Source of the DNA: an uncultured Planctomycetales bacterium
GTDB lineage: Bacteria > Omnitrophota > Gorgyraeia > Gygaellales > Profunditerraquicolaceae
Reading direction: 5' to 3'
Length of the DNA: 64,000 bases
Assembly (NCBI GenBank): GCA_964645795.1
Contig: CAZYCL010000003.1
Coordinates: 101,771 to 165,770, forward strand
In this document: positions 1 to 64,000 of the stretch, piece after piece
Layout: the number at the start of each line of letters is the position of its first letter
Numbering within the stretch: the first letter of the stretch is position 1
Made by a program: the position numbers and the translations under genes
Notes under the pieces: generated by a model
What the model was told of the DNA's origin: nothing
The model's input: only the letters and a program-made list of their open reading frames with translations
Database searches by the model: none

Positions 1-205
1 ATTTATCGCCTTTATCGCGATCTTTCCGGACCTGATTATGGCATGGCTGAAGATCCCGTATCTGGTGGCAAGCTTTTTCGGCGGCACCGGCATCCTTATC
101 GTTGTCGGCGTGATGCTTGATACCTTAAAACAGATCGAGAGCCATCTTTTGACCCATAATTACGAAGGGTTCATGAAGAGCGGCCACATCAGGGGAAGAA
201 GATAA
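1..205 (+). CDS. secY: Preprotein translocase SecY, C-terminal fragment (5' end lies outside the window)
   Basis: Frame 2 translates to ...[43 protein letters not shown], the conserved SecY C-terminus, with TAA at 203-205. It sits immediately upstream of adk as in spc operons. Confidence 0.85.
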
Positions 206-206
206 G

Positions 207-854
207 ATGAGGATGGTGCTTTTAGGGCCGCCCGGCGCGGGAAAAGGGACTCAAGCAAAGGTGCTTTCGTCAAGGCTGGAGCTCGCGCATATTTCTACAG
301 GAGACCTGCTAAGGCAGAACGTGAAAGATTCCAGCGACCTGGGCAGGGAAGCCAAGGGCTTTATGGATAAGGGGTTGTTGGTTCCCGATGAGCTTGTGGC
401 CAAGATGCTGGAAGAAAGGTTTTCGCGTCCCGATATAAAGCGCGGTTTCATACTTGACGGCTACCCCCGCAACCTTAACCAGGCCAAGACCCTCGAGGCA
501 ATGCTTAAAGATGCTGGTTCCGGTATTGATGCGGTAATATATCTGGACAGCAGCGAAAAGGTGATCATCCAGCGTTTAAGCGGCAGGCTGGTTTGCGGCT
601 CCTGCGGATTAAATTTTCATTCCACGAATATGCCGCCAAAGACGGCGGGGATCTGCGACAAGTGCGGCGGCAAGCTTTATCAGAGGAGCGACGATAAAGA
701 AGAAACGGTATTGAGGCGGCTGGAAGTGTACAGGAACGAGGTCGCTTCGCTCATAGATTATTACGAGAAAGAAAAGAAATTATACCGTATTTCGGCTGAT
801 AAAGACGCGGAAGTGGTCTTGAACGAGATTATGAGCCTGGCCGGGCGCTTTTGA
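207..854 (+). CDS. adk: Adenylate kinase with a zinc-binding lid (CGSCG...CDKCGG)
   Basis: 215 aa with the P-loop GPPGAGKGTQ and lid cysteines CxxC...CxxC. Canonical secY-adk-map order. Confidence 0.95.
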   Translation: MRMVLLGPPGAGKGTQAKVLSSRLELAHISTGDLLRQNVKDSSDLGREAKGFMDKGLLVPDELVAKMLEERFSRPDIKRGFILDGYPRNLNQAKTLEAMLKDAGSGIDAVIYLDSSEKVIIQRLSGRLVCGSCGLNFHSTNMPPKTAGICDKCGGKLYQRSDDKEETVLRRLEVYRNEVASLIDYYEKEKKLYRISADKDAEVVLNEIMSLAGRF

Positions 855-1597
855 TGATACCGTTAAAAACCGAGAACGACCTTATAGCCCTAAGAAGATC
901 GGGAGCGATTCTGGCCGAGGCCCTAGAGAAGCTTAAGAGCCAGGTCGTTCCAGGGATAATGACCCTGGAGCTCGACCAGCAGGCAGAAGCATTTATAACC
1001 AAAAAGGGGGCAATACCGGCTTTTAAAGGTTATAAAGGGTATCCTGCCTCTATTTGCGCTTCGGTAAACGAAGAGATCGTTCACGGCATACCCGGCAGAC
1101 GCAGGCTCAAAAACGGCGATATTATCAGTATTGACGTTGGGGTGAACCTCAACGGATATTTTACGGATGCCGCCGTGACGCTGGCGGTGGGAAAAATCAC
1201 TGAGCAGTTGGAAAGGCTAATAGAAGTCACTAAGGGCGCGCTTTGCGAAGGCATCGCCAAACTCGTTAAAGATGAGCACCTTTCCGATATATCGGCCTGC
1301 ATCCAGTCTTTCGTGGAGAAGAACGGGTTCTCCGTGGTAAGGCAGTTCGTGGGTCACGGTGTGGGTTTTGACCTTCATGAAGAGCCGGAGATCCCTAATT
1401 TCGGCAAACCCGGCGAAGGGCCGATGCTCAAGCCCGGGATGGTCCTGGCCATCGAGCCGATGGTAAACCTCGGTAGCGGCGAGTGCGAAATATTGGAGAA
1501 CGGCTGGACGGCGGTTACGCTCGACAGGCTTGCCTCGGCTCACTTTGAGCATACGGTTGCCATTACTGAGCGCGGGCCGGAGATACTGACCGCTTAA
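851..1597 (+). CDS. map: Methionine aminopeptidase type I
   Basis: 248 aa. M24 fold motifs are present (HGIPG, DVG..NGYFTD, FVGHGVG, EPM). There is an ATGA overlap with adk. Confidence 0.93.
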   Translation: MMIPLKTENDLIALRRSGAILAEALEKLKSQVVPGIMTLELDQQAEAFITKKGAIPAFKGYKGYPASICASVNEEIVHGIPGRRRLKNGDIISIDVGVNLNGYFTDAAVTLAVGKITEQLERLIEVTKGALCEGIAKLVKDEHLSDISACIQSFVEKNGFSVVRQFVGHGVGFDLHEEPEIPNFGKPGEGPMLKPGMVLAIEPMVNLGSGECEILENGWTAVTLDRLASAHFEHTVAITERGPEILTA

Positions 1598-1609
1598 AAA
1601 AGAGGATTT

Positions 1610-1828
1610 ATGGCGAAAGAAGAGCTGATAGAGACTGAGGGCAAGATAGTCGAAGCCCTGCCAAATGCCATGTTCAAGGTAGAGCTTGAGAACGGCCACA
1701 TTGTCCTGGCGCACGTATCGGGCAAGATGCGCATGAACTTTATCAGGATACTTCCGGGAGACAAGGTAAAACTGGAGCTTTCTCCGTATGACCTATCAAG
1801 GGGCAGGATTACATTCAGGGTAAAATAA
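1610..1828 (+). CDS. infA: Translation initiation factor IF-1
   Basis: 72 aa S1-like protein ([29 protein letters not shown]...) with an AGAGGA RBS upstream. Confidence 0.95.
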
Positions 1829-1829
1829 T

Positions 1830-1943
1830 ATGAAAGTCAGATCGTCAATAAGAAAAATTTGCGATAAGTGCAAGATAATCAGAAGAAGAGGGATTGTCAG
1901 GGTAATCTGCAGCAATCCCAAGCATAAACAGAAGCAGGGTTAA
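1830..1943 (+). CDS. rpmJ: 50S ribosomal protein L36
   Basis: Not in the ORF track because it is only 37 aa. ATG at 1830 gives [37 protein letters not shown], the classic zinc-ribbon L36 (C..C...C..H), in its canonical slot between infA and rpsM. Confidence 0.9.
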
Positions 1944-1973
1944 TCCGGCTTTATAGCGCAACGGGAGAATAAT

Positions 1974-2384
1974 ATGCCAAGAATCCTGGGTGTGGATATA
2001 CCTAAAGAAAAGAGGATGGAGATCGCCCTTACTTATCTTTACGGGGTAGGCAGGTTTTTGTCCAACAAGATCCTGCGGGAGGCCAATATCAGTCCCGATA
2101 AGAGGGCCAAGGAGCTTAATGAAGAGGAGATATCCCGCATTACAAATATACTTCAGAAGAGCAGCTTTAAGATCGAGGGTGACCTGCGCCGGGAGGTATC
2201 ACAGAACATAAAGCGCCTGATGGATATAGGCGCCTGGCGGGGCTTGCGCCATAAAAAGGGTCTTCCTGTGAGAGGCCAGCGTACCAAGACCAACGCCAGG
2301 ACCAGGAAAGGCCCGCGTAAAGGCGGCAGCGCGGTGATCAAAAGGGCCGAGCCTGCCAAGGCTGCACCGAAAGCGGCTAAGTAA
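1974..2384 (+). CDS. rpsM: 30S ribosomal protein S13, with a short Ala/Lys-rich C-terminal extension
   Basis: 136 aa, [26 protein letters not shown]... is a typical S13 N-terminus. Confidence 0.95.
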
Positions 2385-2398
2385 CCAAAGGGGAGAAG

Positions 2399-2788
2399 AT
2401 GGCGACTAAAGAAAAAGCTAAGAAGAAAAAGCTGGCAAGAGGCGTCACCAGCGGCATCGCGCATATCCAGGCCAGTTTTAACAATACAATAATTACCATA
2501 ACCGATAAGCAGGGCAACGTACTGGTATGGTCGGCCCCCGGCATCGTCGGATACAGCGGTTCAAAAAAATCCACTCCGTTTGCAGCACAGGTTGCGGCAA
2601 CGGACGCCGCCAGGAAAGCCAAGGAAATAGGCATGAAAGAAGTTGAGGTCTGCGTTAAGGGGCCGGGGTTTGGCAGGGAATCAGCCATAAGGGCCCTGCA
2701 GGCATCGGGCCTGACCATTACATCCATCAAGGACGTCACGCCTATTCCTCATAACGGCTGCCGCCCAAAGAAGAAAAGGAGAGTTTAA
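2399..2788 (+). CDS. rpsK: 30S ribosomal protein S11
   Basis: 129 aa with typical S11 motifs (...[24 protein letters not shown]). Confidence 0.95.
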
Positions 2789-2791
2789 TAA

Positions 2792-3418
2792 ATGGCTCGT
2801 TACACTGAAGCCGTCTGTAGGCTTTGCCGGCGGGAAGGTCAGAAGCTGTTCCTTAAGGGCATTAGGTGCAACAGCGAGAAGTGCGCCCTGGCAAAGCGCG
2901 CATACGCGCCCGGCCAGCACGGAAAGAACAAATCTAAATTATCCAATTACGGACTTCAGCTGAGGGAAAAGCAGAAAGTCAAGCGTATGTACGGGGTGCT
3001 TGAAAGGCAGTTCCGCAAGTACTTTAAGATCGCTTCGAAGTCAAAAGGGGTCACCGGCAAGATGCTCCTGCAGCTTTTGGAGAGGCGGCTGGATAACGTC
3101 ATATTCAGGCTGGGGCTGGCTACTTCCAGGTCGCAGGCCAGGCAGGTCGTGCGCCATAACATGGTAACGGTTAACTCAAAGCGGGTCAATATCCCTTCTT
3201 TTCAGGTCGATACGGAAGATTTGGTAAAGCTAAAAGTCAAAGAAAAAGGCCTCAAGAAGATCAAAGAGAACCTTGAGCTCTCCAAGGACCGCAGCGTGCC
3301 GACATGGCTGGAGTTTGACGCCGCTAATTTATCGGCCACGGTAAAAAGGCTTCCGGAGAAGGATGATATCGAGCATCTTATTAACGAACAGCTGATCGTA
3401 GAACTGTATTCAAAATAA
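2792..3418 (+). CDS. rpsD: 30S ribosomal protein S4
   Basis: 208 aa. N-terminal zinc-finger-like CRLCRREG...C, and an S4 RNA-binding domain. Confidence 0.95.
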   Translation: MARYTEAVCRLCRREGQKLFLKGIRCNSEKCALAKRAYAPGQHGKNKSKLSNYGLQLREKQKVKRMYGVLERQFRKYFKIASKSKGVTGKMLLQLLERRLDNVIFRLGLATSRSQARQVVRHNMVTVNSKRVNIPSFQVDTEDLVKLKVKEKGLKKIKENLELSKDRSVPTWLEFDAANLSATVKRLPEKDDIEHLINEQLIVELYSK

Positions 3419-3464
3419 GCACATAGATTTACCATCCGCTATAATCAATCATTAGGGGGAGAAC

Positions 3465-4457
3465 ATGGGAATAAAATGGAAGGATTTTCAGTTACCTAAA
3501 AGGCTGGAATGCGACGAGTCTAGTTATACGGATACTTACGGCAAGTTTTCCGCGGCTCCTTTTGAAAGAGGTTACGGCGTTACGCTCGGTAACTCGCTCA
3601 GGCGCGTGCTGCTTTCTTCGATCGAAGGCTCTGCCGTGACTTCCGTTAAGATTTCCGGAGTCCAGCATGAGTTTTCAAGCATCCCGGGTGTCCTGGAAGA
3701 AGTCCCCGAGATCATCCTCAACGTTAAAAGCCTGATCATCAACTCGCACTCCAAGATACCCAAGTCCATATTCGTAAAACGCGACACTAAGGGCGAAGTC
3801 AGGGCCAAGGATATAGAGCTTGATGAGACCGTCGAGATCATCAATCCCGACCTGCATATCGCCACTCTTACCAAAGACACGAAGTTTGCCATGGAGATGG
3901 AAGTCGGCCGCGGCAGAGGTTATGTGCCCGCCGAGTCGAATAAAAAGGAAGAACAGGTAGCCGGCGACATACCGATCGATGCGGTTTTCACACCGGTAAA
4001 AAATGTTAGTTTTTACGTCGAGAATACCAGGGTCGGACAAAGGACGGATTATGACAAGCTGATATTCGAGATACGCACCAACGGCTCGATCACCCCAAAG
4101 GACGCTCTGCTTTATGCATCCAATATCCTGCAAAGACACCTGGATATATTCGTCAACTTCGGACAGCTTCCGGAAGACCTCATAGGCGAAGAGGTAGAGA
4201 TGACCAAGGAGGAGGTAGCGCTTTACGAGAAGCTCAGGCTTCCTATTTCGGAGCTTGAATTATCCGTGCGCAGTTCAAACTGCCTGAGAGAGGCCAGCAT
4301 CAAGACGATCTCGGAGTTGGTGAGAAAGACGGAAGACGAGATGCTGGGCTTTAAGAACTTCGGGAAAAAATCCCTGACCGAGATAAAAGAGCTGCTTGCC
4401 GGCATGGGGTTGGGCCTGGGGATGCAGGTAGACCCTAAAAAATTAAAGAAAGTCTGA
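3465..4457 (+). CDS. rpoA: DNA-directed RNA polymerase alpha subunit
   Basis: 330 aa with an N-terminal dimerisation domain and a C-terminal alpha-CTD (LSVRSSNCL...IKTISEL). It sits between rpsD and rplQ. Confidence 0.95.
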   Translation: MGIKWKDFQLPKRLECDESSYTDTYGKFSAAPFERGYGVTLGNSLRRVLLSSIEGSAVTSVKISGVQHEFSSIPGVLEEVPEIILNVKSLIINSHSKIPKSIFVKRDTKGEVRAKDIELDETVEIINPDLHIATLTKDTKFAMEMEVGRGRGYVPAESNKKEEQVAGDIPIDAVFTPVKNVSFYVENTRVGQRTDYDKLIFEIRTNGSITPKDALLYASNILQRHLDIFVNFGQLPEDLIGEEVEMTKEEVALYEKLRLPISELELSVRSSNCLREASIKTISELVRKTEDEMLGFKNFGKKSLTEIKELLAGMGLGLGMQVDPKKLKKV

Positions 4458-4459
4458 TC

Positions 4460-5026
4460 ATGAGACATAGACTAAGACGACTAAAGTTGAACCGTTTTAC
4501 CAGCTGGCATACGGCCACGATAAAAAGTCTTTGCAGGAGCCTTATCCTGAATCAAAGCATCAGGACTACCCTTGCAAAGGCCAAGGCTTCAAGGGGCCAG
4601 GCTGAGCGGCTTATCTCTATGGCCAAAACCAATACCCTCGCATCCAGGAGGCGGGCCTTCAGTATCCTGGGAGACCATAGCCTGGTGCGTTTATTATTTC
4701 AAGAGATAGGCCCGCGTTTCAAGGAAAGGCCCGGAGGCTTTACCAGGATAATACCGCTGGGGGCGCGCAGAGGCGACGGCGCCACCATGGTTATTCTGGA
4801 GTTGACCGAGATAAAGAAAAAAGAGCCGTCTAAGAAAGCAAAAAAAGAAGCCAAGCCTTCAGCGGACGACACCCACCAGAAGCCCGAAGCGGCCAAGGGC
4901 GAAGGAGCAAAACCGAAGGAAACAAGGCAGGCGGCGCACGAAGAAAGGGCTGAGCCCAAGAAGCCATCAAAGAAGTTCCTCGGCGGCATCAGAAAGATAT
5001 TCAAAAAAGAGAGGGACTCCCTATAA
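4460..5026 (+). CDS. rplQ: 50S ribosomal protein L17 with a ~65 aa lysine/alanine/glutamate-rich C-terminal tail
   Basis: The L17 core is residues ~1-120 (GRAERLISMAKT...FTRIIPLGARRGDGA). A histone-H1-like KKEPSKKAKKEAKPS...PKKPSKKF tail follows. Confidence 0.9.
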   Translation: MRHRLRRLKLNRFTSWHTATIKSLCRSLILNQSIRTTLAKAKASRGQAERLISMAKTNTLASRRRAFSILGDHSLVRLLFQEIGPRFKERPGGFTRIIPLGARRGDGATMVILELTEIKKKEPSKKAKKEAKPSADDTHQKPEAAKGEGAKPKETRQAAHEERAEPKKPSKKFLGGIRKIFKKERDSL

Positions 5027-5032
5027 AAAACA

Positions 5033-6202
5033 ATGCGCACAAGACTGGCAGGCAGATTAAAGGAGCTGAAGCCTTCTTCGACCCTACGGATAACCTCCAA
5101 AGCCAGGAGATTGAAAGCCGAAGGCCGCGACATCGTAAATCTATCTGCGGGTGAGCCGGACTTCGACACCCCGGATTTCATAAAGCAGGCAGCGGTCAAA
5201 TCCATAAACAGCGGCTTTACCAAATACACCCCATCCACCGGCACCGCCGAACTAAAAAATCTTATCAGCGAAAAGTTCAAGTCCGACAACGGCCTTGAAT
5301 ACTCACCCAGCCAGATAATCGTATCGTGCGGGGCAAAGCACAGCATATTTAATGCGATGCTCGCCCTGATAAATGAGGGAGACGAAGTGCTCATACCTTC
5401 GCCTTACTGGGTAAGTTACCCCGAGATGACGAATCTGTGCTTGGGGGCCAACCGTTTTATTAAGACCGAACCAGAAAACAACTTTAAGCTTACCCCCAGA
5501 CAGCTTGAGAAGAGCATCGGCACAAACTCCAAGCTCCTTATCATAAACTCACCCTCCAATCCTTGCGGCTGCGTTTACAGCCAGAGCGAACTGGCCGACA
5601 TTGCCAGGATATGCTCGGAGAGAAAATTATTCGTCATTAGCGACGAGATATATGAGAAGATCATCTTTGACGGCCTCAAGCATTCCTCTATCGCCTCTTT
5701 CGGCAAAGAGATCTACGACCTGACTATTACCGTAAACGGCCTCTCCAAGAGCTTTTCAATGACCGGCTGGAGGATAGGGTATCTGGGCGCGCCTGCCGAG
5801 ATCGCCGAGGCAATTTCCAGGATACAGGACCACACCACATCCAACCCCACATCCATATCGCAGAAGGCTGCGGAAGCGGCTTTGTCAGGCCCAAAGGATT
5901 TCATGGAGAAGGCGCGTAAGGAGTTTGAGGAGAGAAGGGATTTTATGATCCGCGGGCTCAAAGAGGTTAAAGGCATGAAACCAGTGCTTCCTCAAGGCGC
6001 TTTTTACATATTTGCCGATATTTCGGCAACGGGGCTTGGCTCGGTCGATTTAGCAAACAGGCTGCTTGAAGAAGGCGGAGTCAGCGTTATTCCGGGAGAT
6101 GGTTTCGGTATGGACGATTATATAAGGATAAGTTTTGCCAATTCCAAGGAGCAGTTAGCCAGGGCCATGGATAAGCTCAAGGCATGGTTTAATAACTTAT
6201 AA
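5033..6202 (+). CDS. Class I/II PLP-dependent aminotransferase (aspartate/aromatic aminotransferase family)
   Basis: 389 aa with the PLP-lysine motif SKSFSMTGWRIGY and an N-terminal LSAGEPDF. Confidence 0.85.
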   Translation: MRTRLAGRLKELKPSSTLRITSKARRLKAEGRDIVNLSAGEPDFDTPDFIKQAAVKSINSGFTKYTPSTGTAELKNLISEKFKSDNGLEYSPSQIIVSCGAKHSIFNAMLALINEGDEVLIPSPYWVSYPEMTNLCLGANRFIKTEPENNFKLTPRQLEKSIGTNSKLLIINSPSNPCGCVYSQSELADIARICSERKLFVISDEIYEKIIFDGLKHSSIASFGKEIYDLTITVNGLSKSFSMTGWRIGYLGAPAEIAEAISRIQDHTTSNPTSISQKAAEAALSGPKDFMEKARKEFEERRDFMIRGLKEVKGMKPVLPQGAFYIFADISATGLGSVDLANRLLEEGGVSVIPGDGFGMDDYIRISFANSKEQLARAMDKLKAWFNNL

Positions 6203-6204
6203 AT

Positions 6205-7458
6205 ATGGGAAAGACTATAGCGGAAAAGATATTAAGCGCTCACGCAGGCAAAGAGCTTAAGGCGGGTGATTTTGCGATATGCGGCGTGGATTTTGTATTC
6301 GGGCAGGACGGCACCTCCTCCATCATCATCGACCGGCTTAAGGACATGGGGATAAAAAAGCTGCATGCGGATTTCTCCATGGTCATCGACCACAGCTCGC
6401 CGTCTCCGAATGAAGGCGTATCACGGGTCCACAAGAAGATGAGGGATTTTAGCAAAGAGTTTAAGGCCGGGCTTTTTGATATAGGCTGCGGGGTTTGCCA
6501 TCAGGTGATACCGGAGGCAGGCAAGGCCGTGCCCGGGAGCCTTGTCCTGGGAGCCGATTCTCATACTTGCACCTACGGGGCGCTCGGTTCGTTTGCCACC
6601 GGCGTCGGTTCTACCGACCTGGCTATCGCTGCGGCAACAGGCAAGAACTGGTTTAAAGTCCCCGCCAGCTTCAAGATGATCATAAACGGAAAGCTGCCAA
6701 AGGGGGTTTATGCCAAAGACATCATCCTGCATGTTATCGGCAAGATCGGCGCCGACGCCGCCACTTATAAGGCGGTAGAGTTTAGCGGAAAGAGCATAGA
6801 GGCCCTTGATATGGACGGGCGTTTCACCATATGCAATATGCTTATTGAGATGGGCGCTAAGACCGGTTTTATGCCTGTTGATAAAAAGACCATCGATTGG
6901 CTGAGGCCCAGGGTCCATAAGGGCAGGAAGTTTTTGCCGGTGACAGCGGATAAGGACGCCGTTTATGAAAAGGTTTTCGAATTCGATGCCTCCAAGATCA
7001 AGCCGACGGTATCCATGCCTCATACCGTCGATAATACAATCACCGCGCAGAAACTCAAGAATGTGAGGGTCGATGAAGCTTTTATCGGGACCTGCACAAA
7101 TGCCAGGATATCGGACCTTAGGGTCGCATCCAGGATCCTTTCCGGCAAGCAGGCTGCCCCGTGGGTCAAACTTATCGTGGCACCGGCTTCCCGTGAAATA
7201 TACCTGGAGGCGATAAAGACAGGCCTGGTCGATACTTTTATTAAAGCGGGAGCGGCGATAGTCGCCCCGGGTTGCGGTCCCTGCGTTGGCACGCATAACG
7301 GGGTCCCGGCTGACGGCGAGAACGTGATCTCAACCGCCAACAGGAACTTTAAGGGGAGAATGGGCAACCCCAACGCGTTTATTTACCTGGCCAGTCCCGC
7401 TACCGTTGCTTCTTCGGCGATAAAGGGGTTTATCGCCGATCCCAGGAGTTATTTGTAA
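6205..7458 (+). CDS. leuC: 3-isopropylmalate/homoaconitate dehydratase large subunit, type 2 (aconitase family, LeuC-like)
   Basis: 417 aa with aconitase-family Fe-S cysteines (CGPCVGT...) and the short 'archaeal-type' length. Paired with a small subunit at 8519. Substrate (IPM, homoaconitate or cis-aconitate) cannot be fixed from sequence alone. Confidence 0.8.
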   Translation: MGKTIAEKILSAHAGKELKAGDFAICGVDFVFGQDGTSSIIIDRLKDMGIKKLHADFSMVIDHSSPSPNEGVSRVHKKMRDFSKEFKAGLFDIGCGVCHQVIPEAGKAVPGSLVLGADSHTCTYGALGSFATGVGSTDLAIAAATGKNWFKVPASFKMIINGKLPKGVYAKDIILHVIGKIGADAATYKAVEFSGKSIEALDMDGRFTICNMLIEMGAKTGFMPVDKKTIDWLRPRVHKGRKFLPVTADKDAVYEKVFEFDASKIKPTVSMPHTVDNTITAQKLKNVRVDEAFIGTCTNARISDLRVASRILSGKQAAPWVKLIVAPASREIYLEAIKTGLVDTFIKAGAAIVAPGCGPCVGTHNGVPADGENVISTANRNFKGRMGNPNAFIYLASPATVASSAIKGFIADPRSYL

Positions 7459-7475
7459 TAAACAAAGGAGGTTAG

Positions 7476-8522
7476 ATGGAGATGCATGAACTGTTGTCAC
7501 TGTGCATTCAGAAAGAGGCCTCTGATCTGCATTTAACGGAAAACGAGCCGCCGATCCTGCGTATCGACGGAAGATTGCACCGCACTACCCTGGCCCCCAT
7601 AGACAGGCAGAACCTTAAGAGGATGATCTACAGCATCCTTACCAGCTCCCAAAAGGAGATATTCGAAAGGGATATGGAGATAGACTTCTCCCTGGCCCTG
7701 CCGGAGTTGAACCGTTTCCGAGTGAATATCCACACGCAAAAGGGCAGCGTCGAAGCTGCCTTCAGGAAAGTACCCATTAAAATACCGTCCTTGGCTGAAC
7801 TGGGATTGCCGCCGATCGCCAGCGAACTGGCACGCAGACCCAATGGCCTGGTGCTTGTGACCGGGCCTACTGGTATGGGCAAGACCACGACATTAGCGGC
7901 GATGATCGACCTTATCAATAACGAAAAGGAGTGCCTGATCATCTCCATCGAAGACCCCATCGAGTTTATCTTCTCCAACAAGAAATCCGTGATCAAGCAA
8001 AGGGAGGTTTACTCCGATACCCGCAGCTTCGCCGAGGCCCTGAAGCGCGTATTAAGGCAGGACCCGAACGTGATCGTGGTCGGGGAGATGCGCGACCTTG
8101 AAACGATCTCGACCGCACTGACCGCGGCGGAGACCGGCCATCTGGTCCTGGCGACTCTGCATACGCCCGATGCCCCGCAGACGGTCGAGAGGATCATCGA
8201 TGTCTTTGCCCCTCATCAGCAGCAGCAGGTCAGGCTTCAACTGGGCAACTGTCTTCAGGGAGTGATCTCTCAGATACTGCTTCCTCATGCTTGCGGAAAA
8301 GGGCGGGTTTTGGCTACGGAGGTGATGGTCGGTACCCCGGGGGTGCGCAACCTTATCCGTGAGCAGGAAATAGAGCAGGTGCCGACCCTCATGCAGACGG
8401 GGTTCCAATACGGGATGAGGACGATGGATAAATCGTTGAAGGAGCTGCTCCAGAAGGAATTAATAAGCCTGGAAACGGCTATGTCAAAGGTCAAGAATCC
8501 GGAGGAGTTCAGGCAGCTATGA
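7476..8522 (+). CDS. pilT: Type IV pilus retraction ATPase PilT (twitching motility protein)
   Basis: 348 aa with Walker A GPTGMGKTTT, Walker B/Asp box (VIVVGEMRD) and PilT-type His box motifs. PilT-length, not PilB. Confidence 0.85.
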   Translation: MEMHELLSLCIQKEASDLHLTENEPPILRIDGRLHRTTLAPIDRQNLKRMIYSILTSSQKEIFERDMEIDFSLALPELNRFRVNIHTQKGSVEAAFRKVPIKIPSLAELGLPPIASELARRPNGLVLVTGPTGMGKTTTLAAMIDLINNEKECLIISIEDPIEFIFSNKKSVIKQREVYSDTRSFAEALKRVLRQDPNVIVVGEMRDLETISTALTAAETGHLVLATLHTPDAPQTVERIIDVFAPHQQQQVRLQLGNCLQGVISQILLPHACGKGRVLATEVMVGTPGVRNLIREQEIEQVPTLMQTGFQYGMRTMDKSLKELLQKELISLETAMSKVKNPEEFRQL

Positions 8523-9022
8523 TGCTTTCAGGCAAGTCTCTAAGGCTCGGTGACAATATCAATACGGATTTTATTATTTCAGGCAGGTACAAATTCTCCA
8601 TTACCGACATGAAAGAGCTGGCAAAGCATATCATGGAGGATATTGACCCGGCATTTCCCTCAAAGATCTCATTCGGCAGCTCCATAATCGTAGCGGGCAG
8701 CAACTTCGGCATGGGCTCAAGCCGTGAACAAGCGCCCCTGGTGATTAAGGAGGCGGGGATAGTGGCGGTAATCGCAAAGCAGTTCGCCAGGATATTTTAC
8801 CGAAATGGTTTTAATATAGGCCTGCCGCTGATCGAGGCCGATACCGATAAAATAGGCGAGTCCGATGAGCTGTCCATCGATCTTAGCGCAGGTTATATCT
8901 TTGACATCACCAAAGGCAGCAGGATAGAGATAAAGCCGTTTCCAAGATTCATGCAGGAGCTTTTAAGCGAAGGCGGCGTGGTCAGCTATTATAAGAAGTT
9001 TGCAAGGCTACCCCAAGTATAA
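8519..9022 (+). CDS. leuD: 3-isopropylmalate/homoaconitate dehydratase small subunit, type 2 (LeuD-like)
   Basis: 167 aa aconitase swivel-domain protein (GDNINTDFIISGRY...). ATGA overlap with pilT. Confidence 0.8.
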   Translation: MMLSGKSLRLGDNINTDFIISGRYKFSITDMKELAKHIMEDIDPAFPSKISFGSSIIVAGSNFGMGSSREQAPLVIKEAGIVAVIAKQFARIFYRNGFNIGLPLIEADTDKIGESDELSIDLSAGYIFDITKGSRIEIKPFPRFMQELLSEGGVVSYYKKFARLPQV

Positions 9023-9043
9023 ACCAGGAGTTTAGCGTATAAA

Positions 9044-10129
9044 ATGGCGCATAAAATAACCTTGATACCAGGAGACGGGATAGGGCCTGAAGTATCCGAG
9101 GCAGCGCGGTTGTGCATCGAGGCTACCGGGGTAAAGATTGACTGGGAACTCGCTTTGGCCGGCCAGGTCGCCCTGGAGAAAACCGGCAGCCTTCTTCCCG
9201 AGAGCACGCTTGAGTCGATAAGGAAGAATAAAGTCGCCCTTAAGGGGCCGATGACTACTCCTATTGGCACGGGTTTCAGATCAGTAAACGTGGCTATTAG
9301 GCATGCGCTTGATCTATACGCCTGCGTCAGGCCAGCAAAATCATGCCCAGGGACAAAAACGCTGTATAAGGATATAGACCTGGTGATCGTAAGGGAGAAC
9401 AGTGAAGACCTCTATGCGGGCATAGAGTTCGAGCAAGATTTGCCTGCGACAAGGGAGCTGATCTCTTTCATAGAAAAGTCGACCGATAAGAAGATCTTAC
9501 CGGATTCCGGAATATCCATTAAGCCGATCTCCAAATCCGCCTCCCGCAGGATCGTCCGTTTTGCTTTTGAGTACGCACTAAAAGAGGGGCGCAGGAAAGT
9601 TACCGCCATACATAAAGCCAACATAATGAAGTTTACCGACGGACTGTTCTCAAAAGCGGCAAAGGATGTAGCCAAAGAGTATGAGGGCAGGGTCGAGTTT
9701 GAAGAGGCATTGGTTGACAACATGGCCATGCAGCTGGTGCAAAAGCCGCATAAATATGACGTTCTGGTGCTGCCGAATTTATACGGAGACATACTTAGCG
9801 ACCTTTGCGCGGGTTTGGTGGGAGGCTTGGGCGTTGCCCCGGGCGCAAATATCGGCGACTCCATGGCGGTCTTTGAGGCGGTGCATGGTTCCGCCCCTAA
9901 GTACGCAGGGCAGGACAAAGTAAATCCCAGCGCGATGATACTTTCAGGCGCACTGATGCTAAGACATATCGGTGAAAAGGATGCGGCTTCAAAGCTTGAA
10001 AACGCGGTAAGAGAAGTCATCAAAAAATCAAAGTTTGTTACCTACGACCTTAAGCCTTCTCCTGCCGATCCTTCGGCGGCAGGGACAAAAGAAATGGCCC
10101 AGGCCATAATCAAGCAGATCAGAAAATGA
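9044..10129 (+). CDS. leuB: Isocitrate/3-isopropylmalate dehydrogenase family protein (LeuB/IDH/HICDH-like)
   Basis: 361 aa with family motifs ([19 protein letters not shown]). Length fits the IPMDH/NAD-IDH subfamily; specificity is uncertain. Confidence 0.75.
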
Positions 10130-11046
10130 AGATATCGGTTATCGGAGCCGGAAACGTGGGCAGCCTGGCAGCGATGCGCATAAACCAGGAGTCGCTGGGC
10201 GAGGTTGTGCTGATCGACGTGGTCAAAGGCCTTGCCGCGGGCAAAGCCATGGATATCGAGGACTCACGCGTGCTCGTAAAGGCGGGCCCTGCGGTCAAAG
10301 GCAGCGACGACATTTGCCGGGCGAGCGATTCGGATATCGTAGTCATAACCGCGGGTCTGGCCAGGAAGCCCGGGATGACCAGGGAAGAGCTGCAGAATAA
10401 GAATGCCGCTATTCTTAAGGATATATGCCATAGCATCAAAAAGCTTGCGCCTGAATCGATTGTGGTGGTAGTTACCAATCCCCTCGATATAATGACATAC
10501 TACGCCCTAAAGCTTACCGGTTTTAAACCTAATAAGCTGTTCGGCATGGGCATCAGCCTTGATAGCGCCAGGTTCGCTAATATGATCAGCAACGAGCTTG
10601 GCGTATCCCCTTTAGATGTAGAGGCGCTCGTCTTGGGCAGCCACGGGGAAGGGATGCTTCCTATGGCAAGATTAAGCCGCTTAAGGGGAGTATCTTTGGA
10701 CAAGCTTATCGATAGCCAAAAGTTGGAGGAGCTGGCGCAAAGGACGGTAAACAGAGGGGCCGAGATCGTCTCGCTCCTTGGCAGCGGTAGCGCCTTTTTT
10801 GCCCCCTCGGCAGCCATTGCCGCCATCGTAAGGGCGCTGGCAAAAGACGAAAAACGCATTATCGGCGTATGCGCCGCGCTAAACGGCGAATACGGGATTA
10901 AAGACTCCTGCATCGGCGTCCCTTGCCGGCTGGGGGCTTGCGGAATAGAGCAGATAATCGAGCTTGAATTAACAGATCAAGAAACCGGGATTCTGGCTGC
11001 CTGTGCCGATTCGGTACGGCAGCGAGCCAGCCAACTGCCATACTAG
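10126..11046 (+). CDS. mdh: Malate dehydrogenase (LDH-like MDH family)
   Basis: 306 aa, [13 protein letters not shown] Rossmann N-terminus. The substrate motif [16 protein letters not shown] carries Arg, which is MDH-type (LDH has Gln). Confidence 0.85.
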
Positions 11047-11048
11047 AG

Positions 11049-12344
11049 ATGTACGATCTTACGGTCATCGGCGCCGGATGGGCAGGTATTAACGCCTGTT
11101 TAAGCGCAAAGCAGCGCGGCAAAAAAACCTGCCTTATTGAATGCTCCCTGCTGGGAGGCGTCTGCCTTAACCGCGGATGCATCCCCACCAAAAGCCTGAT
11201 ACATTGCGCGAAGCTTTACTCCCTGAGCAAAAAGGCACAAATTTTCGGCATCGACTCTCCGGACCCCGGCCTTAATTTTCTGAAGGTCCAGGAGAGAAAG
11301 GATAAAGTTATCCAGGGTTTAAGAAGGGGGTTGGAGACCGTGCTTAAAGGGGTGGATATCGTAAACGGCTATGCCCGTATAACCGGACCCCACCAGGTGC
11401 GCGTAGGCGAAAAACATATTGAATCCAAGCTCGTCCTCATTGCCACCGGTTCCAGCCCGGCAGAGCTTGATGGCCTTAAATTCGACGGCAAAAAGGTCCT
11501 TACCAGCGACCAGATGCTTGAGTGCCGCACGATTGCCGATCCCCTGTTGATCGTAGGCGCAGGGGTGCTTGGCTGCGAGTTCGCGTCCCTGTTCGCTAAT
11601 TTCGGCTCAAAGGTTACTCTCGTAGAGAAAATGCCGGCCATCCTGCCGGGCGAGGACGCCGAAGTTTCCAGAAAACTGGAAACGATTTTTAAAAAAAGAG
11701 GTATCGATGTGCGCACCTCTTTTGACGCAACGGCTCTTGACCTCAATAAGTATCAGGCAGTATTGGTTGCCGTCGGTAGAAGCGCCTATTACGCGGGGCT
11801 GGGGATTGATGAGCTTGGCCTGGATTGCGATGAAAAAGGCATCAAGGTAGACGACGGCCTTAAAACCAGCATCGACGGTATCTACGCTGCCGGCGACTGT
11901 ACGGGCAGATTGATGCTGGCGCATTTTGCCTCTTATCAGGGAAGGCTTGCGGTCAAAAGCATGTTCGAGCCGCAATTTGCGGCCAACGCCTCAGCGCTCA
12001 TCCCAAATTGCATATTCACTGAGCCCGAGGTGGCAAGCATCGGTTTTAGCGAGCAAGCGGCAGCGCAAAAAGGCCTGGATTATGTATCGGGAAGATTTGA
12101 TTTCAGGGCCAGCGGCATGGCCAATATTCTGGACGAAACCGATGGTTTCATCAAGCTCATTTGGGACGGCAAGAGCGGCAAGCTCTTGGGCGGACACATC
12201 ATCGGCCCAAGGGCAACGGAGCTTATCGGCATACTGACCCTGGCGCTGCAATCAAGCATGAGCATATCCCAAATAAGGGCCGTTATTTTTGCTCATCCTA
12301 CTCTTTCCGAGTCGATCAGCGAATGCTGGCAAGCCGGAGGATAG
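11049..12344 (+). CDS. lpdA: Dihydrolipoamide dehydrogenase (E3) / pyridine nucleotide-disulfide oxidoreductase
   Basis: 431 aa. It has the redox-active disulfide GGVCLNRGCIPTK and the C-terminal HAHPTLSE His-Glu motif. It is shorter than typical E3 enzymes. Confidence 0.8.
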   Translation: MYDLTVIGAGWAGINACLSAKQRGKKTCLIECSLLGGVCLNRGCIPTKSLIHCAKLYSLSKKAQIFGIDSPDPGLNFLKVQERKDKVIQGLRRGLETVLKGVDIVNGYARITGPHQVRVGEKHIESKLVLIATGSSPAELDGLKFDGKKVLTSDQMLECRTIADPLLIVGAGVLGCEFASLFANFGSKVTLVEKMPAILPGEDAEVSRKLETIFKKRGIDVRTSFDATALDLNKYQAVLVAVGRSAYYAGLGIDELGLDCDEKGIKVDDGLKTSIDGIYAAGDCTGRLMLAHFASYQGRLAVKSMFEPQFAANASALIPNCIFTEPEVASIGFSEQAAAQKGLDYVSGRFDFRASGMANILDETDGFIKLIWDGKSGKLLGGHIIGPRATELIGILTLALQSSMSISQIRAVIFAHPTLSESISECWQAGG

Positions 12345-12346
12345 AT

Positions 12347-12586
12347 ATGGCACAGATCAACCTGCCCGAACTAGGGGAAGGCATAAATAAAGCGACGGTG
12401 ACCTACTGGTTTGCCAAGCCAGGCGACAGGGTAAACCAAAACGATGAGCTGGTGGAGTTGGCAACCGATAAAGCTACCTTTAACCTCCCGTCGCCGGTCA
12501 GCGGAAAACTGCGCGAAATAATCGCGCAGGAAGGGGCCCTGGTCCTGCAAGGGGAGCCCTTATGCGTGATCGATGACGATAAATAG
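12347..12586 (+). CDS. Stand-alone lipoyl/biotinyl attachment domain protein (79 aa)
   Basis: Start re-assigned to the ATG at 12347, in frame with the track ORF 12161-12586; the upstream part overlaps lpdA. It has the lipoyl-lysine motif ELATDKATFNLPSPVSGKL. No E1 or E2 genes are nearby. Confidence 0.7.
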   Translation: MAQINLPELGEGINKATVTYWFAKPGDRVNQNDELVELATDKATFNLPSPVSGKLREIIAQEGALVLQGEPLCVIDDDK

Positions 12587-12612
12587 TTACGATTGATTTT
12601 TCCCTTCCTATA

Positions 12613-12655
12613 TATATAATTATATTTGGTTGTGCCTGGTTCTATATAATTATAC
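12613..12655. promoter_or_regulatory. Two exact copies of the palindrome-containing 12-mer TATATAATTATA (12613-12624 and 12644-12655). Putative operator / -10 region for the HTH-HD-GYP operon
   Basis: Exact 12-mer direct repeat, each containing the perfect 10-bp palindrome TATAATTATA, with a 31-bp centre-to-centre spacing (about three helical turns) in the AT-rich gap upstream of 12671. Confidence 0.45.
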
Positions 12656-12670
12656 GCACCTTAACCACCC

Positions 12671-12889
12671 ATGATCAGAGAAAAAGAGATCCTTACGGCA
12701 AAAGAGGTGGCCGAGTATTTAAGCATACACCCTTTTACTGTGCATAGGTACGCCAGGGAAGGCAAGATCCCGGCGTTTAAGATAGGTTCCGACTGGAGGT
12801 TTCATAAAAAGTTTATCGACCGCTGGATCCGGGAGAAGTCATCAGTGCCTTTTTGCCGCAAAGGCAAAGACAGGCTAGAGCTGGGATAG
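12671..12889 (+). CDS. Excisionase-family helix-turn-helix DNA-binding protein
   Basis: 72 aa matching the HTH_17 (excisionase/MerR-like) pattern: LTAKEVAEYLSIHPFTVHRYAREGKIPAFKIGSDWRF. Confidence 0.75.
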   Translation: MIREKEILTAKEVAEYLSIHPFTVHRYAREGKIPAFKIGSDWRFHKKFIDRWIREKSSVPFCRKGKDRLELG

Positions 12890-12892
12890 GTT

Positions 12893-14059
12893 ATGGCCAT
12901 TAACTACAAGAAGGAGCTGGAAAACGCCGCCAAGAACATGATCCTGGTCCATGAGCCGGAGGCCTTGATCAAAATGATCGTGCATAGGATCGTGCAGAAA
13001 GTCGGGGTCTGCTACGCCGCCATACTTTTACACGATAAGGCCGGCCTTGCTTACAGGCTGACGACCTCAAAGCTTCCCTCCCAGGCCAAGGTACCCGCAG
13101 GTTTTATCCGCATGAAGGAATCGAGCCCCCTTATAAGGTTTTTTCGTTCGCACAAGGACAAAGAGCTGCTTAACTCCGGCATACTTACCTACAAAAATCT
13201 TCGTCGCGCTCTTGAAAAAAAAGGCATCAGCCCCTATTTAAACAGGCTTCTTGCTAAGGTCGCTTTAAGCATGGAATCATTCGGGGTCGATGTGTGTATC
13301 CCGGGCTATTTCCGGGGGGAGCTTATAGGTATACTTCTGTTGGGAAGAAAGAAGAACGGCAGGGATTTCGACACTCATGAAAGGGATTTCTTCATGGCTA
13401 TAACTAACGACGTAGTTATGGCTATCCGTAATGCCCAGCTGTTCAATGACCTTGAGCAGGAGCTCGATAAGAAACAGAAGCTTTTTATCAACACAACCAT
13501 CGCCCTTGCCGCGGCGATCGACGCCAAGGACCATTATACCCACGGTCATACCGCTCGCGTGACGAATTTAAGCCTGGCTATCGCTAAGCACTTGATTAAA
13601 AGCAACAACAACGGCCTTAACGGCAGATTTCTTGACCAGCTGCATATCGCCGCGCTCCTCCATGATATCGGCAAGATCGGCATACCCGAAGCGATACTGA
13701 ATAAAGACGGTCCGCTGACGCAGGAGGAGAGCAGGTTGATACAGGAGCATCCTAACATCGGCGCTAATATCCTTCAGCCGATAAGGGAACTGGAAGAGGC
13801 GATCATGGGGGTCAAGTATCATCATGAGTATTACGACGGCTCCGGTTACCCCCATGGCCTCAAAGGCAATAAGATCCCGCTGATTGCCGCGATCATATCG
13901 GTTGCCGATGTGTTTGACGCCATGACCACGGACAGGCCTTACAGAAACAGGCTTACCAAAGAGGAGGCCATAAGGGAGATCAAGCGAGTAAGTAAACGCC
14001 AGCTTAACCCCCGCATAGTTTCGGCGCTGGTGAAGATCTACGAAGAAGGGGGGATATAG
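12893..14059 (+). CDS. GAF-domain HD-GYP phosphodiesterase (c-di-GMP hydrolase family)
   Basis: 388 aa with an N-terminal GAF-like region. The HD domain has HDIGKIGIP and the HD-GYP signature HHEYYDGSGYP. Confidence 0.85.
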   Translation: MAINYKKELENAAKNMILVHEPEALIKMIVHRIVQKVGVCYAAILLHDKAGLAYRLTTSKLPSQAKVPAGFIRMKESSPLIRFFRSHKDKELLNSGILTYKNLRRALEKKGISPYLNRLLAKVALSMESFGVDVCIPGYFRGELIGILLLGRKKNGRDFDTHERDFFMAITNDVVMAIRNAQLFNDLEQELDKKQKLFINTTIALAAAIDAKDHYTHGHTARVTNLSLAIAKHLIKSNNNGLNGRFLDQLHIAALLHDIGKIGIPEAILNKDGPLTQEESRLIQEHPNIGANILQPIRELEEAIMGVKYHHEYYDGSGYPHGLKGNKIPLIAAIISVADVFDAMTTDRPYRNRLTKEEAIREIKRVSKRQLNPRIVSALVKIYEEGGI

Positions 14060-15175
14060 TTGAGACCTAAACGCATAATCCTCATGTATATCTCGGAGGT
14101 ATCCGGCCATCACAGCGCGACACTGGCCATCGAAAAGGCGATAAAAGAACTGTCTGCCGCCAGCGAAATACTCAATATCAACTCTTTTAATTATACTAAT
14201 CCCATCTCCGAGAAGATCGTCAACAAGATTTATATGGGGGTGATAAAACGCGCCCCAAAAATATGGGATTATCTTTATGACAATCAGAAGGTGGTCAAGG
14301 GGATAGAAAAACTGAAGAAAACAGTGCATAAGTTCAATTCACCGAAGTTCAAGGCCCTTTTCGACAGATTCAGGCCGGACGCGGTAGTCTGCGCGCAGGC
14401 TTATCCCTGCGGAATGGTGGCGGATTATAAAAAAACCTATAACTCGCAAATACCCCTTATCGCCGTCCTTACCGATTACGTCCCGCACTCCTATTGGATT
14501 TACGATAACATCGATTATTATATAACCCCTTCCGAGACGGTCTCCGCAAGATTGGCCAATAAGGGTGTTGCCAGGGCCAAGATCAGGGCGCTGGGCATAC
14601 CTTTCGATCCGGATTTCAGCAGGGATATGGACAAAGGCCTGATAAAAAAGAAACTCGGCCTGTCCGCAGATAAGCCGGTAGTCCTGATAATGGGCGGCGG
14701 TCAGGGCCTCGGGCCCATAAAAAGCGTGGTCAATTCCCTGGAGGGCCTTCCTTTTGATATACAGGAGCTGATCGTCACCGGTACGAACGCCAAATTATAC
14801 AAATCCCTCAAAAAACGCATCAAGCGGCTCAAAAACCAGGTAAAGCTATACAGGTATGTGAACAACATCAACGAGATGATGACCGCCTCGGATTTATTGA
14901 TCTCTAAACCCGGGGGGGTTACGACCGCAGAGGCGCTGGCAAAGGATTTACCCATGATCATCGTTAAGCCCATACCCGGGCAGGAAGCCAATAATACCGC
15001 CTATCTTACCGAGAGCGGCGCTGCGATCAAGATCGACGATCCGCGGCAAATACATGCGACCGTCAGGGCTCTTTTAAGCGACCCGCTGGAGCTTGAGAAG
15101 TTCAAGGAGGGCTGCCGCAAAATAAAAAAGCCGAACGCCAGCATTGATATAGCTTCTCTTATACTGGGGCTTTAA
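14060..15175 (+). CDS. MGDG-synthase-like / processive diacylglycerol glycosyltransferase (GT28 family)
   Basis: 371 aa with an N-terminal MGDG_synth-like region (SEVSGHHSATLAIEKAI) and a GT28 C-terminal half (MGGGQGLGP...PGG.TTAEAL). Confidence 0.7.
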   Translation: MRPKRIILMYISEVSGHHSATLAIEKAIKELSAASEILNINSFNYTNPISEKIVNKIYMGVIKRAPKIWDYLYDNQKVVKGIEKLKKTVHKFNSPKFKALFDRFRPDAVVCAQAYPCGMVADYKKTYNSQIPLIAVLTDYVPHSYWIYDNIDYYITPSETVSARLANKGVARAKIRALGIPFDPDFSRDMDKGLIKKKLGLSADKPVVLIMGGGQGLGPIKSVVNSLEGLPFDIQELIVTGTNAKLYKSLKKRIKRLKNQVKLYRYVNNINEMMTASDLLISKPGGVTTAEALAKDLPMIIVKPIPGQEANNTAYLTESGAAIKIDDPRQIHATVRALLSDPLELEKFKEGCRKIKKPNASIDIASLILGL

Positions 15176-15180
15176 GCAGC

Positions 15181-16038
15181 ATGGTTAACTACTGTCTTTA
15201 CAGGCTTGGTCAGTTGATAGCCCTGGCACTTCCTTTGAAGTTAGGCTATAGGCTGGCAGTATTGATATCGGACCTGCATTATTTTTGGGCGCTGGCCGAC
15301 CGCAGGGCCGTTACCGGGAACTTGCGGGCGATATTCCCGGATAAGAGCGCCGAATGCATCGAGCGCATACAGGTATCGATGTTCCGTAACTTCGCTAAGT
15401 ACCTTGTGGATTTCTTCCGTTTTGAGAAGATCGACCGCGATTACATCAAGAAGTACGTTACAGTAGAAAACAGGAAGTATTTAGACCAGGCAAGGCTTGA
15501 AGGTAAGCCCGCGATACTATTGACCGCCCATTTGGGTAACTGGGAATTGGGAGGAGTGGTGGTTTCCCTGTCGGGTTATCCCCTTTACGCCGTAGCCCTG
15601 CCGCATAAGGACAGGAGGGTGAATAGCTTCTTCAACGCTCAAAGAGAGCGCTGCGGCCTTAACGTTATCCCCATTGCCGATGCGGTAAAGCAGAGCCTGC
15701 AGGTATTAAAAAAAGGTCAAATGCTTGCCCTGGTTGGTGACCGCAACTTCAAGGAGAACGGCCGGCTTACAAGCTTTTTTGGGAAAAAAGCGTATTTCCC
15801 CGAAGGGCCGGCGATGTTCAGCTTGAGGACGCAGGCCCTGATAATCCCGGGTTTTATGGTCCGTAATCAAGACGATACTTTTACTTTACGTTTTGAAGCG
15901 CCTCTTTCTGTGCGCAACAGCGGTAATACCGATATCGACGCAGGCTTTATCATCGAGCAATATAAGGAGATTTTTGAAAATTATATCAGGAAGTATCCGG
16001 ATCAATGGTATATGTTCAGGAGATTCTGGCAGCAATGA
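15181..16038 (+). CDS. LpxL/HtrB-family lipid A (Kdo2-lipid IVA) late acyltransferase-like protein
   Basis: 285 aa with the HX4D/E acyltransferase motif in TAHLGNWELGG and an N-terminal membrane anchor. Confidence 0.7.
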   Translation: MVNYCLYRLGQLIALALPLKLGYRLAVLISDLHYFWALADRRAVTGNLRAIFPDKSAECIERIQVSMFRNFAKYLVDFFRFEKIDRDYIKKYVTVENRKYLDQARLEGKPAILLTAHLGNWELGGVVVSLSGYPLYAVALPHKDRRVNSFFNAQRERCGLNVIPIADAVKQSLQVLKKGQMLALVGDRNFKENGRLTSFFGKKAYFPEGPAMFSLRTQALIIPGFMVRNQDDTFTLRFEAPLSVRNSGNTDIDAGFIIEQYKEIFENYIRKYPDQWYMFRRFWQQ

Positions 16039-16709
16039 AGACCTGTGTCGTGATACCTGCCCATAATGAAGAGGCGACTATCGGAGAGCTTGTGCAAAAA
16101 ATAAAGAGTGTATCGTCTCTGGAGGTGGTAGTCATCGATGACGGCTCGACTGATGCGACATCCGGCTGCGCCCGCCATGGCGGCGCCGCTGTATTAAGAA
16201 ACCCTTCCAACCGCGGCAAAGGGGCGTCCCTTGTCCAGGGTTTTGATTATTGCCTGAATAACGGTATCGAGGCGGTGATCACCATGGATGCGGACGGCCA
16301 GCATCTTGCGGAAGACATCCCTGCTTTTTTACGGTGTGCCGGTTCATCAGAGGCCGGCATATTTATCGGCAACAGGATGTCCGAAACGGGTTCCATGCCG
16401 TGGCTGCGCTTCTTGACAAATAAGCTCATGTCAGGGTTGATCTCGGCGATAACCGGCCAGAGGATACCAGACAGCCAATGCGGTTTCCGTATGATCAAAA
16501 GGAAAGTGCTTGAGAAAGTGGAGCTTAAGACGCGCCGTTACGAGACCGAATCAGAGCTTCTGATCAAGGCTTGCGCTTACGGTTTCGGCGTCGAATCCGT
16601 CCCGATAAAAACAGTCTATAACCAGGAGAGAAGCCATATTAATCCTTTAATCGACAGCCTGAGGTTCATCAGATTTATCTGCGGATATTTATGGAATTCG
16701 AATCATTGA
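16035..16709 (+). CDS. Family 2 glycosyltransferase, polyprenol-phosphate sugar synthase-like (DPM1/ArnC/GtrB-type)
   Basis: Start moved to the ATG at 16035 (MKTCVVIPAHNEE...), giving an ATGA overlap with the upstream stop. It has the GT-A DxD motif (VIDDGSTD). The track ORF's 16005 start would overlap by 34 nt. Confidence 0.75.
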   Translation: MKTCVVIPAHNEEATIGELVQKIKSVSSLEVVVIDDGSTDATSGCARHGGAAVLRNPSNRGKGASLVQGFDYCLNNGIEAVITMDADGQHLAEDIPAFLRCAGSSEAGIFIGNRMSETGSMPWLRFLTNKLMSGLISAITGQRIPDSQCGFRMIKRKVLEKVELKTRRYETESELLIKACAYGFGVESVPIKTVYNQERSHINPLIDSLRFIRFICGYLWNSNH

Positions 16710-17332
16710 AGAAGCAGATGGTCCGTGAGCAGATCGAAAACCGCGGAATAAGCGAGCGCCGGGTCCTGGAGGCATTTCTTAAGGTCGACAGGCACGAGTT
16801 CATTCCAGAGGGGCTGCAAAAAGATGCCTACGCAGACTTTCCGGTTCCCATCGGAGACGGCCAAACCGCTTCACAACCCTACATCGTAGCACTGATGACT
16901 GAGCTTCTGAAGCTTAAGGGCGGCGAAAAAGTCCTTGAGGTCGGTTCGGGCAGCGGTTATCAGACCGCGATACTCCTGGCGCTTTCGGCACAGGTATTTT
17001 GCGTTGAAAGAATAGCCGGGCTTGCCGAAACCGCAGATTCAAACCTGAGGAGACTGGGATACTCAAACTATAGGCTTAGAGTCGGCGACGGGACGCTGGG
17101 CTGGGAGCAGATGGCGCCTTTTGACAGGATACTGGTAGCGGCAGCTTCAACGGAGGTGCCCGGGCCGCTCATCGAGCAGCTTAAAGACGGCGGGATCATG
17201 CTCATCCCTCTTGGCGATCATTTCGAACAGACGCTGACTGCGATCGAAAAAAAAGGCGCTGATACGCCCAGAAAAAGTATTTGCGGCTGCGTTTTTGTGC
17301 CCCTGGTCGGCAAATACGGTCATGGAGGATGA
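16691..17332 (+). CDS. pcm: Protein-L-isoaspartate O-methyltransferase
   Basis: 213 aa with the SAM-binding motif VLEVGSGSGYQTA and PIMT family motifs. Confidence 0.88.
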   Translation: MEFESLKKQMVREQIENRGISERRVLEAFLKVDRHEFIPEGLQKDAYADFPVPIGDGQTASQPYIVALMTELLKLKGGEKVLEVGSGSGYQTAILLALSAQVFCVERIAGLAETADSNLRRLGYSNYRLRVGDGTLGWEQMAPFDRILVAAASTEVPGPLIEQLKDGGIMLIPLGDHFEQTLTAIEKKGADTPRKSICGCVFVPLVGKYGHGG

Positions 17333-17832
17333 GCTTGATACATATTTATACGGGTGAAGGCAAAGGAAAGACGACCGCCGCCCTGGGGCTGGCTTTAAGG
17401 GCCAGTGGCGCAGGTCTTAAAGTATATATATGCCAGTTTGCCAAAGCTGCAAGGTGCAGCGAGCATATGGCGCTAAAAAAATTAAAGAACATAAAAGTAG
17501 AGCAGTTCGGCACAGGCGCTTTCATCAGAAAGCCGTCGAAAGCGCACAAGCAGCAGGCCGCAGCCGGATTTAACAGCTTTAGGCGTGCGCTTAAAAGTAA
17601 ATATGATATGATAATACTTGATGAGGTGTGCGTGGCGGTGAAGCTCGGCCTTATCGAAGCTGGCGCGCTGGCTGGCCTGCTAAGGAAAGTCCCCCCTTCC
17701 AAGGAAGTAGTGCTTACGGGAAGATGGGCCCATCCGGCGCTGATTAAATGCGCCCATCTTGTCAGCCGTATTAAGAAGATAAAGCATTACCATGACCGCG
17801 GGCTTAAGGCCAGAAAAGGGATAGAATACTGA
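17329..17832 (+). CDS. cobO: Cob(I)yrinic acid a,c-diamide / cob(I)alamin adenosyltransferase (CobO/BtuR/CobA family)
   Basis: Start at the ATG at 17329, in frame with the track ORF 17281 and in ATGA overlap with the pcm stop. The P-loop IHIYTGEGKGKTTAALGLALRA is typical of CobA/BtuR. Confidence 0.8.
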   Translation: MSLIHIYTGEGKGKTTAALGLALRASGAGLKVYICQFAKAARCSEHMALKKLKNIKVEQFGTGAFIRKPSKAHKQQAAAGFNSFRRALKSKYDMIILDEVCVAVKLGLIEAGALAGLLRKVPPSKEVVLTGRWAHPALIKCAHLVSRIKKIKHYHDRGLKARKGIEY

Positions 17833-17849
17833 AATTTCGGGACAGACGC

Positions 17850-19784
17850 ATGTTAGACTTTCGTTCGAAAATAAGGGAGCTGGGCAGAAGGCCTTATCTT
17901 GCTTACTTTATCGGCTGGTTTTTCGTTTATATGGTTATTGTCGGGCTGGCGGCCTCTTACAGCGGGATGAGGATCCGCGGCCGCCTCCTTGACCAGATCG
18001 ATGAGCAGCTCATGCTCACGGCCAAAAGCCTTAAATACATGCTTGCCGACGATTTCCACGACCGGGCAGTAAGCGAGAATTCGATCAGCTTTCAGGAAGA
18101 GATGAAGAACCGTAAAGCCCTTTCAGGGTTCGTCTCCGAGACCAATATCAGGTTTGTCTATACCCTTGCTGCCAAAGACGGCAAGTTTTACTTTTCCGCC
18201 CCTACGGTAACCGAAGAAGAGGCAAAGCAGCGCAAGTCATGGTATTTTTATCCCTATGATGACGCGCCTGCTTCATTCTGGCAGGCGCTTGAGAGCGGCA
18301 AGCCCACATTTGTAAGCTATTCGGACCAGTGGGGCAGATTCCGGTCGGTCGCGCTGCCGCAAAAGTCGCCTGGGGCAAGAGTATACCTGGCCTGCGCAGA
18401 TTACGATATCGGCGACATAAGTCAGACAATCGCAGCAGAGCAGATAAGGGTAATATTGACAGGCATGGTCCTTTTCCTGGCCAGCCTTCCTTTCCTGTTT
18501 CTCTACCGCCTTACTTACAGGTCCCATGCCGGCGAGCTCAGACGTAAGAACCAGGAGCTCCAGAATTATCAGGCCCATTTACAGGACCTGGTCGATGAAC
18601 GCACCAGAGAGCTTACGCTCGCAAAAGAGGAGGCAGAAGAGGCAAACCGCATGAAGTCAAGGCTGCTTTCGAGCATATCCCATGAGATCCGCACTCCGCT
18701 TCATGCCATTATCGCCTTCTCCGAGCTTATCATGCATACTTCGGCCGTTGAACAGATACAGGACCATATCAAAACGGTATTAAGCGAATCCAAAATATTG
18801 CTGCGCCTGTTAAACGACCTGCTGGATCTCACAAAGCTGGAAAGCGGCAGGCTTGATCTTAAGATAGACGAGTTAAACATCTACAGGCTATTGGAAGAAG
18901 TAAAGTGTTTTATGAGCCCGGTTGCCGAAGAAAAAGGGTTGTCGGTCATACTCTATGCCGACAGAAACCTTGATATCTGCGTCCTGGGAGACGCTTACAG
19001 ATTACGGCAGATACTTATGAACCTTATCGGAAACGCCATAAAGTTTACGGAAACCGGTTATGTGCGCGTGGATGCAAATCTCATCAAGGATTTGCCGGAT
19101 AAGATCGCGGTTGATTTCAAGGTCATTGATACCGGCATAGGTATAGAGCCGCAGAAAATAAGAAACGTATTCCAGGCTTTTTTTCAGATAGACGGGGGAA
19201 TCCAGAAGAAATACCGCGGGACAGGCCTGGGCAACAGCATCGTCAAGAACCTTGTAGAATTGATGGGCGGCCATATCGGCTGCAGCAGCGTTTTTGGAAA
19301 AGGTAGCACATTTTGGTTCGACCTGCCATTCAGCCGCTGCACTAAGCAGGTGCATTCCTGCGAACCGGAAACCGTCTGCCAGCAAGAGGCATTCGCAGGC
19401 GGATTCGAGGATTTTACGGGCAGCTTTCTGTTAGTAGAAGACAATGAAGTAAACCAAAGGGTGCTCCAGTTGCAGCTTAACTCGCTTAATCTAAACAATA
19501 TAACCGTTGCCGAGGACGGACTGGTGGCGCTGGATAAATGCAGAGAGAGAAAGTTTGATATAATGCTGGTAGATCTACATATGCCCAAAATGGACGGCTA
19601 CGAACTTTGTCAAAGGCTACGCCAGTTAAGCCAGCATTACGCCAGTATCCCTATTATCGCCATGACCGCGGACGCCGGGGAAGATGTTGTCAGTAAATGC
19701 AAGAGCTCGGGGTTTAGCGATATTATCTATAAGCCTTTCCAGATCAAAGAGATAAGTAATTTGTTCACAAGGATTTTGCGCTGA
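17850..19784 (+). CDS. Hybrid sensor histidine kinase / response regulator with a periplasmic sensor domain
   Basis: 644 aa. Two TM segments flank a ~165 aa periplasmic domain. It carries a HisKA H-box (SHEIRTPLHAI), HATPase_c motifs (N, G1 DTGIGI, G2 GTGLGNSIV) and a C-terminal REC (VDLHMPKMDG). Confidence 0.88.
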   Translation: MLDFRSKIRELGRRPYLAYFIGWFFVYMVIVGLAASYSGMRIRGRLLDQIDEQLMLTAKSLKYMLADDFHDRAVSENSISFQEEMKNRKALSGFVSETNIRFVYTLAAKDGKFYFSAPTVTEEEAKQRKSWYFYPYDDAPASFWQALESGKPTFVSYSDQWGRFRSVALPQKSPGARVYLACADYDIGDISQTIAAEQIRVILTGMVLFLASLPFLFLYRLTYRSHAGELRRKNQELQNYQAHLQDLVDERTRELTLAKEEAEEANRMKSRLLSSISHEIRTPLHAIIAFSELIMHTSAVEQIQDHIKTVLSESKILLRLLNDLLDLTKLESGRLDLKIDELNIYRLLEEVKCFMSPVAEEKGLSVILYADRNLDICVLGDAYRLRQILMNLIGNAIKFTETGYVRVDANLIKDLPDKIAVDFKVIDTGIGIEPQKIRNVFQAFFQIDGGIQKKYRGTGLGNSIVKNLVELMGGHIGCSSVFGKGSTFWFDLPFSRCTKQVHSCEPETVCQQEAFAGGFEDFTGSFLLVEDNEVNQRVLQLQLNSLNLNNITVAEDGLVALDKCRERKFDIMLVDLHMPKMDGYELCQRLRQLSQHYASIPIIAMTADAGEDVVSKCKSSGFSDIIYKPFQIKEISNLFTRILR

Positions 19785-19798
19785 TTTAGATACAGGTG

Positions 19799-20194
19799 CT
19801 AGAATTCGGGGTACTCCGAAGGCAGCTTCGGCTGCTCGACTTGCGGATCTTCGTTTATTCTGCTAAGACTGGGTTTGCCCACGGATTGTTTTAGCGGCGG
19901 TTTATCCCTTCTGTCAAACAAGCGCATAAGTATTTCCCTTAGCTGCGTGTCAGGGACTGCGACGCCAGAGTTTTCTGAGCGCTTAGATTTGGAATCCGGA
20001 AGCAGCTTCCTTGCGCCCTGAGACAGCTCTCTGTTTATTGACGCATTGCCGGAGTATACCGTTGAGCTCTTGTCTTTTTTGTCTTTCTTGTCTTTTTTGT
20101 CCTTGCCCGGCTTGCAATAACCGTCGCTAAAGCACAAAAACACCGATAGCAATAGTATTATAGAGATCCAGAGCGGCCGCCTTGATACCTCCAT
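19799..20194 (-). CDS. Small secreted/lipoprotein-like protein with a (KDK)n repeat, lysine-rich; hypothetical
   Basis: 131 aa. Signal peptide with a possible lipobox (LSVFLCFSDGYC), then KPGKDKKDKKDKKDK. A GGAGG RBS lies 6 nt upstream. It is the only gene downstream of the GEMM-like leader. Confidence 0.7.
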   Translation of the reverse strand: MEVSRRPLWISIILLLSVFLCFSDGYCKPGKDKKDKKDKKDKSSTVYSGNASINRELSQGARKLLPDSKSKRSENSGVAVPDTQLREILMRLFDRRDKPPLKQSVGKPSLSRINEDPQVEQPKLPSEYPEF

Positions 20195-20204
20195 TGAGCG
20201 CCTC

Positions 20205-20240
20205 CTAATAAAAAACCTACTCTTCTTAAAGTAGGTTTTC
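20205..20240 (-). terminator. Intrinsic terminator hairpin (expression platform) between the riboswitch aptamer and the RBS
   Basis: Minus-strand RNA: AAAACCUACU-UUAAGAAG-AGUAGGUUUU followed by UUUUUUAUU, i.e. a 10-bp stem, 8-nt loop and U-tract. GGAGG and the AUG follow immediately. Confidence 0.7.
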
Positions 20241-20244
20241 GGAC

Positions 20245-20340
20245 GCTAGAGTTTTCGGTAGCCTGACTACCCGTGTCGCTGTCGGGCTCACGGCTTTGCG
20301 TCCTCTCCTTGCGAAGAGTTTGCCTTTATCGAACAATATT
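20245..20340 (-). promoter_or_regulatory. c-di-GMP-I (GEMM) riboswitch aptamer
   Basis: Minus-strand RNA: ...GGCAAAC-CUCUUC-GCAA-GGAGAG-GACGCAAAGCC-GUGAG-CCCG-ACAGCGACA-CGGG-UAGUCAGGCUACCGA... Compared with the Vibrio cholerae Vc2 aptamer (...GGCAAACC-AUUC-GAAA-GAGU-GGGACGCAAAGCC...UACCGA), GGCAAAC and GACGCAAAGCC are identical and there is a 6-bp P1b hairpin capped by a GNRA tetraloop (GCAA). A second hairpin and the 3' UACCGA follow. Confidence 0.8.
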
Positions 20341-20353
20341 ATGACCCTAATAA

Positions 20354-20381
20354 ATTATAACATATTTAAATAAATATTCAA
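20354..20381 (-). promoter_or_regulatory. Sigma-70-like promoter for the riboswitch transcript (-35 TTGAAT, 16-nt spacer, -10 TATAAT)
   Basis: Reverse complement of 20354-20381 reads TTGAAT-atttatttaaatatgt-TATAAT. The predicted TSS lies a few nt upstream of the aptamer P1 region. Confidence 0.55.
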
Positions 20382-20527
20382 TCCATTCTATGCCATTCGT
20401 TCAAGGTATTTATGTTGTTATTTATTGTGCCCCAACAGATTAGGACAAAGGCCATTGATATCCCAAGGGCTGGGCGCATAATTAATATTTCTTGACTAAA
20501 CCGATAAAAAAGGTAATAATTCATTAG

Positions 20528-21067
20528 ATGGCCAAATATACGCTTCTGGTTCTGATGTTCCTCCTGTGCATCTTTTCTACGGCATCGCCCATTTCTTACC
20601 AGGATAAAAGGCGAGTGGAGGAGGAGAATAGAAAGAGCCTTGATCATAGCGAAAGGCCGTTTCACCCGCCAAAAAACGCCCCCTCACCAGACGAAGATGA
20701 CCCCAGTGACCTAAGGTACCTCAAAGGACTAAGAAACAAGGAGTTTTCTACTTTTGGCGACTGCCTTCAGCTCCTGCGCATACTGTTAGGCAAAAAAGAG
20801 TTGGTCGATAAGCTTGTTTCGGATGCCAACTTAAGCCTATCGCCTGAATCGGCCCTGACAAGAGGGATTGCTGCCGTACTCTTCTGCCGAGCGCTTGAAA
20901 TAAAAGGCGGGGTTTTGCTTCGGGTATTTGGCCTCAGCCAGCGCTACGCCTTAAAAGAGCTTGTTTACCTGGATATATTTGCCCCGGGACCTTTAGATAG
21001 CGTCATAAGCGGTGCAGAGCTGATTTCAGTGTTCAGCAACTGCGCAGCATACTTATTAAATAAATGA
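20528..21067 (+). CDS. Hypothetical exported protein
   Basis: 179 aa with an N-terminal signal peptide (MAKYTLLVLMFLLCIFSTASP) and no recognisable catalytic motif. It overlaps the next gene by 4 nt, suggesting an operon. Confidence 0.55.
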   Translation: MAKYTLLVLMFLLCIFSTASPISYQDKRRVEEENRKSLDHSERPFHPPKNAPSPDEDDPSDLRYLKGLRNKEFSTFGDCLQLLRILLGKKELVDKLVSDANLSLSPESALTRGIAAVLFCRALEIKGGVLLRVFGLSQRYALKELVYLDIFAPGPLDSVISGAELISVFSNCAAYLLNK

Positions 21068-22452
21068 GGCTCAGGCCCAGTCTGATGCTTATATGCTTCT
21101 TAGCCGCAACAGCCGGTGCGCAGGCAGATCCTTCGGTTAAGAGGATTGAGGAGGGGGCGCGGGAGGCCTTAAGCCGTACAGAAGCCAATTACAGACCGCC
21201 AAACAGTCGGCTGGCCATTGACTACGGGGGATGGCTCAATTTCAGGTATATTGACTACAACCAAGATGATAACGACCCCGCGCTTAGAGACGAAATAGAT
21301 TATCGCTTCTGGCAGGATAGCCGCCTATGGGCAAAGGTCAACTTTGACCCGGACAGCTCAGGGCTTAAAAATACGCATTCTTTGTATGTGAGGATCAAGA
21401 ATCTTTATTCTGTCAGCCGGCCCAACGAGACTGCCGGAAGTTCTGATAACGACGGGGTTCACCTTGATTATGCCTATTTAGAGCTTGACCTGCAACCTGT
21501 TTGGGTTAAGGCAGGAAGGCAGTATTTCAGCGTGGGCCAGGGCATTGCTTACTCCGATGTAGGTGACGGGCTCCAGTTCACGCTTGAACGGCATAAGCTT
21601 TCACTTAAGACTTTTTTCTCCCAATCCCTGCCACGAGAGGACAATATCGATACCAGCGCCCCAGGTTACGATAAACACTCCAGGCGCCAATTCTTCGGCG
21701 CAGAAGCCAGTTATAAGCCGACGGAAAACCAAAGTTTTTATGCCTTTACGGTCATCCAGAGAGATAAAAGTAAAGAGTATCCCGATGACCCCGAGCACGA
21801 CTTCAAATACGATTCTGAATACTACGGAATGGGCTTGCGCGGCACTCTTCTGCGCCCGGTCTCTTACTGGTGGGGCGTAATCCTGGAAAAAGGCAAAAGC
21901 TATATTTATGAGACCAACGAAAGAAAGGATGTGCTGGCTTGGGCCAATGTCCTGGCGATATCCTACGAGCCCGCCGTCTATTCCCACCCGAACTTCTACT
22001 TTAAGTACGCTTACGGTTCGGGGGATAAGGACAGGGTTAACGTCACCAATACCGAGGACGGTAATTCCTTCGGTAAAGATAGAAACTTCCTGTATTTCGG
22101 CTTTATCCCTACGGGCTACGCGCTTTCACCCCAGCTATCCAACCTGCAGTTTTTAAAAGGCGGTTTTACCTTTAAGCCTTTTGAGAAAAACAGGTTTTTG
22201 AAAGGCCTGTCTTTAGGCCTGGATTATTACAGGTATTTTAAAGCAGAGCCAAGCGGTGGCATTTATGACGAAGAGGCGTCTGAAGAGAGCTTTGATGTCG
22301 GCCATGAGGTCGATCTGACCGTAGACTGGCAGGTGTTTTCCGATCTGAATCTGTCTTTTGAATACGGGCGCTTTATGCCCGGAAAGGCATTTGCGCCTAG
22401 CTCAGGGCACAGCGAGGATTACCTATCCATAAGTACGACGCTCACTTTTTAA
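21064..22452 (+). CDS. Putative outer-membrane beta-barrel protein (porin/export-like), hypothetical
   Basis: 462 aa. Signal peptide ([21 protein letters not shown]). Alternating aromatic/hydrophilic beta-strand patterns throughout. C-terminal ...SISTTLTF ends in Phe, an OMP beta-signal. Confidence 0.6.
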
Positions 22453-23444
22453 TGAGAGCAAAAACATGGATATTGGCAGTTTTAATGATCGTATTTAGCG
22501 CAGGGGCATGCATGGCCGGCCAAAAAATACGCATTTACAACGCGCAAAGCAAGAAGATTGAAACGGTTGAGAAGGTTGCCAACTCCGAAGAGGAATGGAA
22601 AATAATATTAACGCCTGAGCAGTTTGAGGTAATGCGCAGAAAAGGCACCGAGCCGCCGGTCAAGGGCAAATGCGATTTACCCGACCAGGCAGGCATCTAT
22701 AGATGCGCCGGATGCGGCACTGACCTTTTTGAGGTAGGCGCAAAGTTTGAGTCCGGCACGGGCTGGCCGAGCTTCTGGCAGCCGGTTTCAGGGCTTAACG
22801 TCGCAACCCGCCATGATGAGAGCTTCGGTATGAGCCGCACAGAGGTCTTATGCGCCAGATGCGACTCCCATCTTGGCCATGTATTTGACGATGGGCCGCC
22901 CCCTACCGGCAGGCGTTATTGCATAAACTCCATAGCCCTGCAATTTGTGCCGCTAGCAAAGGGCAGCGAATCAGCAACTTTTGCGGCGGGATGCTTTTGG
23001 GGGGTAGAGGAGGCTTTCCGCGCCCTCAACGGCGTCTTGAATACCCGCGTAGGATATACCGGAGGCAGGTCAGCAAATCCTTCCTATGAGGATGTTTCAA
23101 GCGGCAAAACCGGCCATGCCGAGGCCGTGGAAGTAGAGTTTGATCCCGGCAAAACCTCGTATAAAGAGCTCTTAAAGGCCTTTTGGTCAATTCATGACCC
23201 TACTACCGTTGACAGGCAGGGTCCTGATACAGGAAGCCAATACCGTTCGGCTATCTTCTATCATAACCGCCAGCAGGAGTACGAAGCCCGACTATATTTG
23301 AAAGAGCTTCAGAGTTCGGCTAAATTCAAAGGGAGGATCGTCACTCAAATACTTGCGGCAGGCAACTTTTATCCTGCAGAAGAATACCACCAGCGCTACT
23401 TCCAAAAGCGCGGCATGGCGAGGAACTGCCATATAGCTGAATAA
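22452..23444 (+). CDS. msrAB: Exported bifunctional peptide-methionine sulfoxide reductase MsrB-MsrA fusion
   Basis: 330 aa with a signal peptide. The MsrB half has two CxxC pairs (CAGCGTDLF...[18 protein letters not shown]). The MsrA half has the [12 protein letters not shown] active site. Confidence 0.88.
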
Positions 23445-23899
23445 TGTTGAACTCCGGCTCTATTAAAGGTATAATTTACTCAATGGACATCATTAGGCAG
23501 ATACCTTCCGATCTTATGGCTGCGCAAAGGTTTATAAGCTACGCTGCCGAAGAGATAAAGGCCCTTCCTTTCACGGCAGAGCAACTTTACGATATCAGGC
23601 TATCCCTGGAAGAAGCGATCGTAAATTCGATAAAACACGGGAATAAATTCAAGGACGGCCTTTTTGTCACGGTGCGCTTAAAAGATAACGGGGACGGGCT
23701 TACTATCATTGTTTGCGACCAGGGCCAGGGTTTTGATTACTGCAATATTCCTGATCCGACCAGGCCTGCCAACCTTCAAAAACCTTCGGGAAGAGGCGTA
23801 TTCCTTATGCGCAGCCGCATGGATGAGATCCAGTTCTCTGACGGAGGCCGCTCGATAAAGATGCTGAAGCTTTTCAATAAGCAGGGAGGTAGCAAGTGA
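23444..23899 (+). CDS. RsbW/SpoIIAB-family serine-protein kinase (anti-sigma-factor-type HATPase)
   Basis: 151 aa with N-box EAIVNSIKHG, G1 CDQGQGF and G2 SGRGVFLM (HATPase_c_2). The start could instead be the Met at 23483. There is a 1-nt TAATG overlap with msrAB. Confidence 0.75.
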   Translation: MLNSGSIKGIIYSMDIIRQIPSDLMAAQRFISYAAEEIKALPFTAEQLYDIRLSLEEAIVNSIKHGNKFKDGLFVTVRLKDNGDGLTIIVCDQGQGFDYCNIPDPTRPANLQKPSGRGVFLMRSRMDEIQFSDGGRSIKMLKLFNKQGGSK

Positions 23900-24228
23900 A
23901 AATATCCCAAGACAGAATATCGGATGTGGTTATCTGCGTCCCTGAGGGAGAGGTGAATATCTCAAACTCCCCGGAACTTAGAAAACGTTTCGATGAATTG
24001 ATCAATAAAAGCGAGAAGAAGGTGCTGGTGGATTTTTCTGCCATCTCCTACATTGACAGCTCGGGGCTGGCCACGTTGATAGAGCTGTATCAGAGGTTAA
24101 AGAAGATCGGCGGGCGCATGAGGTTTTGCTCGATGGAAGAGAAGGTAAGAAACACCTTCGAAATCACCAAGCTTAACAAGCTATTCGAGATATTCCCGGG
24201 CCGACAGGAAGCCTTGAGGGACTTCTGA
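23896..24228 (+). CDS. STAS-domain protein (anti-sigma-factor antagonist / MlaB-like)
   Basis: 110 aa with the SpoIIAA-type phospho-serine motif DFSAISYIDSSGLATL. It sits directly upstream of mlaE. Confidence 0.8.
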   Translation: MKISQDRISDVVICVPEGEVNISNSPELRKRFDELINKSEKKVLVDFSAISYIDSSGLATLIELYQRLKKIGGRMRFCSMEEKVRNTFEITKLNKLFEIFPGRQEALRDF

Positions 24229-25016
24229 TGATAGAGGGCATCGGCAAAACGATCATAGGTTTTTTTGTATGGGCCGGGGATATATTAAAGCTCTTATCAA
24301 AGGTCGTTTACTGGATAATCATCGGCCCCTTTAAAGGCAAACCAGTGCATAGCGACAGCGTATTCAACCAGATGGCCTTTGTGGGGCTGCGGTCTATAAT
24401 CATCGTCTTCTTCGTAGATATGTTCACCGGCATAGTCCTGGCCATGCAGAGCGCATACCAGCTTGAGAAGATGGGCGCCGTAATCTATGTTGCTTCGCTT
24501 GTAGCGGTGTCCCTGTGCCGGGAGCTAAGCCCGGTATTGACGGGCCTGGTAGTTGCCGGCAGGGCCGGCTCTTCCATTGCCGCAGAGCTTGGTACGATGA
24601 AGGTCACCGAACAGATCGAGGCCTTGAGCACCATGTCGATCGATCCGGTGCGTTTTCTTGCGGTCCCCAGGTTTCTTGCATTGCTGGTCATGTTGCCGTG
24701 CCTGGTCGTCCTTGGCAATCTTTCCGGCATACTCGGGGGTTTTATCGTAGGCACCACAAGCCTTAACATAAACCCCGATCTCTATGTCCAGACCATGTTT
24801 AAATACCTGGCCATAAAGGATATTTATACCGGGCTTATAAAAGCGGCAGTTTTCGGAGTGATCATTGCGTTGGTCTCCTGCCACGAAGGCCTGAACGCCA
24901 AAGGCGGGGCCGAAGGGGTCGGCAAGGCTACTACGGCTAGCGTCGTCTCCAGCTTCATACTTATCATACTCTCGGACTGCCTGATTACCGCGATCTTCTA
25001 CTTCTCAAAGATATGA
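24228..25016 (+). CDS. mlaE: Phospholipid ABC transporter permease MlaE
   Basis: 262 aa MlaE/YrbE/Ttg2B-family permease with 5-6 TM segments. Confidence 0.85.
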   Translation: MIEGIGKTIIGFFVWAGDILKLLSKVVYWIIIGPFKGKPVHSDSVFNQMAFVGLRSIIIVFFVDMFTGIVLAMQSAYQLEKMGAVIYVASLVAVSLCRELSPVLTGLVVAGRAGSSIAAELGTMKVTEQIEALSTMSIDPVRFLAVPRFLALLVMLPCLVVLGNLSGILGGFIVGTTSLNINPDLYVQTMFKYLAIKDIYTGLIKAAVFGVIIALVSCHEGLNAKGGAEGVGKATTASVVSSFILIILSDCLITAIFYFSKI

Positions 25017-25831
25017 GTAAAAAAGAGCCGATACTTTCTTTACAGGGTGTCACAAAATCATTCCTGGGAAAGCCCGTGATCGATAATGTCAGCTTTGATG
25101 TTTTTGCCGGCGAGACTTTTGTGATCATGGGCTGTTCCGGTTCGGGAAAGAGCACGCTGCTGCGCCTGATGAACGGCACTATTGCTCCGGATAAAGGGAC
25201 CGTGCTCATCAAAGGCAAGGACATTTACAATATCCCGGCGCAGGAGCTTGGCGACATTAAAAAGAGCTTCGGCATGCTTTTTCAGTACTCTGCCCTGCTG
25301 GATTCTCTTACGGTAGAAGAGAACATTGCCCTGCCCCTCAGGGAGCACTCAAGGCTGGCGGATGAGATCATCGACATAATCATCAAGATGAAGCTGTCTT
25401 TGGTTGGGCTGCGCGGATATGAAAAGTATTATCCGTCGCAGATCTCAGGCGGCATGCGCAAACGCGTAGGGCTTGCCCGCGCGATAGCGCTTGACCCCGA
25501 TATAGTCTTTTATGATGAGCCTACATCCGGGCTTGACCCGGTGGTCGCAGCCATCATCGACAAGCTGATCAAGGATCTGAGCGCCAAACTCCTCATCACA
25601 TCCGTTGTCGTTACTCACGACATGCAGAGCGTATTTGAACTGGCTGACAGGGTTGCCATGGTGCATAAGGGAAGGGTTGTCGAAGTAGGCAGCGCAAAAG
25701 AGATACGGCATTCCTCCAATCCCTATATACAACAGTTTATTAACGGCAGGCCCGAGGGGCCGATAGATTTCTTTAAGGACGACGCCGGGATCATCGAGTA
25801 TCTCGGGTTACAGGAAGAGGGGAGCTTATGA
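25013..25831 (+). CDS. mlaF: Phospholipid ABC transporter ATP-binding protein MlaF
   Basis: 272 aa with Walker A GCSGSGKST, signature LSGGMRKRVGLAR and Walker B IVFYDEPTSGLD. Confidence 0.88.
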   Translation: MSKKEPILSLQGVTKSFLGKPVIDNVSFDVFAGETFVIMGCSGSGKSTLLRLMNGTIAPDKGTVLIKGKDIYNIPAQELGDIKKSFGMLFQYSALLDSLTVEENIALPLREHSRLADEIIDIIIKMKLSLVGLRGYEKYYPSQISGGMRKRVGLARAIALDPDIVFYDEPTSGLDPVVAAIIDKLIKDLSAKLLITSVVVTHDMQSVFELADRVAMVHKGRVVEVGSAKEIRHSSNPYIQQFINGRPEGPIDFFKDDAGIIEYLGLQEEGSL

Positions 25832-26379
25832 AAAAACATACGAACGAATTCAAGGTAGGTGTATTTGCGCTTCTTTGTCTTGCGGGCCTGCTCTATTTGA
25901 CCGTATCTACAGGCAAGCTCTCTTTCGGCAGCGCCGGATATCCGATAAACGTCGTTTTTGACGAAATAGCCGGGCTTGACAAGAAGGCGCCGGTGATGCT
26001 TAACGGCCTGGAGGTCGGCAAGGTCAGCGACATCGATGTATCCTACGAAGGGGAGAGGACACTGATAAAGCTCTGCCTGAAGATTGACAAGGATGTCAAG
26101 ATCCGGCAGGGCTCGCGCGTCTTTATTAAAACGCTAGGGCTTATGGGCGAGAAGTATATACAGATCGCCTCGTCAGAGAACCCCGAGTTCCTTTTGCCAG
26201 GCGATACCATTGAAGGCCAGCCTTACGCGGACATGGATATCCTCATATGCAATCTGAACAGCACGCTTGAGGATAACAATGAGCGTTTCGCAAATATTGC
26301 CAAAAACTTCGAAGCCTTCAGCGACGACATAAGAAAACATCCCTGGAAGCTATTGATCAAGACCAGGGAAAACAGGTAG
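25828..26379 (+). CDS. mlaD: MCE-domain periplasmic substrate-binding protein MlaD
   Basis: 183 aa with an N-terminal TM anchor, then an MCE domain (VVFDEIAGLDKKAPVMLNGLEVGKVSDI). Confidence 0.85.
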   Translation: MKKHTNEFKVGVFALLCLAGLLYLTVSTGKLSFGSAGYPINVVFDEIAGLDKKAPVMLNGLEVGKVSDIDVSYEGERTLIKLCLKIDKDVKIRQGSRVFIKTLGLMGEKYIQIASSENPEFLLPGDTIEGQPYADMDILICNLNSTLEDNNERFANIAKNFEAFSDDIRKHPWKLLIKTRENR

Positions 26380-26399
26380 CGCAAGAAAAACGGAGGTGC

Positions 26400-27197
26400 A
26401 TGTTGAAGAAGATTATTTTTAGCTGGACGTTGATTTTATTTTTATCGCTAGGCTGTGCTTGGGCCGAATCTGCAAAGATAATCGATCTTGAAGGACAGGT
26501 TTTCCTGAAAAATACGCCTAAGTCGCAATGGGCTGCCGCCAGGCTTAATGACGAGGTCAATGGCGCTTCAGAGATCAAGACGCAAAAGGGCGCCTATTGC
26601 ACTATCAGTTTTGATGCGGCAAGGAAAAATTTGGTAACTATAAAAGAAAATTCCTCGATCAGGGTGGATAGTATCAAGCCGGGCAGGATTTTTTTGCCTA
26701 AAGGCAGGGTGCTTTCATTGATTAGGCAGGCATCGAGAAACCAGGTTTTCGAGGTGCGGACGCCTACGGCAGTTGCCGGGGCGCGCGGGACAGGCTGGCT
26801 AACCGATTCTGACGGGACGCAGACTCAGGCGCAGTGTTTCGAGAACATGATTTTCGTTCAGGGCCTGGATGAAGACGGCAATGTAACCGATGAAACCGAT
26901 CTAGAAGAGGGGATGGGGTTAAATGTTTCCAGGGGCGGCGGATTGGGGCAAAGCCGGCCGCTCGATGAGTCTGATTTTAACGAATGGAATGATTTTTCCG
27001 GATATGCGCAGGATGTATCCTCAGGCGGATCCGGCCAGGGAGGCGACAATAACCCGATAAATACCCCTGGCGGCCTGCAGGATCTAAGAGACGATCAACG
27101 TAATGATTTGCGCGGGAATTTCTTAGAGGAAAACAGAAAAGGAGAGATAACCGACATTAAGGATGAAGAGGGGGGCGGTTATCTGGTGGAGGAGTAG
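26400..27197 (+). CDS. Exported FecR-domain protein with an acidic Gly/Asp-rich C-terminal tail
   Basis: 265 aa. Signal peptide, then a FecR-like beta-sandwich pattern (...VRTPTAVAGARGTGWLTD...). C-terminal low-complexity D/E/G-rich region. Confidence 0.6.
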   Translation: MLKKIIFSWTLILFLSLGCAWAESAKIIDLEGQVFLKNTPKSQWAAARLNDEVNGASEIKTQKGAYCTISFDAARKNLVTIKENSSIRVDSIKPGRIFLPKGRVLSLIRQASRNQVFEVRTPTAVAGARGTGWLTDSDGTQTQAQCFENMIFVQGLDEDGNVTDETDLEEGMGLNVSRGGGLGQSRPLDESDFNEWNDFSGYAQDVSSGGSGQGGDNNPINTPGGLQDLRDDQRNDLRGNFLEENRKGEITDIKDEEGGGYLVEE

Positions 27198-27236
27198 GCG
27201 AAAGGGTTCTTCTTCTAAACATATAAAGGAGCTTGC

Positions 27237-28247
27237 ATGCATTCGAAAAAATTGCTGATTTCGGTCGTAGTTTTGGCGTTGGTTTGTTTATTCGCGCATT
27301 ACCCGTGTTTCTCTCAGGTAGAAGAAGACAAAGAAAGCCGCCAGCCGCAGAGGCAGATGTTACGAAAGGCCAAACCTTACAAATTCAGCAGTTCGGCTTC
27401 GGTTTTTGGCGGTTACGATACCAACGTCAAGCTTGTTCCGCAAGGCAAAGGCTCGGCTTTCCAGGAATTCCTGTATTCGCTATACTTTGATAAGCCTCTT
27501 TCCGGAGGTTTCAGGCTAAAGTTATACTATGACCTGGATTATCTTAACTATAGCGAAATTACCGATTCCTCTAACCTGATGAACCACTTAAGGCTCGACC
27601 TTAGCAAAAAGCTCGATAGGAAGTTCAGCGTGGGAACGGGCTACGATTTCTCCGATTTCTATTATCCCAAGAACGAAGACGGAGATTTCCTTTTTCATAA
27701 AGGGTTTGTGTATCTAAGGCATGATATTTCCCGCAGCCTGTTCCATCGTGTTTTGTTCGAATACGGCTACAAAGCCCACGTTCATAAAAAAGCGCTGGCT
27801 GATTCAATAACCGAGTTATCGGATAAAGAGTCGTCCGACAGAAGGCAGGTAGTCGAGTATACCGTCGGCTGGCTCGCCAGCCGCGATCTTTATCTTAATT
27901 TGAGAACCAGGTTCTCCATAAACAACGCAAACGCGCGCTACATGGATTTCTACGATTACAACTCTTATGAGATCTCGCCCGCTTTAAACTACAGGCTATG
28001 CCCTAAAGCAATCCTTAGCGCATACTTTTCGTATTTGCGCAGAGAATATAAGAGCCGGCTGCTTAGTACCGGAGGGCAGAAGACGCAAAAGGACAACGTC
28101 TGGGCCCCCAATGTGGGTATCCGCTACAATATTAACAAGCAGGTCAGCACATCTCTTTTTTATACCTATCGCAATAACTGCACCAACGAACCCTTAGAAA
28201 AATATAAGGAAAGCGTATTTACCTGGGGGTTGGAGTACAGCTTCTAA
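27237..28247 (+). CDS. Putative outer-membrane beta-barrel protein
   Basis: 336 aa. Signal peptide (MHSKKLLISVVVLALVCLFA), amphipathic beta-strand repeats, and C-terminal WGLEYSF ending in Phe. Confidence 0.6.
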   Translation: MHSKKLLISVVVLALVCLFAHYPCFSQVEEDKESRQPQRQMLRKAKPYKFSSSASVFGGYDTNVKLVPQGKGSAFQEFLYSLYFDKPLSGGFRLKLYYDLDYLNYSEITDSSNLMNHLRLDLSKKLDRKFSVGTGYDFSDFYYPKNEDGDFLFHKGFVYLRHDISRSLFHRVLFEYGYKAHVHKKALADSITELSDKESSDRRQVVEYTVGWLASRDLYLNLRTRFSINNANARYMDFYDYNSYEISPALNYRLCPKAILSAYFSYLRREYKSRLLSTGGQKTQKDNVWAPNVGIRYNINKQVSTSLFYTYRNNCTNEPLEKYKESVFTWGLEYSF

Positions 28248-28251
28248 CCCC

Positions 28252-30144
28252 ATGGTCATCTCAAGCCTCATTTTTAAAAAAACAGCCCCCGTGCTTTTAG
28301 GGGCGTTTTTTGTTCTGGTGCTTGCCTCGGGCAGGTATCTGGACGGTCCGGAGATCTCCTCCTATGACCTAAGGATGGCCATGAGGCCGGCGCTTAAGGT
28401 CTCTGACAAGATCGTGATCATCGAGATCTCCGACGACACGCTTAAAAACCTCGGGCTTTGGCCCCTGCCCAGGGATTTCCACGCCACCATTACCGCAGTT
28501 TTAAAAGAAGCCGGCGCAAGGGCCCTGGTCTTTGACATCCTTTTCAGCGAGCCCTCTGTGTATGATAAAGAGTTTGCCGAAACCTTAAAGGATTTCGGCA
28601 GGGCATATCTGGGGGTGGCTTTTGATTCCGGGGTATCCAAAAATCCGCGGCTGCTTGCCGGTATTGCGCCGCAGCTAACAGGGGCAGCCTGCGCAATAGG
28701 CCACATCAATACGGTAGTTGACGCTGACGGCAAGATCAGAAAGGTGCCTGTTTTTGTCTCTGGCGGCAGCGCAAAAACCCCTCAACTCGGTTTTAAAGTC
28801 GCCTGCGATATCCTGGGGCTGGATATATCAAAATCAAGGCTTAGTGCAGGCGCCTTAATCATCGATGGCCGCATGAAGCTGCCCCTGGTGGACGATAAAT
28901 ACCTGTTGGTGAATTATCCCGGCCGCTGGCAGGATTCTTTTCTGCACCTTTCATACTTTGATATCCTCGATTCTTACAACCAGCTTATCGATGGCAAGGC
29001 CCCCCGCATAGACCTCTCGGTCCTGAAGGATAAAATATGTTTTATAGGGCTGACCGCCACCGGCACTTCCGACTTTCAGCCTGTTCCGCTTGAAAACGTC
29101 TATCCGCTGGTAGGGCTGCAGGCAAGCATCACAAACAGCCTGCTTAATAACAATTTTATCCATCGGGCCTCCAGGGGCATTAACGCCCTTATCGCTTTGC
29201 TGATCTTTTTCTTAAGCCTCTATGCCTGTTTGAAGTTTGCCCCGCTGAAGGCGCTGCTTAATAACATTGTGCTGGGCAGCGTCTACTTCGTTATTGCCTG
29301 CCTGTTGTTTGTCCTTTACGGGGTCTGGGTCGACCTGTTTTTGCCGCTGGCAGTGGTTTTTGCGCTGTATTTGACGCTTACCGTCCGGCGGTTCTTCATC
29401 GAGAACAGATTAAGGCAGCTTTTGGAAAAAGAGCTGGAGATCGCCCGCTCCATCCAGGAAAGCTTCCTGCCGGATAAACCGGCAATAACCGAAGGCTTGG
29501 GGCTCCACAGTCATTTATCGGCGGCAAAGTTTGTCGCGGGCGACCTCTACGACCTGGTGGCGCTTGGCGACAGGAGCGCCGGAATGTTTATCGCTGACGT
29601 AGCCGGAAAAGGGGTTTCCGCATCCCTGGTCATGGCTCAGGTGATCTCGCTTTTCAGGATATACTCCCGCCAGTATCATGATTGCGCCAGGGTATTGGGC
29701 CTTCTCAATGAAGAGCTTTGCAGCAGGGAGTCGCTTCGTTTTGTGACCGCCCTCTATATAATAATCGATACCGCAAAGAAAACCGTCTCTGCTTCTTCGG
29801 CCGGCCACGGGCCCCTGTTGATTTATCGAGGTTCTTGTGTGACGGTAGAAGAAGCCTGCCTTGATCAGGGGTTGCCTTTGGGGATTGAGAAGAATGCGGG
29901 GTATCGGAATGTTGAATTCACCGTCAGCCCCGGAGACAGGCTTATGATATTTACCGACGGACTTCCTGAGTCCAGGAACCGCAAGCGTCAGGAGTTCGGC
30001 ACGGAAAGGATCCGGGATATCCTTATTAAATCCGGGGCAAAAGATGCCGGTGGGATATCGCAGGCAATAATGGAAGAGGTGGCCAGGTTTTGCGCCGGCG
30101 CCGCCCAGCATGACGACATAACCCTGCTTGTCGGGGCAGTGTAA
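28252..30144 (+). CDS. CHASE2 sensor domain - transmembrane - PP2C (SpoIIE/RsbU-type) serine phosphatase
   Basis: 630 aa. Periplasmic CHASE2-like domain (residues ~30-300), three or four TM helices, then a PP2C catalytic domain (FVAGDLYDL...FIADVAGKGVSASLVMAQ...FTDGLPE). Confidence 0.8.
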   Translation: MVISSLIFKKTAPVLLGAFFVLVLASGRYLDGPEISSYDLRMAMRPALKVSDKIVIIEISDDTLKNLGLWPLPRDFHATITAVLKEAGARALVFDILFSEPSVYDKEFAETLKDFGRAYLGVAFDSGVSKNPRLLAGIAPQLTGAACAIGHINTVVDADGKIRKVPVFVSGGSAKTPQLGFKVACDILGLDISKSRLSAGALIIDGRMKLPLVDDKYLLVNYPGRWQDSFLHLSYFDILDSYNQLIDGKAPRIDLSVLKDKICFIGLTATGTSDFQPVPLENVYPLVGLQASITNSLLNNNFIHRASRGINALIALLIFFLSLYACLKFAPLKALLNNIVLGSVYFVIACLLFVLYGVWVDLFLPLAVVFALYLTLTVRRFFIENRLRQLLEKELEIARSIQESFLPDKPAITEGLGLHSHLSAAKFVAGDLYDLVALGDRSAGMFIADVAGKGVSASLVMAQVISLFRIYSRQYHDCARVLGLLNEELCSRESLRFVTALYIIIDTAKKTVSASSAGHGPLLIYRGSCVTVEEACLDQGLPLGIEKNAGYRNVEFTVSPGDRLMIFTDGLPESRNRKRQEFGTERIRDILIKSGAKDAGGISQAIMEEVARFCAGAAQHDDITLLVGAV

Positions 30145-30170
30145 TCTCAGGATAATAACCGGGAGGGACC

Positions 30171-30560
30171 ATGGCCCTACGCACCAGAACCGAAAAGAGG
30201 ACAGAGGAAGGCGTATGCATTATTTCCTGTTTAGGGTCTCTGGATTCATCAACCTATCAGGAGCTTGAAAAAGAGATCGAAAGGGCTTTGAACATATTCC
30301 CGAAGCTGGTGATGCTCGATTTTAAAGAGCTTGATTACATAAGTAGTATCGGCGTCTCCGTGGTCTTAAAAGGCAAAAAGAGCATGGAAGAAAGAGGCGG
30401 CCAGCTTATCCTGGCAAATCTTCAGCCCCAGGTCAAGAAGGTCCTGGATATAATCAAAGCCATACCTTCCCATGCGGTATTTAAAGATGTGGATGAGCTG
30501 GACGCTTACCTTTACCGGATCCAAAAGAAAGAGCTGGAAAAAGACAAGCCGCCGCTCTAA
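30171..30560 (+). CDS. STAS-domain anti-sigma-factor antagonist-like protein (second copy)
   Basis: 129 aa with the conserved Ser in [17 protein letters not shown]. Confidence 0.78.
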
Positions 30561-30585
30561 ACTTGCGCTAAAGCTGCTTTCCGTC

Positions 30586-31602
30586 ATGCCTAAGACAAAG
30601 ATAGTTTCTACCATAGGCCCTTCATCTGCCGCAGCTGGAGTTTTACGCAGGATGATGCTTGCCGGTATGGATATCGCGCGATTGAACTTTTCGCACGGCA
30701 GCCACGAATTCCTCCAAGGCTGCATTTTCAGGATCCGCCTCTTAAACCGCAAATACCGCCGCCATGTACGCATACTCGCTGACCTGGAAGGCCACCGTGT
30801 GCGCATAGGCAGGTTCGGAAAAGTTAAAGAAATACCTCTTAAAAAAAGACAATCGTTGATTCTTTCTAGTAAGCCTACTTCGTCCGCAAGTCCAGTAATC
30901 CCCTTTGATTACAGGGGCAGCCTGCGCGACATACCAAAAGGTGTATTTATTTATATTGACGACGGGAATATCTGCCTTAGGGTGACAAGGGTCACCGGGG
31001 ATTACGTCCGGACAGAGGTGGTGACGCCAGGAGTCCTTAAGGAGAGAAAAGGAGTCAATATCCCCCAGGCCAACCTTAAATTCCGCGGGACCAGCCCTAA
31101 AGACAGGGATGATATCGCTTTTGCTATAAAGCATAAAGTCGATTTTATCGCTCAGTCTTTTGTCTGCAGTTCTAAGGACCTGCTGGCTGTGATGAGGCTG
31201 GTCAGGCCCGGCCTTGCGGGCTGTCGAGTGATCGCCAAGATCGAAAACCGCCAGGGTATCAATAATATTGACAGCATCATAAAGGCAGCTGACGGAATAA
31301 TGATCGCAAGGGGCGACATGGGCGTTTCCATACCGTTATATGAGGTTCCGATCGTGCAGAAGGTTATCATCAAAAAGTGCAATGAAGCGGATAAGCCCGT
31401 GATTACCGCTACGCAGATGCTGGAGAGCATGACCGAGAATAGGCGTCCAACGAGGGCCGAGGTTGCCGATGTGGCCAACGCGGTTTTGGACGGTTCGGAT
31501 TGCCTTATGCTGTCAGCGGAGACTGCGGTAGGCAAATACCCGGTTGAAAGCGTGGAGATGATGAATAAAATTATTTCTTATACTGAGAAATCGCTGATTT
31601 AG
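30586..31602 (+). CDS. pyk: Pyruvate kinase (short form lacking the C-terminal allosteric domain)
   Basis: Start at the ATG at 30586 ([14 protein letters not shown]...), in frame with the track ORF 30472 whose N-terminus overlaps the STAS gene. PK motifs present: [24 protein letters not shown]. Confidence 0.85.
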
Positions 31603-31617
31603 GAGGGTCTGACTTAA

Positions 31618-32304
31618 CTATCCGTGATAGCCCAGGCCTTTTTCGCGGGCGAGCCTGTCACTGACATACTTTGCTAGCCTGTCCTGCTCTTCAGAGCTTA
31701 TGTCGATAAGCTTTATGCCGTAGTACCATTTATCCGCCTTCAAGAATTCGCTCTTCCAGACTATCCTGCCCATGTACTCGGTATTATTTACCTCGGGCAG
31801 CTTTATGGCGATCTTTGCCCCATCTTCATACTTGGTCCTGGAGATAAGCAGCAGGCCGCCGGCCCCCAGATTTTTGGTTACGCCTTCATCATAATCCTGG
31901 AAAATGTTGGGATACTCCTGGGTATAAGCTTTGATTACGTGCTCCATCCGGAAGAACCGTCTTCTGTCCTTGTGGGGCCTGAAGCTTCTGGGCCTGCTCA
32001 ACACCCACAGGTATACGGGCTGCTCAACGGTCTCTTTAAATTTGACCTCGGATTTAAAGTACTGGTCACCCCTAAGGACAAATACCTCGATCCTCTGGTC
32101 CGGGAGGGATTCCATGGATTCTACCTCATGAGGGCTTATGCCGCCTATATAGATATTCTCCTGGTCCCAGTCTTCGATGCGGCTGACAAGGGTCCGCTGA
32201 GAATCGCCTATACGCAGGAATATGCTTTGGTGAGGCGATATTTTATCGTCAAGCTTCTCGACTTTGCTTTCTGCTAACTTCTTAAAAAGATTTACAATTT
32301 CCAT
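31618..32304 (-). CDS. YcgR-like c-di-GMP-binding protein (PilZN + PilZ domains)
   Basis: 228 aa with PilZ signatures RRRFFR (RxxxR) and NLGAGGLLL (D/NxSxxG). Confidence 0.75.
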   Translation of the reverse strand: MEIVNLFKKLAESKVEKLDDKISPHQSIFLRIGDSQRTLVSRIEDWDQENIYIGGISPHEVESMESLPDQRIEVFVLRGDQYFKSEVKFKETVEQPVYLWVLSRPRSFRPHKDRRRFFRMEHVIKAYTQEYPNIFQDYDEGVTKNLGAGGLLLISRTKYEDGAKIAIKLPEVNNTEYMGRIVWKSEFLKADKWYYGIKLIDISSEEQDRLAKYVSDRLAREKGLGYHG

Positions 32305-32389
32305 ACTTAATCTCCAAACTAAATAAGTATATATTACAACTAGACCTAATTCAATATCATTTTAAATTGATCAATGAAGGGTTGGGGGG

Positions 32390-33070
32390 TTAGTCGCTTT
32401 CCGCAGCGCCTTTGGCCAGCCTGTCCTTTACATATGAATCGAGCTTATGCAATGCTTCAGGGCTGATGTTCAGAAATTTCATGCCGTAATACCATTTATC
32501 ATATTTGGGGGAAGGGCTTTTCCAGAGGGTATGGCCTAAAAACTCGTATTTACATATATCCGGGAACTTAAGCACGATCTTTGTCCTTAGGTCAAAGCTG
32601 TTTCTGGATATGAGCATCGCTCCGCCCAGGCAGATATTCTTGACCATCGTCTCTTCGTAATCCTGGAAGATGTTCGGATATTCCTGTATAAAGGTTTTGG
32701 CTACATTCTCCAGGCGGTAGCACTGCCTCCTGTCCTGGTGCACAACGAACTTTTTAGGCATACTCAGCACCCACAGGTATATCGGCTGCTCGATCATTTT
32801 AATAAAGAACACTTCCGATCTATAATAGGAGCCGCCTATAAGGATGAAGAGCTCTATTTTCTGTCCGGGGTAGGGAACGGCAAAGTGGTTCTCATCGCTG
32901 CTTATGCCGGAGACGTGGATCCTGTCTTCGTACCAGTCTTCTATGCGGGAAACCAGGGTCTGAGGAGAGGCGCCGAAGCGTATAAACAAGCTTTGGCGCA
33001 GCTTCACCTTGTCCTGAAGCCTGAAAGAACTGTTTGCCGGCATTCTCTGAAAAAACCGCATAATATTCAT
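32390..33070 (-). CDS. YcgR-like PilZ-domain protein, tandem paralog of 31618-32304
   Basis: 226 aa, collinear with the neighbouring paralog. PilZ motifs RRQCYR and NICLGGAML. Confidence 0.72.
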   Translation of the reverse strand: MNIMRFFQRMPANSSFRLQDKVKLRQSLFIRFGASPQTLVSRIEDWYEDRIHVSGISSDENHFAVPYPGQKIELFILIGGSYYRSEVFFIKMIEQPIYLWVLSMPKKFVVHQDRRQCYRLENVAKTFIQEYPNIFQDYEETMVKNICLGGAMLISRNSFDLRTKIVLKFPDICKYEFLGHTLWKSPSPKYDKWYYGMKFLNISPEALHKLDSYVKDRLAKGAAESD

Positions 33071-33163
33071 TGTGTAATAATTTTACACTATAAATAGGGA
33101 TTTAACAACCAAAATCTTCAAAATGTAAATCTTTGCAGCGCAAACATATGCCGAAATATATAT

Positions 33164-33192
33164 TTGCAAAACCGATAAAACAAGCGTAGAAT
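33164..33192 (+). promoter_or_regulatory. Candidate sigma-70 promoter (-35 TTGCAA, 17-nt spacer, -10 TAGAAT) abutting the response-regulator start
   Basis: TTGCAA at 33164-33169 and TAGAAT at 33187-33192. The ATG at 33202 lies only ~9 nt downstream, implying a leaderless or near-leaderless mRNA. Confidence 0.35.
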
Positions 33193-33201
33193 ATCCCCAT
33201 A

Positions 33202-33570
33202 ATGGCCAGGATACTGGTAGTCGATGACGATAAAGATATTTGCAAGCTGATTGAATTATTGCTGGTCAAAGCGGGATTTCAGGTGATAACCGCCCAGGAC
33301 GGCGCAAGCGGCCTTGAGCAAGCCAGGGCTATGCATCCTGACCTGCTTATTCTGGATCTGGACCTTCCGGGCTTACCCGGAGAAGAGGTCTGCAGGGAGC
33401 TGAAGAAAGACCCCGCAACAGAGGTTATCCCCGTCATCATGCTCACCGGTAAGGATTCGGACGCGGACAGGGTCATCGGCAGGGTAATCGGCGCTTCTTA
33501 TTACATTCCCAAGCCGTTTGATAACAAGGACCTGGTGAGCAAGGTTAAGGCCTGCGTGAAGAGCGCATGA
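33202..33570 (+). CDS. Single-domain response regulator (CheY-like REC only)
   Basis: 122 aa with the acid pocket VVDDD, phospho-acceptor LLILDLDLPG and conserved K in YIPKPF. Confidence 0.88.
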   Translation: MARILVVDDDKDICKLIELLLVKAGFQVITAQDGASGLEQARAMHPDLLILDLDLPGLPGEEVCRELKKDPATEVIPVIMLTGKDSDADRVIGRVIGASYYIPKPFDNKDLVSKVKACVKSA

Positions 33571-33591
33571 GATCTTTTAGTCAAATATGTA

Positions 33592-33619
33592 TTGACAATC
33601 GGACCTTAGCTGCTATGAT
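33592..33619 (+). promoter_or_regulatory. Candidate sigma-70 promoter for csp (-35 TTGACA, 16-nt spacer, -10 TATGAT)
   Basis: TTGACA at 33592-33597 and TATGAT at 33614-33619. It would place the 33655-33697 hairpin inside the csp 5' UTR. Confidence 0.4.
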
Positions 33620-33654
33620 ATATATGTAATGTAAGCAAACAAGATTAGAAGTCG

Positions 33655-33697
33655 GAAACCGAAAGGTCTGAAGATTGCTAGCCTTTCGGTTTTTTTA
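33655..33697 (+). terminator. Rho-independent terminator-like hairpin (AAACCGAAAGG / CCTTTCGGTTT + T7)
   Basis: A 10-11 bp GC-containing stem with a 15-nt loop followed by TTTTTTT. It lies 85 nt after the REC gene and 33 nt before the csp start. Confidence 0.6.
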
Positions 33698-33729
33698 TCT
33701 TTTAATCGGATTCTAAAAAGGAGGAATGG

Positions 33730-33936
33730 ATGGCGCATACGGGAAAAATCAAGAAGATCGTCGGTGACAGAGGCTTCGGTTTTATCAGCGATACCGACGG
33801 AAGAGAGCTGTTTTTTCACCGCAGCGGCGTTGAAGGCACTCAGTTTGATTCGCTGCAGGAAGACCAGAAGGTTGAATTTGAGGTAGAGTCTTCGCCAAAA
33901 GGGCCGCGCGCAGTGCACATACGCCTGTCTGCCTAA
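33730..33936 (+). CDS. cspA: Cold-shock protein (CspA family)
   Basis: 68 aa with RNP1 KGFGFI and RNP2-like motifs. AAGGAGG RBS upstream. Confidence 0.93.
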   Translation: MAHTGKIKKIVGDRGFGFISDTDGRELFFHRSGVEGTQFDSLQEDQKVEFEVESSPKGPRAVHIRLSA

Positions 33937-33947
33937 GCCTTGATTCA

Positions 33948-35051
33948 ATGAGCGCTAGCCTGAAGGGTTTGAGGATAGGGGATCTTCATATACGAATCCC
34001 GATAATCCAGGGAGGGATGGGAGTGCGTGTTTCTGCCTCCGGTTTGGCCGCCGCTGTTTCAAATCAGGGGGCTTTAGGGGTCATTGCCGCTGTCGGTTTA
34101 GGGGAGGAGGATGACGCCAGGGGCCTGAATTATGTGGAGCGTTCGGCCAACTCCCTTAAAGACATCATCCGCAATGCCCGCAGCCTTACTTGCGGTCCGG
34201 TCGCGGTCAATATCATGTGCGCTCTTACTAATTACGACAGCCTGGTTATGACCGCACAAGACGAAGGCGTTGAAGTGATAATTTCAGGTGCGGGCCTGCC
34301 CCTGGACCTCCCTTCTTTAATTAAAAATGCTTCTACCAAGCTTATACCCATAGTCTCATCGGCCCGCGCGGCGCGCATAATCTGCGAAGCCTGGAAGAGG
34401 AGGTACCACAGGCTCCCTGATGCGATCATCGTAGAGGGCCCGCTTGCCGGCGGCCATCTCGGCTATAGCGCCGGGGAGCTCTCTGATCCGGAAAACATTT
34501 ACCTGGAAAAGATCCTCAGCCAGACCCTGGAGGTCATTTCTTCATACCGGCATCATGATAACGGGATCCCGCTTATAGCGGCCGGGGGGATTTTTAACGG
34601 AGCTGATATGGTCAAGATGTTCAGGCTTGGGGCAAGCGCCGTCCAAATGGCCACCCGCTTTGTCTGCACCTACGAGTGCGACGCCTCGAATAAATACAAA
34701 GAGGCATATCTTAACTGTTCGCAAGAAGACATTACCATAATCCAGAGCCCGGTAGGCATGCCGGGCAGGGTGATCCGCAATAAGTTTGTAAAAAGGATCG
34801 AGAGCGGAGAGAAAATAGATTTCGATTGCCCTTACAAATGCCTGTCAACTTGCGAACCGAAAAATGCAAAATATTGTATTGCCAAGGCGCTTTTAAACGC
34901 TTACAGAGGCGATTTTGTCAACGGTTTTGCCATGTGCGGAAGCAATGCCCACAGGATAAAGAGTATCGTATTTGTCAAAGACCTCATTTCTGAACTTGTG
35001 AGGGAGGCAGAAGAGGCGTATTCCGGCCAGGAGGCCCTATCAAAAAAGTAA
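33948..35051 (+). CDS. NPD-family flavoenzyme (enoyl-ACP reductase FabK / nitronate monooxygenase-like) with a Cys-rich C-terminal segment
   Basis: 367 aa with a TIM-barrel FMN-binding pattern (IIQGGMGVRVSASGLAAAVSNQGALGVI...AAGGI). Extra cysteines near the C-terminus (CPYKCLSTCEPKNAKYC). Confidence 0.7.
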   Translation: MSASLKGLRIGDLHIRIPIIQGGMGVRVSASGLAAAVSNQGALGVIAAVGLGEEDDARGLNYVERSANSLKDIIRNARSLTCGPVAVNIMCALTNYDSLVMTAQDEGVEVIISGAGLPLDLPSLIKNASTKLIPIVSSARAARIICEAWKRRYHRLPDAIIVEGPLAGGHLGYSAGELSDPENIYLEKILSQTLEVISSYRHHDNGIPLIAAGGIFNGADMVKMFRLGASAVQMATRFVCTYECDASNKYKEAYLNCSQEDITIIQSPVGMPGRVIRNKFVKRIESGEKIDFDCPYKCLSTCEPKNAKYCIAKALLNAYRGDFVNGFAMCGSNAHRIKSIVFVKDLISELVREAEEAYSGQEALSKK

Positions 35052-35193
35052 AGACTTCTCCTAAGCACAGAAAGTGCAGGTACCCGGGGTGCAAACAGAT
35101 TTTGAGCATTTACAATCACGAGATCTATTGTCATTTGCATCTGGGCCTGCTCTCCCTGGAAACCACCCGTAAGCATGATGGTTTTTTATCGAG

Positions 35194-36447
35194 ATGATGC
35201 ATAAAACAACAATTCCCGCGGAAGGCGGGTTTTACGGGTTAGGCATAGCTCCGAAGATACTTGATATCCTTGAACGGCTGAGATTCAAGGTGCCGACTCC
35301 CATCCAGTTCAAAGCCATACCGCTGGCTCTCTCGGGTAAAGATGTAGTAGGTATCGCCCAGACCGGCACGGGAAAAACGCATGCCTTTGCCATACCCTTG
35401 TGTCAGGTGCTGGCGCAAAAAACTGGGATGGGCCTGGTTTTGGCGCCTACGCGCGAGCTGGCCGTCCAGATCAGCGAAAGCTTTCAGCCTTTAGCCCAGG
35501 CATTCTCGATGCGCACCGCCTGTCTTATCGGCGGAGCGCCGATGCCCCCTCAAGTGCAGGCCCTGCGCAAGGACCCCAGGATCGTGATCGCCACGCCAGG
35601 CAGACTGATCGACCATATGAGCCAGTGGAATATCATCCTCGACGATGTAAGGATGCTGGTCCTGGATGAAGCCGACCGCATGCTGGATATGGGTTTTGCC
35701 CCTCAGATAGAAAAGATACTTCGATTCGTGCCCAAAGAAAGACAGACGATGCTGTTTTCCGCGACCATCCCTAAAGAGATCATGGAGATGGCGTCACACC
35801 ATATGAAGCTGCCGGTAAGCATAGAGATCGCCCCTTCAGGCACGACCGCAGAACAAGTCACTCAGGAGCTCTTTATCGTCCGCAAAGAATCAAAGCTTCG
35901 TCTCCTGGGCAAGCTCCTTGCCAAATATAATGGCTCGGTGATCCTTTTTTCGCGCACAAAACACAACGCCAGGAAGATCACGCGCGCGATCAAAGACATG
36001 GGCTACAGCGCCACAGAGATACACTCTAACCGCACCCTTATACAGCGAAGAGACGCCTTAGATGGTTTTAAATCCGGAAAGTATAAGGTCCTGGTCGCTA
36101 CCGATATCGCCTCACGCGGTATCGATGTGAGGGGGATAGAGCTGGTAGTCAATTTCGATCTTCCGGACGAGGCGCAAAACTATGTCCACCGCATCGGCCG
36201 CACCGGAAGGGCAGGACATAAAGGCCATGCGGTCTCGTTTGCCACCCCGGATCAAAGTCGCGACGTCATGGATATCGAGAAGATAACCAGGATCTCGCTT
36301 CCGGTCTCCAAGCATCCGGAGCTGCCATGCGAAGAGTTTGAAAAACCCGGCCGAGAGCAGCACGGGCAAGCCAAACGCAGGGCTTTTCCCCGCAATAACC
36401 GCAACAGGTTCAACCGCAGACCCAGGGACTACCACCGCCCTTATTGA
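35194..36447 (+). CDS. DEAD-box ATP-dependent RNA helicase
   Basis: 417 aa with the Q-motif, motif I AQTGTGKT, motif II DEAD, motif III SAT, motif VI HRIGRTGRAG, and a basic C-terminal tail. Confidence 0.9.
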   Translation: MMHKTTIPAEGGFYGLGIAPKILDILERLRFKVPTPIQFKAIPLALSGKDVVGIAQTGTGKTHAFAIPLCQVLAQKTGMGLVLAPTRELAVQISESFQPLAQAFSMRTACLIGGAPMPPQVQALRKDPRIVIATPGRLIDHMSQWNIILDDVRMLVLDEADRMLDMGFAPQIEKILRFVPKERQTMLFSATIPKEIMEMASHHMKLPVSIEIAPSGTTAEQVTQELFIVRKESKLRLLGKLLAKYNGSVILFSRTKHNARKITRAIKDMGYSATEIHSNRTLIQRRDALDGFKSGKYKVLVATDIASRGIDVRGIELVVNFDLPDEAQNYVHRIGRTGRAGHKGHAVSFATPDQSRDVMDIEKITRISLPVSKHPELPCEEFEKPGREQHGQAKRRAFPRNNRNRFNRRPRDYHRPY

Positions 36448-36518
36448 TCTTGCCGCATCCCGCGGAAATCTTTTTTGAATATTATTGCCTTAAGCAAATA
36501 GTAGTGTTATTATTATCA

Positions 36519-37367
36519 ATGGAGGAGGTATGGAGAGTGGAGTATTTATTTGACAGCCTGGTTGGCATCAGCGAAACGCTCAGGAACCGCAGACTGTTTA
36601 TTTTTCTGGATTACGACGGCACAATAGCCCCTATCGTGGATATTCCTGATCAGGCCGATATCCCGCGCGAGCTTCGTAAGGTGCTTGAAGCGATCTGCGC
36701 CAACCCGAGGATGAGGCTTGCTTTTATAAGCGGGCGCAGGCTCGTAGATATCAAAACCAGGGTCGGGCTGAAAAACGCGATATACTCCGGCAACAAGGGA
36801 TTGGAGATAGAAGGCGATAAGATAGAGTTTCGCACCTCGCTGCCTGCAAATTACCGCAATTGTATCGTCCGGATTAAAAGAGGCCTTCAGGACAGGTTGT
36901 CCGGGGTCAAGGGCATATTCATCGAAGACAAGGAATTGACCCTGAGCCTCCATTACCGCAAGGTCCCGCAACAGGACGTTGTCGCGGTAAAAGAGGCTTT
37001 TTGTTCCATTGTCGGCGACTACGTTCTCAGAAACCAGATCAAAGCAAGATGCGGCAAGATGGTATTTGAGGTGACGCCCTCGTTGAATTGGAACAAGGGC
37101 ACGGCTGCCCTGGCTATACTGGCGCTGGACCCCTTTGCTTTTACAAACAGCGACCTGCTGCCCGTTTACATCGGGGACGACATCGCGGATGAGGACGCCT
37201 TCAGGGCCCTGGATAAGAGCGGTTTGACCATATATGTGGGCCAGCCCAAAATATCCTCTGCCAAGTATTATGTCAAAGATACCTATGAGGTCATGGGTTT
37301 CTTGAAAGAAATGTTAAACAGCCATTCCCCCAGGCTTGATGCAGCAGGATTGTTCTCTTTGAATTAA
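36519..37367 (+). CDS. otsB: Trehalose-6-phosphate phosphatase-like HAD hydrolase
   Basis: HAD motif I LFIFLDYDGTIAP and motif III/IV (GDDIADEDAF). Start chosen at the internal Met (MEEVWRVEY...) because the track ORF's 36444 start overlaps the helicase. The true start is uncertain. Confidence 0.6.
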   Translation: MEEVWRVEYLFDSLVGISETLRNRRLFIFLDYDGTIAPIVDIPDQADIPRELRKVLEAICANPRMRLAFISGRRLVDIKTRVGLKNAIYSGNKGLEIEGDKIEFRTSLPANYRNCIVRIKRGLQDRLSGVKGIFIEDKELTLSLHYRKVPQQDVVAVKEAFCSIVGDYVLRNQIKARCGKMVFEVTPSLNWNKGTAALAILALDPFAFTNSDLLPVYIGDDIADEDAFRALDKSGLTIYVGQPKISSAKYYVKDTYEVMGFLKEMLNSHSPRLDAAGLFSLN

Positions 37368-37379
37368 GAACGTGTTCAA

Positions 37380-37691
37380 ATGCAAGAACGCCATTTGGTT
37401 TATTCTACCGACGCGCAATGGAAACGTTCGTGCGGTTGCGCCAACCCGATAAAGCGGACGCGCGAGGACGGTAAAGTCAATATCCGTTTCGAGAAATCCG
37501 GTCGCAAGGGCAAAGAAGTGACCGTGATCTCAGGCCTACCTCTGGATCATGAAAGGCTGCTTGAGACAGCCAGGGCCTTAAAGGCGCGCCTGGGTACAGG
37601 CGGTACGGTCAAAGGCGCCGAGATCGAACTCCAAGGCGATCAGAGGAAGAAAACGGTTTTAGAGCTGCGCAGGAACGGATTTTCTGTCTGA
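37380..37691 (+). CDS. Translation initiation factor SUI1/eIF1 family (YciH-like)
   Basis: 103 aa with the SUI1 fold pattern (...KVNIRFEKSGRKGKEVTVISGL...GTGGTVKGAEIELQGD...). Confidence 0.8.
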   Translation: MQERHLVYSTDAQWKRSCGCANPIKRTREDGKVNIRFEKSGRKGKEVTVISGLPLDHERLLETARALKARLGTGGTVKGAEIELQGDQRKKTVLELRRNGFSV

Positions 37692-37697
37692 TAAGAG

Positions 37698-38051
37698 ATG
37701 GAACAGCAATTACCTGAAGAACGGCGCAAGGCGGTAAGGATCAAGAAGCAGCTTTCGGTGCAGTACCAGGATCTGGACGACCCCCGGATCTGGGACAGGG
37801 CCGATATCAAGGATTTCAGCGAAACGGGGCTGGTTATGGTAGTAGAGAGGAGCTTTGATCCGGATACCTGCCTGCACTTCCGGATCAAGATCCCGCTTGA
37901 TCCTTTTCGCTGGCATGAGTTCCGCGGTAAGGTCGTGGCGAGCGAACACCGTAAGGTCAGGATCCGGATCACCGAGATCGGCGACGAGGCCTTAGGGATG
38001 GTCCGTCAATATATAGCCTGGCACTTGAGTCAGAAGAAACCCCGTGCTTGA
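37698..38051 (+). CDS. Single-domain PilZ c-di-GMP-binding protein
   Basis: 117 aa with RRKAVR (RxxxR) in the N-terminal 15 aa and DFSETGLVM (DxSxxG). Confidence 0.7.
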   Translation: MEQQLPEERRKAVRIKKQLSVQYQDLDDPRIWDRADIKDFSETGLVMVVERSFDPDTCLHFRIKIPLDPFRWHEFRGKVVASEHRKVRIRITEIGDEALGMVRQYIAWHLSQKKPRA

Positions 38052-38071
38052 GCGCGGTTCAATAAAAACAG

Positions 38072-38100
38072 TTGACAAGATGCTCCGGGGTTGGTAAAGT
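38072..38100 (+). promoter_or_regulatory. Candidate promoter for the cobalamin riboswitch/btu-cob operon (-35 TTGACA, 17 nt, -10 TAAAGT)
   Basis: TTGACA at 38072-38077, with a weak -10 at 38095-38100. Confidence 0.35.
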
Positions 38101-38114
38101 ATAAACAAATTTGA

Positions 38115-38285
38115 TTATACGGGTTAGGGAAATCAGTCGAAGTACAAGCTGATGCGGTCCCGCCGCTGTGATCCCGGCCTCCTTGAAAGGGAGGCAGCCT
38201 TTGGAGTTAGTAAAGCCACTGTCCGCCGCAAGCGGGTGGGAAGGCTAACCAATGGCCAAGGAAAGCCAGAAGACCTGCCTGTATA
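38115..38285 (+). promoter_or_regulatory. Cobalamin (AdoCbl-type) riboswitch aptamer
   Basis: Conserved blocks appear in the canonical order: GGGAA...CTG...CCCGCCGCTGTGA (cf. CCCGCAACTGTAA), then the GCCACTG core, then GGGAAGGC, then the B12 box AAGCCAGAAGACCTGCC. It is upstream of btuF. Confidence 0.8.
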
Positions 38286-38329
38286 AAGACGCAAAAGCCT
38301 CGAGGAAAGGGCCAAGTAAATATTTGGGT

Positions 38330-38376
38330 GCAGCCCGATTTCAGTACGAAAGTACGGATCGGGCATTTTTATTTTT
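38330..38376 (+). terminator. Riboswitch expression-platform intrinsic terminator
   Basis: GCCCGAT-TTCAGTACGAAAGTACGG-ATCGGGC followed by ATTTTTATTTTT. The btuF ATG at 38380 follows with only a weak SD. Confidence 0.65.
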
Positions 38377-38379
38377 GAG

Positions 38380-39261
38380 ATGTCAAGAGTTCGCAATATC
38401 CTTTTTTTCATTTTAGTCTTAACAACAACCGTAATCCGGCTATTTGTACTTTGTGATACAGGATCTTGTCATGAGGGGGAAAAAAGCTCGCCCAGATACA
38501 TTTCCCTGGCGCCTTCTACCACCGAAATCCTTTTCGCGCTGGGTCTGGACAAAGAGATAGTGGGGGTAAGCACTTTCTGCGATTACCCGCCGCAAGCAAG
38601 GCATAAGCGTAAAGTGGGCAGTTTCAGCAGCCCCAGCATCGAAACCATTCTTTACCTGAGGCCCGATTACATCTTCTGCACAGGGCTGGAACAGGCGCCG
38701 GCAATAGAAGTCCTAAGGCGCCTGGGTTTAGCGGTATTTGTTTGCGACCCTGCCGGCACAAAAGAGTTGTTTGACTCTATCGCCCAGATCGCAATGATAG
38801 TCGGCAGAGAAACAGAGGGCAAAGAGCTTATAAACAAGATGCGCTCTGAGATAATGACGGTCGCCCGGAAGTCGGAAAATATCCCCGATGAAACAAAATT
38901 GCGGGTTTTCATCGAGATCTGGCATGAGCCTCTGATGACTGCAGGAAAAGGGTCATTTGTGGATGAGCTTATCGGCCTGGCAGGCGGCATAAATATAGCC
39001 CATAATACTATCAGGCCTTACAGCAATTACAGCGCAGAGATGGTGATCAAATCCAACCCACAGGTGATCATCCTGACATACATGGATAAAGAATCGCCGT
39101 TGAAGCTTGTTGAAAACAGGTTCGGTTGGAAAGGTATCGAGGCAATACGGAAGAGGCGCGTATTTAACGATATAAGCTCAAGCCTGCTTTTGAGGCCCGG
39201 GCCAAGGGTTGGCGAAGGGCTCAAGGCCGTCTACGAGAAGCTATATGGAAAGACCGATTAA
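38380..39261 (+). CDS. btuF: Periplasmic cobalamin/corrinoid ABC transporter substrate-binding protein (BtuF-like, class III SBP)
   Basis: 293 aa with a signal/lipoprotein-like N-terminus and a PBP fold typical of BtuF/FhuD. Riboswitch-controlled and followed by FecCD permease and ATPase genes. Confidence 0.75.
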   Translation: MSRVRNILFFILVLTTTVIRLFVLCDTGSCHEGEKSSPRYISLAPSTTEILFALGLDKEIVGVSTFCDYPPQARHKRKVGSFSSPSIETILYLRPDYIFCTGLEQAPAIEVLRRLGLAVFVCDPAGTKELFDSIAQIAMIVGRETEGKELINKMRSEIMTVARKSENIPDETKLRVFIEIWHEPLMTAGKGSFVDELIGLAGGINIAHNTIRPYSNYSAEMVIKSNPQVIILTYMDKESPLKLVENRFGWKGIEAIRKRRVFNDISSSLLLRPGPRVGEGLKAVYEKLYGKTD

Positions 39262-40204
39262 ACGCAATCTGGTTGTCCTGTTTTCTTTATTCTTTTTGGC
39301 CGTGGTCCTTAGCATTACCAACGGCGCGGTCAATATTGCGTTTCCGGAGCTTTTGCGCCAGGACAACAGGCAGATCCTGAATTTAAGGCTTCTAAGGATA
39401 GCCGCGGCAGTGCTTGCGGGAAGCGGATTGGCCGTCTCGGGGATAGCCTTACAGGCCATTCTGCGCAATCCTCTTGCCGAGCCGTATCTTCTGGGGACTT
39501 CCAGCGGAGCGGGGCTGGCATCGGTCAGCGCCGCGATACTCGGGATATCGCGCGTATTCATGCCATTGGCAGCTTTCCTGGGGGCTCTGATCAGCATAAT
39601 CGTCGTCTACGGCCTTAGCCGCGAGCAAGGCAAGGTAACCGAAAAATCGCTTATCCTTTCCGGGGTGATAATTGCCGTTGCGCTTTCCTCGGTCATAGTG
39701 TTTTTGGTGTCGTTATTCGGCAACGAAGCCTTGCATGAGATGAACTGGTGGCTTTGGGGCAGTCTCCAGGTATACGATCTTAAGCTTTTATTTATTGTAA
39801 GTATCCCCGTGCTGGCAGGGATCGCATCTATATATTTATTCGCTCAGGATTTAAACGCTATAAGCCTGGGCGAAGAAGATGCGATACATCTGGGCATAAA
39901 CCCTCAGAAAACCAGAAAGCTTATAATACTGCTTACGGCCCTGATTACCGCCAGCATCGTCTGCGTGTGCGGGATAATCGGTTTTGTGGGGCTGATCGTG
40001 CCCCATATGATGCGTTTCGTGGTGGGGCCAAACCACAGAATACTCATACCTGCTGCAATTATCGCCTCAAGCCTGTTTATGATGCTTTGCGACTTATTGA
40101 GCCGGTCGCTATTCGGGCCCATAGAGATCCCTATCGGAGTGATCACCGCCATTATCGGGGCGCCGGTTTTTGTCTTGCTGCTCAAAAAAAGAAGGCGTAT
40201 CTGA
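39245..40204 (+). CDS. btuC: FecCD-family ABC permease (BtuC-like)
   Basis: Start at the internal Met (MERPIKRNLVVLF...) to limit overlap with btuF. 9-10 TM helices. Motif GIIGFVGLIVPHMMRF. Confidence 0.8.
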   Translation: MERPIKRNLVVLFSLFFLAVVLSITNGAVNIAFPELLRQDNRQILNLRLLRIAAAVLAGSGLAVSGIALQAILRNPLAEPYLLGTSSGAGLASVSAAILGISRVFMPLAAFLGALISIIVVYGLSREQGKVTEKSLILSGVIIAVALSSVIVFLVSLFGNEALHEMNWWLWGSLQVYDLKLLFIVSIPVLAGIASIYLFAQDLNAISLGEEDAIHLGINPQKTRKLIILLTALITASIVCVCGIIGFVGLIVPHMMRFVVGPNHRILIPAAIIASSLFMMLCDLLSRSLFGPIEIPIGVITAIIGAPVFVLLLKKRRRI

Positions 40205-40995
40205 TGCAAACTTTGCTTGAAATAAGGAGAATATGCGGAGGCTACCGCGACTTCAACGTAATAGAAGATGTAAGTCTGTGCGTTAATACGGGTGATATCC
40301 TGGGCATTATCGGCCCTAACGGTTCGGGCAAAACCACATTACTGCGGCTGGCAACGCGGGTATTAAGGCCGTCTTCGGGCAGCCTCTGTCTTTACGGTGA
40401 AGATATTTTTGGTATGAAGCCGAAAGAATTTGCTAAAAAGGTGGCTTTTGTCGGCCAGGATATCAATACCGGTTTTTCGTTTACCGCGCTGGAAGTGGCG
40501 CTCCTGGGAAGAATACCTCACCTGGGCAGGCTGCAGTTTGAAGGTAAAATTGACAGGCGTATCGCGGAAGAATCGCTCGAGCTTACGGATTCCCTCGGGC
40601 TTAGGAACAAATGCGTGGATGAGCTGAGCGCCGGCGAAAGGCAGCGCGTAATCATCGCCCGCGCGCTTGCACAAGAACCAGCGCTATTGCTTTTGGATGA
40701 ACCAACGTCGCATTTGGATATCGGCCATCAGATACAGACGCTCGACCTTCTTAAGCGCTTAAACCGGGCTAAAAATCTTACCATTGCCATGATCCTGCAC
40801 GACCTTAACCTTGCCAGCGCATATTGCAACCGGATCGCGCTCCTCGAAGGCGGCAGGATATTCAAAGAGGGGGATCCCGAAGATGTCCTTACCTATCAGA
40901 ATATTGAATCCGTCTATAAAACGGTTGTCCTGGTAACTAAAAACCAGGTAACCGGAAAGCCCAATGTGATGCTGGTGCCGGGGGAGGCGGCATGA
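40204..40995 (+). CDS. btuD: ABC transporter ATP-binding protein (BtuD/FepC-like)
   Basis: Start at the ATG at 40204, a TGATG overlap with btuC; the track ORF's upstream extension overlaps btuC. Walker A GPNGSGKTT, signature LSAGERQRV, Walker B LLLLDEPTSHLD. Confidence 0.85.
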   Translation: MQTLLEIRRICGGYRDFNVIEDVSLCVNTGDILGIIGPNGSGKTTLLRLATRVLRPSSGSLCLYGEDIFGMKPKEFAKKVAFVGQDINTGFSFTALEVALLGRIPHLGRLQFEGKIDRRIAEESLELTDSLGLRNKCVDELSAGERQRVIIARALAQEPALLLLDEPTSHLDIGHQIQTLDLLKRLNRAKNLTIAMILHDLNLASAYCNRIALLEGGRIFKEGDPEDVLTYQNIESVYKTVVLVTKNQVTGKPNVMLVPGEAA

Positions 40996-41588
40996 CTACG
41001 CGGATTTATCTTATCAGGCACGGACGGACCAGATGGAACAGGTTAAGGCGTTATTGCGGAAGGCTGGATGTACCTCTGAGCCGCGAAGGGGCGTCGCAGG
41101 CAAAAAGGCTTTATCGCTCTCTCAATAGCATCGTATTTGACAGGGTATTCTGCAGCCCCCAGAAACGGGCGCTGCAAACGGCGCGTATCCTATTTGGCAA
41201 ATCCGGTATAACCTGCCTTGACAAATTAAGGGAGATCGATTTTGGAGTTCTCGAAGGCATGCATTATAAGGCTATAATGAAAAAATACGGCAGGGTTTAT
41301 AAAAACTGGATAAGTGATCCTTACAGGCACCGTCTCCCCGGATCGGAACCGATTAACGCTTTCAAGAAAAGGGTGGTCTCGGCGATCAATGGCATCGCCA
41401 GCAAGAATCCGGGCAGAACCGTTGCGGTTATCTGCCACGGCGGGGTGATCGCCATGTTTGTGAGCAACCTGAAAAAAGCGGGTAATTTCTGGCCGTATGT
41501 GCCGAAATCGACAAGCGTTACTGTCGTTGAATACGGTAATGGCAAACCAAAAGTAAAAAAGTTCAACGATATAGATCACCTGGGTTAG
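40992..41588 (+). CDS. cobC: Alpha-ribazole-5'-phosphate phosphatase (CobC, histidine phosphatase family)
   Basis: 198 aa with the RHG motif (IYLIRHGRTRWN) and a second His (ICHGGVI). Confidence 0.75.
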   Translation: MTTRIYLIRHGRTRWNRLRRYCGRLDVPLSREGASQAKRLYRSLNSIVFDRVFCSPQKRALQTARILFGKSGITCLDKLREIDFGVLEGMHYKAIMKKYGRVYKNWISDPYRHRLPGSEPINAFKKRVVSAINGIASKNPGRTVAVICHGGVIAMFVSNLKKAGNFWPYVPKSTSVTVVEYGNGKPKVKKFNDIDHLG

Positions 41589-41625
41589 CCGGTTTTACCA
41601 TTAGCCGCAAAACTGAACAACTATT

Positions 41626-42141
41626 ATGGGTAGATTAATCTTAATTTTGGGGGGAGCGCGAAGCGGTAAAAGCACTTACGCGCTGGAGTTGGCCAAAAAA
41701 CACAAAAAGGTCGCCTTCATCGCTACATGCCAGGGGCTCGATGACGAGATGAAAGAGCGTATCCGGCTGCATCAGCAAGGCCGGCCGAAAGAATGGAAGA
41801 CGTACGAAGAGCCCAAGGACCTTCTTTCGTTGATAAGCAATATCGGCAATGAACACAACTGCATTCTTATAGACTGCCTGACCCTGCTTGTCTCTAATTT
41901 GATCCTGGACGGTTATCAGGAAAATGATATTATCCAAAAGATCAAAGCTATGATAGCGGCCTTAAAACATAGAGACATACCCGTGATCTTGGTTTCTAAC
42001 GAGACGGGATTAGGCATAGTCCCTGATACTAAGCTGGGAAGGGAGTTCAGGGATATCGCCGGCAAAGTAAACCAGGTAGCCGCCGCTGAAGCCGATGAGG
42101 TGTTCTTTATGTTCTGCGGCCTGGCAAGTAAGTTAAAGTAA
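41626..42141 (+). CDS. cobU: Adenosylcobinamide kinase / adenosylcobinamide-phosphate guanylyltransferase
   Basis: 171 aa with P-loop LILGGARSGKS and the CobU-family LIDCLT motif. Confidence 0.8.
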   Translation: MGRLILILGGARSGKSTYALELAKKHKKVAFIATCQGLDDEMKERIRLHQQGRPKEWKTYEEPKDLLSLISNIGNEHNCILIDCLTLLVSNLILDGYQENDIIQKIKAMIAALKHRDIPVILVSNETGLGIVPDTKLGREFRDIAGKVNQVAAAEADEVFFMFCGLASKLK

Positions 42142-42147
42142 TACGCT

Positions 42148-42184
42148 GGGGACGGTTCTGGGGACAGGTCCCAGAACCGTCCCC
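42148..42184. repeat. Perfect 15-bp inverted repeat hairpin (GGGGACGGTTCTGGG-7nt-CCCAGAACCGTCCCC) between cobU and cobT
   Basis: Exact reverse-complement arms at 42148-42162 and 42170-42184. No T-tract follows. Confidence 0.6.
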
Positions 42185-42200
42185 GCAATACGAGGGTCGG

Positions 42201-43262
42201 ATGGGAAGATTGGCATCTATAGTCAGCAATATCGCTTCATTAGACACTGAGGCTATGGACAGGGCTCAAGCCAGGCTTGACTCTTTGACCAAGCCTCTTG
42301 GGAGCCTGGGCAGACTTGAAAGCCTGGCTAAGCAGATCTGCGGGATAACCGCAAAAACAAACCCCTCGCTGACCAACAAGATCATATTTACCCTGGCCGC
42401 AGACCACGGGGTAACGCAGGAAGGCGTAAGCGCGTTTCCTAAGGAAGTGACCGCACAAATGGTCTATAATTTTATCAAAGGGGGAGCGGCAATTAACGTC
42501 CTGGCAAATCATATCAATGCCAAAGTCGTAGTCGTAGATATCGGCGTTTGCTGCGACCTGAAACCCGACCGCAACCTGGCAATAAAGAAGGTTGCCTGCG
42601 GAACCAAGAATATGGCTGACGGGCCCGCAATGTCCAGGGAACAGGCGCTGGAGGCCATAGATGCGGGTTTTGAAGTTTTTGACAGCGAATTCGATCGAGG
42701 CGTAGATATTATCGGTACAGGCGAGATGGGAATAGGCAACACTACCGCTGCAAGCTGCATAACAGCGGTATTTACTAAAAAAACCCCTCAAGAAGTCACT
42801 GGCAGAGGCGCGGGGCTTGATAATAAAGCACTGGAGCACAAAGTTGAAGTCGTGAAAAAAGCGCTCAGGCTCAATGACCCTGACCCCGCAGACCCTCTGG
42901 GCGTGCTATCCAAGGTCGGAGGGCTGGAGATCGCAGGCCTTGTCGGCATAATCCTGGCGGCAGCCGCCAAGAGGGTACCAGTCGTTATAGACGGTTTTAT
43001 TTCCGGCGCGGCAGCGCTAGTTGCCTGCCGGATGGCGCCGAAGGTAAAGGATTTCATGATCGCCGCGCATGTATCAGCCGAAGGCGGCCACAGGTACGCA
43101 CTCGATCATATGGGGCTGAAGCCGCTTTTAGACCTCGATATGAGGCTGGGTGAAGGGACGGGTGCGGCCCTGGCAATAGGATTGTGCGAGGCGGCGCTAA
43201 ATTTATTGACGCAAATGGCGACGTTTGAGAACGCCAAAGTTTCCAAAAGGAGGCCCGGATGA
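42201..43262 (+). CDS. cobT: Nicotinate-nucleotide--dimethylbenzimidazole phosphoribosyltransferase
   Basis: 353 aa, a CobT-family Rossmann-like protein with the conserved GEMGIGNTT motif. Confidence 0.85.
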   Translation: MGRLASIVSNIASLDTEAMDRAQARLDSLTKPLGSLGRLESLAKQICGITAKTNPSLTNKIIFTLAADHGVTQEGVSAFPKEVTAQMVYNFIKGGAAINVLANHINAKVVVVDIGVCCDLKPDRNLAIKKVACGTKNMADGPAMSREQALEAIDAGFEVFDSEFDRGVDIIGTGEMGIGNTTAASCITAVFTKKTPQEVTGRGAGLDNKALEHKVEVVKKALRLNDPDPADPLGVLSKVGGLEIAGLVGIILAAAAKRVPVVIDGFISGAAALVACRMAPKVKDFMIAAHVSAEGGHRYALDHMGLKPLLDLDMRLGEGTGAALAIGLCEAALNLLTQMATFENAKVSKRRPG

Positions 43263-44008
43263 AACCTTTTCTATTGGCGCTGCAGTTTTTGACTATCATC
43301 CCGGTACAGATAAACAAAGTCAAGACCAGGCACATTGCCTCTTCGGTGGCGTATTTCCCTCTGATCGGCATATTCCTGGGCTCATGTCTCATTATTATTA
43401 ACTTCATATTGCAGCGGAGCGGCTTCAACGCCTTGACGGTTGATACTTTGCTGGTAGTCGCGCTTATTGTCCTTACCGGCGGCCTGCATATGGACGGCCT
43501 TGCCGATACTTGTGACGCTTTAGGCAGCGGTAGCGGCAGGGAGAAAATGCTTGAGATCATGCGAGATTCGCGTATCGGGGCAATGGGGGTTTTAGGCATA
43601 ATATGCGTCATCGTATCCAAGATATCCCTGCTTAACAGCATGGATCAGTTTTTGAAACCTTATGCCCTGCTCTTAATGTGTGTTTTAAGCCGCTGGGGCA
43701 TGGTGCTGGAAATGCTGTCTTTTCGCTATGCCAGGCAAGAAGGCAAGGCAAAGGATTACATAGAAGGCGCGGACCTTAAATTTTTTGTTTTGGCAACGAC
43801 GATAACTTTCGTAACGGTCCTGGCTGCTGGAGGGGCCAGAAGCATAATCGCCATGGCAGTCGTCGCCTTGGCGGTTTTTCTTCTAGGGTTGTTCTTTTCA
43901 AAAAAGTTCGGCGGGATCACCGGAGATACGATCGGGGCAGGCAACGAAATTACGGAACTGGTCTCTCTGGTGGCTATTATTGGGGTGCACCAAGGGTGGC
44001 TGGCATGA
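43259..44008 (+). CDS. cobS: Cobalamin-5'-phosphate synthase (adenosylcobinamide-GDP ribazoletransferase)
   Basis: 249 aa polytopic membrane protein with the CobS signature (GGLHMDGLADTCDAL). Confidence 0.85.
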   Translation: MKPFLLALQFLTIIPVQINKVKTRHIASSVAYFPLIGIFLGSCLIIINFILQRSGFNALTVDTLLVVALIVLTGGLHMDGLADTCDALGSGSGREKMLEIMRDSRIGAMGVLGIICVIVSKISLLNSMDQFLKPYALLLMCVLSRWGMVLEMLSFRYARQEGKAKDYIEGADLKFFVLATTITFVTVLAAGGARSIIAMAVVALAVFLLGLFFSKKFGGITGDTIGAGNEITELVSLVAIIGVHQGWLA

Positions 44009-44697
44009 ATGAACAAGTTGCCCTGTCTTCCTGGAGCGGAGGCAAAGACAGCTGTTTGGCATACTTCAAGGCCATAAACAGCGGCGTCCAGGTAAAGGCC
44101 CTTCTTAATTTCATCGGCCGCGAATCGAAGCGAGGCTGTTTTCATGGCCTAGAGGGCAGGCTTCTAAAGTTCCAGGCCGATCTCATAGGGGTTCCTTTGG
44201 TTCAGAAAGAAGTAAGCCCTGATATGAAGATGTATGAAGGCGAGTTCAAGGCTGCGGTTGAGGAGCTCAAGGCCTCCCGGAAAATAAACTCCATGGTTTT
44301 CGGCGATATTTACCTGCTGGAGCACCAAAGCTGGGTTGAAAGGGTATGCTCGGAGCTTGGAATTAAAGCGGTCGAACCTCTCTGGAACAACGATCCGGAA
44401 AAGATTATCGAAGAGTTTTTGGATGCGGGATTTAGGTCCGTCGTGGTCAGTTGCAAGGCCGATGTCATGGGGCGCGAGTTTATCGGCCGCTTTATAGATA
44501 GGGAGATGGTTAAAGACCTCAAGAAACTCCAAATTTGCCCCTGTGGGGAGAAAGGAGAGTACCATACTTTAGTGGTTGATGGGCCGATATTCAAGAAGCG
44601 CATCGAGATCGCCGAATCCGAGGTGATCAAGAAGGAGAGCTTCTGGACGCACTGGTTTTTGGATATCAAGAGGTACGAAGCGGTAGAAAAGAGCTAA
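43996..44697 (+). CDS. PP-loop ATP pyrophosphatase-like protein of the MJ0570/Dph6 (DUF71) family
   Basis: 233 aa with an N-terminal SGGKDS PP-loop. It is the last gene of the riboswitch-controlled btu-cob operon, ending immediately before the second riboswitch. Confidence 0.6.
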   Translation: MAGMNEQVALSSWSGGKDSCLAYFKAINSGVQVKALLNFIGRESKRGCFHGLEGRLLKFQADLIGVPLVQKEVSPDMKMYEGEFKAAVEELKASRKINSMVFGDIYLLEHQSWVERVCSELGIKAVEPLWNNDPEKIIEEFLDAGFRSVVVSCKADVMGREFIGRFIDREMVKDLKKLQICPCGEKGEYHTLVVDGPIFKKRIEIAESEVIKKESFWTHWFLDIKRYEAVEKS

Positions 44698-44714
44698 AAT
44701 AATCGTTAACTATC

Positions 44715-44850
44715 CGTATGTGCGAAGGAACTCCCGGTGTGATCCCGGGGGCTGCCCCGCAACAGTAATTTAGTTCACAGCCCACTGTCAACTGTCAACT
44801 AATTAGCCTGGTCCATCGTACATAACGGAAAGTACCTTCGCGGGAAGGAA
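44715..44850 (+). promoter_or_regulatory. Second, compact cobalamin riboswitch-like element upstream of btuB
   Basis: It has GGTGtgATCC, GCTGCCCCGCAACAGTAA (consensus GCUGnCCCCGCAACUGUAA) and the AGCCCACTG core. A putative P1 pairs GCGAAGG (44730-44736) with CCTTCGC (44837-44843), with the GGAAAGGAG RBS immediately 3'. The 3' B12-box match (AGCCTGGTCC) is weaker. Confidence 0.55.
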
Positions 44851-44865
44851 AGGAGAATATTTATC

Positions 44866-46707
44866 ATGAACCGGCTTCTGTGTGTATTCATTTCGTTGTT
44901 ATTCATGGGCTGTAACAGCGTTTTTGCGGGTGAGGTCGAGCTTGAGAAGATCGTTGTGACCGCCTCACGGATGCTTCAGCAGGACAGTTCTGTTAACCAA
45001 AAAGTAGACGTTGTAGAAGATAGCCTCATCGAAAGCCGTCAAGCCAATAATCTTGCTAAGGCAATCGAAAGCCTGACCCCGGTCCAGGTGATCAATTACG
45101 GAGGCCTAGGGGCAAGCAAGAGCGTAAGAATGCGGGGGGCTAGCCCTTCGCAGGTCCTGGTCATGGTTGACGGCCGCCCTATCAATAATGCGCGCGACGG
45201 CCAGGCAGAGCTCAATAGCATACAACTGGACAATATCGGGCGAATTGAACTTTTGCGCGGCGCGGCCTCCAGCCTATACGGCTCATCAGCTATGGGTGGC
45301 GTGATAAACCTAATCAGCCGCCCTGTGCCTAAAAAAGGATTCCACAGCGAAATCCATAGCGGCTTCGGGACATTCAGGAGGTATAGCGAACGCCTGCTTC
45401 ATGAAGGCAGGCCAATCCCCCAAATAGGCTACAGCATAAATTATTCTTACAACCATTCGCAGGGCCACAGGAGTAATAGCGATTTTGAAGCAAATAACTT
45501 TAACGCGAAGATAAGCTGCGAACCAACCGATCAAAACAGATTCGAATTTTTGGGAGGAGCCTACAAGGATGAAGCCGGCACTCCCGGACCGGCCAGCTTC
45601 CCCGATGAAGATGACCGCCAGAAATCCAGGAAAAATTACTACGATATAATCTGGGAGTTTGATACCGACGAAAAAACGCAAGTTAAGCTGCGCACTTACC
45701 AGAACTACGACAGGCTAGAGTTCATTGAAAATACTCCGGGCGACTTATGGAGCACGCCTTTTGCCAAAGATATTCATGCTACCAGGCAAAGGGGGCTTGA
45801 TTTTACCGCCAGCCGCGCGTTCTGCGAAAATTTTAGCGCTGTGGGAGGGTTTAATTACGTTGACAACAAAAATGACAGCACGACCTCAGCAAAGCACAAG
45901 TATATCGTAAAAAGCTGGTATTTTACCGGTAAACTCAAGCCTTTGCCGGGCCTTGATCTTGATTTCGGCTCCAGGGTAGACGATTATTCTAACTTCGGCA
46001 GCCAGGTAAGCCCGAATATAGGCATAGGTTGTGATCTGAGAAAGGGTTTGAAGTTTTATGCTTTGACCAGCCGCTCCTTCAGGGCGCCCACGTTTAACGA
46101 CCTTTACTGGCCTGATGAGGGTTGGGCAAAGGGCAACCCTTCCCTGAAGCCTGAAAAAGGCATAAACGGCGAGGCAGGATTCAGGCTCGATTTAGATAAA
46201 CACATCCGGGCCAATCTTTGCTACTTCCGCAGCCGTTACAGCCAGCTTATAAACTGGGTGCCGGATGCATCCGGCTGGGTGTGGTCTCCGACGAACATAG
46301 GCAAGGCGCTTATTGACGGTATCGAATCCGACTTGTCCGTAATGCTGACCGAGGATGTCGGGCTCAGTTTTGGCTATACCTATGTCCGAGCAAAAGACAG
46401 CGATACCCGCAAGTTCCTTATTTATCAACCTAAGCATAAGGCAAAGTTCGGCCTTAAGCATAGCGATATTTACGGTTTTTCTGTCGAATTGAAAGGCGAA
46501 TTCACAGGCAAAGCCTTTCATGATTCCCAGAATGCCACATTCATTGAACGCTACTATCTTCTTGGCTTTAACATCGACAGAAAGATAAACCAACATGCGC
46601 ATTTCTACCTGTCTGTGGATAACCTGCTTAACAAGAAGTATGCAATCGTGCAGGACTATCCCATGCCAGGATTTAGCGTAAACGCGTGCCTTAAGCTTGA
46701 ATTTTAA
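44866..46707 (+). CDS. btuB: TonB-dependent outer-membrane receptor (BtuB-like cobalamin/corrinoid receptor)
   Basis: 613 aa with a signal peptide, TonB box EKIVVTASR, plug domain, 22-strand barrel region, and a C-terminal ...LKLEF ending in Phe. Preceded by a cobalamin riboswitch-like leader. Confidence 0.85.
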   Translation: MNRLLCVFISLLFMGCNSVFAGEVELEKIVVTASRMLQQDSSVNQKVDVVEDSLIESRQANNLAKAIESLTPVQVINYGGLGASKSVRMRGASPSQVLVMVDGRPINNARDGQAELNSIQLDNIGRIELLRGAASSLYGSSAMGGVINLISRPVPKKGFHSEIHSGFGTFRRYSERLLHEGRPIPQIGYSINYSYNHSQGHRSNSDFEANNFNAKISCEPTDQNRFEFLGGAYKDEAGTPGPASFPDEDDRQKSRKNYYDIIWEFDTDEKTQVKLRTYQNYDRLEFIENTPGDLWSTPFAKDIHATRQRGLDFTASRAFCENFSAVGGFNYVDNKNDSTTSAKHKYIVKSWYFTGKLKPLPGLDLDFGSRVDDYSNFGSQVSPNIGIGCDLRKGLKFYALTSRSFRAPTFNDLYWPDEGWAKGNPSLKPEKGINGEAGFRLDLDKHIRANLCYFRSRYSQLINWVPDASGWVWSPTNIGKALIDGIESDLSVMLTEDVGLSFGYTYVRAKDSDTRKFLIYQPKHKAKFGLKHSDIYGFSVELKGEFTGKAFHDSQNATFIERYYLLGFNIDRKINQHAHFYLSVDNLLNKKYAIVQDYPMPGFSVNACLKLEF

Positions 46708-46778
46708 CATGGCTTAAGCCTGAATTTTATCCTGCGGGCCCGGCCCGGACAATGAGCACAAACGTGCGGGTAAAATAA

Positions 46779-47504
46779 TTGTGGCAAAAGCAGCCGGTTT
46801 ATGTTAACTTAAACTGCATGGAATTCACCAGAAGCTTTCAGACTGCTCTTGCTATCTCCATTATAGCCCACACGACGGCGATCCTGCCATTGCCGGGCCT
46901 AAACCGCCTTTCTGAAAACAAAAAGGAAAAAACGCTCGCCGTAAAATATATAAGGCTGCCTAAAGAAAAACGTGAACAGATCCGGCTGGAGGCTAAAACC
47001 CGGGAACGGCTCCTGCCTATCCCCGAGAAGGCTGCCGTCCGGCCAAAACTTCCTGCTCCGGCGCTTACCGACAAAGAGGAGCTGTTTAAGAAGGCCGGTC
47101 CGGGCCAATCCAGGACAGCTCAGCTTAACAAGCCTGCCGTAGCCAATAGCGACGTCATCTCCATAAGGAAAAAGATATCCCTGCCTCCGGTAGACCTTGA
47201 TAAGATCGATAACCCTTCCTATATCGGCTACTACCAGCTGATCCGCGAGAAGATCAAGCGCGCCGCTTACCAGAATTATTCTCGCAGCGACTGCGGTGAC
47301 GTATATATCTCTTTCGTGATCTCTTCCGACGGCCATTTGAAAAACCTGATCCTCAGCGGCGAAAAATCCTCCTCTAACAATTATTTAAAACAAATCGCGG
47401 TTCAAAGCGTCAAAGACGCTTCGCCTTTCCCGAATTTCCCTAAAGAGCTGGATTACCCCCAGCTTTCCTTTAACGTCATCATTTCTTTTGAGATAGACGG
47501 ATAA
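46779..47504 (+). CDS. tonB: Energy transducer TonB
   Basis: 241 aa with an N-terminal TM anchor, a Pro/Lys-rich spacer (PIPEKAAVRPKLPAP) and a TonB_C domain. Possible alternative start at the Met at 46818. Confidence 0.75.
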   Translation: MWQKQPVYVNLNCMEFTRSFQTALAISIIAHTTAILPLPGLNRLSENKKEKTLAVKYIRLPKEKREQIRLEAKTRERLLPIPEKAAVRPKLPAPALTDKEELFKKAGPGQSRTAQLNKPAVANSDVISIRKKISLPPVDLDKIDNPSYIGYYQLIREKIKRAAYQNYSRSDCGDVYISFVISSDGHLKNLILSGEKSSSNNYLKQIAVQSVKDASPFPNFPKELDYPQLSFNVIISFEIDG

Positions 47505-47515
47505 GCTTAGCGAAT

Positions 47516-48208
47516 ATGATCGATGTCAGCGTAATTCTGCCCTGCCTTAATGAAGAGAGGACCGTAGGCGTTTGCATCGACAAGATCCAGCAGGCCTTCC
47601 GGGACAGCCGCATAACCGGCGAGGTGATAGTCGTAGATAATAATTCTTTTGACGGGTCTGCACAGATAGCCCTCCAAAAAGGGGTGAAGGTGCTTCATGA
47701 AGATAAACAAGGCTACGGTAACGCGTACTTAAAGGGCCTGTCGCAAGCGCAAGGGAGAACCGTTATTTTTGGAGATATCGACAACACCTATGATTTCCGT
47801 GAAATTCCGCGTCTTTTGGATGCGATGAAAAAGAACAGCTGCGGCGCGGTAAACGGAAGCCGGTTCATGGGAAGGATAGAGCCGGGGTCTATGCCCTGGC
47901 TGCATCAATATATAGGGAATCCGTTTTTCACGGGATTATTCAATATTTTATTCGGTGCCGGGTTATCCGACCTGCTAAGCGGGTTTAAGGCTGTCAGCAG
48001 AGAGCGCCTGGATACCATCCACCTCAAAGAAACGGGAATGGAATTTATCGCTGAATTGGCGATAAAGCTGATAAAATCCGGCTGCCGGATAGAAGAAGTG
48101 CCCATAACCTATTGCCCCAGGAATAAAGATTCAAAGTCGAAGTTGAATACCTTTAGAGACGGCTGGAGGTATCTTAAGTTCATATGGACGGCCCGCTGGT
48201 CAGCATAA
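47516..48208 (+). CDS. Family 2 glycosyltransferase, soluble DPM1/GtrB-like polyprenol-phosphate sugar synthase
   Basis: 230 aa with GT-A DxD motifs (VSVILPCLNEE...VVDNNSFDGS...FGDIDN). Confidence 0.75.
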   Translation: MIDVSVILPCLNEERTVGVCIDKIQQAFRDSRITGEVIVVDNNSFDGSAQIALQKGVKVLHEDKQGYGNAYLKGLSQAQGRTVIFGDIDNTYDFREIPRLLDAMKKNSCGAVNGSRFMGRIEPGSMPWLHQYIGNPFFTGLFNILFGAGLSDLLSGFKAVSRERLDTIHLKETGMEFIAELAIKLIKSGCRIEEVPITYCPRNKDSKSKLNTFRDGWRYLKFIWTARWSA

Positions 48209-49164
48209 TCATACCGGCACGCAATGAGGCGGCCAACATAGAAAGATGCCTTGGCGCCCTTAGGCGGCAGACTTACCCAAAGATAGAGATTGTCGTAATT
48301 GATAACTGCAGCACGGACAACACGGCCCTTTTGGCCCAAGGGCTGGCCCATAAGGTCGTCGATGAACGGCGCAAGGGGATCGTTCATGCCAAAAACGCCG
48401 GCATAAAGGCTTCTTCAGGAGATCTGGTGGCCACAATCGACGCCGATTGCCTGGCCCGGGAAGATTGGATCAAAGAGCTGCTGCCATGTTTTGAAGATGC
48501 CGGTGTTGCTGGCGCCGGCGGACCCAATATTGCCCATGAAAATTCCGGGGCTATCCAGGGCTACATCGATGCTTTAATGCTTTTGCTATGCAAATGGATA
48601 GGCTCAAGATATGTAACGCAGGACACCCTGCGCAGGGACGTTACTCATATACCCGGCTGCAACGCTATATACAGAAGGACAGTATTGGATAAACTTGGCG
48701 GTTTTGACCCCAGGCTCCTTACCGTTGAAGACGAAGAGCTTGACTACCGCATCCTTGCGGCTGGCCACCGGATCATCTACGTTCCTTCTGCCGTGGTCTT
48801 CCACCGGCGCAGGGGCGACTGTCTAAGTTTTGCCCGCCAGATTTACAGGTATGCTATCGGCAGGATGCAGTTTATCAGGCTCCACCGGCTCTACCTTAAG
48901 CAGTTCCCCAGAATCCTGCCCTCTATTTTACTGATGTCAGCCGCCCTGCTTGTTATCGCAGGTTTTTTCGTCCCGGGGCTTTCAAGGCCGCTTGAGTTTT
49001 TAGCGTTTTCTTGCACGGCCTCACTTGCGGCGGCGTCTTTATATTTATGCTTCACAAGCCGAAAGGCTAACCCATTTATTTTTATGCTTTTGTTTGCGGT
49101 TGCTTTTTTCGCCTGGGGATCGGGCATGATCAGGGGATTGGCGTATCCGTACGAGGAATCTTAG
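48184..49164 (+). CDS. Family 2 glycosyltransferase with C-terminal TM helices (GtrB-like)
   Basis: 326 aa with GT-A motifs (VSIIIPARNEA...VIDNCSTDNT...TIDADC) and two or three C-terminal TM segments. Confidence 0.75.
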   Translation: MDGPLVSIIIPARNEAANIERCLGALRRQTYPKIEIVVIDNCSTDNTALLAQGLAHKVVDERRKGIVHAKNAGIKASSGDLVATIDADCLAREDWIKELLPCFEDAGVAGAGGPNIAHENSGAIQGYIDALMLLLCKWIGSRYVTQDTLRRDVTHIPGCNAIYRRTVLDKLGGFDPRLLTVEDEELDYRILAAGHRIIYVPSAVVFHRRRGDCLSFARQIYRYAIGRMQFIRLHRLYLKQFPRILPSILLMSAALLVIAGFFVPGLSRPLEFLAFSCTASLAAASLYLCFTSRKANPFIFMLLFAVAFFAWGSGMIRGLAYPYEES

Positions 49165-49165
49165 G

Positions 49166-50296
49166 ATGAGGTTCATAAACCAATTTGATACTATATTGCG
49201 CTACATCGCCGGTGTGCCTAAAGCCGGCTTGCCTCAACAGGTCTATTGGGTAATAAATGAAGAGTGCAATCTCAAATGCCGGTTCTGCAATTTTTGGAAA
49301 GGTATTTACCGCGAGGATGGCCGCAGGCCTCTTTCAACGGCCAACATAAAATCGATAATTGATAAAGCTTCGCGAGCCGGCATACCCTACCTGCTTTTCA
49401 CCGGAGGCGAGCCTTTCCTGAGGCCCGATCTGCCTGAAATACTGGAATATGCCGCAAAAAGGATGCCTTGCGTGCGGGTCCAGACTAACGGGACCCTGCT
49501 GACAGACGCGAAACTCCAAGCCATCGTAAATAGAAGATCCCTGGATGAGCTATGGATTTCCGTCGACGGTATCGGGTCTACGCACGATAGGTTCCGCGGA
49601 TGCGAGGGCATCTTCGAAAAAGTCATTGGCGCCCTGAAATCGATCGACCTTTTGAAAAAGAAGCATTCTGCCAGGCTGCCGTATATAGTAGTGCATACCG
49701 TGGTCAACAAAGAATGCATGGAAGAACTGCCGCAAATACTCAAAATCTGCGATGATTACAATGTCAATGAATGGTTCCTCAGCTATTTGACCGATGTCAG
49801 TGAATCGGCGGTCGCTGCTACAAACGGGATTTTAAAACGAGACTGCGTTTATTCCGGGCAGATGCAGCAGGGAGGGGACCAGGCTACCGGCGATCTGCGG
49901 ATTTCCGATGATATGCTCAAATCGATAAGAGAAGCCAGAAAAAAAGGCCTGGTCGTCTACATTGACCCGTTCCTGCTGGACGGATACGGCCGGCGCCCCA
50001 GAGAGAAATGCCTCCTGCTATGGTCGAGCATGATGGTTTCTCCTTACGGCGAGCTTCTGGTCTGCCCGATGCTTGACAAATGCCGCATGGGGAATCTCCT
50101 GGAAAACGAAATACCGGTAATCTGGAACAGCAAGGAATTCATCGAAATAAGGAAAAAGGTCATTTCCAGGGACGTGCCTCTATGCGAAGAATGCTGCGTG
50201 CAGCGCAGGACCATATGGTCTCAGTTTAAGGATCCGGCTAATTTCAGCCGTATTTTAATCCCAAGAGGCGTGCGCCAACGCCTTTACCGAAGATAA
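49166..50296 (+). CDS. Radical SAM enzyme with a SPASM/twitch auxiliary Fe-S domain
   Basis: 376 aa with CNLKCRFCNFW (CxxxCxxC) and a C-terminal Cys-rich SPASM-like region (CLLLWS...LLVCPMLDKCRMGNL...CEECCV). Confidence 0.8.
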   Translation: MRFINQFDTILRYIAGVPKAGLPQQVYWVINEECNLKCRFCNFWKGIYREDGRRPLSTANIKSIIDKASRAGIPYLLFTGGEPFLRPDLPEILEYAAKRMPCVRVQTNGTLLTDAKLQAIVNRRSLDELWISVDGIGSTHDRFRGCEGIFEKVIGALKSIDLLKKKHSARLPYIVVHTVVNKECMEELPQILKICDDYNVNEWFLSYLTDVSESAVAATNGILKRDCVYSGQMQQGGDQATGDLRISDDMLKSIREARKKGLVVYIDPFLLDGYGRRPREKCLLLWSSMMVSPYGELLVCPMLDKCRMGNLLENEIPVIWNSKEFIEIRKKVISRDVPLCEECCVQRRTIWSQFKDPANFSRILIPRGVRQRLYRR

Positions 50297-50316
50297 CCGG
50301 GCCATTTGATAGAGAA

Positions 50317-51735
50317 ATGAAAATACTTCTTCTAAGCCCTCCTTTCGTAAAAGGATTCGCCCGCAACGGCAGATGCGATTATGTCACCTGGTCGGGTACC
50401 CAGTGGTATCCGATATGGTTGGGGTATTGCGGAGGGTTGCTTGAGAAAAATAACCACAAGGTAAAACTTATCGATGCGCCGGCAATGAGGATCGGCTTTA
50501 AAGAAACACTGAGAGCCGTAAAAGAGTTCAAGCCCGATCTTGTGACGGTTTACAGTTCAACCCGCAGCCAGAAAAGCGACATCGATTTCTTAAAGGAAAT
50601 CAGGTCGCGCTTTTTTGGGCGCATAATTCTTGCCGGGCCTTATGTATCGGGAATAGAGGAAGAGCTCTTAAAATCAAACAACAGCATAGACGGGGTTGTC
50701 AGAGGAGAATTTGAATATCCGCTCCTTAAGATGGCCGGCGGTTCGCGCGAATCCGAAATCGATAACCTCATTTGGAGAAAAGGCTGCGAGGTATTCTCCA
50801 ATCCCATGCGGGGGCCGCTTACCGGCAGTGAACTGGATAGCCTTCCTTTTGTTACCGATTTCTATGCGCGCCACCTTGACCTAAGAAATTATCACGTACC
50901 TTCGGAGCTTTTCCCATTTCTGGACCTGTTTACCGGAAGGGGCTGCGCATGGGGAAGGTGCATTTTTTGCCTCTGGCCGCACGCATTTATAAAAGGCCCG
51001 GCCTATGCCACCCGCAGCATCAATAATGTTATGGAGGAGTTGGATTTTGTGGCCAGAAAGCTTTCGTCTATACGGCAAGTATTTTTCCAGGACGACACTT
51101 TGCCGGCGCACAGAGCTACGGAGCTATCAGAAGCGATCCTAAAGCGGCGGATAAAGCTGACCTGGGGATGTTATGTCAGGGCGGATACGAGCTATGAAAC
51201 CCTAAGGCTTATGAAAAAGGCGGGTTGCCGCACGCTGCATGTCGGCTATGAGAGCGGGGTTCAGGCTTTGCTTGATACCATTAATAAAGGAATTACCCTG
51301 CAACAGATGCATGAATTCAGCAAGAATTCCCGTAAGGCCGGCTTGAGGGTGCACGGTGACTTCCTCTTTGGCCTTCCCGGAGAAACCAGGGACTCCCTGC
51401 GCACGACCATAAATTGGGCGATCAACCTTGATCCGGAGACAGCCCAATTCCTTAAAATAAATTTATACGGTTCAACGCCTGTCTATGGAATGCTTGAAAG
51501 CGCAAGTTTTCATAAAAAAGGAGTTTACGAACGGGCCGCGGTCACGGACAAAGAGATTGACGATTTCATCAGGCAGGCATACCGAAAATTCTATTTAAGG
51601 CGGGGTTTCATGAAAAGATTATGCCTGTACCCATTCGAATATTGTTTCAGGCAGATCCCCGCAGTAGAACAAATGATAAAAAGAATGCTTTTTGGCCCTG
51701 ACCGGCCATATTCGCAAGCAGCGGATCAGAGATGA
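50317..51735 (+). CDS. Cobalamin-binding radical SAM enzyme (class B, B12-binding domain + rSAM)
   Basis: 472 aa with an N-terminal B12-binding Rossmann-like domain (MKILLLSPPF...), then GRGCAWGRCIFCLWP. Confidence 0.8.
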   Translation: MKILLLSPPFVKGFARNGRCDYVTWSGTQWYPIWLGYCGGLLEKNNHKVKLIDAPAMRIGFKETLRAVKEFKPDLVTVYSSTRSQKSDIDFLKEIRSRFFGRIILAGPYVSGIEEELLKSNNSIDGVVRGEFEYPLLKMAGGSRESEIDNLIWRKGCEVFSNPMRGPLTGSELDSLPFVTDFYARHLDLRNYHVPSELFPFLDLFTGRGCAWGRCIFCLWPHAFIKGPAYATRSINNVMEELDFVARKLSSIRQVFFQDDTLPAHRATELSEAILKRRIKLTWGCYVRADTSYETLRLMKKAGCRTLHVGYESGVQALLDTINKGITLQQMHEFSKNSRKAGLRVHGDFLFGLPGETRDSLRTTINWAINLDPETAQFLKINLYGSTPVYGMLESASFHKKGVYERAAVTDKEIDDFIRQAYRKFYLRRGFMKRLCLYPFEYCFRQIPAVEQMIKRMLFGPDRPYSQAADQR

Positions 51736-54578
51736 AAACAAGAACGGTTATATTGATAGGTTTGGCCGCACTATGCTCCCAATTGCTGGTAAACCAACAT
51801 ATCATGGGCAATTCCAGGCTGCTTAGGCCTAGTGACCAGGAGCAGAGGATGCTGGAGAGCATCGAAGTTTTTAAAAACTTATCGGAAGGGAATCTGGTCG
51901 CCTGCCTCAAGCAGGCAACGAGTTTCAATCTGCAAGGCCCGGCCCATCCCAAGTTGTTTTCTTTTGTCCAGGGAGTATTCTTATTCCTGATTAGCAGACC
52001 GGGTCATTGCGATTATGAACTTATGATCCTGACCACCAATATGTTCTACCTTTTGTTACTTTTTATCGCTGTGTTCGGCATAGGCGCCATGCTGGCCGAC
52101 AGAAAAACCGGCCTATTTGCCGCGGTAACGGTCCTATTCTCACCCGTAGTCTTTAGCTTCTCGCGGGCAAGCATGCTGGACCTTTCCCTTGCCGCGATGG
52201 TCGCGTTAACGTTCTTTTGCCTTCTTAGGACCAGGCAGTTTGAATCACTTATATTTACCATCCTGACCGCCCTGATGTTCTTCTTCTCGCAGCTGACCAA
52301 AGAGACCGCCTGGATTTTTGTCTTTCCGGTATTAGCGTATTACACGCTAAACTCCCTTACCCAAAGAAAACGCCTTGCGGCGCGCCTGCCTAATCTACTC
52401 TTGTTTGCGGCAGTTTTCTCTCTGCTGTTAGCAGGCATTTTCTTTACCAACCGCTTTGCGGCCGGAGCCCTGCGCAGCTATTATAATGTTTTTTACTATA
52501 ACTGCTGTCACTATGACCTGTTTTATGCTGACGCGCTTCTGAGGGCATATCTTGGGGTTGCCCTCTCAATATGCGTTATCCCATTATTGCGGAGATTGCC
52601 TTCCTGTTTGCGTAAAACAGGGCCTTTGCTTTTATTATGGGCGATAGTCCCTTTCCTGGTATTTTCCGTCCTATCTTTCAAAGCCGCCCGTTATCTTATG
52701 CCTATAGTGCCGGCGCTCTTTTTAACGGTAGCCATTTTGGTCTTCAGCATCAATAACAGCTATTACAGGCGCATTTATGTATGTTTACTGGCCCTTGTAA
52801 TAGCAGCTCAATACATAGGCCTTAATTTTTTCAACAAGCAGTGTTATCTGGACGAAGGGATATACTGCGCTACTGAAGACGAAAATTATTACTGGTCCGG
52901 CAAGCTGATCGAAATCTTTCGCGAAGAGCGGCCCCTTGACCCCGAAATAAACTGGCGGATCTTGGTTATATTTGACCTGGGGGCCCACGCGCCTCTATAC
53001 AGGGAGGTTGCCCTCAAGAGGATGCCGTTTGAAATATCTGTCCCGGCCGAAGACGAAGAGTATACAAAATTCCATAATTTTGAATTCTCCGATTGCGAGA
53101 ATTTGATACTCTGCGCGGATTATATCGTAGATAAAACAGGGGTTTTATCAAGCTCGCCATTTCATGCCGTCCTCGCCGGCTGCCTACAGGAGGCGTTTAA
53201 TAAAAATAAGTCGGTTTTCACTGAAATATCCTCTTTTGGCCTTGATAATGGGGACCGTGTTTTTATCTATAAAAAGGACATGCAAAAAGCCCTGGAATAT
53301 TTTACCGCGACCTTAAAGCTTGCGCCCGAATATCTGATAGCCTATGAAAGATTGGGTTGGATCCATAGAAGGCTGGGCGAATCATGCGAAAGCAGGTCTC
53401 TTGCCGATGAAGCCCGTGCTCACTTCAACAAATCGCTTCAGCTCTACCCCGCTAATCCGCAGGCATACCTGAGACTTGCCCAGAATTTGCTTAAAAACAA
53501 AAAGTTTGATGCGGCGATCGATAGTTTCAATAAGGCCCTGGCGTTAAAACCCGACTGCGCGGAGGCCTATAATGGGCTGGGCTGGGCATGCAGAGAAATG
53601 GGGCGGCTGGGTCAAGCCGAGGATTATTTTGATAAAGCCTTAAAGATCAAATCCGATTTCACGGCTGCGTTGATCGGGCTTGGATGGATATATCACTTGA
53701 AAGGCTGCCTTCCGGAGGCAGAGAAGTGTTTTTACAGGTCCATTGGCCTCGATCGCCAAGACAGAGAGGCTTATATCGGCCTGGGATGGAATTACCATAA
53801 AATGGGCAACTTCCCTAAGGCTGAGGAGGCTTTTAAGAAGGCGCTTGAACTCAGTCCTGACTACGCCGAAGCCTACAAGGGCCTGGCCTGGACCTATCGC
53901 AGCCAGGGCAAGCTCAAGGAAGCGGGGGAGTGCATCGATAAGTGGTTGAAGACCCATCCAGGTTCGTCAGAAGCCTATTGTATTTTAGGATGGTCTCGCC
54001 ATGTGGAAAACAAGCTCTCTGAAGCCGAAAGACTCTTTCAAAAAGCCATACAGCTTGATTCCAAGAACCGCGAAGGCTATATCGGCCTGGGATGGAATTA
54101 CCATAAAATGGGCAACTTCCCTAAGGCTGAGGAGGCTTTTAAGAAGGCGCTTGAACTCAGTCCTGACTACGCCGAAGCCTACAAGGGCCTGGCCTGGACC
54201 TATCGCAGCCAGGGCAAGCTCAAGGAAGCGGGGGAGTGCATCGATAAGTGGTTGAAGACCCATCCAGGTTCGTCAGAAGCCTATTGTATTTTAGGATGGT
54301 CTCGCCATGTGGAAAACAAGCTCTCTGAAGCCGAAAGACTCTTTCAAAAAGCCATACAGCTTGATTCCAAGAACCGCGAAGGCTATATCGGCCTGGGATG
54401 GAATTACCATAAAAGCGGTAAATTCAATGAAGCGCAGAAGGCCTTTAAACAGGCCCTGGCCCTTAGCCCCGGCTATGCCGAGGCATATAAAGGCCTGGCC
54501 TGGACCTATCGCAGCCAGGGCAAGCTCAAGGAAGCGGCACAATATTTAGAAAAGGCCGGTAAAAAAGTCGATAAATGA
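51732..54578 (+). CDS. Polytopic GT-C-type (PMT/ArnT-like) membrane glycosyltransferase fused to a C-terminal TPR array
   Basis: 948 aa. The N-terminal ~480 aa have ~11 TM helices with GT39/ArnT-like loops. The C-terminal ~450 aa are TPR repeats (GLGW.YH..G.F..A...F.KAL.L.PD.AEAY). Confidence 0.65.
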   Translation: MKTRTVILIGLAALCSQLLVNQHIMGNSRLLRPSDQEQRMLESIEVFKNLSEGNLVACLKQATSFNLQGPAHPKLFSFVQGVFLFLISRPGHCDYELMILTTNMFYLLLLFIAVFGIGAMLADRKTGLFAAVTVLFSPVVFSFSRASMLDLSLAAMVALTFFCLLRTRQFESLIFTILTALMFFFSQLTKETAWIFVFPVLAYYTLNSLTQRKRLAARLPNLLLFAAVFSLLLAGIFFTNRFAAGALRSYYNVFYYNCCHYDLFYADALLRAYLGVALSICVIPLLRRLPSCLRKTGPLLLLWAIVPFLVFSVLSFKAARYLMPIVPALFLTVAILVFSINNSYYRRIYVCLLALVIAAQYIGLNFFNKQCYLDEGIYCATEDENYYWSGKLIEIFREERPLDPEINWRILVIFDLGAHAPLYREVALKRMPFEISVPAEDEEYTKFHNFEFSDCENLILCADYIVDKTGVLSSSPFHAVLAGCLQEAFNKNKSVFTEISSFGLDNGDRVFIYKKDMQKALEYFTATLKLAPEYLIAYERLGWIHRRLGESCESRSLADEARAHFNKSLQLYPANPQAYLRLAQNLLKNKKFDAAIDSFNKALALKPDCAEAYNGLGWACREMGRLGQAEDYFDKALKIKSDFTAALIGLGWIYHLKGCLPEAEKCFYRSIGLDRQDREAYIGLGWNYHKMGNFPKAEEAFKKALELSPDYAEAYKGLAWTYRSQGKLKEAGECIDKWLKTHPGSSEAYCILGWSRHVENKLSEAERLFQKAIQLDSKNREGYIGLGWNYHKMGNFPKAEEAFKKALELSPDYAEAYKGLAWTYRSQGKLKEAGECIDKWLKTHPGSSEAYCILGWSRHVENKLSEAERLFQKAIQLDSKNREGYIGLGWNYHKSGKFNEAQKAFKQALALSPGYAEAYKGLAWTYRSQGKLKEAAQYLEKAGKKVDK
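53772..54414. repeat. Perfect 306-bp tandem duplication (about 2.1 copies) inside the TPR-coding region
   Basis: 53772-54108 is nucleotide-identical to 54078-54414 (period 306 bp = 102 aa = three TPRs). This produces the identical shadow ORFs in the minus-strand track (53640-53957, 53985-54263, 54291-54542). Confidence 0.9.
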
Positions 54579-55705
54579 CAGGATTATTCGCTGGTGATTT
54601 CAAAGCCGTATACCTGGCTTTACTTTTCCTGGTATGGTGGAGCTACCAGGGTTATTTTATTTACTTGTATACGCATGCACGCAAGCCCCGTGAAAACTCA
54701 CCCGATCCAAACAGGCATTTCTTTACCATCGTCGTACCTGTTTTTAACGAGAAGGAGCTTATTGAAGCGAAGGTCGAAAATCTCAGGCGCCTCAGAGGAG
54801 GGAATTACGAAGTTTATTTTTCAGACGCCTCTTGCGATGAAACCTCCAAGATGATCAATAATCTTATTGACGGTTTGGACAATTTCAAGCTGATCCGGGC
54901 AGAGTATCGTAGCCGCAGCTTCCAGATCAATCAAGTTTTGTGCAGAGCTAAAGGAGACTTGATACTTATCAGCGACTGTGACGGACTTATCAGCGAAGAT
55001 GCGCTGGAAAAAATATCGGCAGAATTCGCTGACCAGGATACGGCCGTGGTCGGGGCCTACGTTGTGCCGCGCACCGGCTACGTCAAAGATATCCGATTCT
55101 GGACGGTCCAAAACAGCATGCGCAGCCTTGAAAGCTCTTATGGGCACGCTTCGACGGCAGTGGGTGTCTGTTACGCCTTTCGTAAGGATCTGTTAAGCCG
55201 CATCCCCGATGACTCGCTGGCAGAAGACATATACATATCGCTATTTGCCAACTTCAAAGGTCGACGCACCGTTTACTCGGCGGATGTAATCGCTTATGAG
55301 TTGCGATTCCCGCGCAATTTCAAGCAATTCCTGAAACACAAGATCGCTAAAGCAGAAAACAACATCACGGAGATGTTCAGGTTCCTGCCTTGCGTATGGA
55401 GTGCCGGCGCAAAGTGGTTGATAGTTTATCTTACCAGGCTCAGCCAGATAGCCATACTGCCCATACTTGTTTATGCCTTTTTTTACCTGGCATTCTTTCA
55501 AAAACCAACGATGATCTTTTTCAGCGCATGCCTTCTGTTTTTCTCAGGCATAGCGCAGTTGCATATAATCTCAAAAATCAAGAAAGAGCAAACGAGGTTA
55601 AACCTGGCGCAGGTAATAGAGATAGCTGCATTGACCAATTTAATTCTTTTTATCGCGATAATTAAACACTTCGTTTTGAGAAGGAAAGTCTATACGCGCA
55701 TATGA
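54575..55705 (+). CDS. Integral-membrane family 2 glycosyltransferase (processive synthase-like topology)
   Basis: 376 aa with two N-terminal TM helices, a GT-A catalytic core (IVVPVFNEKE...DASCDE...SDCDG) and 3-4 C-terminal TM helices. Confidence 0.7.
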   Translation: MTGLFAGDFKAVYLALLFLVWWSYQGYFIYLYTHARKPRENSPDPNRHFFTIVVPVFNEKELIEAKVENLRRLRGGNYEVYFSDASCDETSKMINNLIDGLDNFKLIRAEYRSRSFQINQVLCRAKGDLILISDCDGLISEDALEKISAEFADQDTAVVGAYVVPRTGYVKDIRFWTVQNSMRSLESSYGHASTAVGVCYAFRKDLLSRIPDDSLAEDIYISLFANFKGRRTVYSADVIAYELRFPRNFKQFLKHKIAKAENNITEMFRFLPCVWSAGAKWLIVYLTRLSQIAILPILVYAFFYLAFFQKPTMIFFSACLLFFSGIAQLHIISKIKKEQTRLNLAQVIEIAALTNLILFIAIIKHFVLRRKVYTRI

Positions 55706-55709
55706 GCAT

Positions 55710-57140
55710 ATGGATGTATTGATCTTAAACGGGCCGTTCATCAAGGATTTTTGCAGAAATCAACGCTGGCCCGCAAGAACAAGGGCAAGGGTGCTGCGGC
55801 CCCCGGATTGGCTATGTTACGCAGCCGCCGTACTCAAAAAAGAAAGTTTAAGCGTCTCGCTTTACGATTTTGTCGCCAGGGGTTGGGATAAAGACAGGCT
55901 GGCCGAGATTGCACGCCGGGAAAAACCCGATTTCGTCGTTATTGACTCTTCCACGCCTTCGATATATTCAGATATCGAGTGCGCCTGGATATGCAAGTCC
56001 AATTCGCGGGCCAAGGTCATAATGGTTGGCACTCACGCTACGGCTTTCCCGCGGGAAACCCTCATGGCGGCAAAGGGAAGCATTGACGTTATCGCGCTGG
56101 GAGAATATGACCATACTATAAGCGATATCATCCGGTCCTGGCCGCGTCTTGAAGGGGTGCGCGGGGTAGCTTATCTAAGGCAAGGGAAAACGGAATTTGG
56201 CGCCTGCCGGCCGCTTATCGATGATTTAGACAGCCTTCCTTTCCCGGCATGGCATTACCTGGATATATACAGCTATTTTGACGCAGGAAGGCTTTATCCC
56301 TATATAAATATTATCGGCGGGCGGGGCTGCCCATACCAATGCTCTTTTTGCCAGTGGCCTCAGCTTATGTTCGGCCACCAGTACCGTTTTCGTTCGCCGA
56401 AAAACATCGTTGACGAAATCGAGTACGACCTCTCGCTCTTCCCGGGCCTTAAAAAGGGCGAGTTTTTCTTCGAAGACGACACATTCACAGTCAATAAAGA
56501 GCGGGCGGAGCTTATCACTGAGGAAATCAGCCGGCGAGGCCTGGGCATAACCTGGTCTGCCAATTCGCGGCCGGATATTCTTGATCCGGGGCTGTTTCGC
56601 AAGATGAAACTGTCGGGCTGCCGAGAATTGCTGGTTGGGTTTGAATCCGGAGACCAGCACATTCTCGATAACATCAAGAAGAACCTGAAACTGGAGCACT
56701 CTTGGGAGTTTGTTAGGCTGGCCAGGGAAGCCGGGTTACAGGTGCACGGTTGTTTTGTCCTCGGACTTCCGGGAGAGACAAAGGAGTCGGCCGCCAGAAC
56801 CATAGAGTTTGCCCTGAAGCTTGGTATCGATACCCTGCAGTTCTCGGCCGCAGTGCCTCTGCCGGGTTCGGAGTATTTTGACTACTGCCAAAAACAAGGG
56901 CTCCTGAAAGCTTCATCCTGGGACAACTGGCTTGAAGGGGGAGAGCAGGGGGCGGTAGTCGAGTATCCGGGGCTGAGCATAAAAGACATCAACCGCATGG
57001 TTGATGACGGATTAAAAAGATTTTATCTGAATCCGCGGTTTATCCTCAAATCGCTTGCCTCTAGCCGCGGCCTCCGTGATGTTTTCTGCAAGGCCAGGGG
57101 CGGCTTCAATTTTCTTTCCTACCTGCTTAATCGCAGTTGA
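55710..57140 (+). CDS. Cobalamin-binding radical SAM enzyme (class B), paralog of 50317-51735
   Basis: 476 aa with the same architecture (MDVLILNGPF...; GGRGCPYQCSFCQWP) and alignable with the other copy throughout. Confidence 0.8.
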   Translation: MDVLILNGPFIKDFCRNQRWPARTRARVLRPPDWLCYAAAVLKKESLSVSLYDFVARGWDKDRLAEIARREKPDFVVIDSSTPSIYSDIECAWICKSNSRAKVIMVGTHATAFPRETLMAAKGSIDVIALGEYDHTISDIIRSWPRLEGVRGVAYLRQGKTEFGACRPLIDDLDSLPFPAWHYLDIYSYFDAGRLYPYINIIGGRGCPYQCSFCQWPQLMFGHQYRFRSPKNIVDEIEYDLSLFPGLKKGEFFFEDDTFTVNKERAELITEEISRRGLGITWSANSRPDILDPGLFRKMKLSGCRELLVGFESGDQHILDNIKKNLKLEHSWEFVRLAREAGLQVHGCFVLGLPGETKESAARTIEFALKLGIDTLQFSAAVPLPGSEYFDYCQKQGLLKASSWDNWLEGGEQGAVVEYPGLSIKDINRMVDDGLKRFYLNPRFILKSLASSRGLRDVFCKARGGFNFLSYLLNRS

Positions 57141-57143
57141 CCG

Positions 57144-57171
57144 TTGACATATATCATTTAAATGATATAAT
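57144..57171 (+). promoter_or_regulatory. Consensus sigma-70 promoter for rpsU (-35 TTGACA, 16 nt, -10 TATAAT)
   Basis: TTGACA at 57144-57149 and TATAAT at 57166-57171. The spacer contains the perfect palindrome TCATTTAAATGA. Confidence 0.6.
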
Positions 57172-57206
57172 AATTATCTAATTTTAGAATGAAAGGAGTG
57201 ATTATC

Positions 57207-57368
57207 TTGCCGCAGATCGAAGTAAGAAAGGACGAGCCGTTTGAGGCGGCCCTTCGCCGTTTCAAGAAAAAGATCGAACAGGAGGGCATCCTCAAAGAGG
57301 TGCGCGACCGCAAACACTACGAAAAACCCAGCGAACGCAAAAGAAAGAGGGCCAAGGGTAGAAGATAG
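57207..57368 (+). CDS. rpsU: 30S ribosomal protein S21
   Basis: Absent from the ORF track because it has a TTG start and is only 53 aa. It reads [53 protein letters not shown], a textbook S21. AAAGGAG RBS 7 nt upstream. Confidence 0.85.
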
Positions 57369-57369
57369 A

Positions 57370-58299
57370 ATGCCTGTTTCCTTGTCCACCGCCTGGAACG
57401 CATGGAGGCATTCGGACGGGTACTCCATGCTCTTTGAAATCAAGGAATTAGGTTTTGGGGATGCGGAATTGAGCTTTAACATCGGCCCCGATATGATACA
57501 GGGAATTAAGCGCGCCGTAGATGAGGGGTTGATCAGGATATCCAGCATCCATAACACCTGCCCTACCCCGGACGGCCTGCCCAGGTTTCAGGCGCTTCCT
57601 GACCACTATTCGATGTCCTCTGCTGAATCCGATAAAAGGGCGTTGGCTGTCAAATTCGCTAAAAAAAGCCTTGATACGGCCCGCCTACTCGGCGCCAGGG
57701 TACTTGTCCTGCACTGTGGCAGGGTCGAGATCCCGGACAGAACCCGCCAGATGATCGAGCTTGCTGACGCAGGGCTGCTAAATTCCCGCGAATTCCAGGA
57801 GATCCGAACTCATGCTATCCTGGAAAGAGAAAGGGCTTCAGCTCCGTTTTTAGAAAATACATTGCGCAGCCTCGAAGAAATATCCGATTACGCTAAAGTA
57901 TCCGGCATCTTACTCGGCATCGAAAACAGGTTCTACTACCGCGAGATACCGGCTTTTGATGAGATCGCGGTCATTTTAGACAAACTCAAAGGGGCCAATC
58001 TTTTTTATTGGCACGACACCGGACACGCCCAGATCATGAATGCGCTGGGACTCGGGCCGCCCCAGAAAGAATCCCTTGCCGCTTTCGGCGACTCAATCAT
58101 AGGCTTTCACCTGCACGATGTATCCGGCTTAAAAGACCACCTTGCGCCTTCGAAAGGGACGATCGATTTCAAGATATTCTCGCCATACCTAAAGAAGGAT
58201 GTGATAAAAGTAATTGAGGCGCACAGCCCGGCGGACACAATAGACATTGATAACAGCAGGAAGATGCTTGTCTCCCTATGCCAAGATGAATGCCGATGA
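57370..58299 (+). CDS. Xylose-isomerase-like TIM-barrel protein (sugar phosphate isomerase/epimerase family)
   Basis: Start at the ATG at 57370, in frame with the track ORF 57241 whose N-terminus overlaps rpsU. Metal-ligand motifs LGIEN, WHDTGHA and HLHD are present. Confidence 0.7.
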   Translation: MPVSLSTAWNAWRHSDGYSMLFEIKELGFGDAELSFNIGPDMIQGIKRAVDEGLIRISSIHNTCPTPDGLPRFQALPDHYSMSSAESDKRALAVKFAKKSLDTARLLGARVLVLHCGRVEIPDRTRQMIELADAGLLNSREFQEIRTHAILERERASAPFLENTLRSLEEISDYAKVSGILLGIENRFYYREIPAFDEIAVILDKLKGANLFYWHDTGHAQIMNALGLGPPQKESLAAFGDSIIGFHLHDVSGLKDHLAPSKGTIDFKIFSPYLKKDVIKVIEAHSPADTIDIDNSRKMLVSLCQDECR

Positions 58300-59107
58300 T
58301 ATAAGGGAAGCGATAGTTGCGGGAAAATTTTACCCGGCTTCAGCTCAAGGAATACGAAAACAGCTGGGTTCGTTCATTGAAACTGAGGGCGTCAATACCG
58401 ACGCCTACGCGTGCGTCCTGCCCCACGCAGGATACCTTTATTCTGGCAAAGTCGCTACCCAGACCGCCTCGCAGGTACTCATAAAAGATACGGTCATTCT
58501 TCTGGGGCCCAACCATACCGGATACGGAAAGCCGTTCAGCATCATTTCCAGCGGAACCTGGCAGACGCCCCTGGGGGACATCGGGATCGATACCGGATTT
58601 GCTGCCTCGCTTCTGGGTTCCTCCAAGCTGCTTAAAGAAGACCGCTCGGCGCATGCTTACGAACATTCATTGGAGGTAGAGCTGCCGGTTTTGCAATATT
58701 TCAGGGCCGACTTCAAGATCGTCCCTATCAGCATAGCAAGCGCCAGCCTTAAGGAGCTTAGGGATTTGGGTGAGGAGCTCTCGGCTGCCCTTACCAGGGC
58801 GAACAAGAAAAGATCCGTCCTTATTGTTGCCAGCTCCGATTTTTCTCATTATGAGCCGCTTGAAGTCGCCCGGGAGAAAGACTCCAAGGCGATCAAGGCA
58901 ATCCTTGAGCTTGATGAAGAGCTTCTTTTTGAAAATGTGAAAAAGTTCGACATATCCATGTGCGGCTGGGCGCCGGTGGCCGCCGCGATTTGCTGTTCAA
59001 AAAGGTTAGGGGCAAAAAAATCGCGCCTGGTCGCCTATCAGACCAGCGCCGACCAGACTCATGACGAAACCAGCGTTGTAGGTTACGCCGGTATAATAAT
59101 CTACTAA
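58286..59107 (+). CDS. MEMO1-family protein (AmmeMemoRadiSam system protein B-like)
   Basis: Start at the internal Met (MNADDIREAIVAGKFYP...). MEMO motifs AGKFYP and LPHAGYLYSG. Metal/His residues conserved. Confidence 0.7.
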   Translation: MNADDIREAIVAGKFYPASAQGIRKQLGSFIETEGVNTDAYACVLPHAGYLYSGKVATQTASQVLIKDTVILLGPNHTGYGKPFSIISSGTWQTPLGDIGIDTGFAASLLGSSKLLKEDRSAHAYEHSLEVELPVLQYFRADFKIVPISIASASLKELRDLGEELSAALTRANKKRSVLIVASSDFSHYEPLEVAREKDSKAIKAILELDEELLFENVKKFDISMCGWAPVAAAICCSKRLGAKKSRLVAYQTSADQTHDETSVVGYAGIIIY

Positions 59108-59120
59108 GGAGAGATCCGCG

Positions 59121-59471
59121 ATGGGGGAGCCAGAAAAAAAAGTCGACCAGGAGTGGAAAGAAAGGGCGGAAAGGGAAAAGGAAGAACTGGGCAGCGGTGA
59201 GGGGGCGTTCAGCGCGCCTGAGCCGACTTTCAGTTTTTTTATTACGACCCTCTCGATGCAGGCCTCTATTGCCTTGGGGATGATGGAGAACCCCGTTACC
59301 AATAAGACCGAAGAGAACCTCGAACAGGCAAAGTTCCTTATTGAGACTCTGGCTATGCTGCAGGATAAGACCAGGAACAATCTTATGGGCGAAGAAGGAA
59401 AGCTGCTGGACAACCTTCTCTTCGAGCTTAGGAACGCCTATATATCCAAAACAAAGGGGGTAAAAAGTTGA
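59121..59471 (+). CDS. Hypothetical protein (116 aa, charged N-terminus, central hydrophobic helix)
   Basis: ORF with a GGAGAGA-like RBS and no recognisable catalytic motif. Confidence 0.5.
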   Translation: MGEPEKKVDQEWKERAEREKEELGSGEGAFSAPEPTFSFFITTLSMQASIALGMMENPVTNKTEENLEQAKFLIETLAMLQDKTRNNLMGEEGKLLDNLLFELRNAYISKTKGVKS

Positions 59472-59623
59472 TAGACAAAGAGCTTCTGGAGATCTTGGCC
59501 TGCCCCGACTGCAAAGGCGATGTCGCTCTTAAAGATAACAGGATCGTCTGCGGCAAGTGCGGGAAAAAATACCCCATCCGCGACGGCATCCCCATTATGC
59601 TAATAGATGAGGCCGAACAATAA
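59468..59623 (+). CDS. Trm112-like zinc-ribbon mini-protein (51 aa)
   Basis: TTG start, in TTGA overlap with the upstream stop. It reads LIDKELLEILACPDCKGDVALKDNRIVCGKCGKKYPIRDGIPIMLIDEAEQ*, the Trm112/DUF343 pattern (LACP.C...C..C...YP...GIP.ML). Confidence 0.65.
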   Translation: MIDKELLEILACPDCKGDVALKDNRIVCGKCGKKYPIRDGIPIMLIDEAEQ

Positions 59624-59698
59624 AAAGTCACCAAGTCACAAAGTCACCATGTCACCCGTTTGACCGGTGACATGGTGGCGCGGTGACCTGGTGACCCT
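59624..59698. repeat. Array of four GTCAC(C)-type octamers followed by four inverted GGTGAC(C)-type octamers (long imperfect palindrome)
   Basis: AAAGTCACC AAGTCACA AAGTCACC ATGTCACC CGTTTGA CCGGTGACAT GGTGGCGC GGTGACCT GGTGACCC. The arms are reverse complements with a few mismatches. It lies between the Trm112-like ORF and aroQ. Confidence 0.7.
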
Positions 59699-59717
59699 GA
59701 ATTGCTATTGCGATTAT

Positions 59718-60152
59718 ATGAAGAAAATACTGGTCATCCACGGCCCCAACCTTAACCTGCTTGGCAAGAGGGAGCCGGCGGTATACGGCAAAGTAACACT
59801 GGGGGAAATAAACAAGCGGCTAAGGACGCTGGCTAAAAAGAGAAAAACCGGCCTTAGTATCATTCAATCAAACCACGAGGGCAGGATTGTAGATCTGGTC
59901 GGCAAGAGCCCTAAACGCTTCCACGCTATCCTGATCAACCCCGCCGCCTATACCCACACCAGCGTTGCAATAAGGGACGCCATCGCCGGCTGCGGTATCC
60001 CTGCCATCGAGGTGCATCTGTCTAACATCCACTGCCGCGAAGAGTTCAGGCACAGATCCCTTATAAGCCCGGTAGCCAAAGGCACGATCATGGGTTTCGG
60101 CGCCAATAGCTACTGTCTGGGGCTGGAAGCGCTGCTAGATATACTCTCATGA
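59718..60152 (+). CDS. aroQ: 3-dehydroquinate dehydratase, type II
   Basis: Start at the ATG at 59718 ([20 protein letters not shown]...); the track ORF's upstream extension runs through the repeat array. Type II DHQase motifs are present. Confidence 0.88.
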
Positions 60153-61216
60153 AAGAAAGATCCAGGCTGCACAGGCTTTACCCTGCCCTTCAAGAGCGGG
60201 GCCTGGACGGACTCATTATCTCCAGCCCGCACAACATAAGCTATCTTTCTGGCTTTACGAGCCGCGATTCATATTTTCTGGCTTCGCCAAAAACCAACCT
60301 ATACTTTACAGATTCCAGATATAGCGCCGAGGTTAAAGGCAGCCTTAAGGACAAGGCCGTCCTGAAAGAGATAAACGGTTCGGTCTTCAGGCTTATTGCC
60401 GACTCATGCAGGCAGTTACGGCTTAAACGGATAGGTTTTGAAGAACGCCTGATGCCTTTTGCCGAATACAAAAACATCAAAAGGTGGTCAGGGAAAGGTC
60501 TGGTTTTGGTGCCGGTCCATTCAATGGTAGAAGAATTGCGTAAGTACAAATCAAAAGAGGAATTAGGGCATATCCGTAAGGCTGTGAGTATCGCAGCGAA
60601 GGCCTTGAACCATATAGGCTCGCTCCTGAGACCCGGACTGACAGAGCTTGAAGTCGCCTCAGAGGTGGAATGTCATATCAGGAGGAATGGGGCCTTAAAA
60701 GCCAGCTTTGACATAATCGTAGCTTCGGGCCCTAACTCGAGCTTCCCCCACCACATAACTTCCACTCGAAAGCTCCAGAAGAACGAAACTGTCCTTATCG
60801 ACATGGGGGTAGACTGCCAAGGCTACAAATCCGACTTGACAAGGGTTTTCTTTTTGGGTAAAATTAACCTTCTTAGACGAAAAATATACGGTATTGTCTT
60901 GGAAGCGCAAAAAAGGGCACTGGAAAAGATACGCCCCGGAATAAGGGCGTCCGAAATAGATGCAGCAGCCCGCCAACATATAGCTCGCAGTGGCTACGGC
61001 GCCTACTTTCTGCACAGTCTTGGGCATGGAGTGGGCCTGGAGATTCATGAAGAGCCGCAAATATCTGCAAAAAGCGACAATATCGTAGCCGAATCAATGG
61101 TGTTCACGGTTGAGCCGGCCATTTATCTTCCGGGAAAATTCGGAATAAGGATCGAGGACATGGTTTTAGTTACTGAAAAAGGCTGTGAGGTGTTAAGTGG
61201 CGCTGTCGATAAATGA
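60149..61216 (+). CDS. pepP: Xaa-Pro aminopeptidase / M24B family peptidase
   Basis: 355 aa with a creatinase-like N-terminal domain and M24 metal ligands ([27 protein letters not shown]). Confidence 0.85.
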
Positions 61217-61760
61217 CGTAAAAAGCGGTTTGACGATCCTGGTGGACGCTACCGTCTATATGGTGGTGGATGCCCAGCATGTCAAGCCCGGCAAAGGGGC
61301 GGCATTCGTGCGCGCCAGGATGCGCAACATGAAGACGGGCAATATCCAGGAGCAGACCTTCAGGGGAGACGAAAAGATAGAGCAGGCCTTTGTAGAGGAA
61401 AGAAAGCTTCAGTACCTGTATCATTCCGGAAGCATGTACCATTTTATGGATCAGGAGAATTACGAGGAAGTCGCCGTCAGCGAAGAGAGTATCGCGGATA
61501 AAAAGGGCTTCCTTAAAGACAACCTTGATGTTACCGGATACTTCTATAAAGGCGATACCCTGACCATCAACCTTCCGAATTTCATCGAACTAAAGATCAC
61601 CCACACTGAACCCGGCATCAAGGGCGATACGGCAAAAAGCGGCACCAAACCCGCAGAGGCCGAGACCGGCGCCACGATCCAGGTTCCTCTATTCATAGAT
61701 GTCGGAAACACCATAAAAGTCGACACAAGGACAGGCGGTTACGTCGAAAGGATCTCCTAA
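61197..61760 (+). CDS. efp: Elongation factor P
   Basis: 187 aa with the KPGKG loop (HVKPGKGAAFVRARMRN) and three OB-like domains. Confidence 0.93.
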   Translation: MALSINDVKSGLTILVDATVYMVVDAQHVKPGKGAAFVRARMRNMKTGNIQEQTFRGDEKIEQAFVEERKLQYLYHSGSMYHFMDQENYEEVAVSEESIADKKGFLKDNLDVTGYFYKGDTLTINLPNFIELKITHTEPGIKGDTAKSGTKPAEAETGATIQVPLFIDVGNTIKVDTRTGGYVERIS

Positions 61761-61808
61761 AACGCCTGAAAGTTTCTAATCCCGCCTCACAGAGGAGGAG
61801 TATTCAAG

Positions 61809-62270
61809 ATGAATATCAAAGAGATCAGGGAAATGATAACGCTGATGAACGAGAACGGCCTGGTTGAGCTCGAGATCGAAAAAGAAGGCATGCGCATCCG
61901 CCTCAGAAAGAACTCTGCCGGGAACATCGAAGCTTACAGCGGCCCGCTGCCGGTGGCGATGGAAAGGCCTCCTCAAACGCTCCAGCAGTTGCCCGCGGGC
62001 AAGTCGGCCCAGGATGAGCCTGCTTCCAAGTCGCTTGAGATAAAATCCCCGATGGTCGGGACTTTTTACCGCGCCCCTTCACCGGAAGCCGCGCCGTACG
62101 TGCAGGCAGGCCAAACCATAGAACCCGGCCAGGTCATCTGTATCATTGAAGCAATGAAACTTATGAACGAAATCAAGGCTGAAGCAAGGGGCAAGATCCT
62201 TGAGATACTGGTAGATAACGCCGAACCCGTTGAATTCAGTCAACCCTTGTTCCTGATAGAGCCCCTCTAA
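61809..62270 (+). CDS. accB: Acetyl-CoA carboxylase biotin carboxyl carrier protein
   Basis: 153 aa with a Pro/Ala linker, then a biotinyl domain with EAMKLMNEI. Confidence 0.92.
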
Positions 62271-62271
62271 A

Positions 62272-63633
62272 ATGTTTTCCAAGATCCTGATCGCTAACCG
62301 TGGCGAAATAGCCCTTAGAATAATCCGCGCCTGCCGGGAGCTGGGGATACGCACCGTAGCCGTCTACTCCCAGGCAGACAGAAACTCTCTCCACGTGCGC
62401 TTTGCCGACGAGGCGATCTGCATAGGCCAGGCCACTTCAAGCTCCAGTTACCTCAATATACCCGCGATAATCAGCGCCGCCGAGATCGCGGATGTGGAAG
62501 CGATACACCCCGGCTACGGGTTCCTGGCCGAGAATCCCCACTTTGCCGAAATCTGCGAATCATGCAAAATAACCTTCATCGGCCCGACCCCCGAGAACAT
62601 AAGGCTGATGGGCGATAAGATGGCCGCGCGAATAAGCATGCAGAAAGCGGGCCTGCCTATCATTCCCGGAAGCAGCACCGCGGTAAAAAACAAAGAAGAA
62701 GCGATAAAGACCGCCAAAGCCATCGGCTATCCGGTGATAATAAAAGCCGCGGCCGGCGGAGGCGGAAAAGGCATGCGCGTCTGCCACAATGACCTTACCC
62801 TTATCTCCAGCCTTATGACCGCCCAGGCAGAAGCGGAAGCCAACTTCGGCAACTCCAGCGTCTATATCGAAAAGTATATCGAAAAACCGAGGCACATCGA
62901 AGTCCAGATACTTGCCGACAGGCACGGCCATATGATCCATCTTGGAGAAAGGGATTGCAGCATACAGAGGCGGCATCAGAAACTGCTGGAAGAATCGCCG
63001 TCGCCGGCGCTTGATATCAAGACCCGCAAACGCATAGGGGAGTTGGCGGTTAAGGGAATAAAAAGCATAAATTACGTTAGCGCAGGCACTGTCGAGTTCC
63101 TCCTGGACCAGAAGAGCAACAACTTTTATTTCATGGAGATGAACACGCGCATACAGGTCGAGCATCCGGTCACCGAAATGGTCACCGGCATGGACCTGAT
63201 AAAAGAACAGATCAGGCTGGCGGGCGGAGAAAAATTGAAGATTGTGCAGGAGGAGGTCCGCATCCAGGGCGCAGCCATGGAGTGCCGCATCAACGCCGAG
63301 GACCCTGAAAACAACTTCATGCCCTGCCCGGGGAAAGTCGAACAGCTCAACTTGCCGGGAGGCCCGGGCGTAAGAGTAGACACGCATATGTACTGCGGTT
63401 ACGATATCCCCCCATACTACGACTCCATGATCGCCAAGATCATAACTTACGGCAAAACAAGGCTCGATGCCATAAAGACCATGCAGCGCGCGCTTAACGA
63501 ATTCTATATTTCACCCGTCAAAACTACTGCGGCATTCCATCAAAAAGTGATGCTCAACCCGCAGTTCTTAAAAGGGGACATTTCCACTCATTTCCTTCAG
63601 GACATCCTGAAACAGGAACAGAAAGAAGGTTAG
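62272..63633 (+). CDS. accC: Acetyl-CoA carboxylase biotin carboxylase subunit
   Basis: 453 aa with an ATP-grasp fold ([17 protein letters not shown]...GGGGKGMRV...[14 protein letters not shown]). Confidence 0.93.
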
Positions 63634-63635
63634 CC

Positions 63636-63998
63636 ATGTTAAGAGAAGAAGCCCGATCGGACCTGGGCGTGATCAAGATCCACAAAAACGTCATCGCCTC
63701 CATCACCGCCATAGCGGCTATGGAGATCGATGGGGTAAAAAAGGTCGCAGGAAACCTTGCTGCCGGGATCCTGGGCATGCTTGGCAACAAGGGGCTTGCC
63801 GGAGTAAAGGTGGAGCTTAACGATAAAAACGAAGAGGTAAAGGTCGAGGTGCCGCTTGTTATAAAATACGATTACAACGTAGGGGAGGTGGCGGTAAAGG
63901 TCCAGGAGAACGTGCGTGCCGCGCTTGAAAAGATGACCAGTCTTTATATCAAAGATATTAACGTAAGCATCCAGGGGGTCGAAAGGGGGCAAGAATGA
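63636..63998 (+). CDS. Asp23/Gls24-family alkaline-shock-like protein
   Basis: 120 aa with the characteristic N-terminus (...GVIKIHKNVIASITAIAAMEIDGV...). Confidence 0.75.
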   Translation: MLREEARSDLGVIKIHKNVIASITAIAAMEIDGVKKVAGNLAAGILGMLGNKGLAGVKVELNDKNEEVKVEVPLVIKYDYNVGEVAVKVQENVRAALEKMTSLYIKDINVSIQGVERGQE

Positions 63999-64000
63999 GG

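Follow-up and report, generated by a model that had tools for sequence, protein, structure and literature searches.

A canonical class-I c-di-GMP riboswitch with an intrinsic terminator precedes the gene of a small secreted protein in an uncultivated Omnitrophota bacterium

The window, a stretch of 64,000 nucleotides from an uncultivated Omnitrophota bacterium, carries on its minus strand a gene (19799..20194 (-), from the list of open reading frames) that encodes a 131-aa secreted protein and is preceded by a leader in which a promoter, an aptamer, a terminator, a ribosome-binding site and the ATG follow one another in sense orientation. The divergent neighbours of this gene (20528..22452 (+)), which are context and lie outside the riboswitch, encode a 179-aa protein without an assigned function and a 462-aa porin of the alginate-export family (Pfam PF13372, E 7.6e-22). 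The same gene order is found in the loci L007, L009, L011 and L012 and in about 23 further genomes, and in the resulting set of about 27 Candidatus Omnitrophota genomes the aptamer occupies the same position, always before the small secreted-protein gene. A genome scan found such loci with a porin alignment as the query; with a single porin protein as the query it returned nothing. The 179-aa protein shares 37% identity with its counterpart in L009 (E 5e-36). A conserved four-gene module that would also include the convergent gene was considered and rejected, since the histidine kinase encoded there in the window is unrelated to the 577-aa protein placed likewise in L009.

The 131-aa protein has a predicted signal peptide (approximately residues 1-27) and a K/D-rich run, whose KDKK repeats derive from a tandemly repeated 9-nt unit at 20070-20101; it ends in EYPEF, and an identical protein is called on 8 metagenome contigs. 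A word-indexed sequence search detected no homologues, a HMMER scan of 1.84 billion representatives gave 0 matches, without even a representative of the protein's own cluster, and neither Pfam nor NCBIfam contains a matching family, so that its relatives emerged only through gene order. The protein aligns end to end with its L007 orthologue (pairwise E 2e-11) and to a family whose members have an N-terminal part rich in K, the core SRWxYNPNDxRGQGNMG...LYGNRGRVIR, a PEP-rich tail and xPF at the C-terminus. The conserved core has been lost in the window protein, which is a shortened member of the secreted-protein family that stands behind the riboswitch throughout Omnitrophota. A profile search with the family core returned 5 matches only, a number that does not delimit the size of the family. 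An earlier note on this DNA had presented the protein as novel, which holds as far as detectable sequence homologues are concerned, while the family found through gene order means that it is not a complete orphan. The lipobox at the end of a lipoprotein signal peptide has the consensus [LVI][ASTVI][GAS]C, which the residues D-G-Y-C27 do not fit. Among 16 aligned proteins Cys27 is common only to the L007 orthologue, in one more protein a Cys occupies a neighbouring site, and the remaining ones have Y-[AGS] followed by xPK in this region. The description of the product as lipoprotein-like thus lacks support.

A promoter scan located a -35 element, TTGAAT (20376..20381 (-)), and an extended -10 element composed of TGT and TATAAT (20354..20362 (-), with TATAAT at 20359-20354). 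This promoter, which had already been proposed at 20354-20381 (-), matches the consensus at 10 of 12 positions and has a 16-nt spacer and a TG before the -10. Because the region holds four promoter-like sites when 1.5 are expected by chance, the scan on its own is weak evidence. In 21 of 28 related leaders, however, a TG-extended -10 (TGnTAnnnT) precedes the aptamer by 13-20 nt, and transcription would start at about 20346-20348. At the other end of the leader, folding identified an intrinsic terminator (20207..20239 (-)) that consists of the hairpin AAAACCUACUUU-AAGA-AGAGUAGGUUUU at 20239-20212 followed by U6 AUU, with the U6 run at 20215-20210. Its stem comprises 12 pairs, an 8-bp G+C core (CCUACUUU/AGAGUAGG) and four A-U pairs, for which the 10-bp stem of the earlier note was an approximation. 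The hairpin has a folding energy of -12.6 kcal/mol and the entire 68-nt region one of -21.4 kcal/mol (z = -3.0). A consensus terminator scan of the region did not list the hairpin at 20239-20212, probably since part of the U tract is taken up in the A-U extension of its stem. Orthologues keep the hairpin CCUACUUC...GAAGUAGG and the U tract, and L012 and L017 carry the compensatory variant CCUGCUUC/GAAGCAGG. The Shine-Dalgarno sequence GGAGG (20201..20205 (-), read from the sequence), which like the reading frame had been noted before, lies 4 nt past the U6 run and 6 nt ahead of the ATG at 20194, and orthologous leaders present a comparable GGAG/GGGG motif.

Between promoter and terminator, the region 20253..20333 (-) matches Rfam clan CL00126 over the full length of the model, with 68.7 bits (gathering score 59) and an E-value of 3.8e-14. 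The Rfam row reports only the best-scoring member of the clan, RF03167, and a second family of the clan likewise scores above its own gathering score on the window aptamer. The covariance-model search suggested with the original proposal thus gave an above-threshold match, with RF03167 rather than the anticipated RF01051 as the top model. RF01051 scores 55-64 bits on the orthologous aptamers (threshold 35), and a covariance model built in this analysis gives the window aptamer 93.7 bits, which is on par with its orthologues; all conserved positions are intact. The elements of the GEMM-I core that had been described for this leader can be read directly from the sequence: GGCAAAC (20324-20318 (-)), GACGCAAAGCC (20302-20292 (-)) and UACCGA (20260-20255 (-)), together with the first hairpin and its GCAA loop. 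Every element named earlier for the leader is present on the minus strand, at or close to the place given for it. The first hairpin, P1a (20303..20318 (-), CUCUUC-GCAA-GGAGAG, from the Rfam alignment and the fold), has 6 bp capped by the GNRA tetraloop GCAA (20309-20312 (-), Rfam alignment). The second hairpin, P2 (20260..20295 (-), Rfam alignment), has a bulged G in one strand and a bulged AG in the opposite one, the latter at 20268-20267, where it coincides with the conserved AG of the model and is predicted to be the receptor bulge. The minimum-free-energy fold of the isolated aptamer is the family secondary structure, in which the helix P1 closes the two hairpins. Compensatory changes occur in 18 of 24 aptamer pairs across 34 related sequences, in which 92.6% of the cells are paired, compared with 30-49% in slid controls, and the observed pairing and covariation values were reached by 0 of 500 shuffles. 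Among the orthologues all six pairs of P1a covary and 8 of the 12 pairs of P2 have changes on both sides, so that the GNRA hairpin and P2, whose lack of conservation had been named as an argument against the assignment, are both conserved with compensatory changes. The exact leader also occurs, 100% identical, in 6 independent metagenome contigs, which for that reason add nothing to the covariation analysis.

The Rfam alignment further places the bases known to contact the ligand. The unpaired G at 20324 (-) (model position 10) corresponds to G20 of the Vibrio cholerae aptamer Vc2, the A at 20297 (-) (model position 37, where the RF03167 consensus has G) to A47, and the C at 20258 (-), in the junction AC right before the P1 3' strand, to C92. 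In Vc2, G20 contacts one guanine of the ligand (PMC6140456, PMC5888326) and C92 pairs with the other one in Watson-Crick fashion (PMC6140456); the roles of the contacting bases, A47 included, are described in the same studies (PMC6140456, PMC5888326). Judged by its sequence, the window leader is a canonical class-I c-di-GMP riboswitch of the GEMM-I type with a GNRA tetraloop. The analysis as a whole establishes the identity of the aptamer, its covarying structure, the conservation of promoter and terminator and the link to one gene family across Omnitrophota, and supports the core of the original interpretation, namely a transcription-terminating class-I c-di-GMP riboswitch before a small exported protein.

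The explanation that best accounts for the locus, and which is held with considerable confidence, is that of a canonical class-I c-di-GMP riboswitch functioning as an OFF switch before the monocistronic gene of a small Sec-exported protein. In this model, transcription would start near 20347 at the TG-extended sigma-70 promoter, and the nascent RNA would fold into the aptamer at 20333-20253 with G20, A47 and C92 in place and the terminator 13 nt downstream. Aptamer and terminator would then both form, and ligand binding would most likely favour termination, while in the ligand-free state P1a would pair with the terminator and RNA polymerase would read through. Both the OFF polarity, on which the earlier note had been silent, and the pairing of P1a with the terminator are what we infer from the arrangement of the leaders. 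With its end at 20253, the aptamer stops short of the terminator, which begins at 20239, and in orthologues 10-60 nt lie between the two; since they share no sequence they can form together, which makes the OFF polarity the most likely one. In the OFF switch Cd1 aptamer and terminator likewise do not overlap, whereas they do in the pilM ON switch (PMC9262584). Moreover, in 18 of 25 orthologous leaders at least 8 consecutive nt of the terminator could pair with the tetraloop of P1a and the adjoining flank, whereas shuffles lead one to expect 0.6; the complementarity is perfect in L033 and L030. Tetraloop and terminator loop also covary: GUAA occurs with UUAC in 15 leaders and GCAA with UUGC or UUGU in three, which include the close relatives L030 and L024 and thus amount to about two independent events. 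When the transcript is cut before the 3' arm of the terminator, four leaders have this antiterminator pairing as their minimum-free-energy fold. A classical antiterminator formed by the P1 3' strand was also considered, and was rejected because P1 does not overlap the terminator; inspection of the orthologous leaders by eye gave just one 5-bp run complementary between the P1 3' strand and the terminator 5' arm.

The window copy departs from this family pattern, which bears on how its switch is to be read. Its tetraloop GCAA faces the terminator loop AAGA without the family complementarity, and only the P1a 5' strand (ACUCUUC) matches the terminator, forming 7 bp with GAAGAGU of the 3' arm. The resulting duplex is predicted at -11.2 kcal/mol, compared with -13 to -20.5 kcal/mol in 20 of 24 other leaders, and the best upstream partners of the terminator 5' arm reach only about -5 kcal/mol. 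The window therefore lacks a strong predicted ligand-free antiterminator, so that its sequence alone does not fix the polarity, and ON switches are known in the class, such as the cGAMP switch of Geobacter pilM (PMC9262584). An ON switch, in which c-di-GMP binding would block the terminator and induce the secreted protein, nevertheless appears unlikely: it requires aptamer and terminator to be mutually exclusive, which the gaps between them contradict, and the sole conserved long-range complementarity uses P1a, which the ligand-bound fold requires intact. Another reading takes the window switch as decayed, possibly still binding its ligand but with the terminator as a constitutive attenuator. 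The lost loop complementarity is in its favour, as is the window fold with the terminator, whose advantage of 5.7 kcal/mol over the best terminator-free fold means that the terminator could be largely constitutive; the protein, too, has lost its family core. In a variant of this reading, control would be translational and exerted by the spacer element GCGUCC (20241..20246 (-)), which in the ligand-free state would pair with the aptamer core and, once ligand is bound, with the ribosome-binding site. The minimum-free-energy folds of growing transcripts contain both pairings, GGACGC:GCGUCC with the core at 20303-20298 and GCGUCC:GGAGGC with the region at 20205-20200, and on these predicted folds such a function of the element may be envisaged. 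However, GCGUCC is specific to the window and is not conserved in orthologues, and decay is hard to reconcile with an intact aptamer that scores like its orthologues, with a leader kept identical across the 6 metagenome contigs and with an interrupted complementarity of 7 bp + 4 bp to the terminator that persists, all of which makes decay or translational control rather improbable. It is scarcely probable that the transcript serves mainly to control the convergent histidine-kinase gene in antisense. In favour of such a role, 14 nt separate the stop codons of the two genes and no terminator was found between them, L007 likewise has a convergent kinase, and c-di-GMP riboswitches are the most enriched class in antisense arrangements (PMC9943018). 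Yet the convergent gene encodes an unrelated protein in the other orthologous loci, L012 has a terminator-like GC-rich hairpin with a U run just past the stop of the small gene (read from the sequence), and what is always kept downstream is the ORF of the secreted protein, preceded by a ribosome-binding site of its own.

The ligand of the favoured OFF switch is presumably c-di-GMP, as indicated by the bases of the binding site and by the window's own c-di-GMP genes, which encode a GAF + HD-GYP protein (12893-14059) and two PilZ proteins (31618-33070) and show that this organism makes use of c-di-GMP. The canonical G20, A47 and C92 point to an ordinary c-di-GMP sensor, neither a GGC variant nor of the cGAMP type. 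Membership in the c-di-GMP-I-GGC class (RF03167), perhaps with an altered ligand specificity, is extremely improbable, although RF03167 is the best Rfam model with its 68.7 bits against 59. The name GGC is taken here, in view of the model consensus, to refer to positions 20, 47 and 92. At the defining base the window has GCAAA where the consensus has GCGAA (ACGCAAA against ACGCGAA in the model), so that the G at position 47 of the GGC variant is absent; GCGAA occurs in 0 of 93 fetched loci and GCAAA in 37 of them. Among orthologues the best model alternates between RF03167 and RF01051 without a change at the position-47 base, and the score is not decisive because the RF03167 and RF01051 models of the clan recognise the same sequences (PMC9943018). 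By its sequence, therefore, the GGC label is misleading for the window aptamer and the original canonical c-di-GMP-I assignment is right; the practical caution is that clan competition in Rfam gives these canonical aptamers the name of the GGC variant. A natural ligand 3'3'-cGAMP, or a response to both cyclic dinucleotides as in GEMM-Ib, is very unlikely for the window. It is brought into consideration by A20, the cGAMP-type signature (PMC6140456), which is present in 7 of 28 orthologous leaders, including that of L007, the closest relative found, so that ligand specificity is not fixed in the lineage. The window aptamer, however, has G at 20324, wild-type Vc2 with its G20 binds c-di-GMP with picomolar affinity, as against about 10 uM for cGAMP (PMC6140456), and PilZ and HD-GYP proteins are encoded in the window.

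In all, the window element is a solid but ordinary new addition to the known c-di-GMP-I class, and taken alone it adds one case to a class whose characterisation dates back to 2008. It is of value as an entry point, since it shows c-di-GMP riboswitch control at work in Omnitrophota, an uncultivated and poorly understood phylum, and assigns to the cyclic-dinucleotide regulon a family of secreted proteins that had no annotation, along with the neighbouring porins. A broader and tentative idea, possible but doubtful at present, is that one conserved Omnitrophota riboswitch controls an undescribed family of secreted proteins working with the adjacent 179-aa protein and the alginate-export-type porin. 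It would sense mostly c-di-GMP, and cGAMP in the A20 lineages, and would operate through a platform undescribed for the class, in which the terminator loop invades the GNRA-capped hairpin with the tetraloop as toehold. The approximately 27 natural leader variants, with their G20 and A20 forms and their covarying tetraloops and terminator loops, could serve as a test set for the evolution of ligand specificity and of expression-platform logic.

Among known systems, the window aptamer shares with Vc2 of V. cholerae (RF01051, GEMM-I with tetraloop) the two-hairpin architecture closed by P1, the GNRA tetraloop, the elements GGCAAAC, GACGCAAAGCC and UACCGA and the ligand contacts G20, A47 and C92 (PMC6140456). 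It differs from Vc2 in its tetraloop (GCAA, not GAAA), its shorter second hairpin, its P1 of only 4 bp, the intrinsic terminator that follows and its host. The seed sequence of RF03167 is very close, and this model scores best on the window aptamer as on most orthologues; its consensus, however, has G after ACGC (position 47), where the window and all 37 matching loci have A, and G at the first junction base before the P1 3' strand, where the window has A. In Cd1, a transcriptional OFF switch of Clostridioides difficile, a separate terminator is compatible with the folded aptamer and a competing antiterminator decides the outcome, as proposed here (PMC9262584). The Cd1 antiterminator is the P1 3' strand, whereas in the Omnitrophota leaders the conserved complementarity links the apical part of the terminator with the P1a hairpin and its tetraloop, and the target of Cd1 is a flagellar operon instead of a single small secreted protein. 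The GEMM-Ib cGAMP riboswitches of Geobacter (pilM, Gs1761) have the same scaffold and intrinsic terminator as the window. They are ON switches with A20 and a terminator that overlaps the aptamer (PMC6140456, PMC9262584), whereas the window has G20 and no such overlap, and their A20 recurs in seven orthologous Omnitrophota leaders.

On the minus strand, the leader of the riboswitch gene reads as a −35 hexamer TTGAAT (20381-20376), a TG-extended −10 element TGTTATAAT (20362-20354), an 81-nt aptamer (20333-20253, also delimited by Rfam), a 13-nt spacer containing GCGUCC at 20246-20241, a terminator hairpin AAAACCUACUUU-AAGA-AGAGUAGGUUUU (20239-20212) whose 3′ side enters a U6AUU tract (20215-20207), and a GGAGG ribosome-binding site (20205-20201). 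According to the ORF list, these elements are followed by an ORF of 131 codons, from the ATG at 20194 to 19799. Direct reading of 20381-19799 thus confirms the observation made in the earlier note, the coordinates and strings of which are correct, and its interpretation as a c-di-GMP-I riboswitch leader is supported. Two of its measurements were approximate: the terminator is present, with an 8-bp G+C core and four A-U pairs where a 10-bp stem had been described, and its U6 run lies 4 nt, and not 3, from GGAGG. The −35 and TG-extended −10 match 10 of 12 consensus positions in a promoter scan; better support for the predicted promoter than this single-site scan comes from the related leaders, 21 of 28 of which have a TG-extended −10 located 13-20 nt 5′ of the aptamer.

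When the whole window was scanned against Rfam at gathering thresholds, two matches were obtained. One covers 20253-20333 (-) at full model length (68.7 bits, E 3.8e-14); the second, at 38104-38296 (+), is a cobalamin riboswitch that has nothing to do with it (RF00174, 62.9 bits, threshold 31.5), with an ORF downstream at 38380-39261. A covariance-model match above threshold had been anticipated and was found, although the best model is RF03167, named 'c-di-GMP-I-GGC', and not RF01051; a second family of the same Rfam clan also exceeds its own threshold at this site. Folded by itself, the aptamer adopts the family structure at minimum free energy, with a 4-bp closing helix P1, a G-C/C-G pair, a 6-bp first hairpin P1a capped by GCAA, and a bulged second hairpin P2. 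In the Rfam alignment, 20324 is a G (equivalent to G20 of the Vibrio cholerae riboswitch Vc2) and 20258 a C (equivalent to C92), while the unpaired site after ACGC, 20297, equivalent to Vc2 A47, is an A where the RF03167 consensus has G. The two guanines of c-di-GMP are recognised by G20 and C92, and cGAMP-sensing relatives are marked by A at position 20 (PMC6140456, PMC5888326). The combination in the window, G/A/C, is thus the canonical one, and the RF03167 label is misleading, given that position 47 is A in the window and G in the variant consensus. Among orthologues the best model alternates between RF03167 and RF01051 with position 47 unchanged, RF01051 scoring 55-64 bits (threshold 35); the GCGAA form occurs in none of 93 fetched loci and the GCAAA form in 37. 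Models of this clan are known to recognise the same sequences (PMC9943018). Clan competition assigned RF03167 to canonical (A47) aptamers in the window (20253-20333) and in the fetched loci L009, L011-L018, L026, L030, L033, L034, L036, L039 and L040. 'GGC' is presumably to be read as positions 20, 47 and 92, as the model consensus suggests. The window element is a further example of a riboswitch class long known.

No sequence homologues of the 131-aa protein were detectable. The protein matched none of 1.84 billion cluster representatives in an exhaustive HMMER scan, not even one from its own cluster; its exact sequence is recorded on eight contigs, and the leaders on six metagenome contigs that carry it are identical. 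Conservation could be followed through the divergent neighbour, a 462-aa porin of the alginate-export family with 159 homologues, of which those named are nearly all Candidatus Omnitrophota (best non-self match 57% identical). Four porin-homologue contexts share the layout of the window, namely a minus-strand small gene without Pfam match, an intergenic region, a plus-strand gene of 175-200 aa and then the porin, and in all four Rfam places a class-I c-di-GMP aptamer directly 5′ of the small gene. A genome-wide scan with the porin alignment as query gave 80 loci, in about 27 of which an aptamer occupies the corresponding position according to a covariance model made from five leaders. Across an alignment of 34 distinct sequences, standard pairs fill 92.6% of cells, compared with 30-49% after partners were shifted by 1-3 columns, and none of 500 shuffles reached the observed values. 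The earlier note named loss of both hairpins from orthologous leaders as evidence against a riboswitch; this is clearly not what is seen, since 18 of 24 aptamer pairs show compensating changes on both sides.

Variation among these leaders includes A in place of G at the Vc2 G20 equivalent (UAGCAAAC) in 7 of 28 (L007 5184-5274 (-), L018, L020, L023, L047, L032 and L043). Relatives that sense cGAMP or have dual specificity bear this signature, and L007 is the locus most closely related to the window locus. Among related genomes, two class-I aptamers lie near each other in L057 (2663-2759 and 3053-3150) and in L035 (4296-4393 and 4586-4680), and aptamers are lengthened by insertions of 40-70 nt around the first hairpin, which lie within the hairpin in L032 (7090-7217) and immediately 3′ of it in L038 (2451-2611).

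The ORFs 3′ of orthologous leaders form one family, with a signal peptide ending Y-[AGS], then xPK and a K/D/N-rich stretch, a conserved core (SRWxYNPNDxRGQGNMGxVxMLDPYGHDKDSDRxELYGNRGRVIR), and a long PEPxP tail with terminal xPF; no Pfam or NCBIfam model matched these proteins at threshold. Over their full lengths, the window protein and the one from L007 can be aligned (pairwise E 2e-11); both retain the signal peptide, the start AYCKPGK, a short segment resembling a helix and the ending EYP[EA]F, and lack the family core. The K-rich run of the window protein is the product of a 9-nt tandem repeat. Its description as lipoprotein-like finds no support, as the cysteine context, D-G-Y-C, is unfit as a lipobox and the cysteine is missing in most relatives.

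The 179-aa gene is part of the conserved module; the convergent hybrid histidine kinase (17850-19784) is not conserved. No terminator was detected between the stop codons of this kinase and the riboswitch gene, which lie 14 nt apart (19784-19799), so the two transcripts may overlap as antisense RNAs. A gene at 22452-23444 (+), which overlaps the porin stop codon (ATGA), encodes an MsrB-MsrA fusion with a signal-like segment at its N-terminus; none of the related loci examined has it at this site. Further along are an MlaE/MlaF/MlaD transporter operon (24228-26379) and two candidate partner-switching components, a HATPase_c_2 anti-sigma-type kinase (23444-23899 (+)) and a CHASE2-SpoIIE phosphatase (28252-30144 (+)). 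A GAF and HD-GYP protein (HD_5, with an HD...GYP motif; 12893-14059 (+)) is likely a c-di-GMP phosphodiesterase, and two tandem YcgR-like PilZNR and PilZ proteins are encoded at 31618-32304 (-) and 32390-33070 (-); judged by sequence, these genes are consistent with c-di-GMP signalling in the host organism. Besides the riboswitch gene, only the two PilZ genes are clearly genuine among the listed minus-strand ORFs of the window, the others lying inside plus-strand genes.

A literature search found no link between Omnitrophota and riboswitches beyond passing mentions. More interesting than the element itself are three features that we infer: a phylum-wide conserved regulon, the G20/A20 alternation among orthologues and a terminator complementary to the tetraloop hairpin. 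The computed folding energy is −12.6 kcal/mol for the window terminator hairpin alone and −21.4 kcal/mol (z = −3.0) for the surrounding 68 nt; the hairpin was absent from the output of a consensus terminator scan. Orthologue terminators keep CCUACUUC...GAAGUAGG and a run of about eight U, with a compensatory variant CCUGCUUC/GAAGCAGG in L012 and L017, and in no leader does the terminator overlap the aptamer (spacers 10-60 nt). In 18 of 25 leaders, the terminator 5′ arm and loop are complementary to P1a over 8-14 contiguous nt, in a run that includes every tetraloop base and extends into the flanking stem, compared with a mean of 0.6 leaders for shuffled terminators. The loops covary: in 15 leaders GUAA stands opposite UUAC or UUAU, and in three (L030, L034 and L024) GCAA stands opposite UUGC or UUGU. 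These three count as about two independent events because two of them are close relatives. In transcripts ending before the terminator 3′ arm, this pairing is the minimum-free-energy fold in four leaders, by 1.3-6.6 kcal/mol, and the aptamer fold is lowest in five others.

The P1a-terminator pairing would exclude the ligand-bound aptamer and the terminator alike; if it is functional, ligand binding must hence lead to termination, and we lean towards OFF polarity. The window is among the seven of 25 leaders that lack the 8-14-nt run of complementarity, its GCAA loop facing AAGA, and the pairing was not found in the fold of its transcript ending before the terminator 3′ arm. What remains is ACUCUUC:GAAGAGU (7 bp) with a 4-bp extension (−11.2 kcal/mol), and the fold with the terminator is favoured over the best alternative by 5.7 kcal/mol. 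In folds, GCGUCC can pair perfectly with GGACGC of the aptamer core or with GGAGGC of the ribosome-binding site; this feature, present in the window only and not conserved in orthologues, would add a translational OFF component to the window switch. Among known systems, the aptamer and terminator of the Geobacter cGAMP ON switch pilM are mutually exclusive, while those of the Clostridioides difficile c-di-GMP-I OFF switch Cd1 are compatible with each other and face competition from an antiterminator (PMC9262584). The leaders described here share the non-overlapping layout of Cd1.

What the first reader, a model, noticed from the sequence alone, without database searches (positions are those of the whole stretch)
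23444..30560. Partner-switching phospho-module (RsbW-like kinase, two STAS proteins, CHASE2-PP2C phosphatase) embedded around an MlaEFD lipid transporter and two OMPs
One tightly packed plus-strand operon, with gaps or overlaps of 0-40 nt, encodes these genes in order:
- exported MsrBA;
- an anti-sigma-type Ser kinase;
- a STAS protein with the phosphorylatable IDSSG serine;
- MlaE, MlaF, MlaD;
- a FecR-like exported protein;
- a beta-barrel OMP;
- a CHASE2-sensor PP2C phosphatase;
- a second STAS protein.
No sigma factor is present. MlaB in the canonical Mla system is a STAS protein that binds MlaF. Here the STAS partner comes with a dedicated kinase and an extracytoplasmic-signal-sensing phosphatase, suggesting that reversible STAS phosphorylation gates the Mla ATPase in response to envelope signals. 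I am not aware of this regulatory arrangement for Mla being described.
Basis: inference. Interest (0 to 1): 0.7.

Follow-up and report, generated by a model that had tools for sequence, protein, structure and literature searches.

The report
Phospho-switch wired to Mla lipid transporter
In an uncultured Omnitrophota bacterium, and in dozens of its relatives, the genes for an Mla-type membrane-lipid pump are fused into one operon with a small STAS protein, a kinase that should phosphorylate it and a sensor phosphatase that should reverse this, which looks like the long-suspected but never found on/off switch for this pump.

Summary
Window 23444-30560 (+) encodes an RsbW-like Ser kinase, STAS1 (D54-S55-S56-G57), MlaE, MlaF, MlaD, an exported FecR-domain protein, a beta-barrel OMP, a CHASE2-PP2C phosphatase and STAS2, with overlaps of 1-4 nt or gaps of at most 39 nt. 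No sigma factor was found in the 64 kb.

The arrangement is not chance. STAS1 relatives (named ones all Omnitrophota) have mlaE directly downstream in 36/37 metagenome contigs and the kinase directly upstream in 39/43. A PP2C follows mlaD in 15/17 loci, although kinase identity falls to 23-52%. In rearranged loci the kinase moves with the phosphatase, whose sensor can be GAF instead of CHASE2, while STAS stays next to mlaE. One clade member is a STAS-MlaE fusion.

[quoted passage not shown] About 60 STAS-less MlaFs lack it.

Best reading (inference, no biochemistry): STAS1 acts as a MlaB-like subunit, and reversible phosphorylation of S55 gates the transporter. By sequence and fold, however, STAS1 is a SpoIIAA/RsbV-type antagonist, not a MlaB ortholog. 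I found no prior description. I rate it a new variant of known kinds.

The parts
20455..20520 (+). Two best promoter-like sites upstream of the first gene of the operon
   Evidence: each matches 10 of 12 consensus positions, in the only sizeable intergenic gap (20195-20527). Consensus match only.
20528..21067 (+). Exported 179-aa protein, no family; first gene of the operon (window-specific, not part of the conserved module)
   Evidence: N-terminal hydrophobic segment, no Pfam hit, 4-nt overlap with the next gene.
21064..22452 (+). Alginate_exp-like outer-membrane beta-barrel (window-specific)
   Evidence: PF13372, E 7.6e-22. Not found next to the module in other loci.
22452..23444 (+). Exported bifunctional MsrB/MsrA methionine sulfoxide reductase (window-specific)
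   Evidence: NF004042 359.8 bits against a cutoff of 330; signal-like segment at residues 3-26. Other loci have accA, GATase_7 or DUF748 at this position.
23444..23899 (+). RsbW/SpoIIAB-type GHKL serine kinase (151 aa)
   Evidence: PF13581, E 5.9e-23. N box EAIVNSIKH, G1 DQGQGF, G2 GRGVFL; best solved relatives are SenB 9qih and RsbW 6m36; directly upstream of STAS in 39 of 43 relatives.
23896..24228 (+). STAS1, the proposed MlaB-like subunit and kinase/phosphatase substrate. Predicted phospho-acceptor is Ser55 (codon 24058-24060) in D54-S55-S56-G57.
   Evidence: alignment with SpoIIAA S58 and MlaB T52. DSSGLAT invariant in Mla-linked orthologs. AF2 pLDDT 94.3, closest fold is SpoIIAA bound to SpoIIAB; also matches P. 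aeruginosa MlaB 7ch8_K, E 7.6e-4.
24228..25016 (+). MlaE permease
   Evidence: PF02405, E 4.4e-80; TIGR00056 254 bits against a cutoff of 212; member of a monophyletic STAS-linked MlaE clade.
25013..25831 (+). MlaF-like ABC ATPase
   Evidence: best NCBIfam hit is MlaF PRK11831, E 6.4e-68 (229 bits, below the equivalog cutoff of 441). PF00005.
25733..25828 (+). C-terminal extension of MlaF (QQFINGRPEGPIDFFKDDAGIIEYLGLQEEGSL), the E. coli-type 'handshake' tail
   Evidence: tail shared by 22 of 24 STAS-linked MlaFs and absent from about 60 STAS-less ones; in E. coli, Y261, L265 and L266 of this tail dock at the MlaF-MlaB groove.
25828..26379 (+). MlaD (single N-terminal TM segment plus MCE domain, 183 aa)
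   Evidence: PF02470, E 4.3e-20; TM at residues 7-31.
26400..27197 (+). Exported FecR-domain protein (accessory; probable periplasmic partner of the CHASE2 sensor)
   Evidence: PF04773, E 1.3e-10. Present in 8 full modules and absent in at least 6. FecR+CHASE2 pairing is known in Burkholderia and Pseudomonas.
27237..28247 (+). Outer-membrane beta-barrel protein (accessory; always found together with the FecR gene)
   Evidence: PF10082 27.1 bits against a cutoff of 23.7. Signal-like N-terminus and C-terminal F. Co-occurs with FecR in L002, L091, L113, L126, L128, L132, L135 and L170.
28252..30144 (+). Membrane CHASE2 sensor fused to a PP2C (SpoIIE-family) Ser phosphatase
   Evidence: PF05226, E 7e-47 (aa 20-323); PF07228, E 2.6e-44 (aa 441-627). 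TM at residues 5-30 and a cluster at 306-383; catalytic motifs intact. Follows mlaD in 15 of 17 loci.
30171..30560 (+). STAS2, a second STAS with a retained Ser (Y56-I-S58-S59-I-G61) and a C-terminal tail; accessory orthogroup
   Evidence: orthologs in L171 (37%), L090 (45%) and L091 (49%), placed either after the phosphatase or before the kinase. Absent from most modules.
30586..31602 (+). Pyruvate kinase, co-oriented with a 25-nt gap; probably co-transcribed, but not part of the conserved module
   Evidence: PF00224, E 5e-112. Not found at this position in other loci.

Best explanation
This is a partner-switching phospho-module whose output is an MlaFED-type ABC lipid transporter rather than a sigma factor.

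Shown by sequence and comparison:
- The operon encodes a catalytically intact RsbW-type Ser kinase, a SpoIIAA-type STAS protein with the canonical acceptor Ser (S55), MlaE, MlaF, MlaD, and a membrane CHASE2-PP2C phosphatase.
- The set kinase + STAS + mlaEFD + PP2C is inherited as a unit across a large Omnitrophota clade.
- STAS is always the gene next to mlaE.
- The cognate MlaF carries the MlaB-groove-docking C-terminal helix known from E. coli.

Inferred:
- Unphosphorylated STAS1 binds the helical subdomain of MlaF, as MlaB does in E. coli. There MlaB is needed for MlaF stability, for assembly and for ATPase activity, and a T52E phosphomimic weakens binding. STAS1 binding would likewise keep the transporter assembled and active.
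- The same alpha-2 face carries S55 and is also the docking face for the kinase, so STAS1 switches between MlaF and the kinase.
- Free STAS1 is phosphorylated on S55 and can no longer bind MlaF, which turns the transporter off.
- The PP2C domain resets STAS1. It is controlled by the periplasmic CHASE2 domain, helped where present by the FecR-domain protein and the OMP. A periplasmic or outer-membrane cue would therefore switch lipid transport on.
- STAS2, present only in a subclade, is most likely a second substrate or competitor that tunes the kinase/phosphatase balance.
For: - Domains and motifs.
- Acceptor Ser aligned to SpoIIAA S58 and MlaB T52, and invariant in orthologs.
- Synteny: mlaE directly after STAS in 36/37 contigs and kinase directly before it in 39/43, with kinase identity only 23-52%. 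Full modules in L002, L091, L113, L126, L128, L132 and L170; mlaD followed directly by PP2C in L009, L093, L109, L119, L123 and L171.
- The STAS-linked MlaEs form a single clade.
- Rearranged loci keep STAS next to mlaE while the kinase pairs with a GAF-PP2C (L135, L145).
- STAS-MlaE fusion L045 lies inside the clade. Such fusions were noted by Thong 2016.
- MlaF tail GPIxFF....Y(L/I)(E/D)xL aligns without gaps to E. coli G250...Y261..L265-L266. It is present in 22/24 STAS-linked MlaFs and in none of about 60 STAS-less ones. Its role at the MlaF-MlaB groove is described.
- The plain Omnitrophota operons truly lack STAS.
- Most modules contain only one STAS, so STAS1 is the only available substrate.
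- In E. coli, MlaB T52 lies at the centre of the MlaF interface, T52E weakens binding, and phosphoregulation is called an open question.
- No sigma factor in the window.
Against:
- STAS1 fails the MlaB equivalog model (27.7 bits against a cutoff of 90). Its fold is closest to SpoIIAA/RsbV, with no MlaB chain among the top 50 structural matches.
- Two STAS-linked MlaFs (L008, L170) have a short tail without the terminal helix.
- In E. coli, deleting the tail did not abolish MlaF-MlaB binding, and a shorter tail exists in Veillonella without MlaB. The tail is therefore supportive evidence, not proof.
- L116 shows kinase-STAS-CHASE2/PP2C with no mla gene on its 4.3-kb contig, so the switch can exist on its own.
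- L007 and L008 lack a phosphatase in the operon.
- A sigma factor or other target could be encoded elsewhere in the genome.
Confidence: 0.6

Rival explanations
1. This is a conventional partner switch with a distal target. The kinase is an anti-sigma (or anti-X) factor for a protein encoded elsewhere, STAS1 is merely its antagonist, and the mla genes are co-transcribed cargo of the same stress regulon with no physical STAS1-MlaF contact.
For: STAS1 meets the anti-sigma-antagonist superfamily model (TIGR00377, 77 bits against 53). Its fold is closest to SpoIIAA in complex with SpoIIAB. The kinase resembles RsbW and SpoIIAB. L116 has the three switch genes without mla. Only 64 kb of the genome is visible.
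Against: - No sigma factor is in the window or in any of the annotated module loci.
- STAS stays adjacent to mlaE even when the kinase moves away (L135, L145).
- A STAS-MlaE fusion exists in the clade.
- The MlaF tail co-varies with the presence of STAS.
- Co-transcribed cargo would not be expected to keep this exact junction while kinase identity falls to 23-52%.
Confidence: 0.15
2. The information flows in the opposite direction, with the transporter acting as the sensor. STAS1 is a constitutive MlaB-like subunit that is released from MlaF according to the transport or ATPase state. Once free, it captures the kinase and so liberates a kinase-bound effector. The Mla system would then report lipid flux to a downstream response.
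For: This uses the same synteny, tail and fusion evidence that STAS1 is a MlaF partner, plus the classical logic in which the kinase sequesters an output (established for SpoIIAB and RsbW). STAS2 could be the output-side antagonist.
Against: No candidate effector is conserved in the module. The dedicated sensor domains (CHASE2 or GAF) sit on the phosphatase, which argues that the signal enters through the PP2C and not through the transporter.
Confidence: 0.1
3. STAS1 is a constitutive, unregulated MlaB analogue, and the kinase and phosphatase act on STAS2 or on another substrate. STAS1 phosphorylation would then be irrelevant.
For: The window has a second STAS with a retained Ser right after the phosphatase. 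E. coli MlaB keeps Thr52 without any known kinase.
Against: STAS2 orthologs are confined to a subclade (window, L171, L090, L091). Most complete modules (L002, L009, L109, L119, L123, L126, L132, L170) have the kinase and PP2C but only STAS1. The kinase gene overlaps STAS1 by 4 nt. DSSGLAT is invariant in kinase-linked STAS1s, whereas the kinase-less fusion L045 has NEPG.
Confidence: 0.08
4. FecR and the OMP are not sensor accessories. They are the periplasmic and outer-membrane parts of the transport route, standing in for the missing MlaC and MlaA.
For: There is no MlaC or MlaA in the operon, MlaD is short at 183 aa, and the FecR and OMP genes sit directly after mlaD.
Against: The FecR-OMP pair is absent from many otherwise complete modules (L009, L093, L109, L119, L123, L171). 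A FecR-domain protein next to a CHASE2 sensor is a recurrent pairing in unrelated two-component operons.
Confidence: 0.07

Closest known systems
E. coli / P. aeruginosa MlaFEDB with the STAS subunit MlaB (Thong 2016, PMC5016091; Kolich 2020, PMC7367683; PDB 7ch8)
   Same: It has MlaE, MlaF and MlaD plus a single-domain STAS protein encoded in the same operon. MlaF carries a C-terminal 'handshake' tail with the Tyr/Leu/Leu-type helix. A Ser/Thr sits at the position equivalent to MlaB T52, which lies at the centre of the MlaF interface.
   Different: - STAS1 is a full SpoIIAA-type STAS (110 aa, DSSG) and not a MlaB ortholog (NF033618, 27.7 bits against 90).
- Gene order is STAS-E-F-D instead of F-E-D-C-B.
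- There is no MlaC or MlaA in the operon.
- A dedicated kinase and a sensor phosphatase are part of the unit. No such kinase or phosphatase is known for any characterised Mla system.
B. subtilis SpoIIAA/SpoIIAB/SpoIIE and RsbV/RsbW/RsbU partner-switching systems
   Same: It has the same three protein families: a GHKL Ser kinase, a STAS substrate with the acceptor Ser in DSSG, and a PP2C phosphatase with an N-terminal sensor. The STAS1 fold matches SpoIIAA bound to SpoIIAB at TM 0.87.
   Different: No sigma factor is present. The conserved neighbour, and the proposed alternative partner of STAS, is an ABC-transporter ATPase. The phosphatase input is a periplasmic CHASE2 domain, or GAF in some relatives.
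Partner-switching-like modules with non-sigma outputs, e.g. Anabaena HenR / Alr3423 / STAS-glycosyltransferase All4160 (PMC13555669) and Vibrio fischeri SypE-SypA (PMC10120452)
   Same: Reversible Ser phosphorylation of a STAS domain by an RsbW-type kinase and a PP2C directly controls an envelope-building machine rather than transcription.
   Different: The controlled machine here would be an MCE/Mla ABC lipid transporter, reached through a free-standing STAS subunit. The whole circuit is encoded in one operon with its target.
Chlamydia Rsb system (RsbU with a periplasmic sensor domain, RsbW, two STAS proteins RsbV1 and RsbV2, disputed target) - recalled from my own knowledge, not checked here
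   Same: It has a membrane PP2C with a periplasmic sensor, one kinase, two STAS proteins, and no clearly cognate alternative sigma factor. It also occurs in a PVC-related lineage.
   Different: The Chlamydia genes are dispersed and not linked to mla. The sensor domain is not CHASE2.
FecR-domain protein + CHASE2 histidine kinase operons of Burkholderia and Pseudomonas (PMC5192318)
   Same: An exported FecR-domain protein is encoded next to a CHASE2 membrane sensor.
   Different: The output there is a histidine kinase and response regulator. Here it is a PP2C phosphatase acting on a STAS protein, and an OMP accompanies the FecR gene.

Membership tests
Partner-switching system (RsbW/RsbV/RsbU, SpoIIAB/AA/E type) | GHKL-type Ser kinase (HATPase_c_2) with N, G1 and G2 boxes | tested here: met
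   PF13581, E 5.9e-23. EAIVNSIKH, DQGQGF, GRGVFL. RsbW 6m36, E 9e-9.
Partner-switching system (RsbW/RsbV/RsbU, SpoIIAB/AA/E type) | Single-domain STAS protein with a conserved phospho-acceptor Ser/Thr at the start of helix alpha-2 | tested here: met
   TIGR00377, 77 bits against 53. D54-S55-S56-G57 aligned to SpoIIAA S58 and invariant in 42 orthologs. STAS fold, with S55 at the start of helix H55-70.
Partner-switching system (RsbW/RsbV/RsbU, SpoIIAB/AA/E type) | PP2C/SpoIIE-family phosphatase with intact metal-binding aspartates | tested here: met
   PF07228, E 2.6e-44. GDLYD430, DVAGKG449, FTDGL567, DDIT621.
Partner-switching system (RsbW/RsbV/RsbU, SpoIIAB/AA/E type) | A sigma factor (or other output) sequestered by the kinase and encoded with the module | tested here: not met
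   No sigma-70-family ORF in 64 kb. None in the Pfam-annotated flanks or in homologous modules. The rest of the genome was not visible.
Partner-switching system (RsbW/RsbV/RsbU, SpoIIAB/AA/E type) | Actual phosphorylation and dephosphorylation of STAS, and mutually exclusive partner binding | not testable with these tools
   This needs biochemistry or a multimer prediction.
Mla (MlaFEDB) lipid ABC transporter | MlaE-family permease | tested here: met
   PF02405, E 4.4e-80; TIGR00056 254.3 bits against a cutoff of 212.2. The E. coli-specific model NF033619 is not reached (193 against 315).
Mla (MlaFEDB) lipid ABC transporter | MlaF ATPase with the C-terminal 'handshake' extension | tested here: met
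   best hit is MlaF PRK11831, E 6.4e-68 (229 bits, below the equivalog cutoff of 441); 33-aa tail GPIDFF...IIEYL aligned to E. coli residues 250-266.
Mla (MlaFEDB) lipid ABC transporter | MlaD: N-terminal TM anchor plus MCE domain | tested here: met
   PF02470, E 4.3e-20. TM at residues 7-31. The equivalog TIGR04430 is not reached (86.8 against 135).
Mla (MlaFEDB) lipid ABC transporter | MlaB: STAS subunit orthologous to proteobacterial MlaB | tested here: not met
   NF033618, 27.7 bits against 90; no MlaB chain among the top 50 fold matches. There is only a weak direct match to P. aeruginosa MlaB 7ch8_K, E 7.6e-4. A MlaB-like role is inferred from context, not from membership.
Mla (MlaFEDB) lipid ABC transporter | Periplasmic MlaC and outer-membrane MlaA | tested here: not met
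   None of the operon proteins hits PF05494 or PF04333. The rest of the window was not scanned with Pfam. Grasekamp 2023 reports that these components are sparsely distributed outside Proteobacteria.
Mla (MlaFEDB) lipid ABC transporter | Physical STAS-MlaF complex and phospholipid transport | not testable with these tools
   Only indirect evidence is available: synteny, fusion and tail co-variation.
CHASE2 membrane sensors | Periplasmic CHASE2 domain between TM1 and a C-terminal TM cluster, upstream of a cytoplasmic output domain | tested here: met
   PF05226, 160.6 bits (aa 20-323); hydrophobic segments at 5-30 and 306-383, followed by PP2C at 441-627.

The most novel reading that the evidence does not exclude
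This would be the first natural example of an ABC lipid transporter switched on and off by partner switching. A MlaB-like STAS subunit toggles between the MlaF ATPase and a dedicated kinase. A trans-envelope sensing arm (OMP, FecR-domain protein and CHASE2-PP2C, or a cytoplasmic GAF-PP2C in relatives) sets its phosphorylation state. It would also imply that the MlaB-MlaF partnership and SpoIIAA-type phospho-switching share a common origin. The Thr52 of proteobacterial MlaB would then be a relic, or a still-unrecognised site, of such regulation. In ultra-small and possibly host-dependent Omnitrophota, the switch might gate lipid exchange in response to envelope or contact cues.
Probability: 0.5. 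Interest if true: 0.8.

Novelty: new variant of a known kind. Interest (0 to 1): 0.68.

Why it matters
How MlaB controls the Mla transporter, and whether its conserved Thr/Ser is ever phosphorylated, has been an explicit open question since the E. coli biochemistry and MlaFB structure papers (Thong 2016; Kolich 2020). No kinase or phosphatase was known, so the idea could not be tested.

This module supplies natural candidates for all the parts in one operon: kinase, phosphatase, STAS and a transporter with the matching MlaF tail. It is replicated in dozens of sequence-diverse versions, including variants with different sensors and a Ser-less fusion as a built-in negative control. That makes the hypothesis directly testable with recombinant proteins.

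More broadly, it would add an ABC transporter to the short list of non-sigma outputs of partner-switching systems. It would also give a first functional context for CHASE2/FecR sensing. All these genes are currently annotated only as 'anti-sigma B factor antagonist', 'ATP-binding protein' or 'STAS domain-containing protein'.

Tried and rejected
- **Kinase as the anchor for synteny.** The word-indexed search returned only 30 heterogeneous RsbW-like proteins, and 4 of the 5 contexts examined had no STAS or mla nearby. I switched to MlaE and STAS1 as anchors.
- **Possible linkage in other phyla.** Thermoanaerobaculia (L055, L056, L063, L066) and Calditrichota (L086) have a STAS-kinase pair 1-7.5 kb from mlaE. 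The intervening genes are unrelated (Rce1-like protease, sugar transferase, glycogen debranching enzyme, peptidase/Omp85) and their MlaFs lack the tail. I rejected these as chance proximity. The L061 alphaproteobacterial PP2C-kinase fusion plus STAS, 5 kb away on the other strand, was not pursued.
- **The lower-scoring STAS relatives in the metagenome scan** (L134, L136, L138-144, L147-166) have unrelated neighbours (HAD hydrolase, glycosyltransferase, GYF_2). They serve as an outgroup and are not part of the module.
- **STAS1 monomer model and PDB fold search.** These confirmed a SpoIIAA-type fold but cannot discriminate between partners.
- **Hidden STAS in the 'plain' Omnitrophota mlaEFD operons.** None is present. 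A large gene abuts mlaE directly (clpC-like in L013; no Pfam hit in L017 or L024), and radA or PIN-TRAM genes follow mlaD.
- **Source organism.** The exact-protein look-up gave only assembly and run accessions (GCA_020047475.1, ERR4519279, ERR4519286). The assignment to Omnitrophota rests on named relatives.
- **Literature.** Searches for any kinase or phosphatase linked to MlaB, MlaF or MlaE, and for the 'SenB' structure, returned nothing relevant.

Full report
**1. What is in the window**

The stated interval holds nine plus-strand genes. Their identities are:
- 23444-23899: an RsbW/SpoIIAB-type GHKL Ser kinase (PF13581, E 5.9e-23).
- 23896-24228: STAS1 (PF01740, E 3.3e-23; anti-sigma-antagonist superfamily TIGR00377, 77 bits against a cutoff of 53).
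- 24228-25016: MlaE (PF02405, E 4e-80).
- 25013-25831: an ABC ATPase whose best NCBIfam hit is MlaF.
- 25828-26379: MlaD (PF02470).
- 26400-27197: an exported FecR-domain protein.
- 27237-28247: a beta-barrel OMP.
- 28252-30144: a CHASE2 + SpoIIE/PP2C membrane phosphatase.
- 30171-30560: STAS2.

The catalytic signatures are intact: the N, G1 and G2 boxes in the kinase, and GDLYD, DVAGKG, FTDGL and DDIT in the PP2C domain. The CHASE2 domain lies between TM1 (residues 5-30) and a hydrophobic cluster (306-383), so it should be periplasmic with the PP2C domain cytoplasmic.

Gene junctions are overlaps of 1-4 nt from 20528 through mlaD, and gaps of 4-39 nt after that. The transcription unit therefore starts upstream of the stated range. 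It begins with an exported 179-aa protein, an Alginate_exp-like OMP and an exported MsrBA, with the best promoter-like sites at 20455-20520. It probably continues into pyruvate kinase.

No sigma-70-family ORF is detectable in the 64 kb. The only corrections are the operon's true extent and the fact that one of the 'two OMPs' lies outside the given coordinates.

**2. Is the arrangement conserved?**

The kinase was a poor anchor: its few retrievable homologs sit in unrelated contexts. One of them, L002, did show the identical eight-gene order with different flanks.

I then anchored on MlaE in species-representative genomes and annotated the loci with profile searches.
- The nearest MlaE relatives are Candidatus Omnitrophota MAGs.
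- The three closest (L007, L008, L009; 57-74% identical MlaE) all have kinase-STAS-mlaE-mlaF-mlaD.
- About 30 other Omnitrophota loci have a plain mlaEFD. There a large gene abuts mlaE, so no STAS can be hidden.

Next I anchored on a STAS1 ortholog alignment in metagenomes, which gave 52 further contigs of the same module.
- Where the contig leaves room, mlaE follows STAS directly in 36 of 37 cases.
- The kinase directly precedes STAS in 39 of 43 cases.
- Kinase identity to the window is only 23-52%, and PP2C-domain identity is 33-53%.
- A PP2C phosphatase follows mlaD in 15 of the 17 loci that extend far enough. It follows either directly or after a FecR-OMP pair.

STAS1 has 301 cluster-level relatives in the large protein database. 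All the named ones are Omnitrophota, including *Ca.* Aceula meridiana, whose contig carries the complete module.

In an MlaE tree, the 32 STAS-linked transporters form one clade.

**3. Evidence that STAS1 belongs to the transporter**

Four independent lines point the same way.

(a) Rearranged loci. In L145 the order is STAS-mlaEFD-PP2C-kinase. In L135 it is PP2C-kinase-cNMP-binding protein-FecR-OMP-STAS-mlaE. In both, STAS stays immediately upstream of mlaE and the kinase travels with the phosphatase. The phosphatase in these loci has a GAF sensor instead of CHASE2. Swapping of the input domain with a constant STAS-mlaEFD output is what a genuine signalling circuit aimed at the transporter would show.

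(b) A fusion. The single apparent 'non-STAS' member of the clade, L045, is a STAS-MlaE fusion protein (PF01740, 28.4 bits against a cutoff of 22.6). The acceptor motif there is NEPG, and no kinase is on the contig. Thong et al. [quoted passage not shown]

(c) The MlaF tail. [quoted passage not shown]
- 22 of 24 STAS-linked MlaFs end in GPIxFF(Q/K)xxxxY(L/I)(E/D)xL(I/T/F). This aligns without gaps to E. coli G250-P251...Y261...L265-L266. The window's version reads GPIDFFKDDAGIIEYLG.
- None of the roughly 60 STAS-less MlaFs has it. The plain Omnitrophota proteins end in 'GPIT...'.
- Caveats: L008 and L170 have a shortened tail. In E. coli the tail is not required for MlaB binding as such. A shorter tail also exists in Veillonella, which has no MlaB.

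(d) Direct sequence match. STAS1 matches the MlaB chain of the P. aeruginosa MlaFEDB structure by sequence (7ch8_K, E 7.6e-4).

**4. Evidence that STAS1 is the kinase and phosphatase substrate**

- The acceptor Ser (S55 in D54-S55-S56-G57) aligns with SpoIIAA S58, RsbV S56 and MlaB T52. The DSSGLAT motif is invariant in every kinase-linked ortholog.
- The AlphaFold model (pLDDT 94.3) is closest to SpoIIAA in its complex with the kinase SpoIIAB (TM 0.87-0.88), then TM1442 and RsbV.
- The kinase gene overlaps STAS1 by 4 nt.
- Most complete modules contain no other STAS.
- STAS2 is a separate orthogroup (YISS(I/M)G, NLQPQ(I/V)K, and a C-terminal Q(K/R)KE(I/L)EK tail). It is restricted to the window's subclade and is placed either after the phosphatase or before the kinase. 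It is therefore accessory.

**5. Mechanism proposed (inference)**

In E. coli, MlaB is required for MlaF stability, for assembly with MlaED and for ATPase activity. T52 sits at the centre of the MlaF interface, and T52E weakens binding. The authors call MlaB phosphoregulation 'an open question'.

Transferring this to the module gives the following scheme.
- Unphosphorylated STAS1 binds MlaF and keeps the pump assembled and active.
- The same alpha-2 face is the kinase docking face, so STAS1 switches partners.
- Free STAS1 is phosphorylated on S55 and excluded from MlaF.
- The sensor PP2C resets it.

In the window, the input is the periplasmic CHASE2 domain. It is probably assisted by the exported FecR-domain protein and the OMP. 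FecR-domain proteins encoded next to CHASE2 sensors are a recurrent pairing in Burkholderia and Pseudomonas. The FecR-OMP pair is dispensable in many modules, which argues against it being part of the transport route.

The rivals are a distal sigma or other target, reverse signalling from the transporter, and STAS2 as the true substrate. None is excluded, but each conflicts with part of the comparative data. They are weighed in the structured fields.

**6. Comparison with known systems and novelty**

As a family matter, the kinase, STAS and PP2C meet the defining features of a partner-switching system, except for the sigma-factor output. MlaE, MlaF and MlaD meet the family-level but not the E. 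coli-equivalog models. STAS1 fails the MlaB equivalog model (27.7 bits against 90) and is SpoIIAA-like by fold. It therefore 'works like' MlaB by context but is not a member of that family.

Partner-switching modules with non-sigma outputs are known, for example Anabaena HenR/Alr3423 acting on a STAS-glycosyltransferase and SypE/SypA. MlaB-like STAS genes in synteny with mla outside Proteobacteria have been counted.

What I could not find described anywhere is a kinase/phosphatase pair genetically wired to an Mla transporter. The library covers open-access papers and bioRxiv only. I therefore rate this a new variant of known kinds.

The interest is fairly high because it turns a stated open question in the Mla field into a set of straightforward in vitro experiments. 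Natural controls are available: the Ser-less fusion, the GAF variants, and the plain paralog-like operons.

**7. Limits**

- Everything beyond domain content is comparative inference.
- I could not run a multimer prediction.
- I could not see the rest of the genome. A distal sigma factor, a second plain mlaEFD, and MlaA or MlaC therefore remain unknown.
- The collection scans were truncated at 600 candidate stretches, so the frequencies describe the sampled loci and not all genomes.
They serve only as alignment references and probes.

Noticed in passing
window 31618-32304 (-) and 32390-33070 (-); 33202-33570 (+): Two tandem paralogous PilZN+PilZ (YcgR-like) c-di-GMP receptor proteins lie immediately downstream of the operon on the opposite strand. 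A stand-alone receiver-domain response regulator follows them.
   Followed up: no
window 17850-19784 (+): A hybrid histidine kinase (HisKA-HATPase_c-REC, 644 aa) lies just upstream of the operon region.
   Followed up: no
window 19799-20194 (-): A small exported protein with a KDKKDKKDKKDK repeat and no family match is divergently oriented from the operon's promoter region.
   Followed up: no
L045 4890-6020 (+): This is a STAS-MlaE fusion protein in a high-GC Planctomycetota-labelled MAG, inside the STAS-linked MlaE clade. The acceptor motif is NEPG (no Ser), no kinase is on the contig, and a Roadblock/LC7 gene lies upstream.
   Followed up: yes
L135 928-5324; L145 9929-14568: These variant modules have a GAF-PP2C phosphatase instead of CHASE2-PP2C, with the kinase placed next to the phosphatase. 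L135 also inserts a cNMP-binding protein between the kinase and FecR, hinting at cyclic-nucleotide input.
   Followed up: partly
L116 331-4093: Kinase-STAS-CHASE2/PP2C sit together without any mla gene, followed by a subtilase, on a 4.3-kb contig. The STAS has DSSGLATI. This is either a stand-alone version of the switch or a locus with mla elsewhere.
   Followed up: partly
L007 8042-9259; L008 12645-17462; L171 4564-8199: The neighbours of the module vary. A DUF748 (AsmA-like clan) protein lies directly upstream of the kinase in L007. Giant ORFs of 1605 aa (L008) and 1211 aa (L171), with essentially no Pfam match, flank the module.
   Followed up: no
L013 7477-13520; L017, L024, L025 equivalents: The plain (STAS-less) Omnitrophota mlaEFD operon sits in a housekeeping neighbourhood, with clpC-like upstream (L013) and radA or PIN-TRAM (yacL-like) downstream. 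Whether module-bearing genomes also keep this copy is unknown.
   Followed up: partly
L008 10833-11618; L170 10181-10969: Two STAS-linked MlaFs from a subclade with GATase_7 upstream have a shortened tail (GPMDLFKEP / GPIDLFKEPE) that lacks the terminal hydrophobic helix found in the other 22.
   Followed up: partly
L055, L056, L063, L066 (Thermoanaerobaculia); L086 (Calditrichota): A STAS-kinase pair lies 1-7.5 kb from mlaE in several loci of other phyla. It is separated from mlaE by unrelated genes (Rce1-like protease; sugar transferase, glycogen debranching enzyme, peptidase/Omp85), and the MlaFs lack the tail. I judged this chance proximity.
   Followed up: yes
window 23444-23899 (kinase): The best solved-structure match of the kinase is chain 9qih_A, 'SenB' (304 aa, E 9e-10), ahead of RsbW. 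I found no paper describing SenB in the library.
   Followed up: partly
L113 12353-12718 (-); L128 18517-18882 (-): A third type of STAS gene (YLDSAGL) sits on the opposite strand about 2 kb downstream of the phosphatase in two full modules. It is distinct from both STAS1 and STAS2.
   Followed up: no

Follow-up and report, generated by a model that had tools for sequence, protein, structure and literature searches.

The region from 38072 to 47504 is, with high probability, an Omnitrophota locus for corrinoid uptake and salvage under the control of two successive cobalamin riboswitches, each of which would switch expression off. It lies within a stretch of DNA of 64,000 nucleotides, analysed as a whole, that I will call the window. 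The first switch consists of a long-form aptamer, a P13 hairpin and an intrinsic terminator ahead of eight import and salvage genes, and the second is built on a short-form aptamer between the last of those genes (encoding a DUF71 protein) and the gene for an outer-membrane receptor. The features are collected in Table 1. The exact CobT protein was found only on a metagenome contig of 1.7 kb, and the relatives that a genome scan gave are at most 64% identical (67% over one truncated match).

Table 1. Features of the corrinoid locus and of related genes in the window, all on the + strand.
Feature	Position	Evidence or detail
BtuR/CobA corrinoid adenosyltransferase	17281-17832	Pfam CobA_CobO_BtuR, 1.4e-55
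Sigma-70-like promoter: TTGACA, 17 nt, extended -10 TGgTAAAGT	38072-38100	Consensus match alone
Cobalamin riboswitch aptamer 1, long form, P6 extension	38104-38296	RF00174
Aptamer 1 closing stem	38117-38124 with 38277-38284
Aptamer 1 loop L5 UCCCG (aptamer half of putative kissing loop)	38158-38162	RF00174 alignment
B12 box AGCCAGAAGACCUGCC	38264-38279	Sequence and RF00174 alignment
P13 hairpin (GCCU/GGGC), loop L13 CGaGGAAA	38297-38312	RNAalifold prediction
Antiterminator (inferred): GGAAAGGGCC (38304-38313) with AGCCCGAUUU (38332-38341)	38304-38341
Intrinsic terminator: hairpin of 13 pairs with a bulge (38333-38364), one A, U-rich tract UUUUUAUUUUU	38333-38376
btuF-like corrinoid-binding protein, signal peptide	38380-39261	Pfam Peripla_BP_2, 8e-32
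btuC-like permease	39246-40204	Pfam FecCD, 3.6e-85; NCBIfam best match BtuC
btuD-like ABC ATPase	40204-40995	Pfam ABC_tran; NCBIfam best match corrinoid ABC transporter ATPase
cobC-like alpha-ribazole phosphatase	40992-41588	Pfam His_Phos_1, 2.8e-53
cobU, adenosylcobinamide kinase/guanylyltransferase	41626-42141	Pfam CobU, 5.7e-60; NF004469, 200.8 bits (cutoff 161)
cobT, lower-ligand phosphoribosyltransferase	42201-43262	Pfam DBI_PRT, 1.5e-140; TIGR03160, 460.9 bits (cutoff 319)
cobS, cobamide 5'-phosphate synthase	43259-44008	Pfam CobS, 8.7e-56; TIGR00317, 164.9 bits (cutoff 110)
DUF71-B12 subgroup PP-loop ATPase	43996-44697	Pfam Diphthami_syn_2, 4.6e-59
Cobalamin aptamer 2, short form, without long P6 extension	44714-44828	RF01482 and covariation
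Aptamer 2 P1	44714-44716 with 44826-44828; 44718-44724 with 44817-44823
Aptamer 2 P4	44733-44737 with 44745-44749
Aptamer 2 P5, with L5 CCCCG at 44755-44759	44753-44754 with 44760-44761
Aptamer 2 P6	44763-44765 with 44808-44810
Aptamer 2 P13/L13 CCUUC-GCGG-GAAGG (44835-44848), then purine run and Shine-Dalgarno GGAG (44852-44855)	44835-44855
BtuB-like TonB-dependent outer-membrane receptor	44866-46707	Pfam Plug and TonB_dep_Rec_b-barrel
TonB-like protein	46779-47504	Pfam TonB_2 C-terminal domain, 1.6e-4, at threshold

The riboswitch upstream of btuF

A first-pass annotation of the window had proposed that btuF is preceded by a canonical cobalamin riboswitch, its aptamer within 38100-38300, and by an intrinsic terminator, and both elements are borne out. 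Rfam cmscan, run at gathering thresholds, matches the full RF00174 model (1-189) there at 62.9 bits, where 31.5 bits is the gathering score; the E value, reckoned over both strands of all 64 kb, is 3.5e-13, far beyond chance. The five conserved blocks that the annotation had picked out are all present and in the right order: GGGAA (38127-38131), CCCGCCGCTGTGA (38159-38171), GCCACTG (38216-38222), GGGAAGGC (38239-38246) and AAGCCAGAAGACCTGCC (38263-38279). As RNA, the core blocks GGGAA, CCCGCCGCUGU, GCCACUG and GGGAAGGC likewise follow in the expected order. The B12 box is nearly invariant in an alignment of 12 sequences, and the UCCCG of L5, which is also the published L5 consensus of corrinoid riboswitches (PMC10327014), is invariant among relatives. 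A homologous aptamer, scoring 63-98 bits, precedes btuF in 15 of 15 Omnitrophota loci, and the riboswitch, its terminator and the gene order are common to all 15 Omnitrophota relatives fetched.

The terminator stem comprises nine plus four pairs around a 2-nt bulge, capped by a GAAA loop (-16.8 kcal/mol), and its U-rich tract of 11 nt (38366-38376) ends 3 nt short of the btuF ATG at 38380. A simple terminator scan did not list this hairpin. An equivalent hairpin and U-tract are present in all 16 related leaders, with compensatory changes, which affect four of the eight pairs of the lower stem. P13, which has four pairs and a stability of -3.5 kcal/mol on its own, is 97.9% paired across the aligned leaders, with one compensatory pair. 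Taken together, P13 and the terminator are 93% paired, and their covariation score of 0.354 (0.166 in shuffles) was reached in none of 500 shuffles.

The loop of P13 is complementary to that of P5 over five pairs with one bulge: in the motif CGaGGA (38301-38306), C38301, G38302, G38304, G38305 and A38306 may pair with L5, leaving A38303 bulged. The L13 motif, CGNGGA, is invariant among the leaders, variation being confined to the bulged N, and is identical to the motif in the consensus loop of RF01482 (UCGAGGcA). Since L5 and L13 are both invariant, the argument for a kissing loop is one of complementarity and analogy only. A different kissing loop, between the GUAC repeats that occur in aptamer 1 L4 and at the top of the terminator, was rejected: L4 varies freely in relatives, and it is L5 UCCCG and L13 CGNGGA that stay constant and agree with kissing loops in the literature.

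I infer an antiterminator that would draw on bases of both hairpins, GGGC from P13 and GCCC from the terminator. Its span folds at -8.6 kcal/mol, which yields the stability order P13 (-3.5) < antiterminator (-8.6) < terminator (-16.8 kcal/mol). When the leaders are truncated, the minimum-free-energy structure pairs the terminator 5' arm with its antiterminator partner in 6 of 12, and in 6 of 12 that arm favours the adjacent GGGUG. The pairing is 69.5% in register as against 45-50% when slid, but covariation beyond that of shuffles was not found (the observed pairing was attained in 181 of 500 shuffles). GGGUG (38326-38330), which is nearly invariant, is itself able to pair with the terminator GCCC in a mini-hairpin of four base pairs (-4.9 kcal/mol); a convincing conserved partner for it was looked for without success.

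From these elements the following course of events may be proposed. Transcription would begin at the promoter-like site, which agrees with the consensus at 10 of 12 positions, has the TG of an extended -10 element and implies a start at about 38107, and the leader would fold into the long-form aptamer. Were a corrinoid bound, L5 would pair with L13 and keep the weak P13 closed, so that its GGGC would be unavailable, the terminator would form and transcription would end immediately upstream of btuF. In the ligand-free leader, the terminator 5' arm would be taken up by pairing with the 3' half of P13, allowing read-through into the genes from btuF to DUF71-B12.

The closest parallel in layout is the repressing corrinoid riboswitch of Priestia megaterium metE, for which a mutationally tested model requires that P13 be less stable than the antiterminator and the antiterminator less stable than the terminator (Taga laboratory, PMC10327014). 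The two have in common the long-form aptamer, L5 UCCCG, a P13 3' side complementary to the terminator 5' side, that same order of stabilities and, by analogy, an L5-L13 kissing loop that would stabilise a weak P13. They differ in that the kissing loop of the metE switch has five contiguous pairs, whereas the one predicted here has a bulged base (CGaGGA), as in env8. Here, too, P13 has just four pairs and the nearly invariant GGGUG stands 5' of the terminator. The switch in the window, which is known from sequence alone, regulates import and salvage genes rather than metE.

Two other modes of action have been weighed. An activating corrinoid riboswitch, also with L5-L13 and P13, exists upstream of cobT in Alkalihalobacillus halodurans (PMC10327014), but P13 and terminator of that type have bases in common, whereas here 38297-38312 and 38333-38364 do not overlap. 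The complementarity of the P13 3' half to the terminator 5' arm is a repressing layout, and end-product repression is the usual logic for import and salvage genes; activation on corrinoid binding is highly improbable. It is less far-fetched, although still unlikely, that riboswitch 1 acts mainly or additionally on translation, its terminator hairpin occupying, in full-length transcripts, the landing zone of the btuF ribosome and blocking initiation, so that the switch would be dual-acting. In about 12 of the 16 leaders the U-tract is followed within 0-13 nt by the start codon, in most cases with no Shine-Dalgarno sequence (the btuF-like start codon in the window has none), and the receptor gene of the same genome has a strong one, GGAG. 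Yet a hairpin with a U-rich tract of 11 nt behind it is the textbook form of an intrinsic terminator, termination alone suffices, there is no direct pairing with the start codon, and in two of the relatives (L006 and L016) the gene start lies more than 60 nt further on. Riboswitch 1, read as a repressing transcriptional switch, is an ordinary, well-formed B12 riboswitch with a terminator before import and salvage genes.

Import and salvage genes

Pfam and NCBIfam agree with the first-pass annotation that btuF, btuC, btuD, cobC, cobU, cobT, cobS and DUF71 follow in this order and that none of the eight has a corrin-ring, CbiB or CobD function. The annotation's eight-gene operon holds as to gene set and order but not as to its end at DUF71, where aptamer 2, the receptor gene and the TonB-like gene follow. 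Several of the genes overlap: the btuC-like ATG (39246) overlaps the end of btuF, the btuD-like ATG overlaps the btuC stop (TGATG), and the probable ATG of DUF71-B12, at 44005, overlaps the cobS stop.

The confidence of the assignments varies. CobU, CobT and CobS exceed their NCBIfam cutoffs, whereas BtuF, BtuC, BtuD, CobC, BtuB and BtuR are best matches below equivalog cutoffs. For CobC, the best match is TIGR03162 at 145.7 bits, under a cutoff of 162.9; with it, the four nucleotide-loop enzymes are present. The three transporter candidates have clear Pfam domains, and the btuF-like protein has BtuF as its best NCBIfam match; the riboswitch context supports the corrinoid specificity that the btuFCD-like importer would have. 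The nucleotide-loop assembly pathway, which had been described as complete, is so for CobU, CobT, CobS and CobC; complete salvage requires a corrinoid adenosyltransferase as well, and this is encoded outside the operon, about 20 kb upstream of the locus. The NCBIfam cobA models are its best matches, slightly under cutoff, and this BtuR/CobA protein would supply the missing step of cobinamide salvage. As a whole, the eight genes would provide inner-membrane import of corrinoids and the steps from cobinamide to a complete cobamide, adenosylation being encoded elsewhere in the window.

Farther along, the BtuB-like receptor has the TonB-dependent vitamin B12 receptor as its best NCBIfam match (214 bits, under cutoff), with an ATG at 44866. 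The TonB-like gene, whose probable ATG is at about 46818, is syntenic after the receptor gene in six other loci (L004, L009, L012, L014, L087 and L141). Immediately downstream of the locus come two genes for B12-binding radical SAM proteins, and on their account the cofactor is needed.

A second aptamer before the receptor gene

The junction between the DUF71 and receptor genes holds a short-form cobalamin aptamer, its P1 beginning 16 nt past the DUF71 stop. It matches RF01482 at 36.3 bits (E value 4.3e-5 in the 501 nt searched) and does not reach the gathering score of 50; for each of the three families in the Rfam cobalamin clan its score is below gathering, and it is absent from the gathering-level scan of the window. 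A home-made covariance model of the aptamer, R1, finds it at the same junction in nine relatives at 91-127 bits and in five metagenome contigs at 102-130 bits; the relatives L008 and L014 and the contig L087 had no part in its training. A pattern scan of metagenomes gave many chance matches, and only those confirmed by the covariance model were kept. The aptamer thus stands upstream of BtuB-like receptor genes in 14 other loci. No further copy was found in the window by a search with the aptamer 2 model.

Across 17 sequences, 94.3% of the cells in the proposed structure are paired, and 16 of 24 pairs show compensatory changes; none of 500 shuffles reaches the observed values, and slid controls are 32-56% paired. 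The loops change as well. L5 and L13 co-vary from locus to locus (CCCACG/CGUuGGG, CCCUG/CAuGGG, UCGCG/CGCGA), and cognate L5-L13 duplexes average -5.16 kcal/mol, whereas the non-cognate average is -4.47 kcal/mol (permutation fraction 0.049). Such covariation of the loops lends modest support to a kissing loop in aptamer 2.

The low Rfam scores might suggest that the element has decayed and lost its function, or that it resembles an aptamer by chance. The same junction carries the aptamer in the 14 other loci, however, compensatory changes mark 16 of the 24 pairs while pairing collapses in the slid controls, the kissing-loop partners change together, and close homologues reach the RF01482 gathering score (that of L141 has 52.4 bits, although most Omnitrophota copies likewise stay under it). 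Covariation makes decay or chance very unlikely. Aptamer 2 is better regarded as a clan-level relative that probably works like the RF01482 family, not a scored member of it.

Among the short-form switches, the env8 hydroxocobalamin and Escherichia coli btuB riboswitches are translational (cited in PMC10327014). Like RF01482, env8 and E. coli btuB, aptamer 2 is without the long P6 extension and has the junction of P1, P4, P5 and P6 and the L13 CGNGG motif of the RF01482 consensus, and, as in E. coli btuB, the gene for an outer-membrane B12 receptor has its ribosome-binding site next to P13. It departs from RF01482 in its score and in the conserved AGUAC linker before P13, and from the short-form switches generally in lying inside a string of genes rather than in a 5' leader.

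Transcripts that continue past DUF71 would reach this aptamer, where a ligand-dependent kiss between L5 and L13 would close the P13 that abuts the receptor's Shine-Dalgarno sequence and would most likely lower translation of the receptor. In most loci the Shine-Dalgarno sequence adjoins P13 and is not inside it. One other locus, L141, has a terminator-like hairpin and U-run (by eye) between aptamer 2 and the receptor gene, which fits control of read-through from upstream.

Two pairings near the aptamer were set aside. GCGAAGG/CCUUCGC was dropped as the closing stem of aptamer 2, P1 being CCGUAUGUGCG with CGUACAUAACGG according to the Rfam alignment and covariation; this pairing (-13.4 kcal/mol), by eye conserved only in part among relatives, might be a ligand-free alternative, which I do not claim. 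A hairpin between the receptor Shine-Dalgarno sequence and codons 4-5 in the window was not used and is, by eye, not conserved in relatives.

It is somewhat unlikely that the locus is two independent units, riboswitch 1 governing the eight genes, and the receptor and TonB-like genes being expressed from a promoter of their own in the 3' end of DUF71 under riboswitch 2 only. Riboswitches usually occupy 5' leaders, and the short aptamer type is found in other contigs directly upstream of btuF-like, cobU-cobT and cobC-like sequences. Two Nitrospirales loci (L017 and L018) carry a second full RF00174 match between btuD and the receptor gene, so that a riboswitch with a btuB-like gene behaves as a module. 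A promoter within the DUF71 coding region is compatible with the consensus scan. That scan, a weak one limited to the sigma-70 consensus, gave no promoter-like site on the + strand in 44400-44714, however, and there is no terminator-like site after DUF71; the distance from the DUF71 stop to P1 is merely those 16 nt, and the tight junction is kept in all relatives. These observations favour co-transcription across the junction, and with it two switches acting in series.

Salvage, remodelling and the DUF71-B12 protein

No ring-synthesis gene, cbiB or cobD was found among the window's open reading frames of at least 110 amino acids. The first-pass annotation had gone on to call the organism a salvager and remodeller rather than a de novo producer, which goes beyond the evidence, 64 kb having been searched and not a genome. 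Four relatives have cobQ, a late ring-amidation gene, within the same operon, and cobalamin biosynthesis is present in some Omnitrophota (PMC10066038).

Corrinoid remodelling requires an activity of the CbiZ or CbiR type. The sole pointer to it here is the CbiZ-like role that has been proposed, hypothetically, for DUF71-B12 (PMC3541065), a route that requires cbiB, none of which was seen in the window. Akkermansia muciniphila, which lacks most ring-synthesis genes and has a CbiR salvage and remodelling locus (PMC7733943), offers a comparison: both loci are salvage loci with cobamide biosynthesis genes, but there is no CbiR-type gene in the window operon. The window encodes a single PF01261 protein (57241-58299), 10 kb downstream and amid radical SAM and glycosyltransferase genes.

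The DUF71 protein itself is of the B12 subgroup. It has the PP-loop motif (SWSGGKDS, including SGGKDS) and GEKGEYH, matching the DUF71-B12 signature ENGE[F/Y]H, in which His replaces the Glu of Dph6 (PMC3541065); the middle residue is K instead of N. The motif is found in 13 of 13 sequences checked (the window and 12 relatives). The clusters described by de Crecy-Lagard et al. (2012, PMC3541065) are alike in the PP-loop with E-x-G-E-[F/Y]-H signature and in the position of the gene beside btuFCD-type transporter genes, and different in that no cbiB is adjacent in the window and that cobQ stands immediately upstream of the DUF71 gene in the four relatives that have it. A literature search found no paper on the biochemical function of DUF71-B12. 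That the gene is invariably in the operon, and directly after cobQ in several relatives, would be consistent with an ATP-dependent action on corrinoid side-chain amides, a speculative role distinct from the CbiZ-like hydrolysis put forward in 2012.

Discussion

The locus leaves the current understanding of riboswitches and of B12 salvage unchanged. Its conserved leader is a clean natural case of the P13/antiterminator/terminator design recently resolved in Firmicutes, and could serve to test how general that design is. Scans at gathering scores undercount short-form cobalamin riboswitches in Omnitrophota and, since the aptamers there fall under Rfam thresholds, reconstructions of regulons that rely on those thresholds will miss the control of btuB-like receptors.

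A further idea, speculative and distinctly unlikely, is that Omnitrophota wire two structurally distinct switches serially into a single transcript, a long-form one on transcription of the whole string and a short-form one on the receptor, perhaps with different corrinoid preferences. If this were true, one switch might prefer, for example, complete adenosylated cobamides and the other methyl or hydroxo forms or incomplete corrinoids, and outer-membrane uptake and cytoplasmic salvage would answer to different members of the corrinoid pool.

Omnitrophota are uncultivated and often ultra-small. At least this lineage invests in the import and completion of corrinoids under tight regulation, an investment that bears on its dependence on neighbouring microbes.

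Cobalamin Riboswitch and Genes of the btuF Operon

The Rfam scan of the whole window gave two matches at gathering, a full-length cobalamin riboswitch (aptamer 1; RF00174, 62.9 bits against a gathering score of 31.5, E 3.5e-13) and an unrelated c-di-GMP-I-GGC riboswitch. The first-pass annotation had read a canonical cobalamin riboswitch and terminator before btuF from the sequence alone, with RF00174 as the proposed check, and this match, the hairpin and its U-tract confirm it. A simple terminator scan does not list the hairpin. All 15 Omnitrophota loci have an RF00174 aptamer directly upstream of btuF (63-98 bits), followed by a terminator hairpin and U-tract. The c-di-GMP aptamer (RF03167, 68.7 bits, gathering 59) is followed 58 nt downstream by a 131-aa ORF with no Pfam match, and PilZ-domain genes are nearby.

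Features of the window; a cell is empty where no value applies or was recorded
Feature	Coordinates	Strand	Remarks
Aminotransferase, class I/II	5033-6202		
BtuR/CobA-family corrinoid adenosyltransferase	17281-17832	+	Pfam 1.4e-55
131-aa ORF	19799-20194	-	
c-di-GMP-I-GGC riboswitch	20253-20333	-	
PilZ-domain genes	31618-32304; 32390-33070; 37698-38051	-; -; +	
Sigma-70-like promoter	38072-38100		TTGACA, 17 nt, TGgTAAAGT
Aptamer 1	38104-38296	+	
Terminator hairpin	38333-38364		13-pair, bulged, -16.8 kcal/mol; then A and UUUUUAUUUUU to 38376
Periplasmic binding protein	38380-39261		ATG past U-tract (38366-38376); best match BtuF, below NCBIfam cutoff
FecCD permease	39246-40204		best match BtuC, below cutoff
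ABC ATPase	40204-40995		best match corrinoid ATPase, below cutoff
CobC-like histidine-phosphatase	40992-41588		best match, below cutoff
CobU	41626-42141		above equivalog cutoff
CobT	42201-43262		above equivalog cutoff
CobS	43259-44008		above equivalog cutoff
DUF71/Diphthami_syn_2 protein	43996-44697		best match, below cutoff
Aptamer 2, with own P13/L13	44714-44865	+	between DUF71 and BtuB-like receptor genes
Downstream cluster	47516-59107	+	
HpnJ-like B12-binding radical SAM genes	50317-51735; 55710-57140	+	
PF01261 protein	57241-58299	+	

Pfam and NCBIfam, from which gene identities were taken, found the eight genes previously named (btuFCD, cobC, cobU, cobT, cobS and DUF71). The DUF71 protein carries a PP-loop SGGKDS and the motif GEKGEYH. 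By the matching published signature, ENGE[F/Y]H, the B12-linked DUF71 subgroup is told apart from diphthine-ammonia ligases (PMC3541065); the subgroup motif is present in 12 of 12 relatives checked.

Among contigs representing one genome per species, the relatives of BtuF come from Candidatus Omnitrophota MAGs (two labelled Planctomycetales) at 55-64% identity, or 67% across one truncated match, and remoter matches from Nitrospirales, Syntrophales and others. The CobT of the window was matched exactly by a 1.7 kb metagenome contig alone. The order btuFCD-cobC-cobU-cobT-cobS-DUF71 is retained in Omnitrophota loci wherever the contig is long enough. The gap between cobS and DUF71 bears an additional 1.5 kb in the relatives' loci L004, L008, L009 and L014, and probably also in L087 (1019-2586). 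The one insert checked, that of L004 (10599-12176), encodes CobQ, cobyric acid synthase (629 bits on NF001989, cutoff 273). The DUF71 proteins of relatives with the insert diverge more, as a group, with 44-49% identity to that of the window.

Probable Switching Mechanism of the First Riboswitch

The 12 most similar leaders, aligned from B12 box to start codon, share the invariant blocks CCUCG-N-GGA, GGG, GGGUG and CCCG. From these, RNAalifold predicts a four-pair hairpin (P13), GCCU[CGNGGAWN]GGGC, and the terminator. The two together are 93% paired, falling to 24-57% in slid controls. Their covariation score is 0.354, and shuffled alignments give 0.166 (0 of 500 reach the observed score). The P13 loop, CGaGGA (38301-38306), is complementary, with one base bulged, to UCCCG (38158-38162) in loop L5 of the aptamer, which is the published L5 consensus (PMC10327014). 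According to mutations in the metE riboswitch of Priestia megaterium, P13 is stabilised there by an L5-L13 kissing loop (PMC10327014), and the sequence of the first switch in the window allows the same layout.

A candidate antiterminator would pair GGAAAGGGCC (38304-38313) with AGCCCGAUUU (38332-38341). Predicted stability increases from P13 (-3.5) through the antiterminator span (-8.6) to the terminator (-16.8 kcal/mol), and the antiterminator pairing is the minimum-energy fold in half of the leaders (6/12) when these are cut before the terminator 3' arm. Its pairing reaches 69.5% in register and drops to 45-50% on a slide of one column, and its covariation shows no excess over shuffles; the antiterminator is the weakest link of the mechanism. 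A nearly invariant GGGUG immediately 5' of the terminator (38326-38330; columns 71-75 of the leader alignment in relatives) could form a four-pair mini-hairpin with the terminator 5' arm, and alignment and folding of the leaders assign it no role or partner.

Judged by this architecture, the first switch is most likely a repressing one that terminates transcription. Some 12 of the 16 leaders lack a Shine-Dalgarno sequence and have their start codon 0-13 nt past the U-tract (e.g., L010 449-452, L014 9949-9952, L015 6411-6414), and the terminator hairpin might therefore have an additional effect on the translation of btuF. The receptor gene of the same locus, unlike btuF, has a strong Shine-Dalgarno sequence.

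A Second, Short-Form Riboswitch before the Receptor Gene

DUF71 and the gene after it are 168 nt apart, and this spacer holds a second cobalamin-like aptamer (aptamer 2). When 44500-45000 was scanned permissively with Rfam, the aptamer aligned along the whole length of RF01482 (AdoCbl) with 36.3 bits, short of the 50 required for gathering (E 4.3e-5 for that stretch). An aptamer 2 occurs at the DUF71-receptor junction of every relative reaching that point, and none of these copies attains Rfam gathering. Searches by metagenome pattern scan and by a 17-sequence covariance model (R1) found it with the same synteny in nine genome loci and five metagenome contigs (91-130 bits). In other contigs the type lies directly upstream of btuF-like, cobU-cobT and cobC-like sequences, and weaker relatives occur in high-G+C contigs, only some of them caught at gathering (L141 by RF01482, 52.4 bits; others by RF00174, 32-34 bits).

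In the 17-sequence alignment, helices P1, P4, P5, P6 and P13 are 94.3% paired (32-56% in slid controls), with compensatory changes at 16 of 24 pairs; none of 500 shuffles reached the observed values. P6 has A-U in the window against G-C in the other sequences. L5 and the P13 loop change together across loci (CCCACG/CGUuGGG, CCCUG/CAuGGG, UCGCG/CGCGA), and cognate L5-L13 duplexes are the more stable, at -5.16 against -4.47 kcal/mol for non-cognate ones (permutation fraction 0.049). Conservation, covariation and this co-change indicate that the second element is a real short-form cobalamin riboswitch. In L014 (17611-17817) its variable P6 hairpin is lengthened by about 95 inserted nt with many GTAG/CTAC repeats, and R1 still gives the element 96 bits.

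A purine run containing GGAG (44852-44855) directly follows its P13 (44835-44848), and at 44866 is the ATG of the next gene, for a TonB-dependent receptor that NCBIfam matches best to the vitamin B12 receptor; a TonB C-terminal-domain protein is encoded after it. In L141, L069 and L112, inspected by eye, an aptamer of this type is followed instead by a terminator-like hairpin and U-run. In the window, the layout suggests translation of the receptor gene as the most likely target of aptamer 2. The Shine-Dalgarno sequence abuts P13 and is not part of it, a position from which no particular mode of occlusion follows.

Extent of the Transcription Unit

The eight-gene operon first described holds as to its genes, but the string runs on past DUF71, through aptamer 2, to the receptor and TonB-like genes. 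P1 of aptamer 2 comes just 16 nt past the DUF71 stop, and consensus scans of the + strand gave no promoter-like or terminator-like site at the junction. Read-through from the first promoter is thus the favoured reading and would produce a string of at least 10 genes with an internal riboswitch; less probably, a promoter inside DUF71 drives the receptor and TonB-like genes.

Two Nitrospirales contigs, L017 (1-134, 3072-3322) and L018 (2002-2172, 5096-5313), each have two full RF00174 riboswitches, arranged in series before btuFCD and between btuD and a TonB-dependent receptor gene, and the Syntrophaceae contig L022 has a weak R1 match between btuD and a receptor gene. Placement of a riboswitch immediately ahead of the receptor gene thus recurs across phyla and is no peculiarity.

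No terminator was found 3' of the TonB-like gene, and a co-directional cluster follows with gaps of a few nt, so that the scans set no 3' end for the transcript. The cluster encodes three family-2 glycosyltransferases, a radical SAM/SPASM protein, two HpnJ-like B12-binding radical SAM proteins, a PF01261 TIM-barrel protein, a Memo-like protein and a 948-aa TPR protein. In several relatives the homologue of its first gene sits upstream of the riboswitch, so these genes do not appear to belong to the conserved B12 unit.

Salvage and Use of the Cofactor

The loop-assembly pathway, earlier called complete, does have CobU, CobT, CobS and CobC in the operon; the adenosyltransferase gene is outside, 20 kb upstream of the B12 locus, between genes for a protein-isoaspartate methyltransferase and a hybrid histidine kinase, and the Rfam scan of the window reported no riboswitch near it. 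With import, these five functions suffice to convert cobinamide to a complete cobamide.

I scanned every listed ORF of at least 110 aa outside longer annotated ORFs, plus two shorter ones. No corrin-ring enzyme, CbiB, CobD decarboxylase, CbiZ, BluB or Bza was among them, in agreement with the first-pass annotation, which had seen no corrin-ring or CobD/CbiB functions in the operon. The class I/II aminotransferase best matches aspartate aminotransferases. The gene content fits a salvager, though 64 kb cannot show absence from the genome. CobQ is counted in the operon of four relatives (identity checked in L004), and cobalamin biosynthesis in Omnitrophota is present but not universal (Seymour et al., PMC10066038).

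The label of remodeller would follow solely from a 2012 hypothesis that DUF71-B12 substitutes for CbiZ (PMC3541065), a route that would need CbiB. CbiR, a member of PF01261, provides another, CbiB-independent route (PMC7733943); the sole PF01261 protein of the window, a member of the same superfamily as CbiR, lies 10 kb off in a cluster that looks unrelated.

The earlier reading is correct as observation and largely correct as interpretation. The locus is ordinary biology, a canonical cobalamin riboswitch and terminator before a known type of uptake/salvage operon, and the association of DUF71-B12 with such genes is already described. Added here are the phylum, a probable mechanism in line with a recently validated model, a sub-threshold short-form riboswitch with two more uptake genes downstream, the position of the adenosyltransferase gene, and caution on inferring lifestyle. 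The two B12-binding radical SAM genes mean that the organism can put the cofactor to use, and the B12-dependent enzymes of the downstream cluster are plausible consumers of what is imported.
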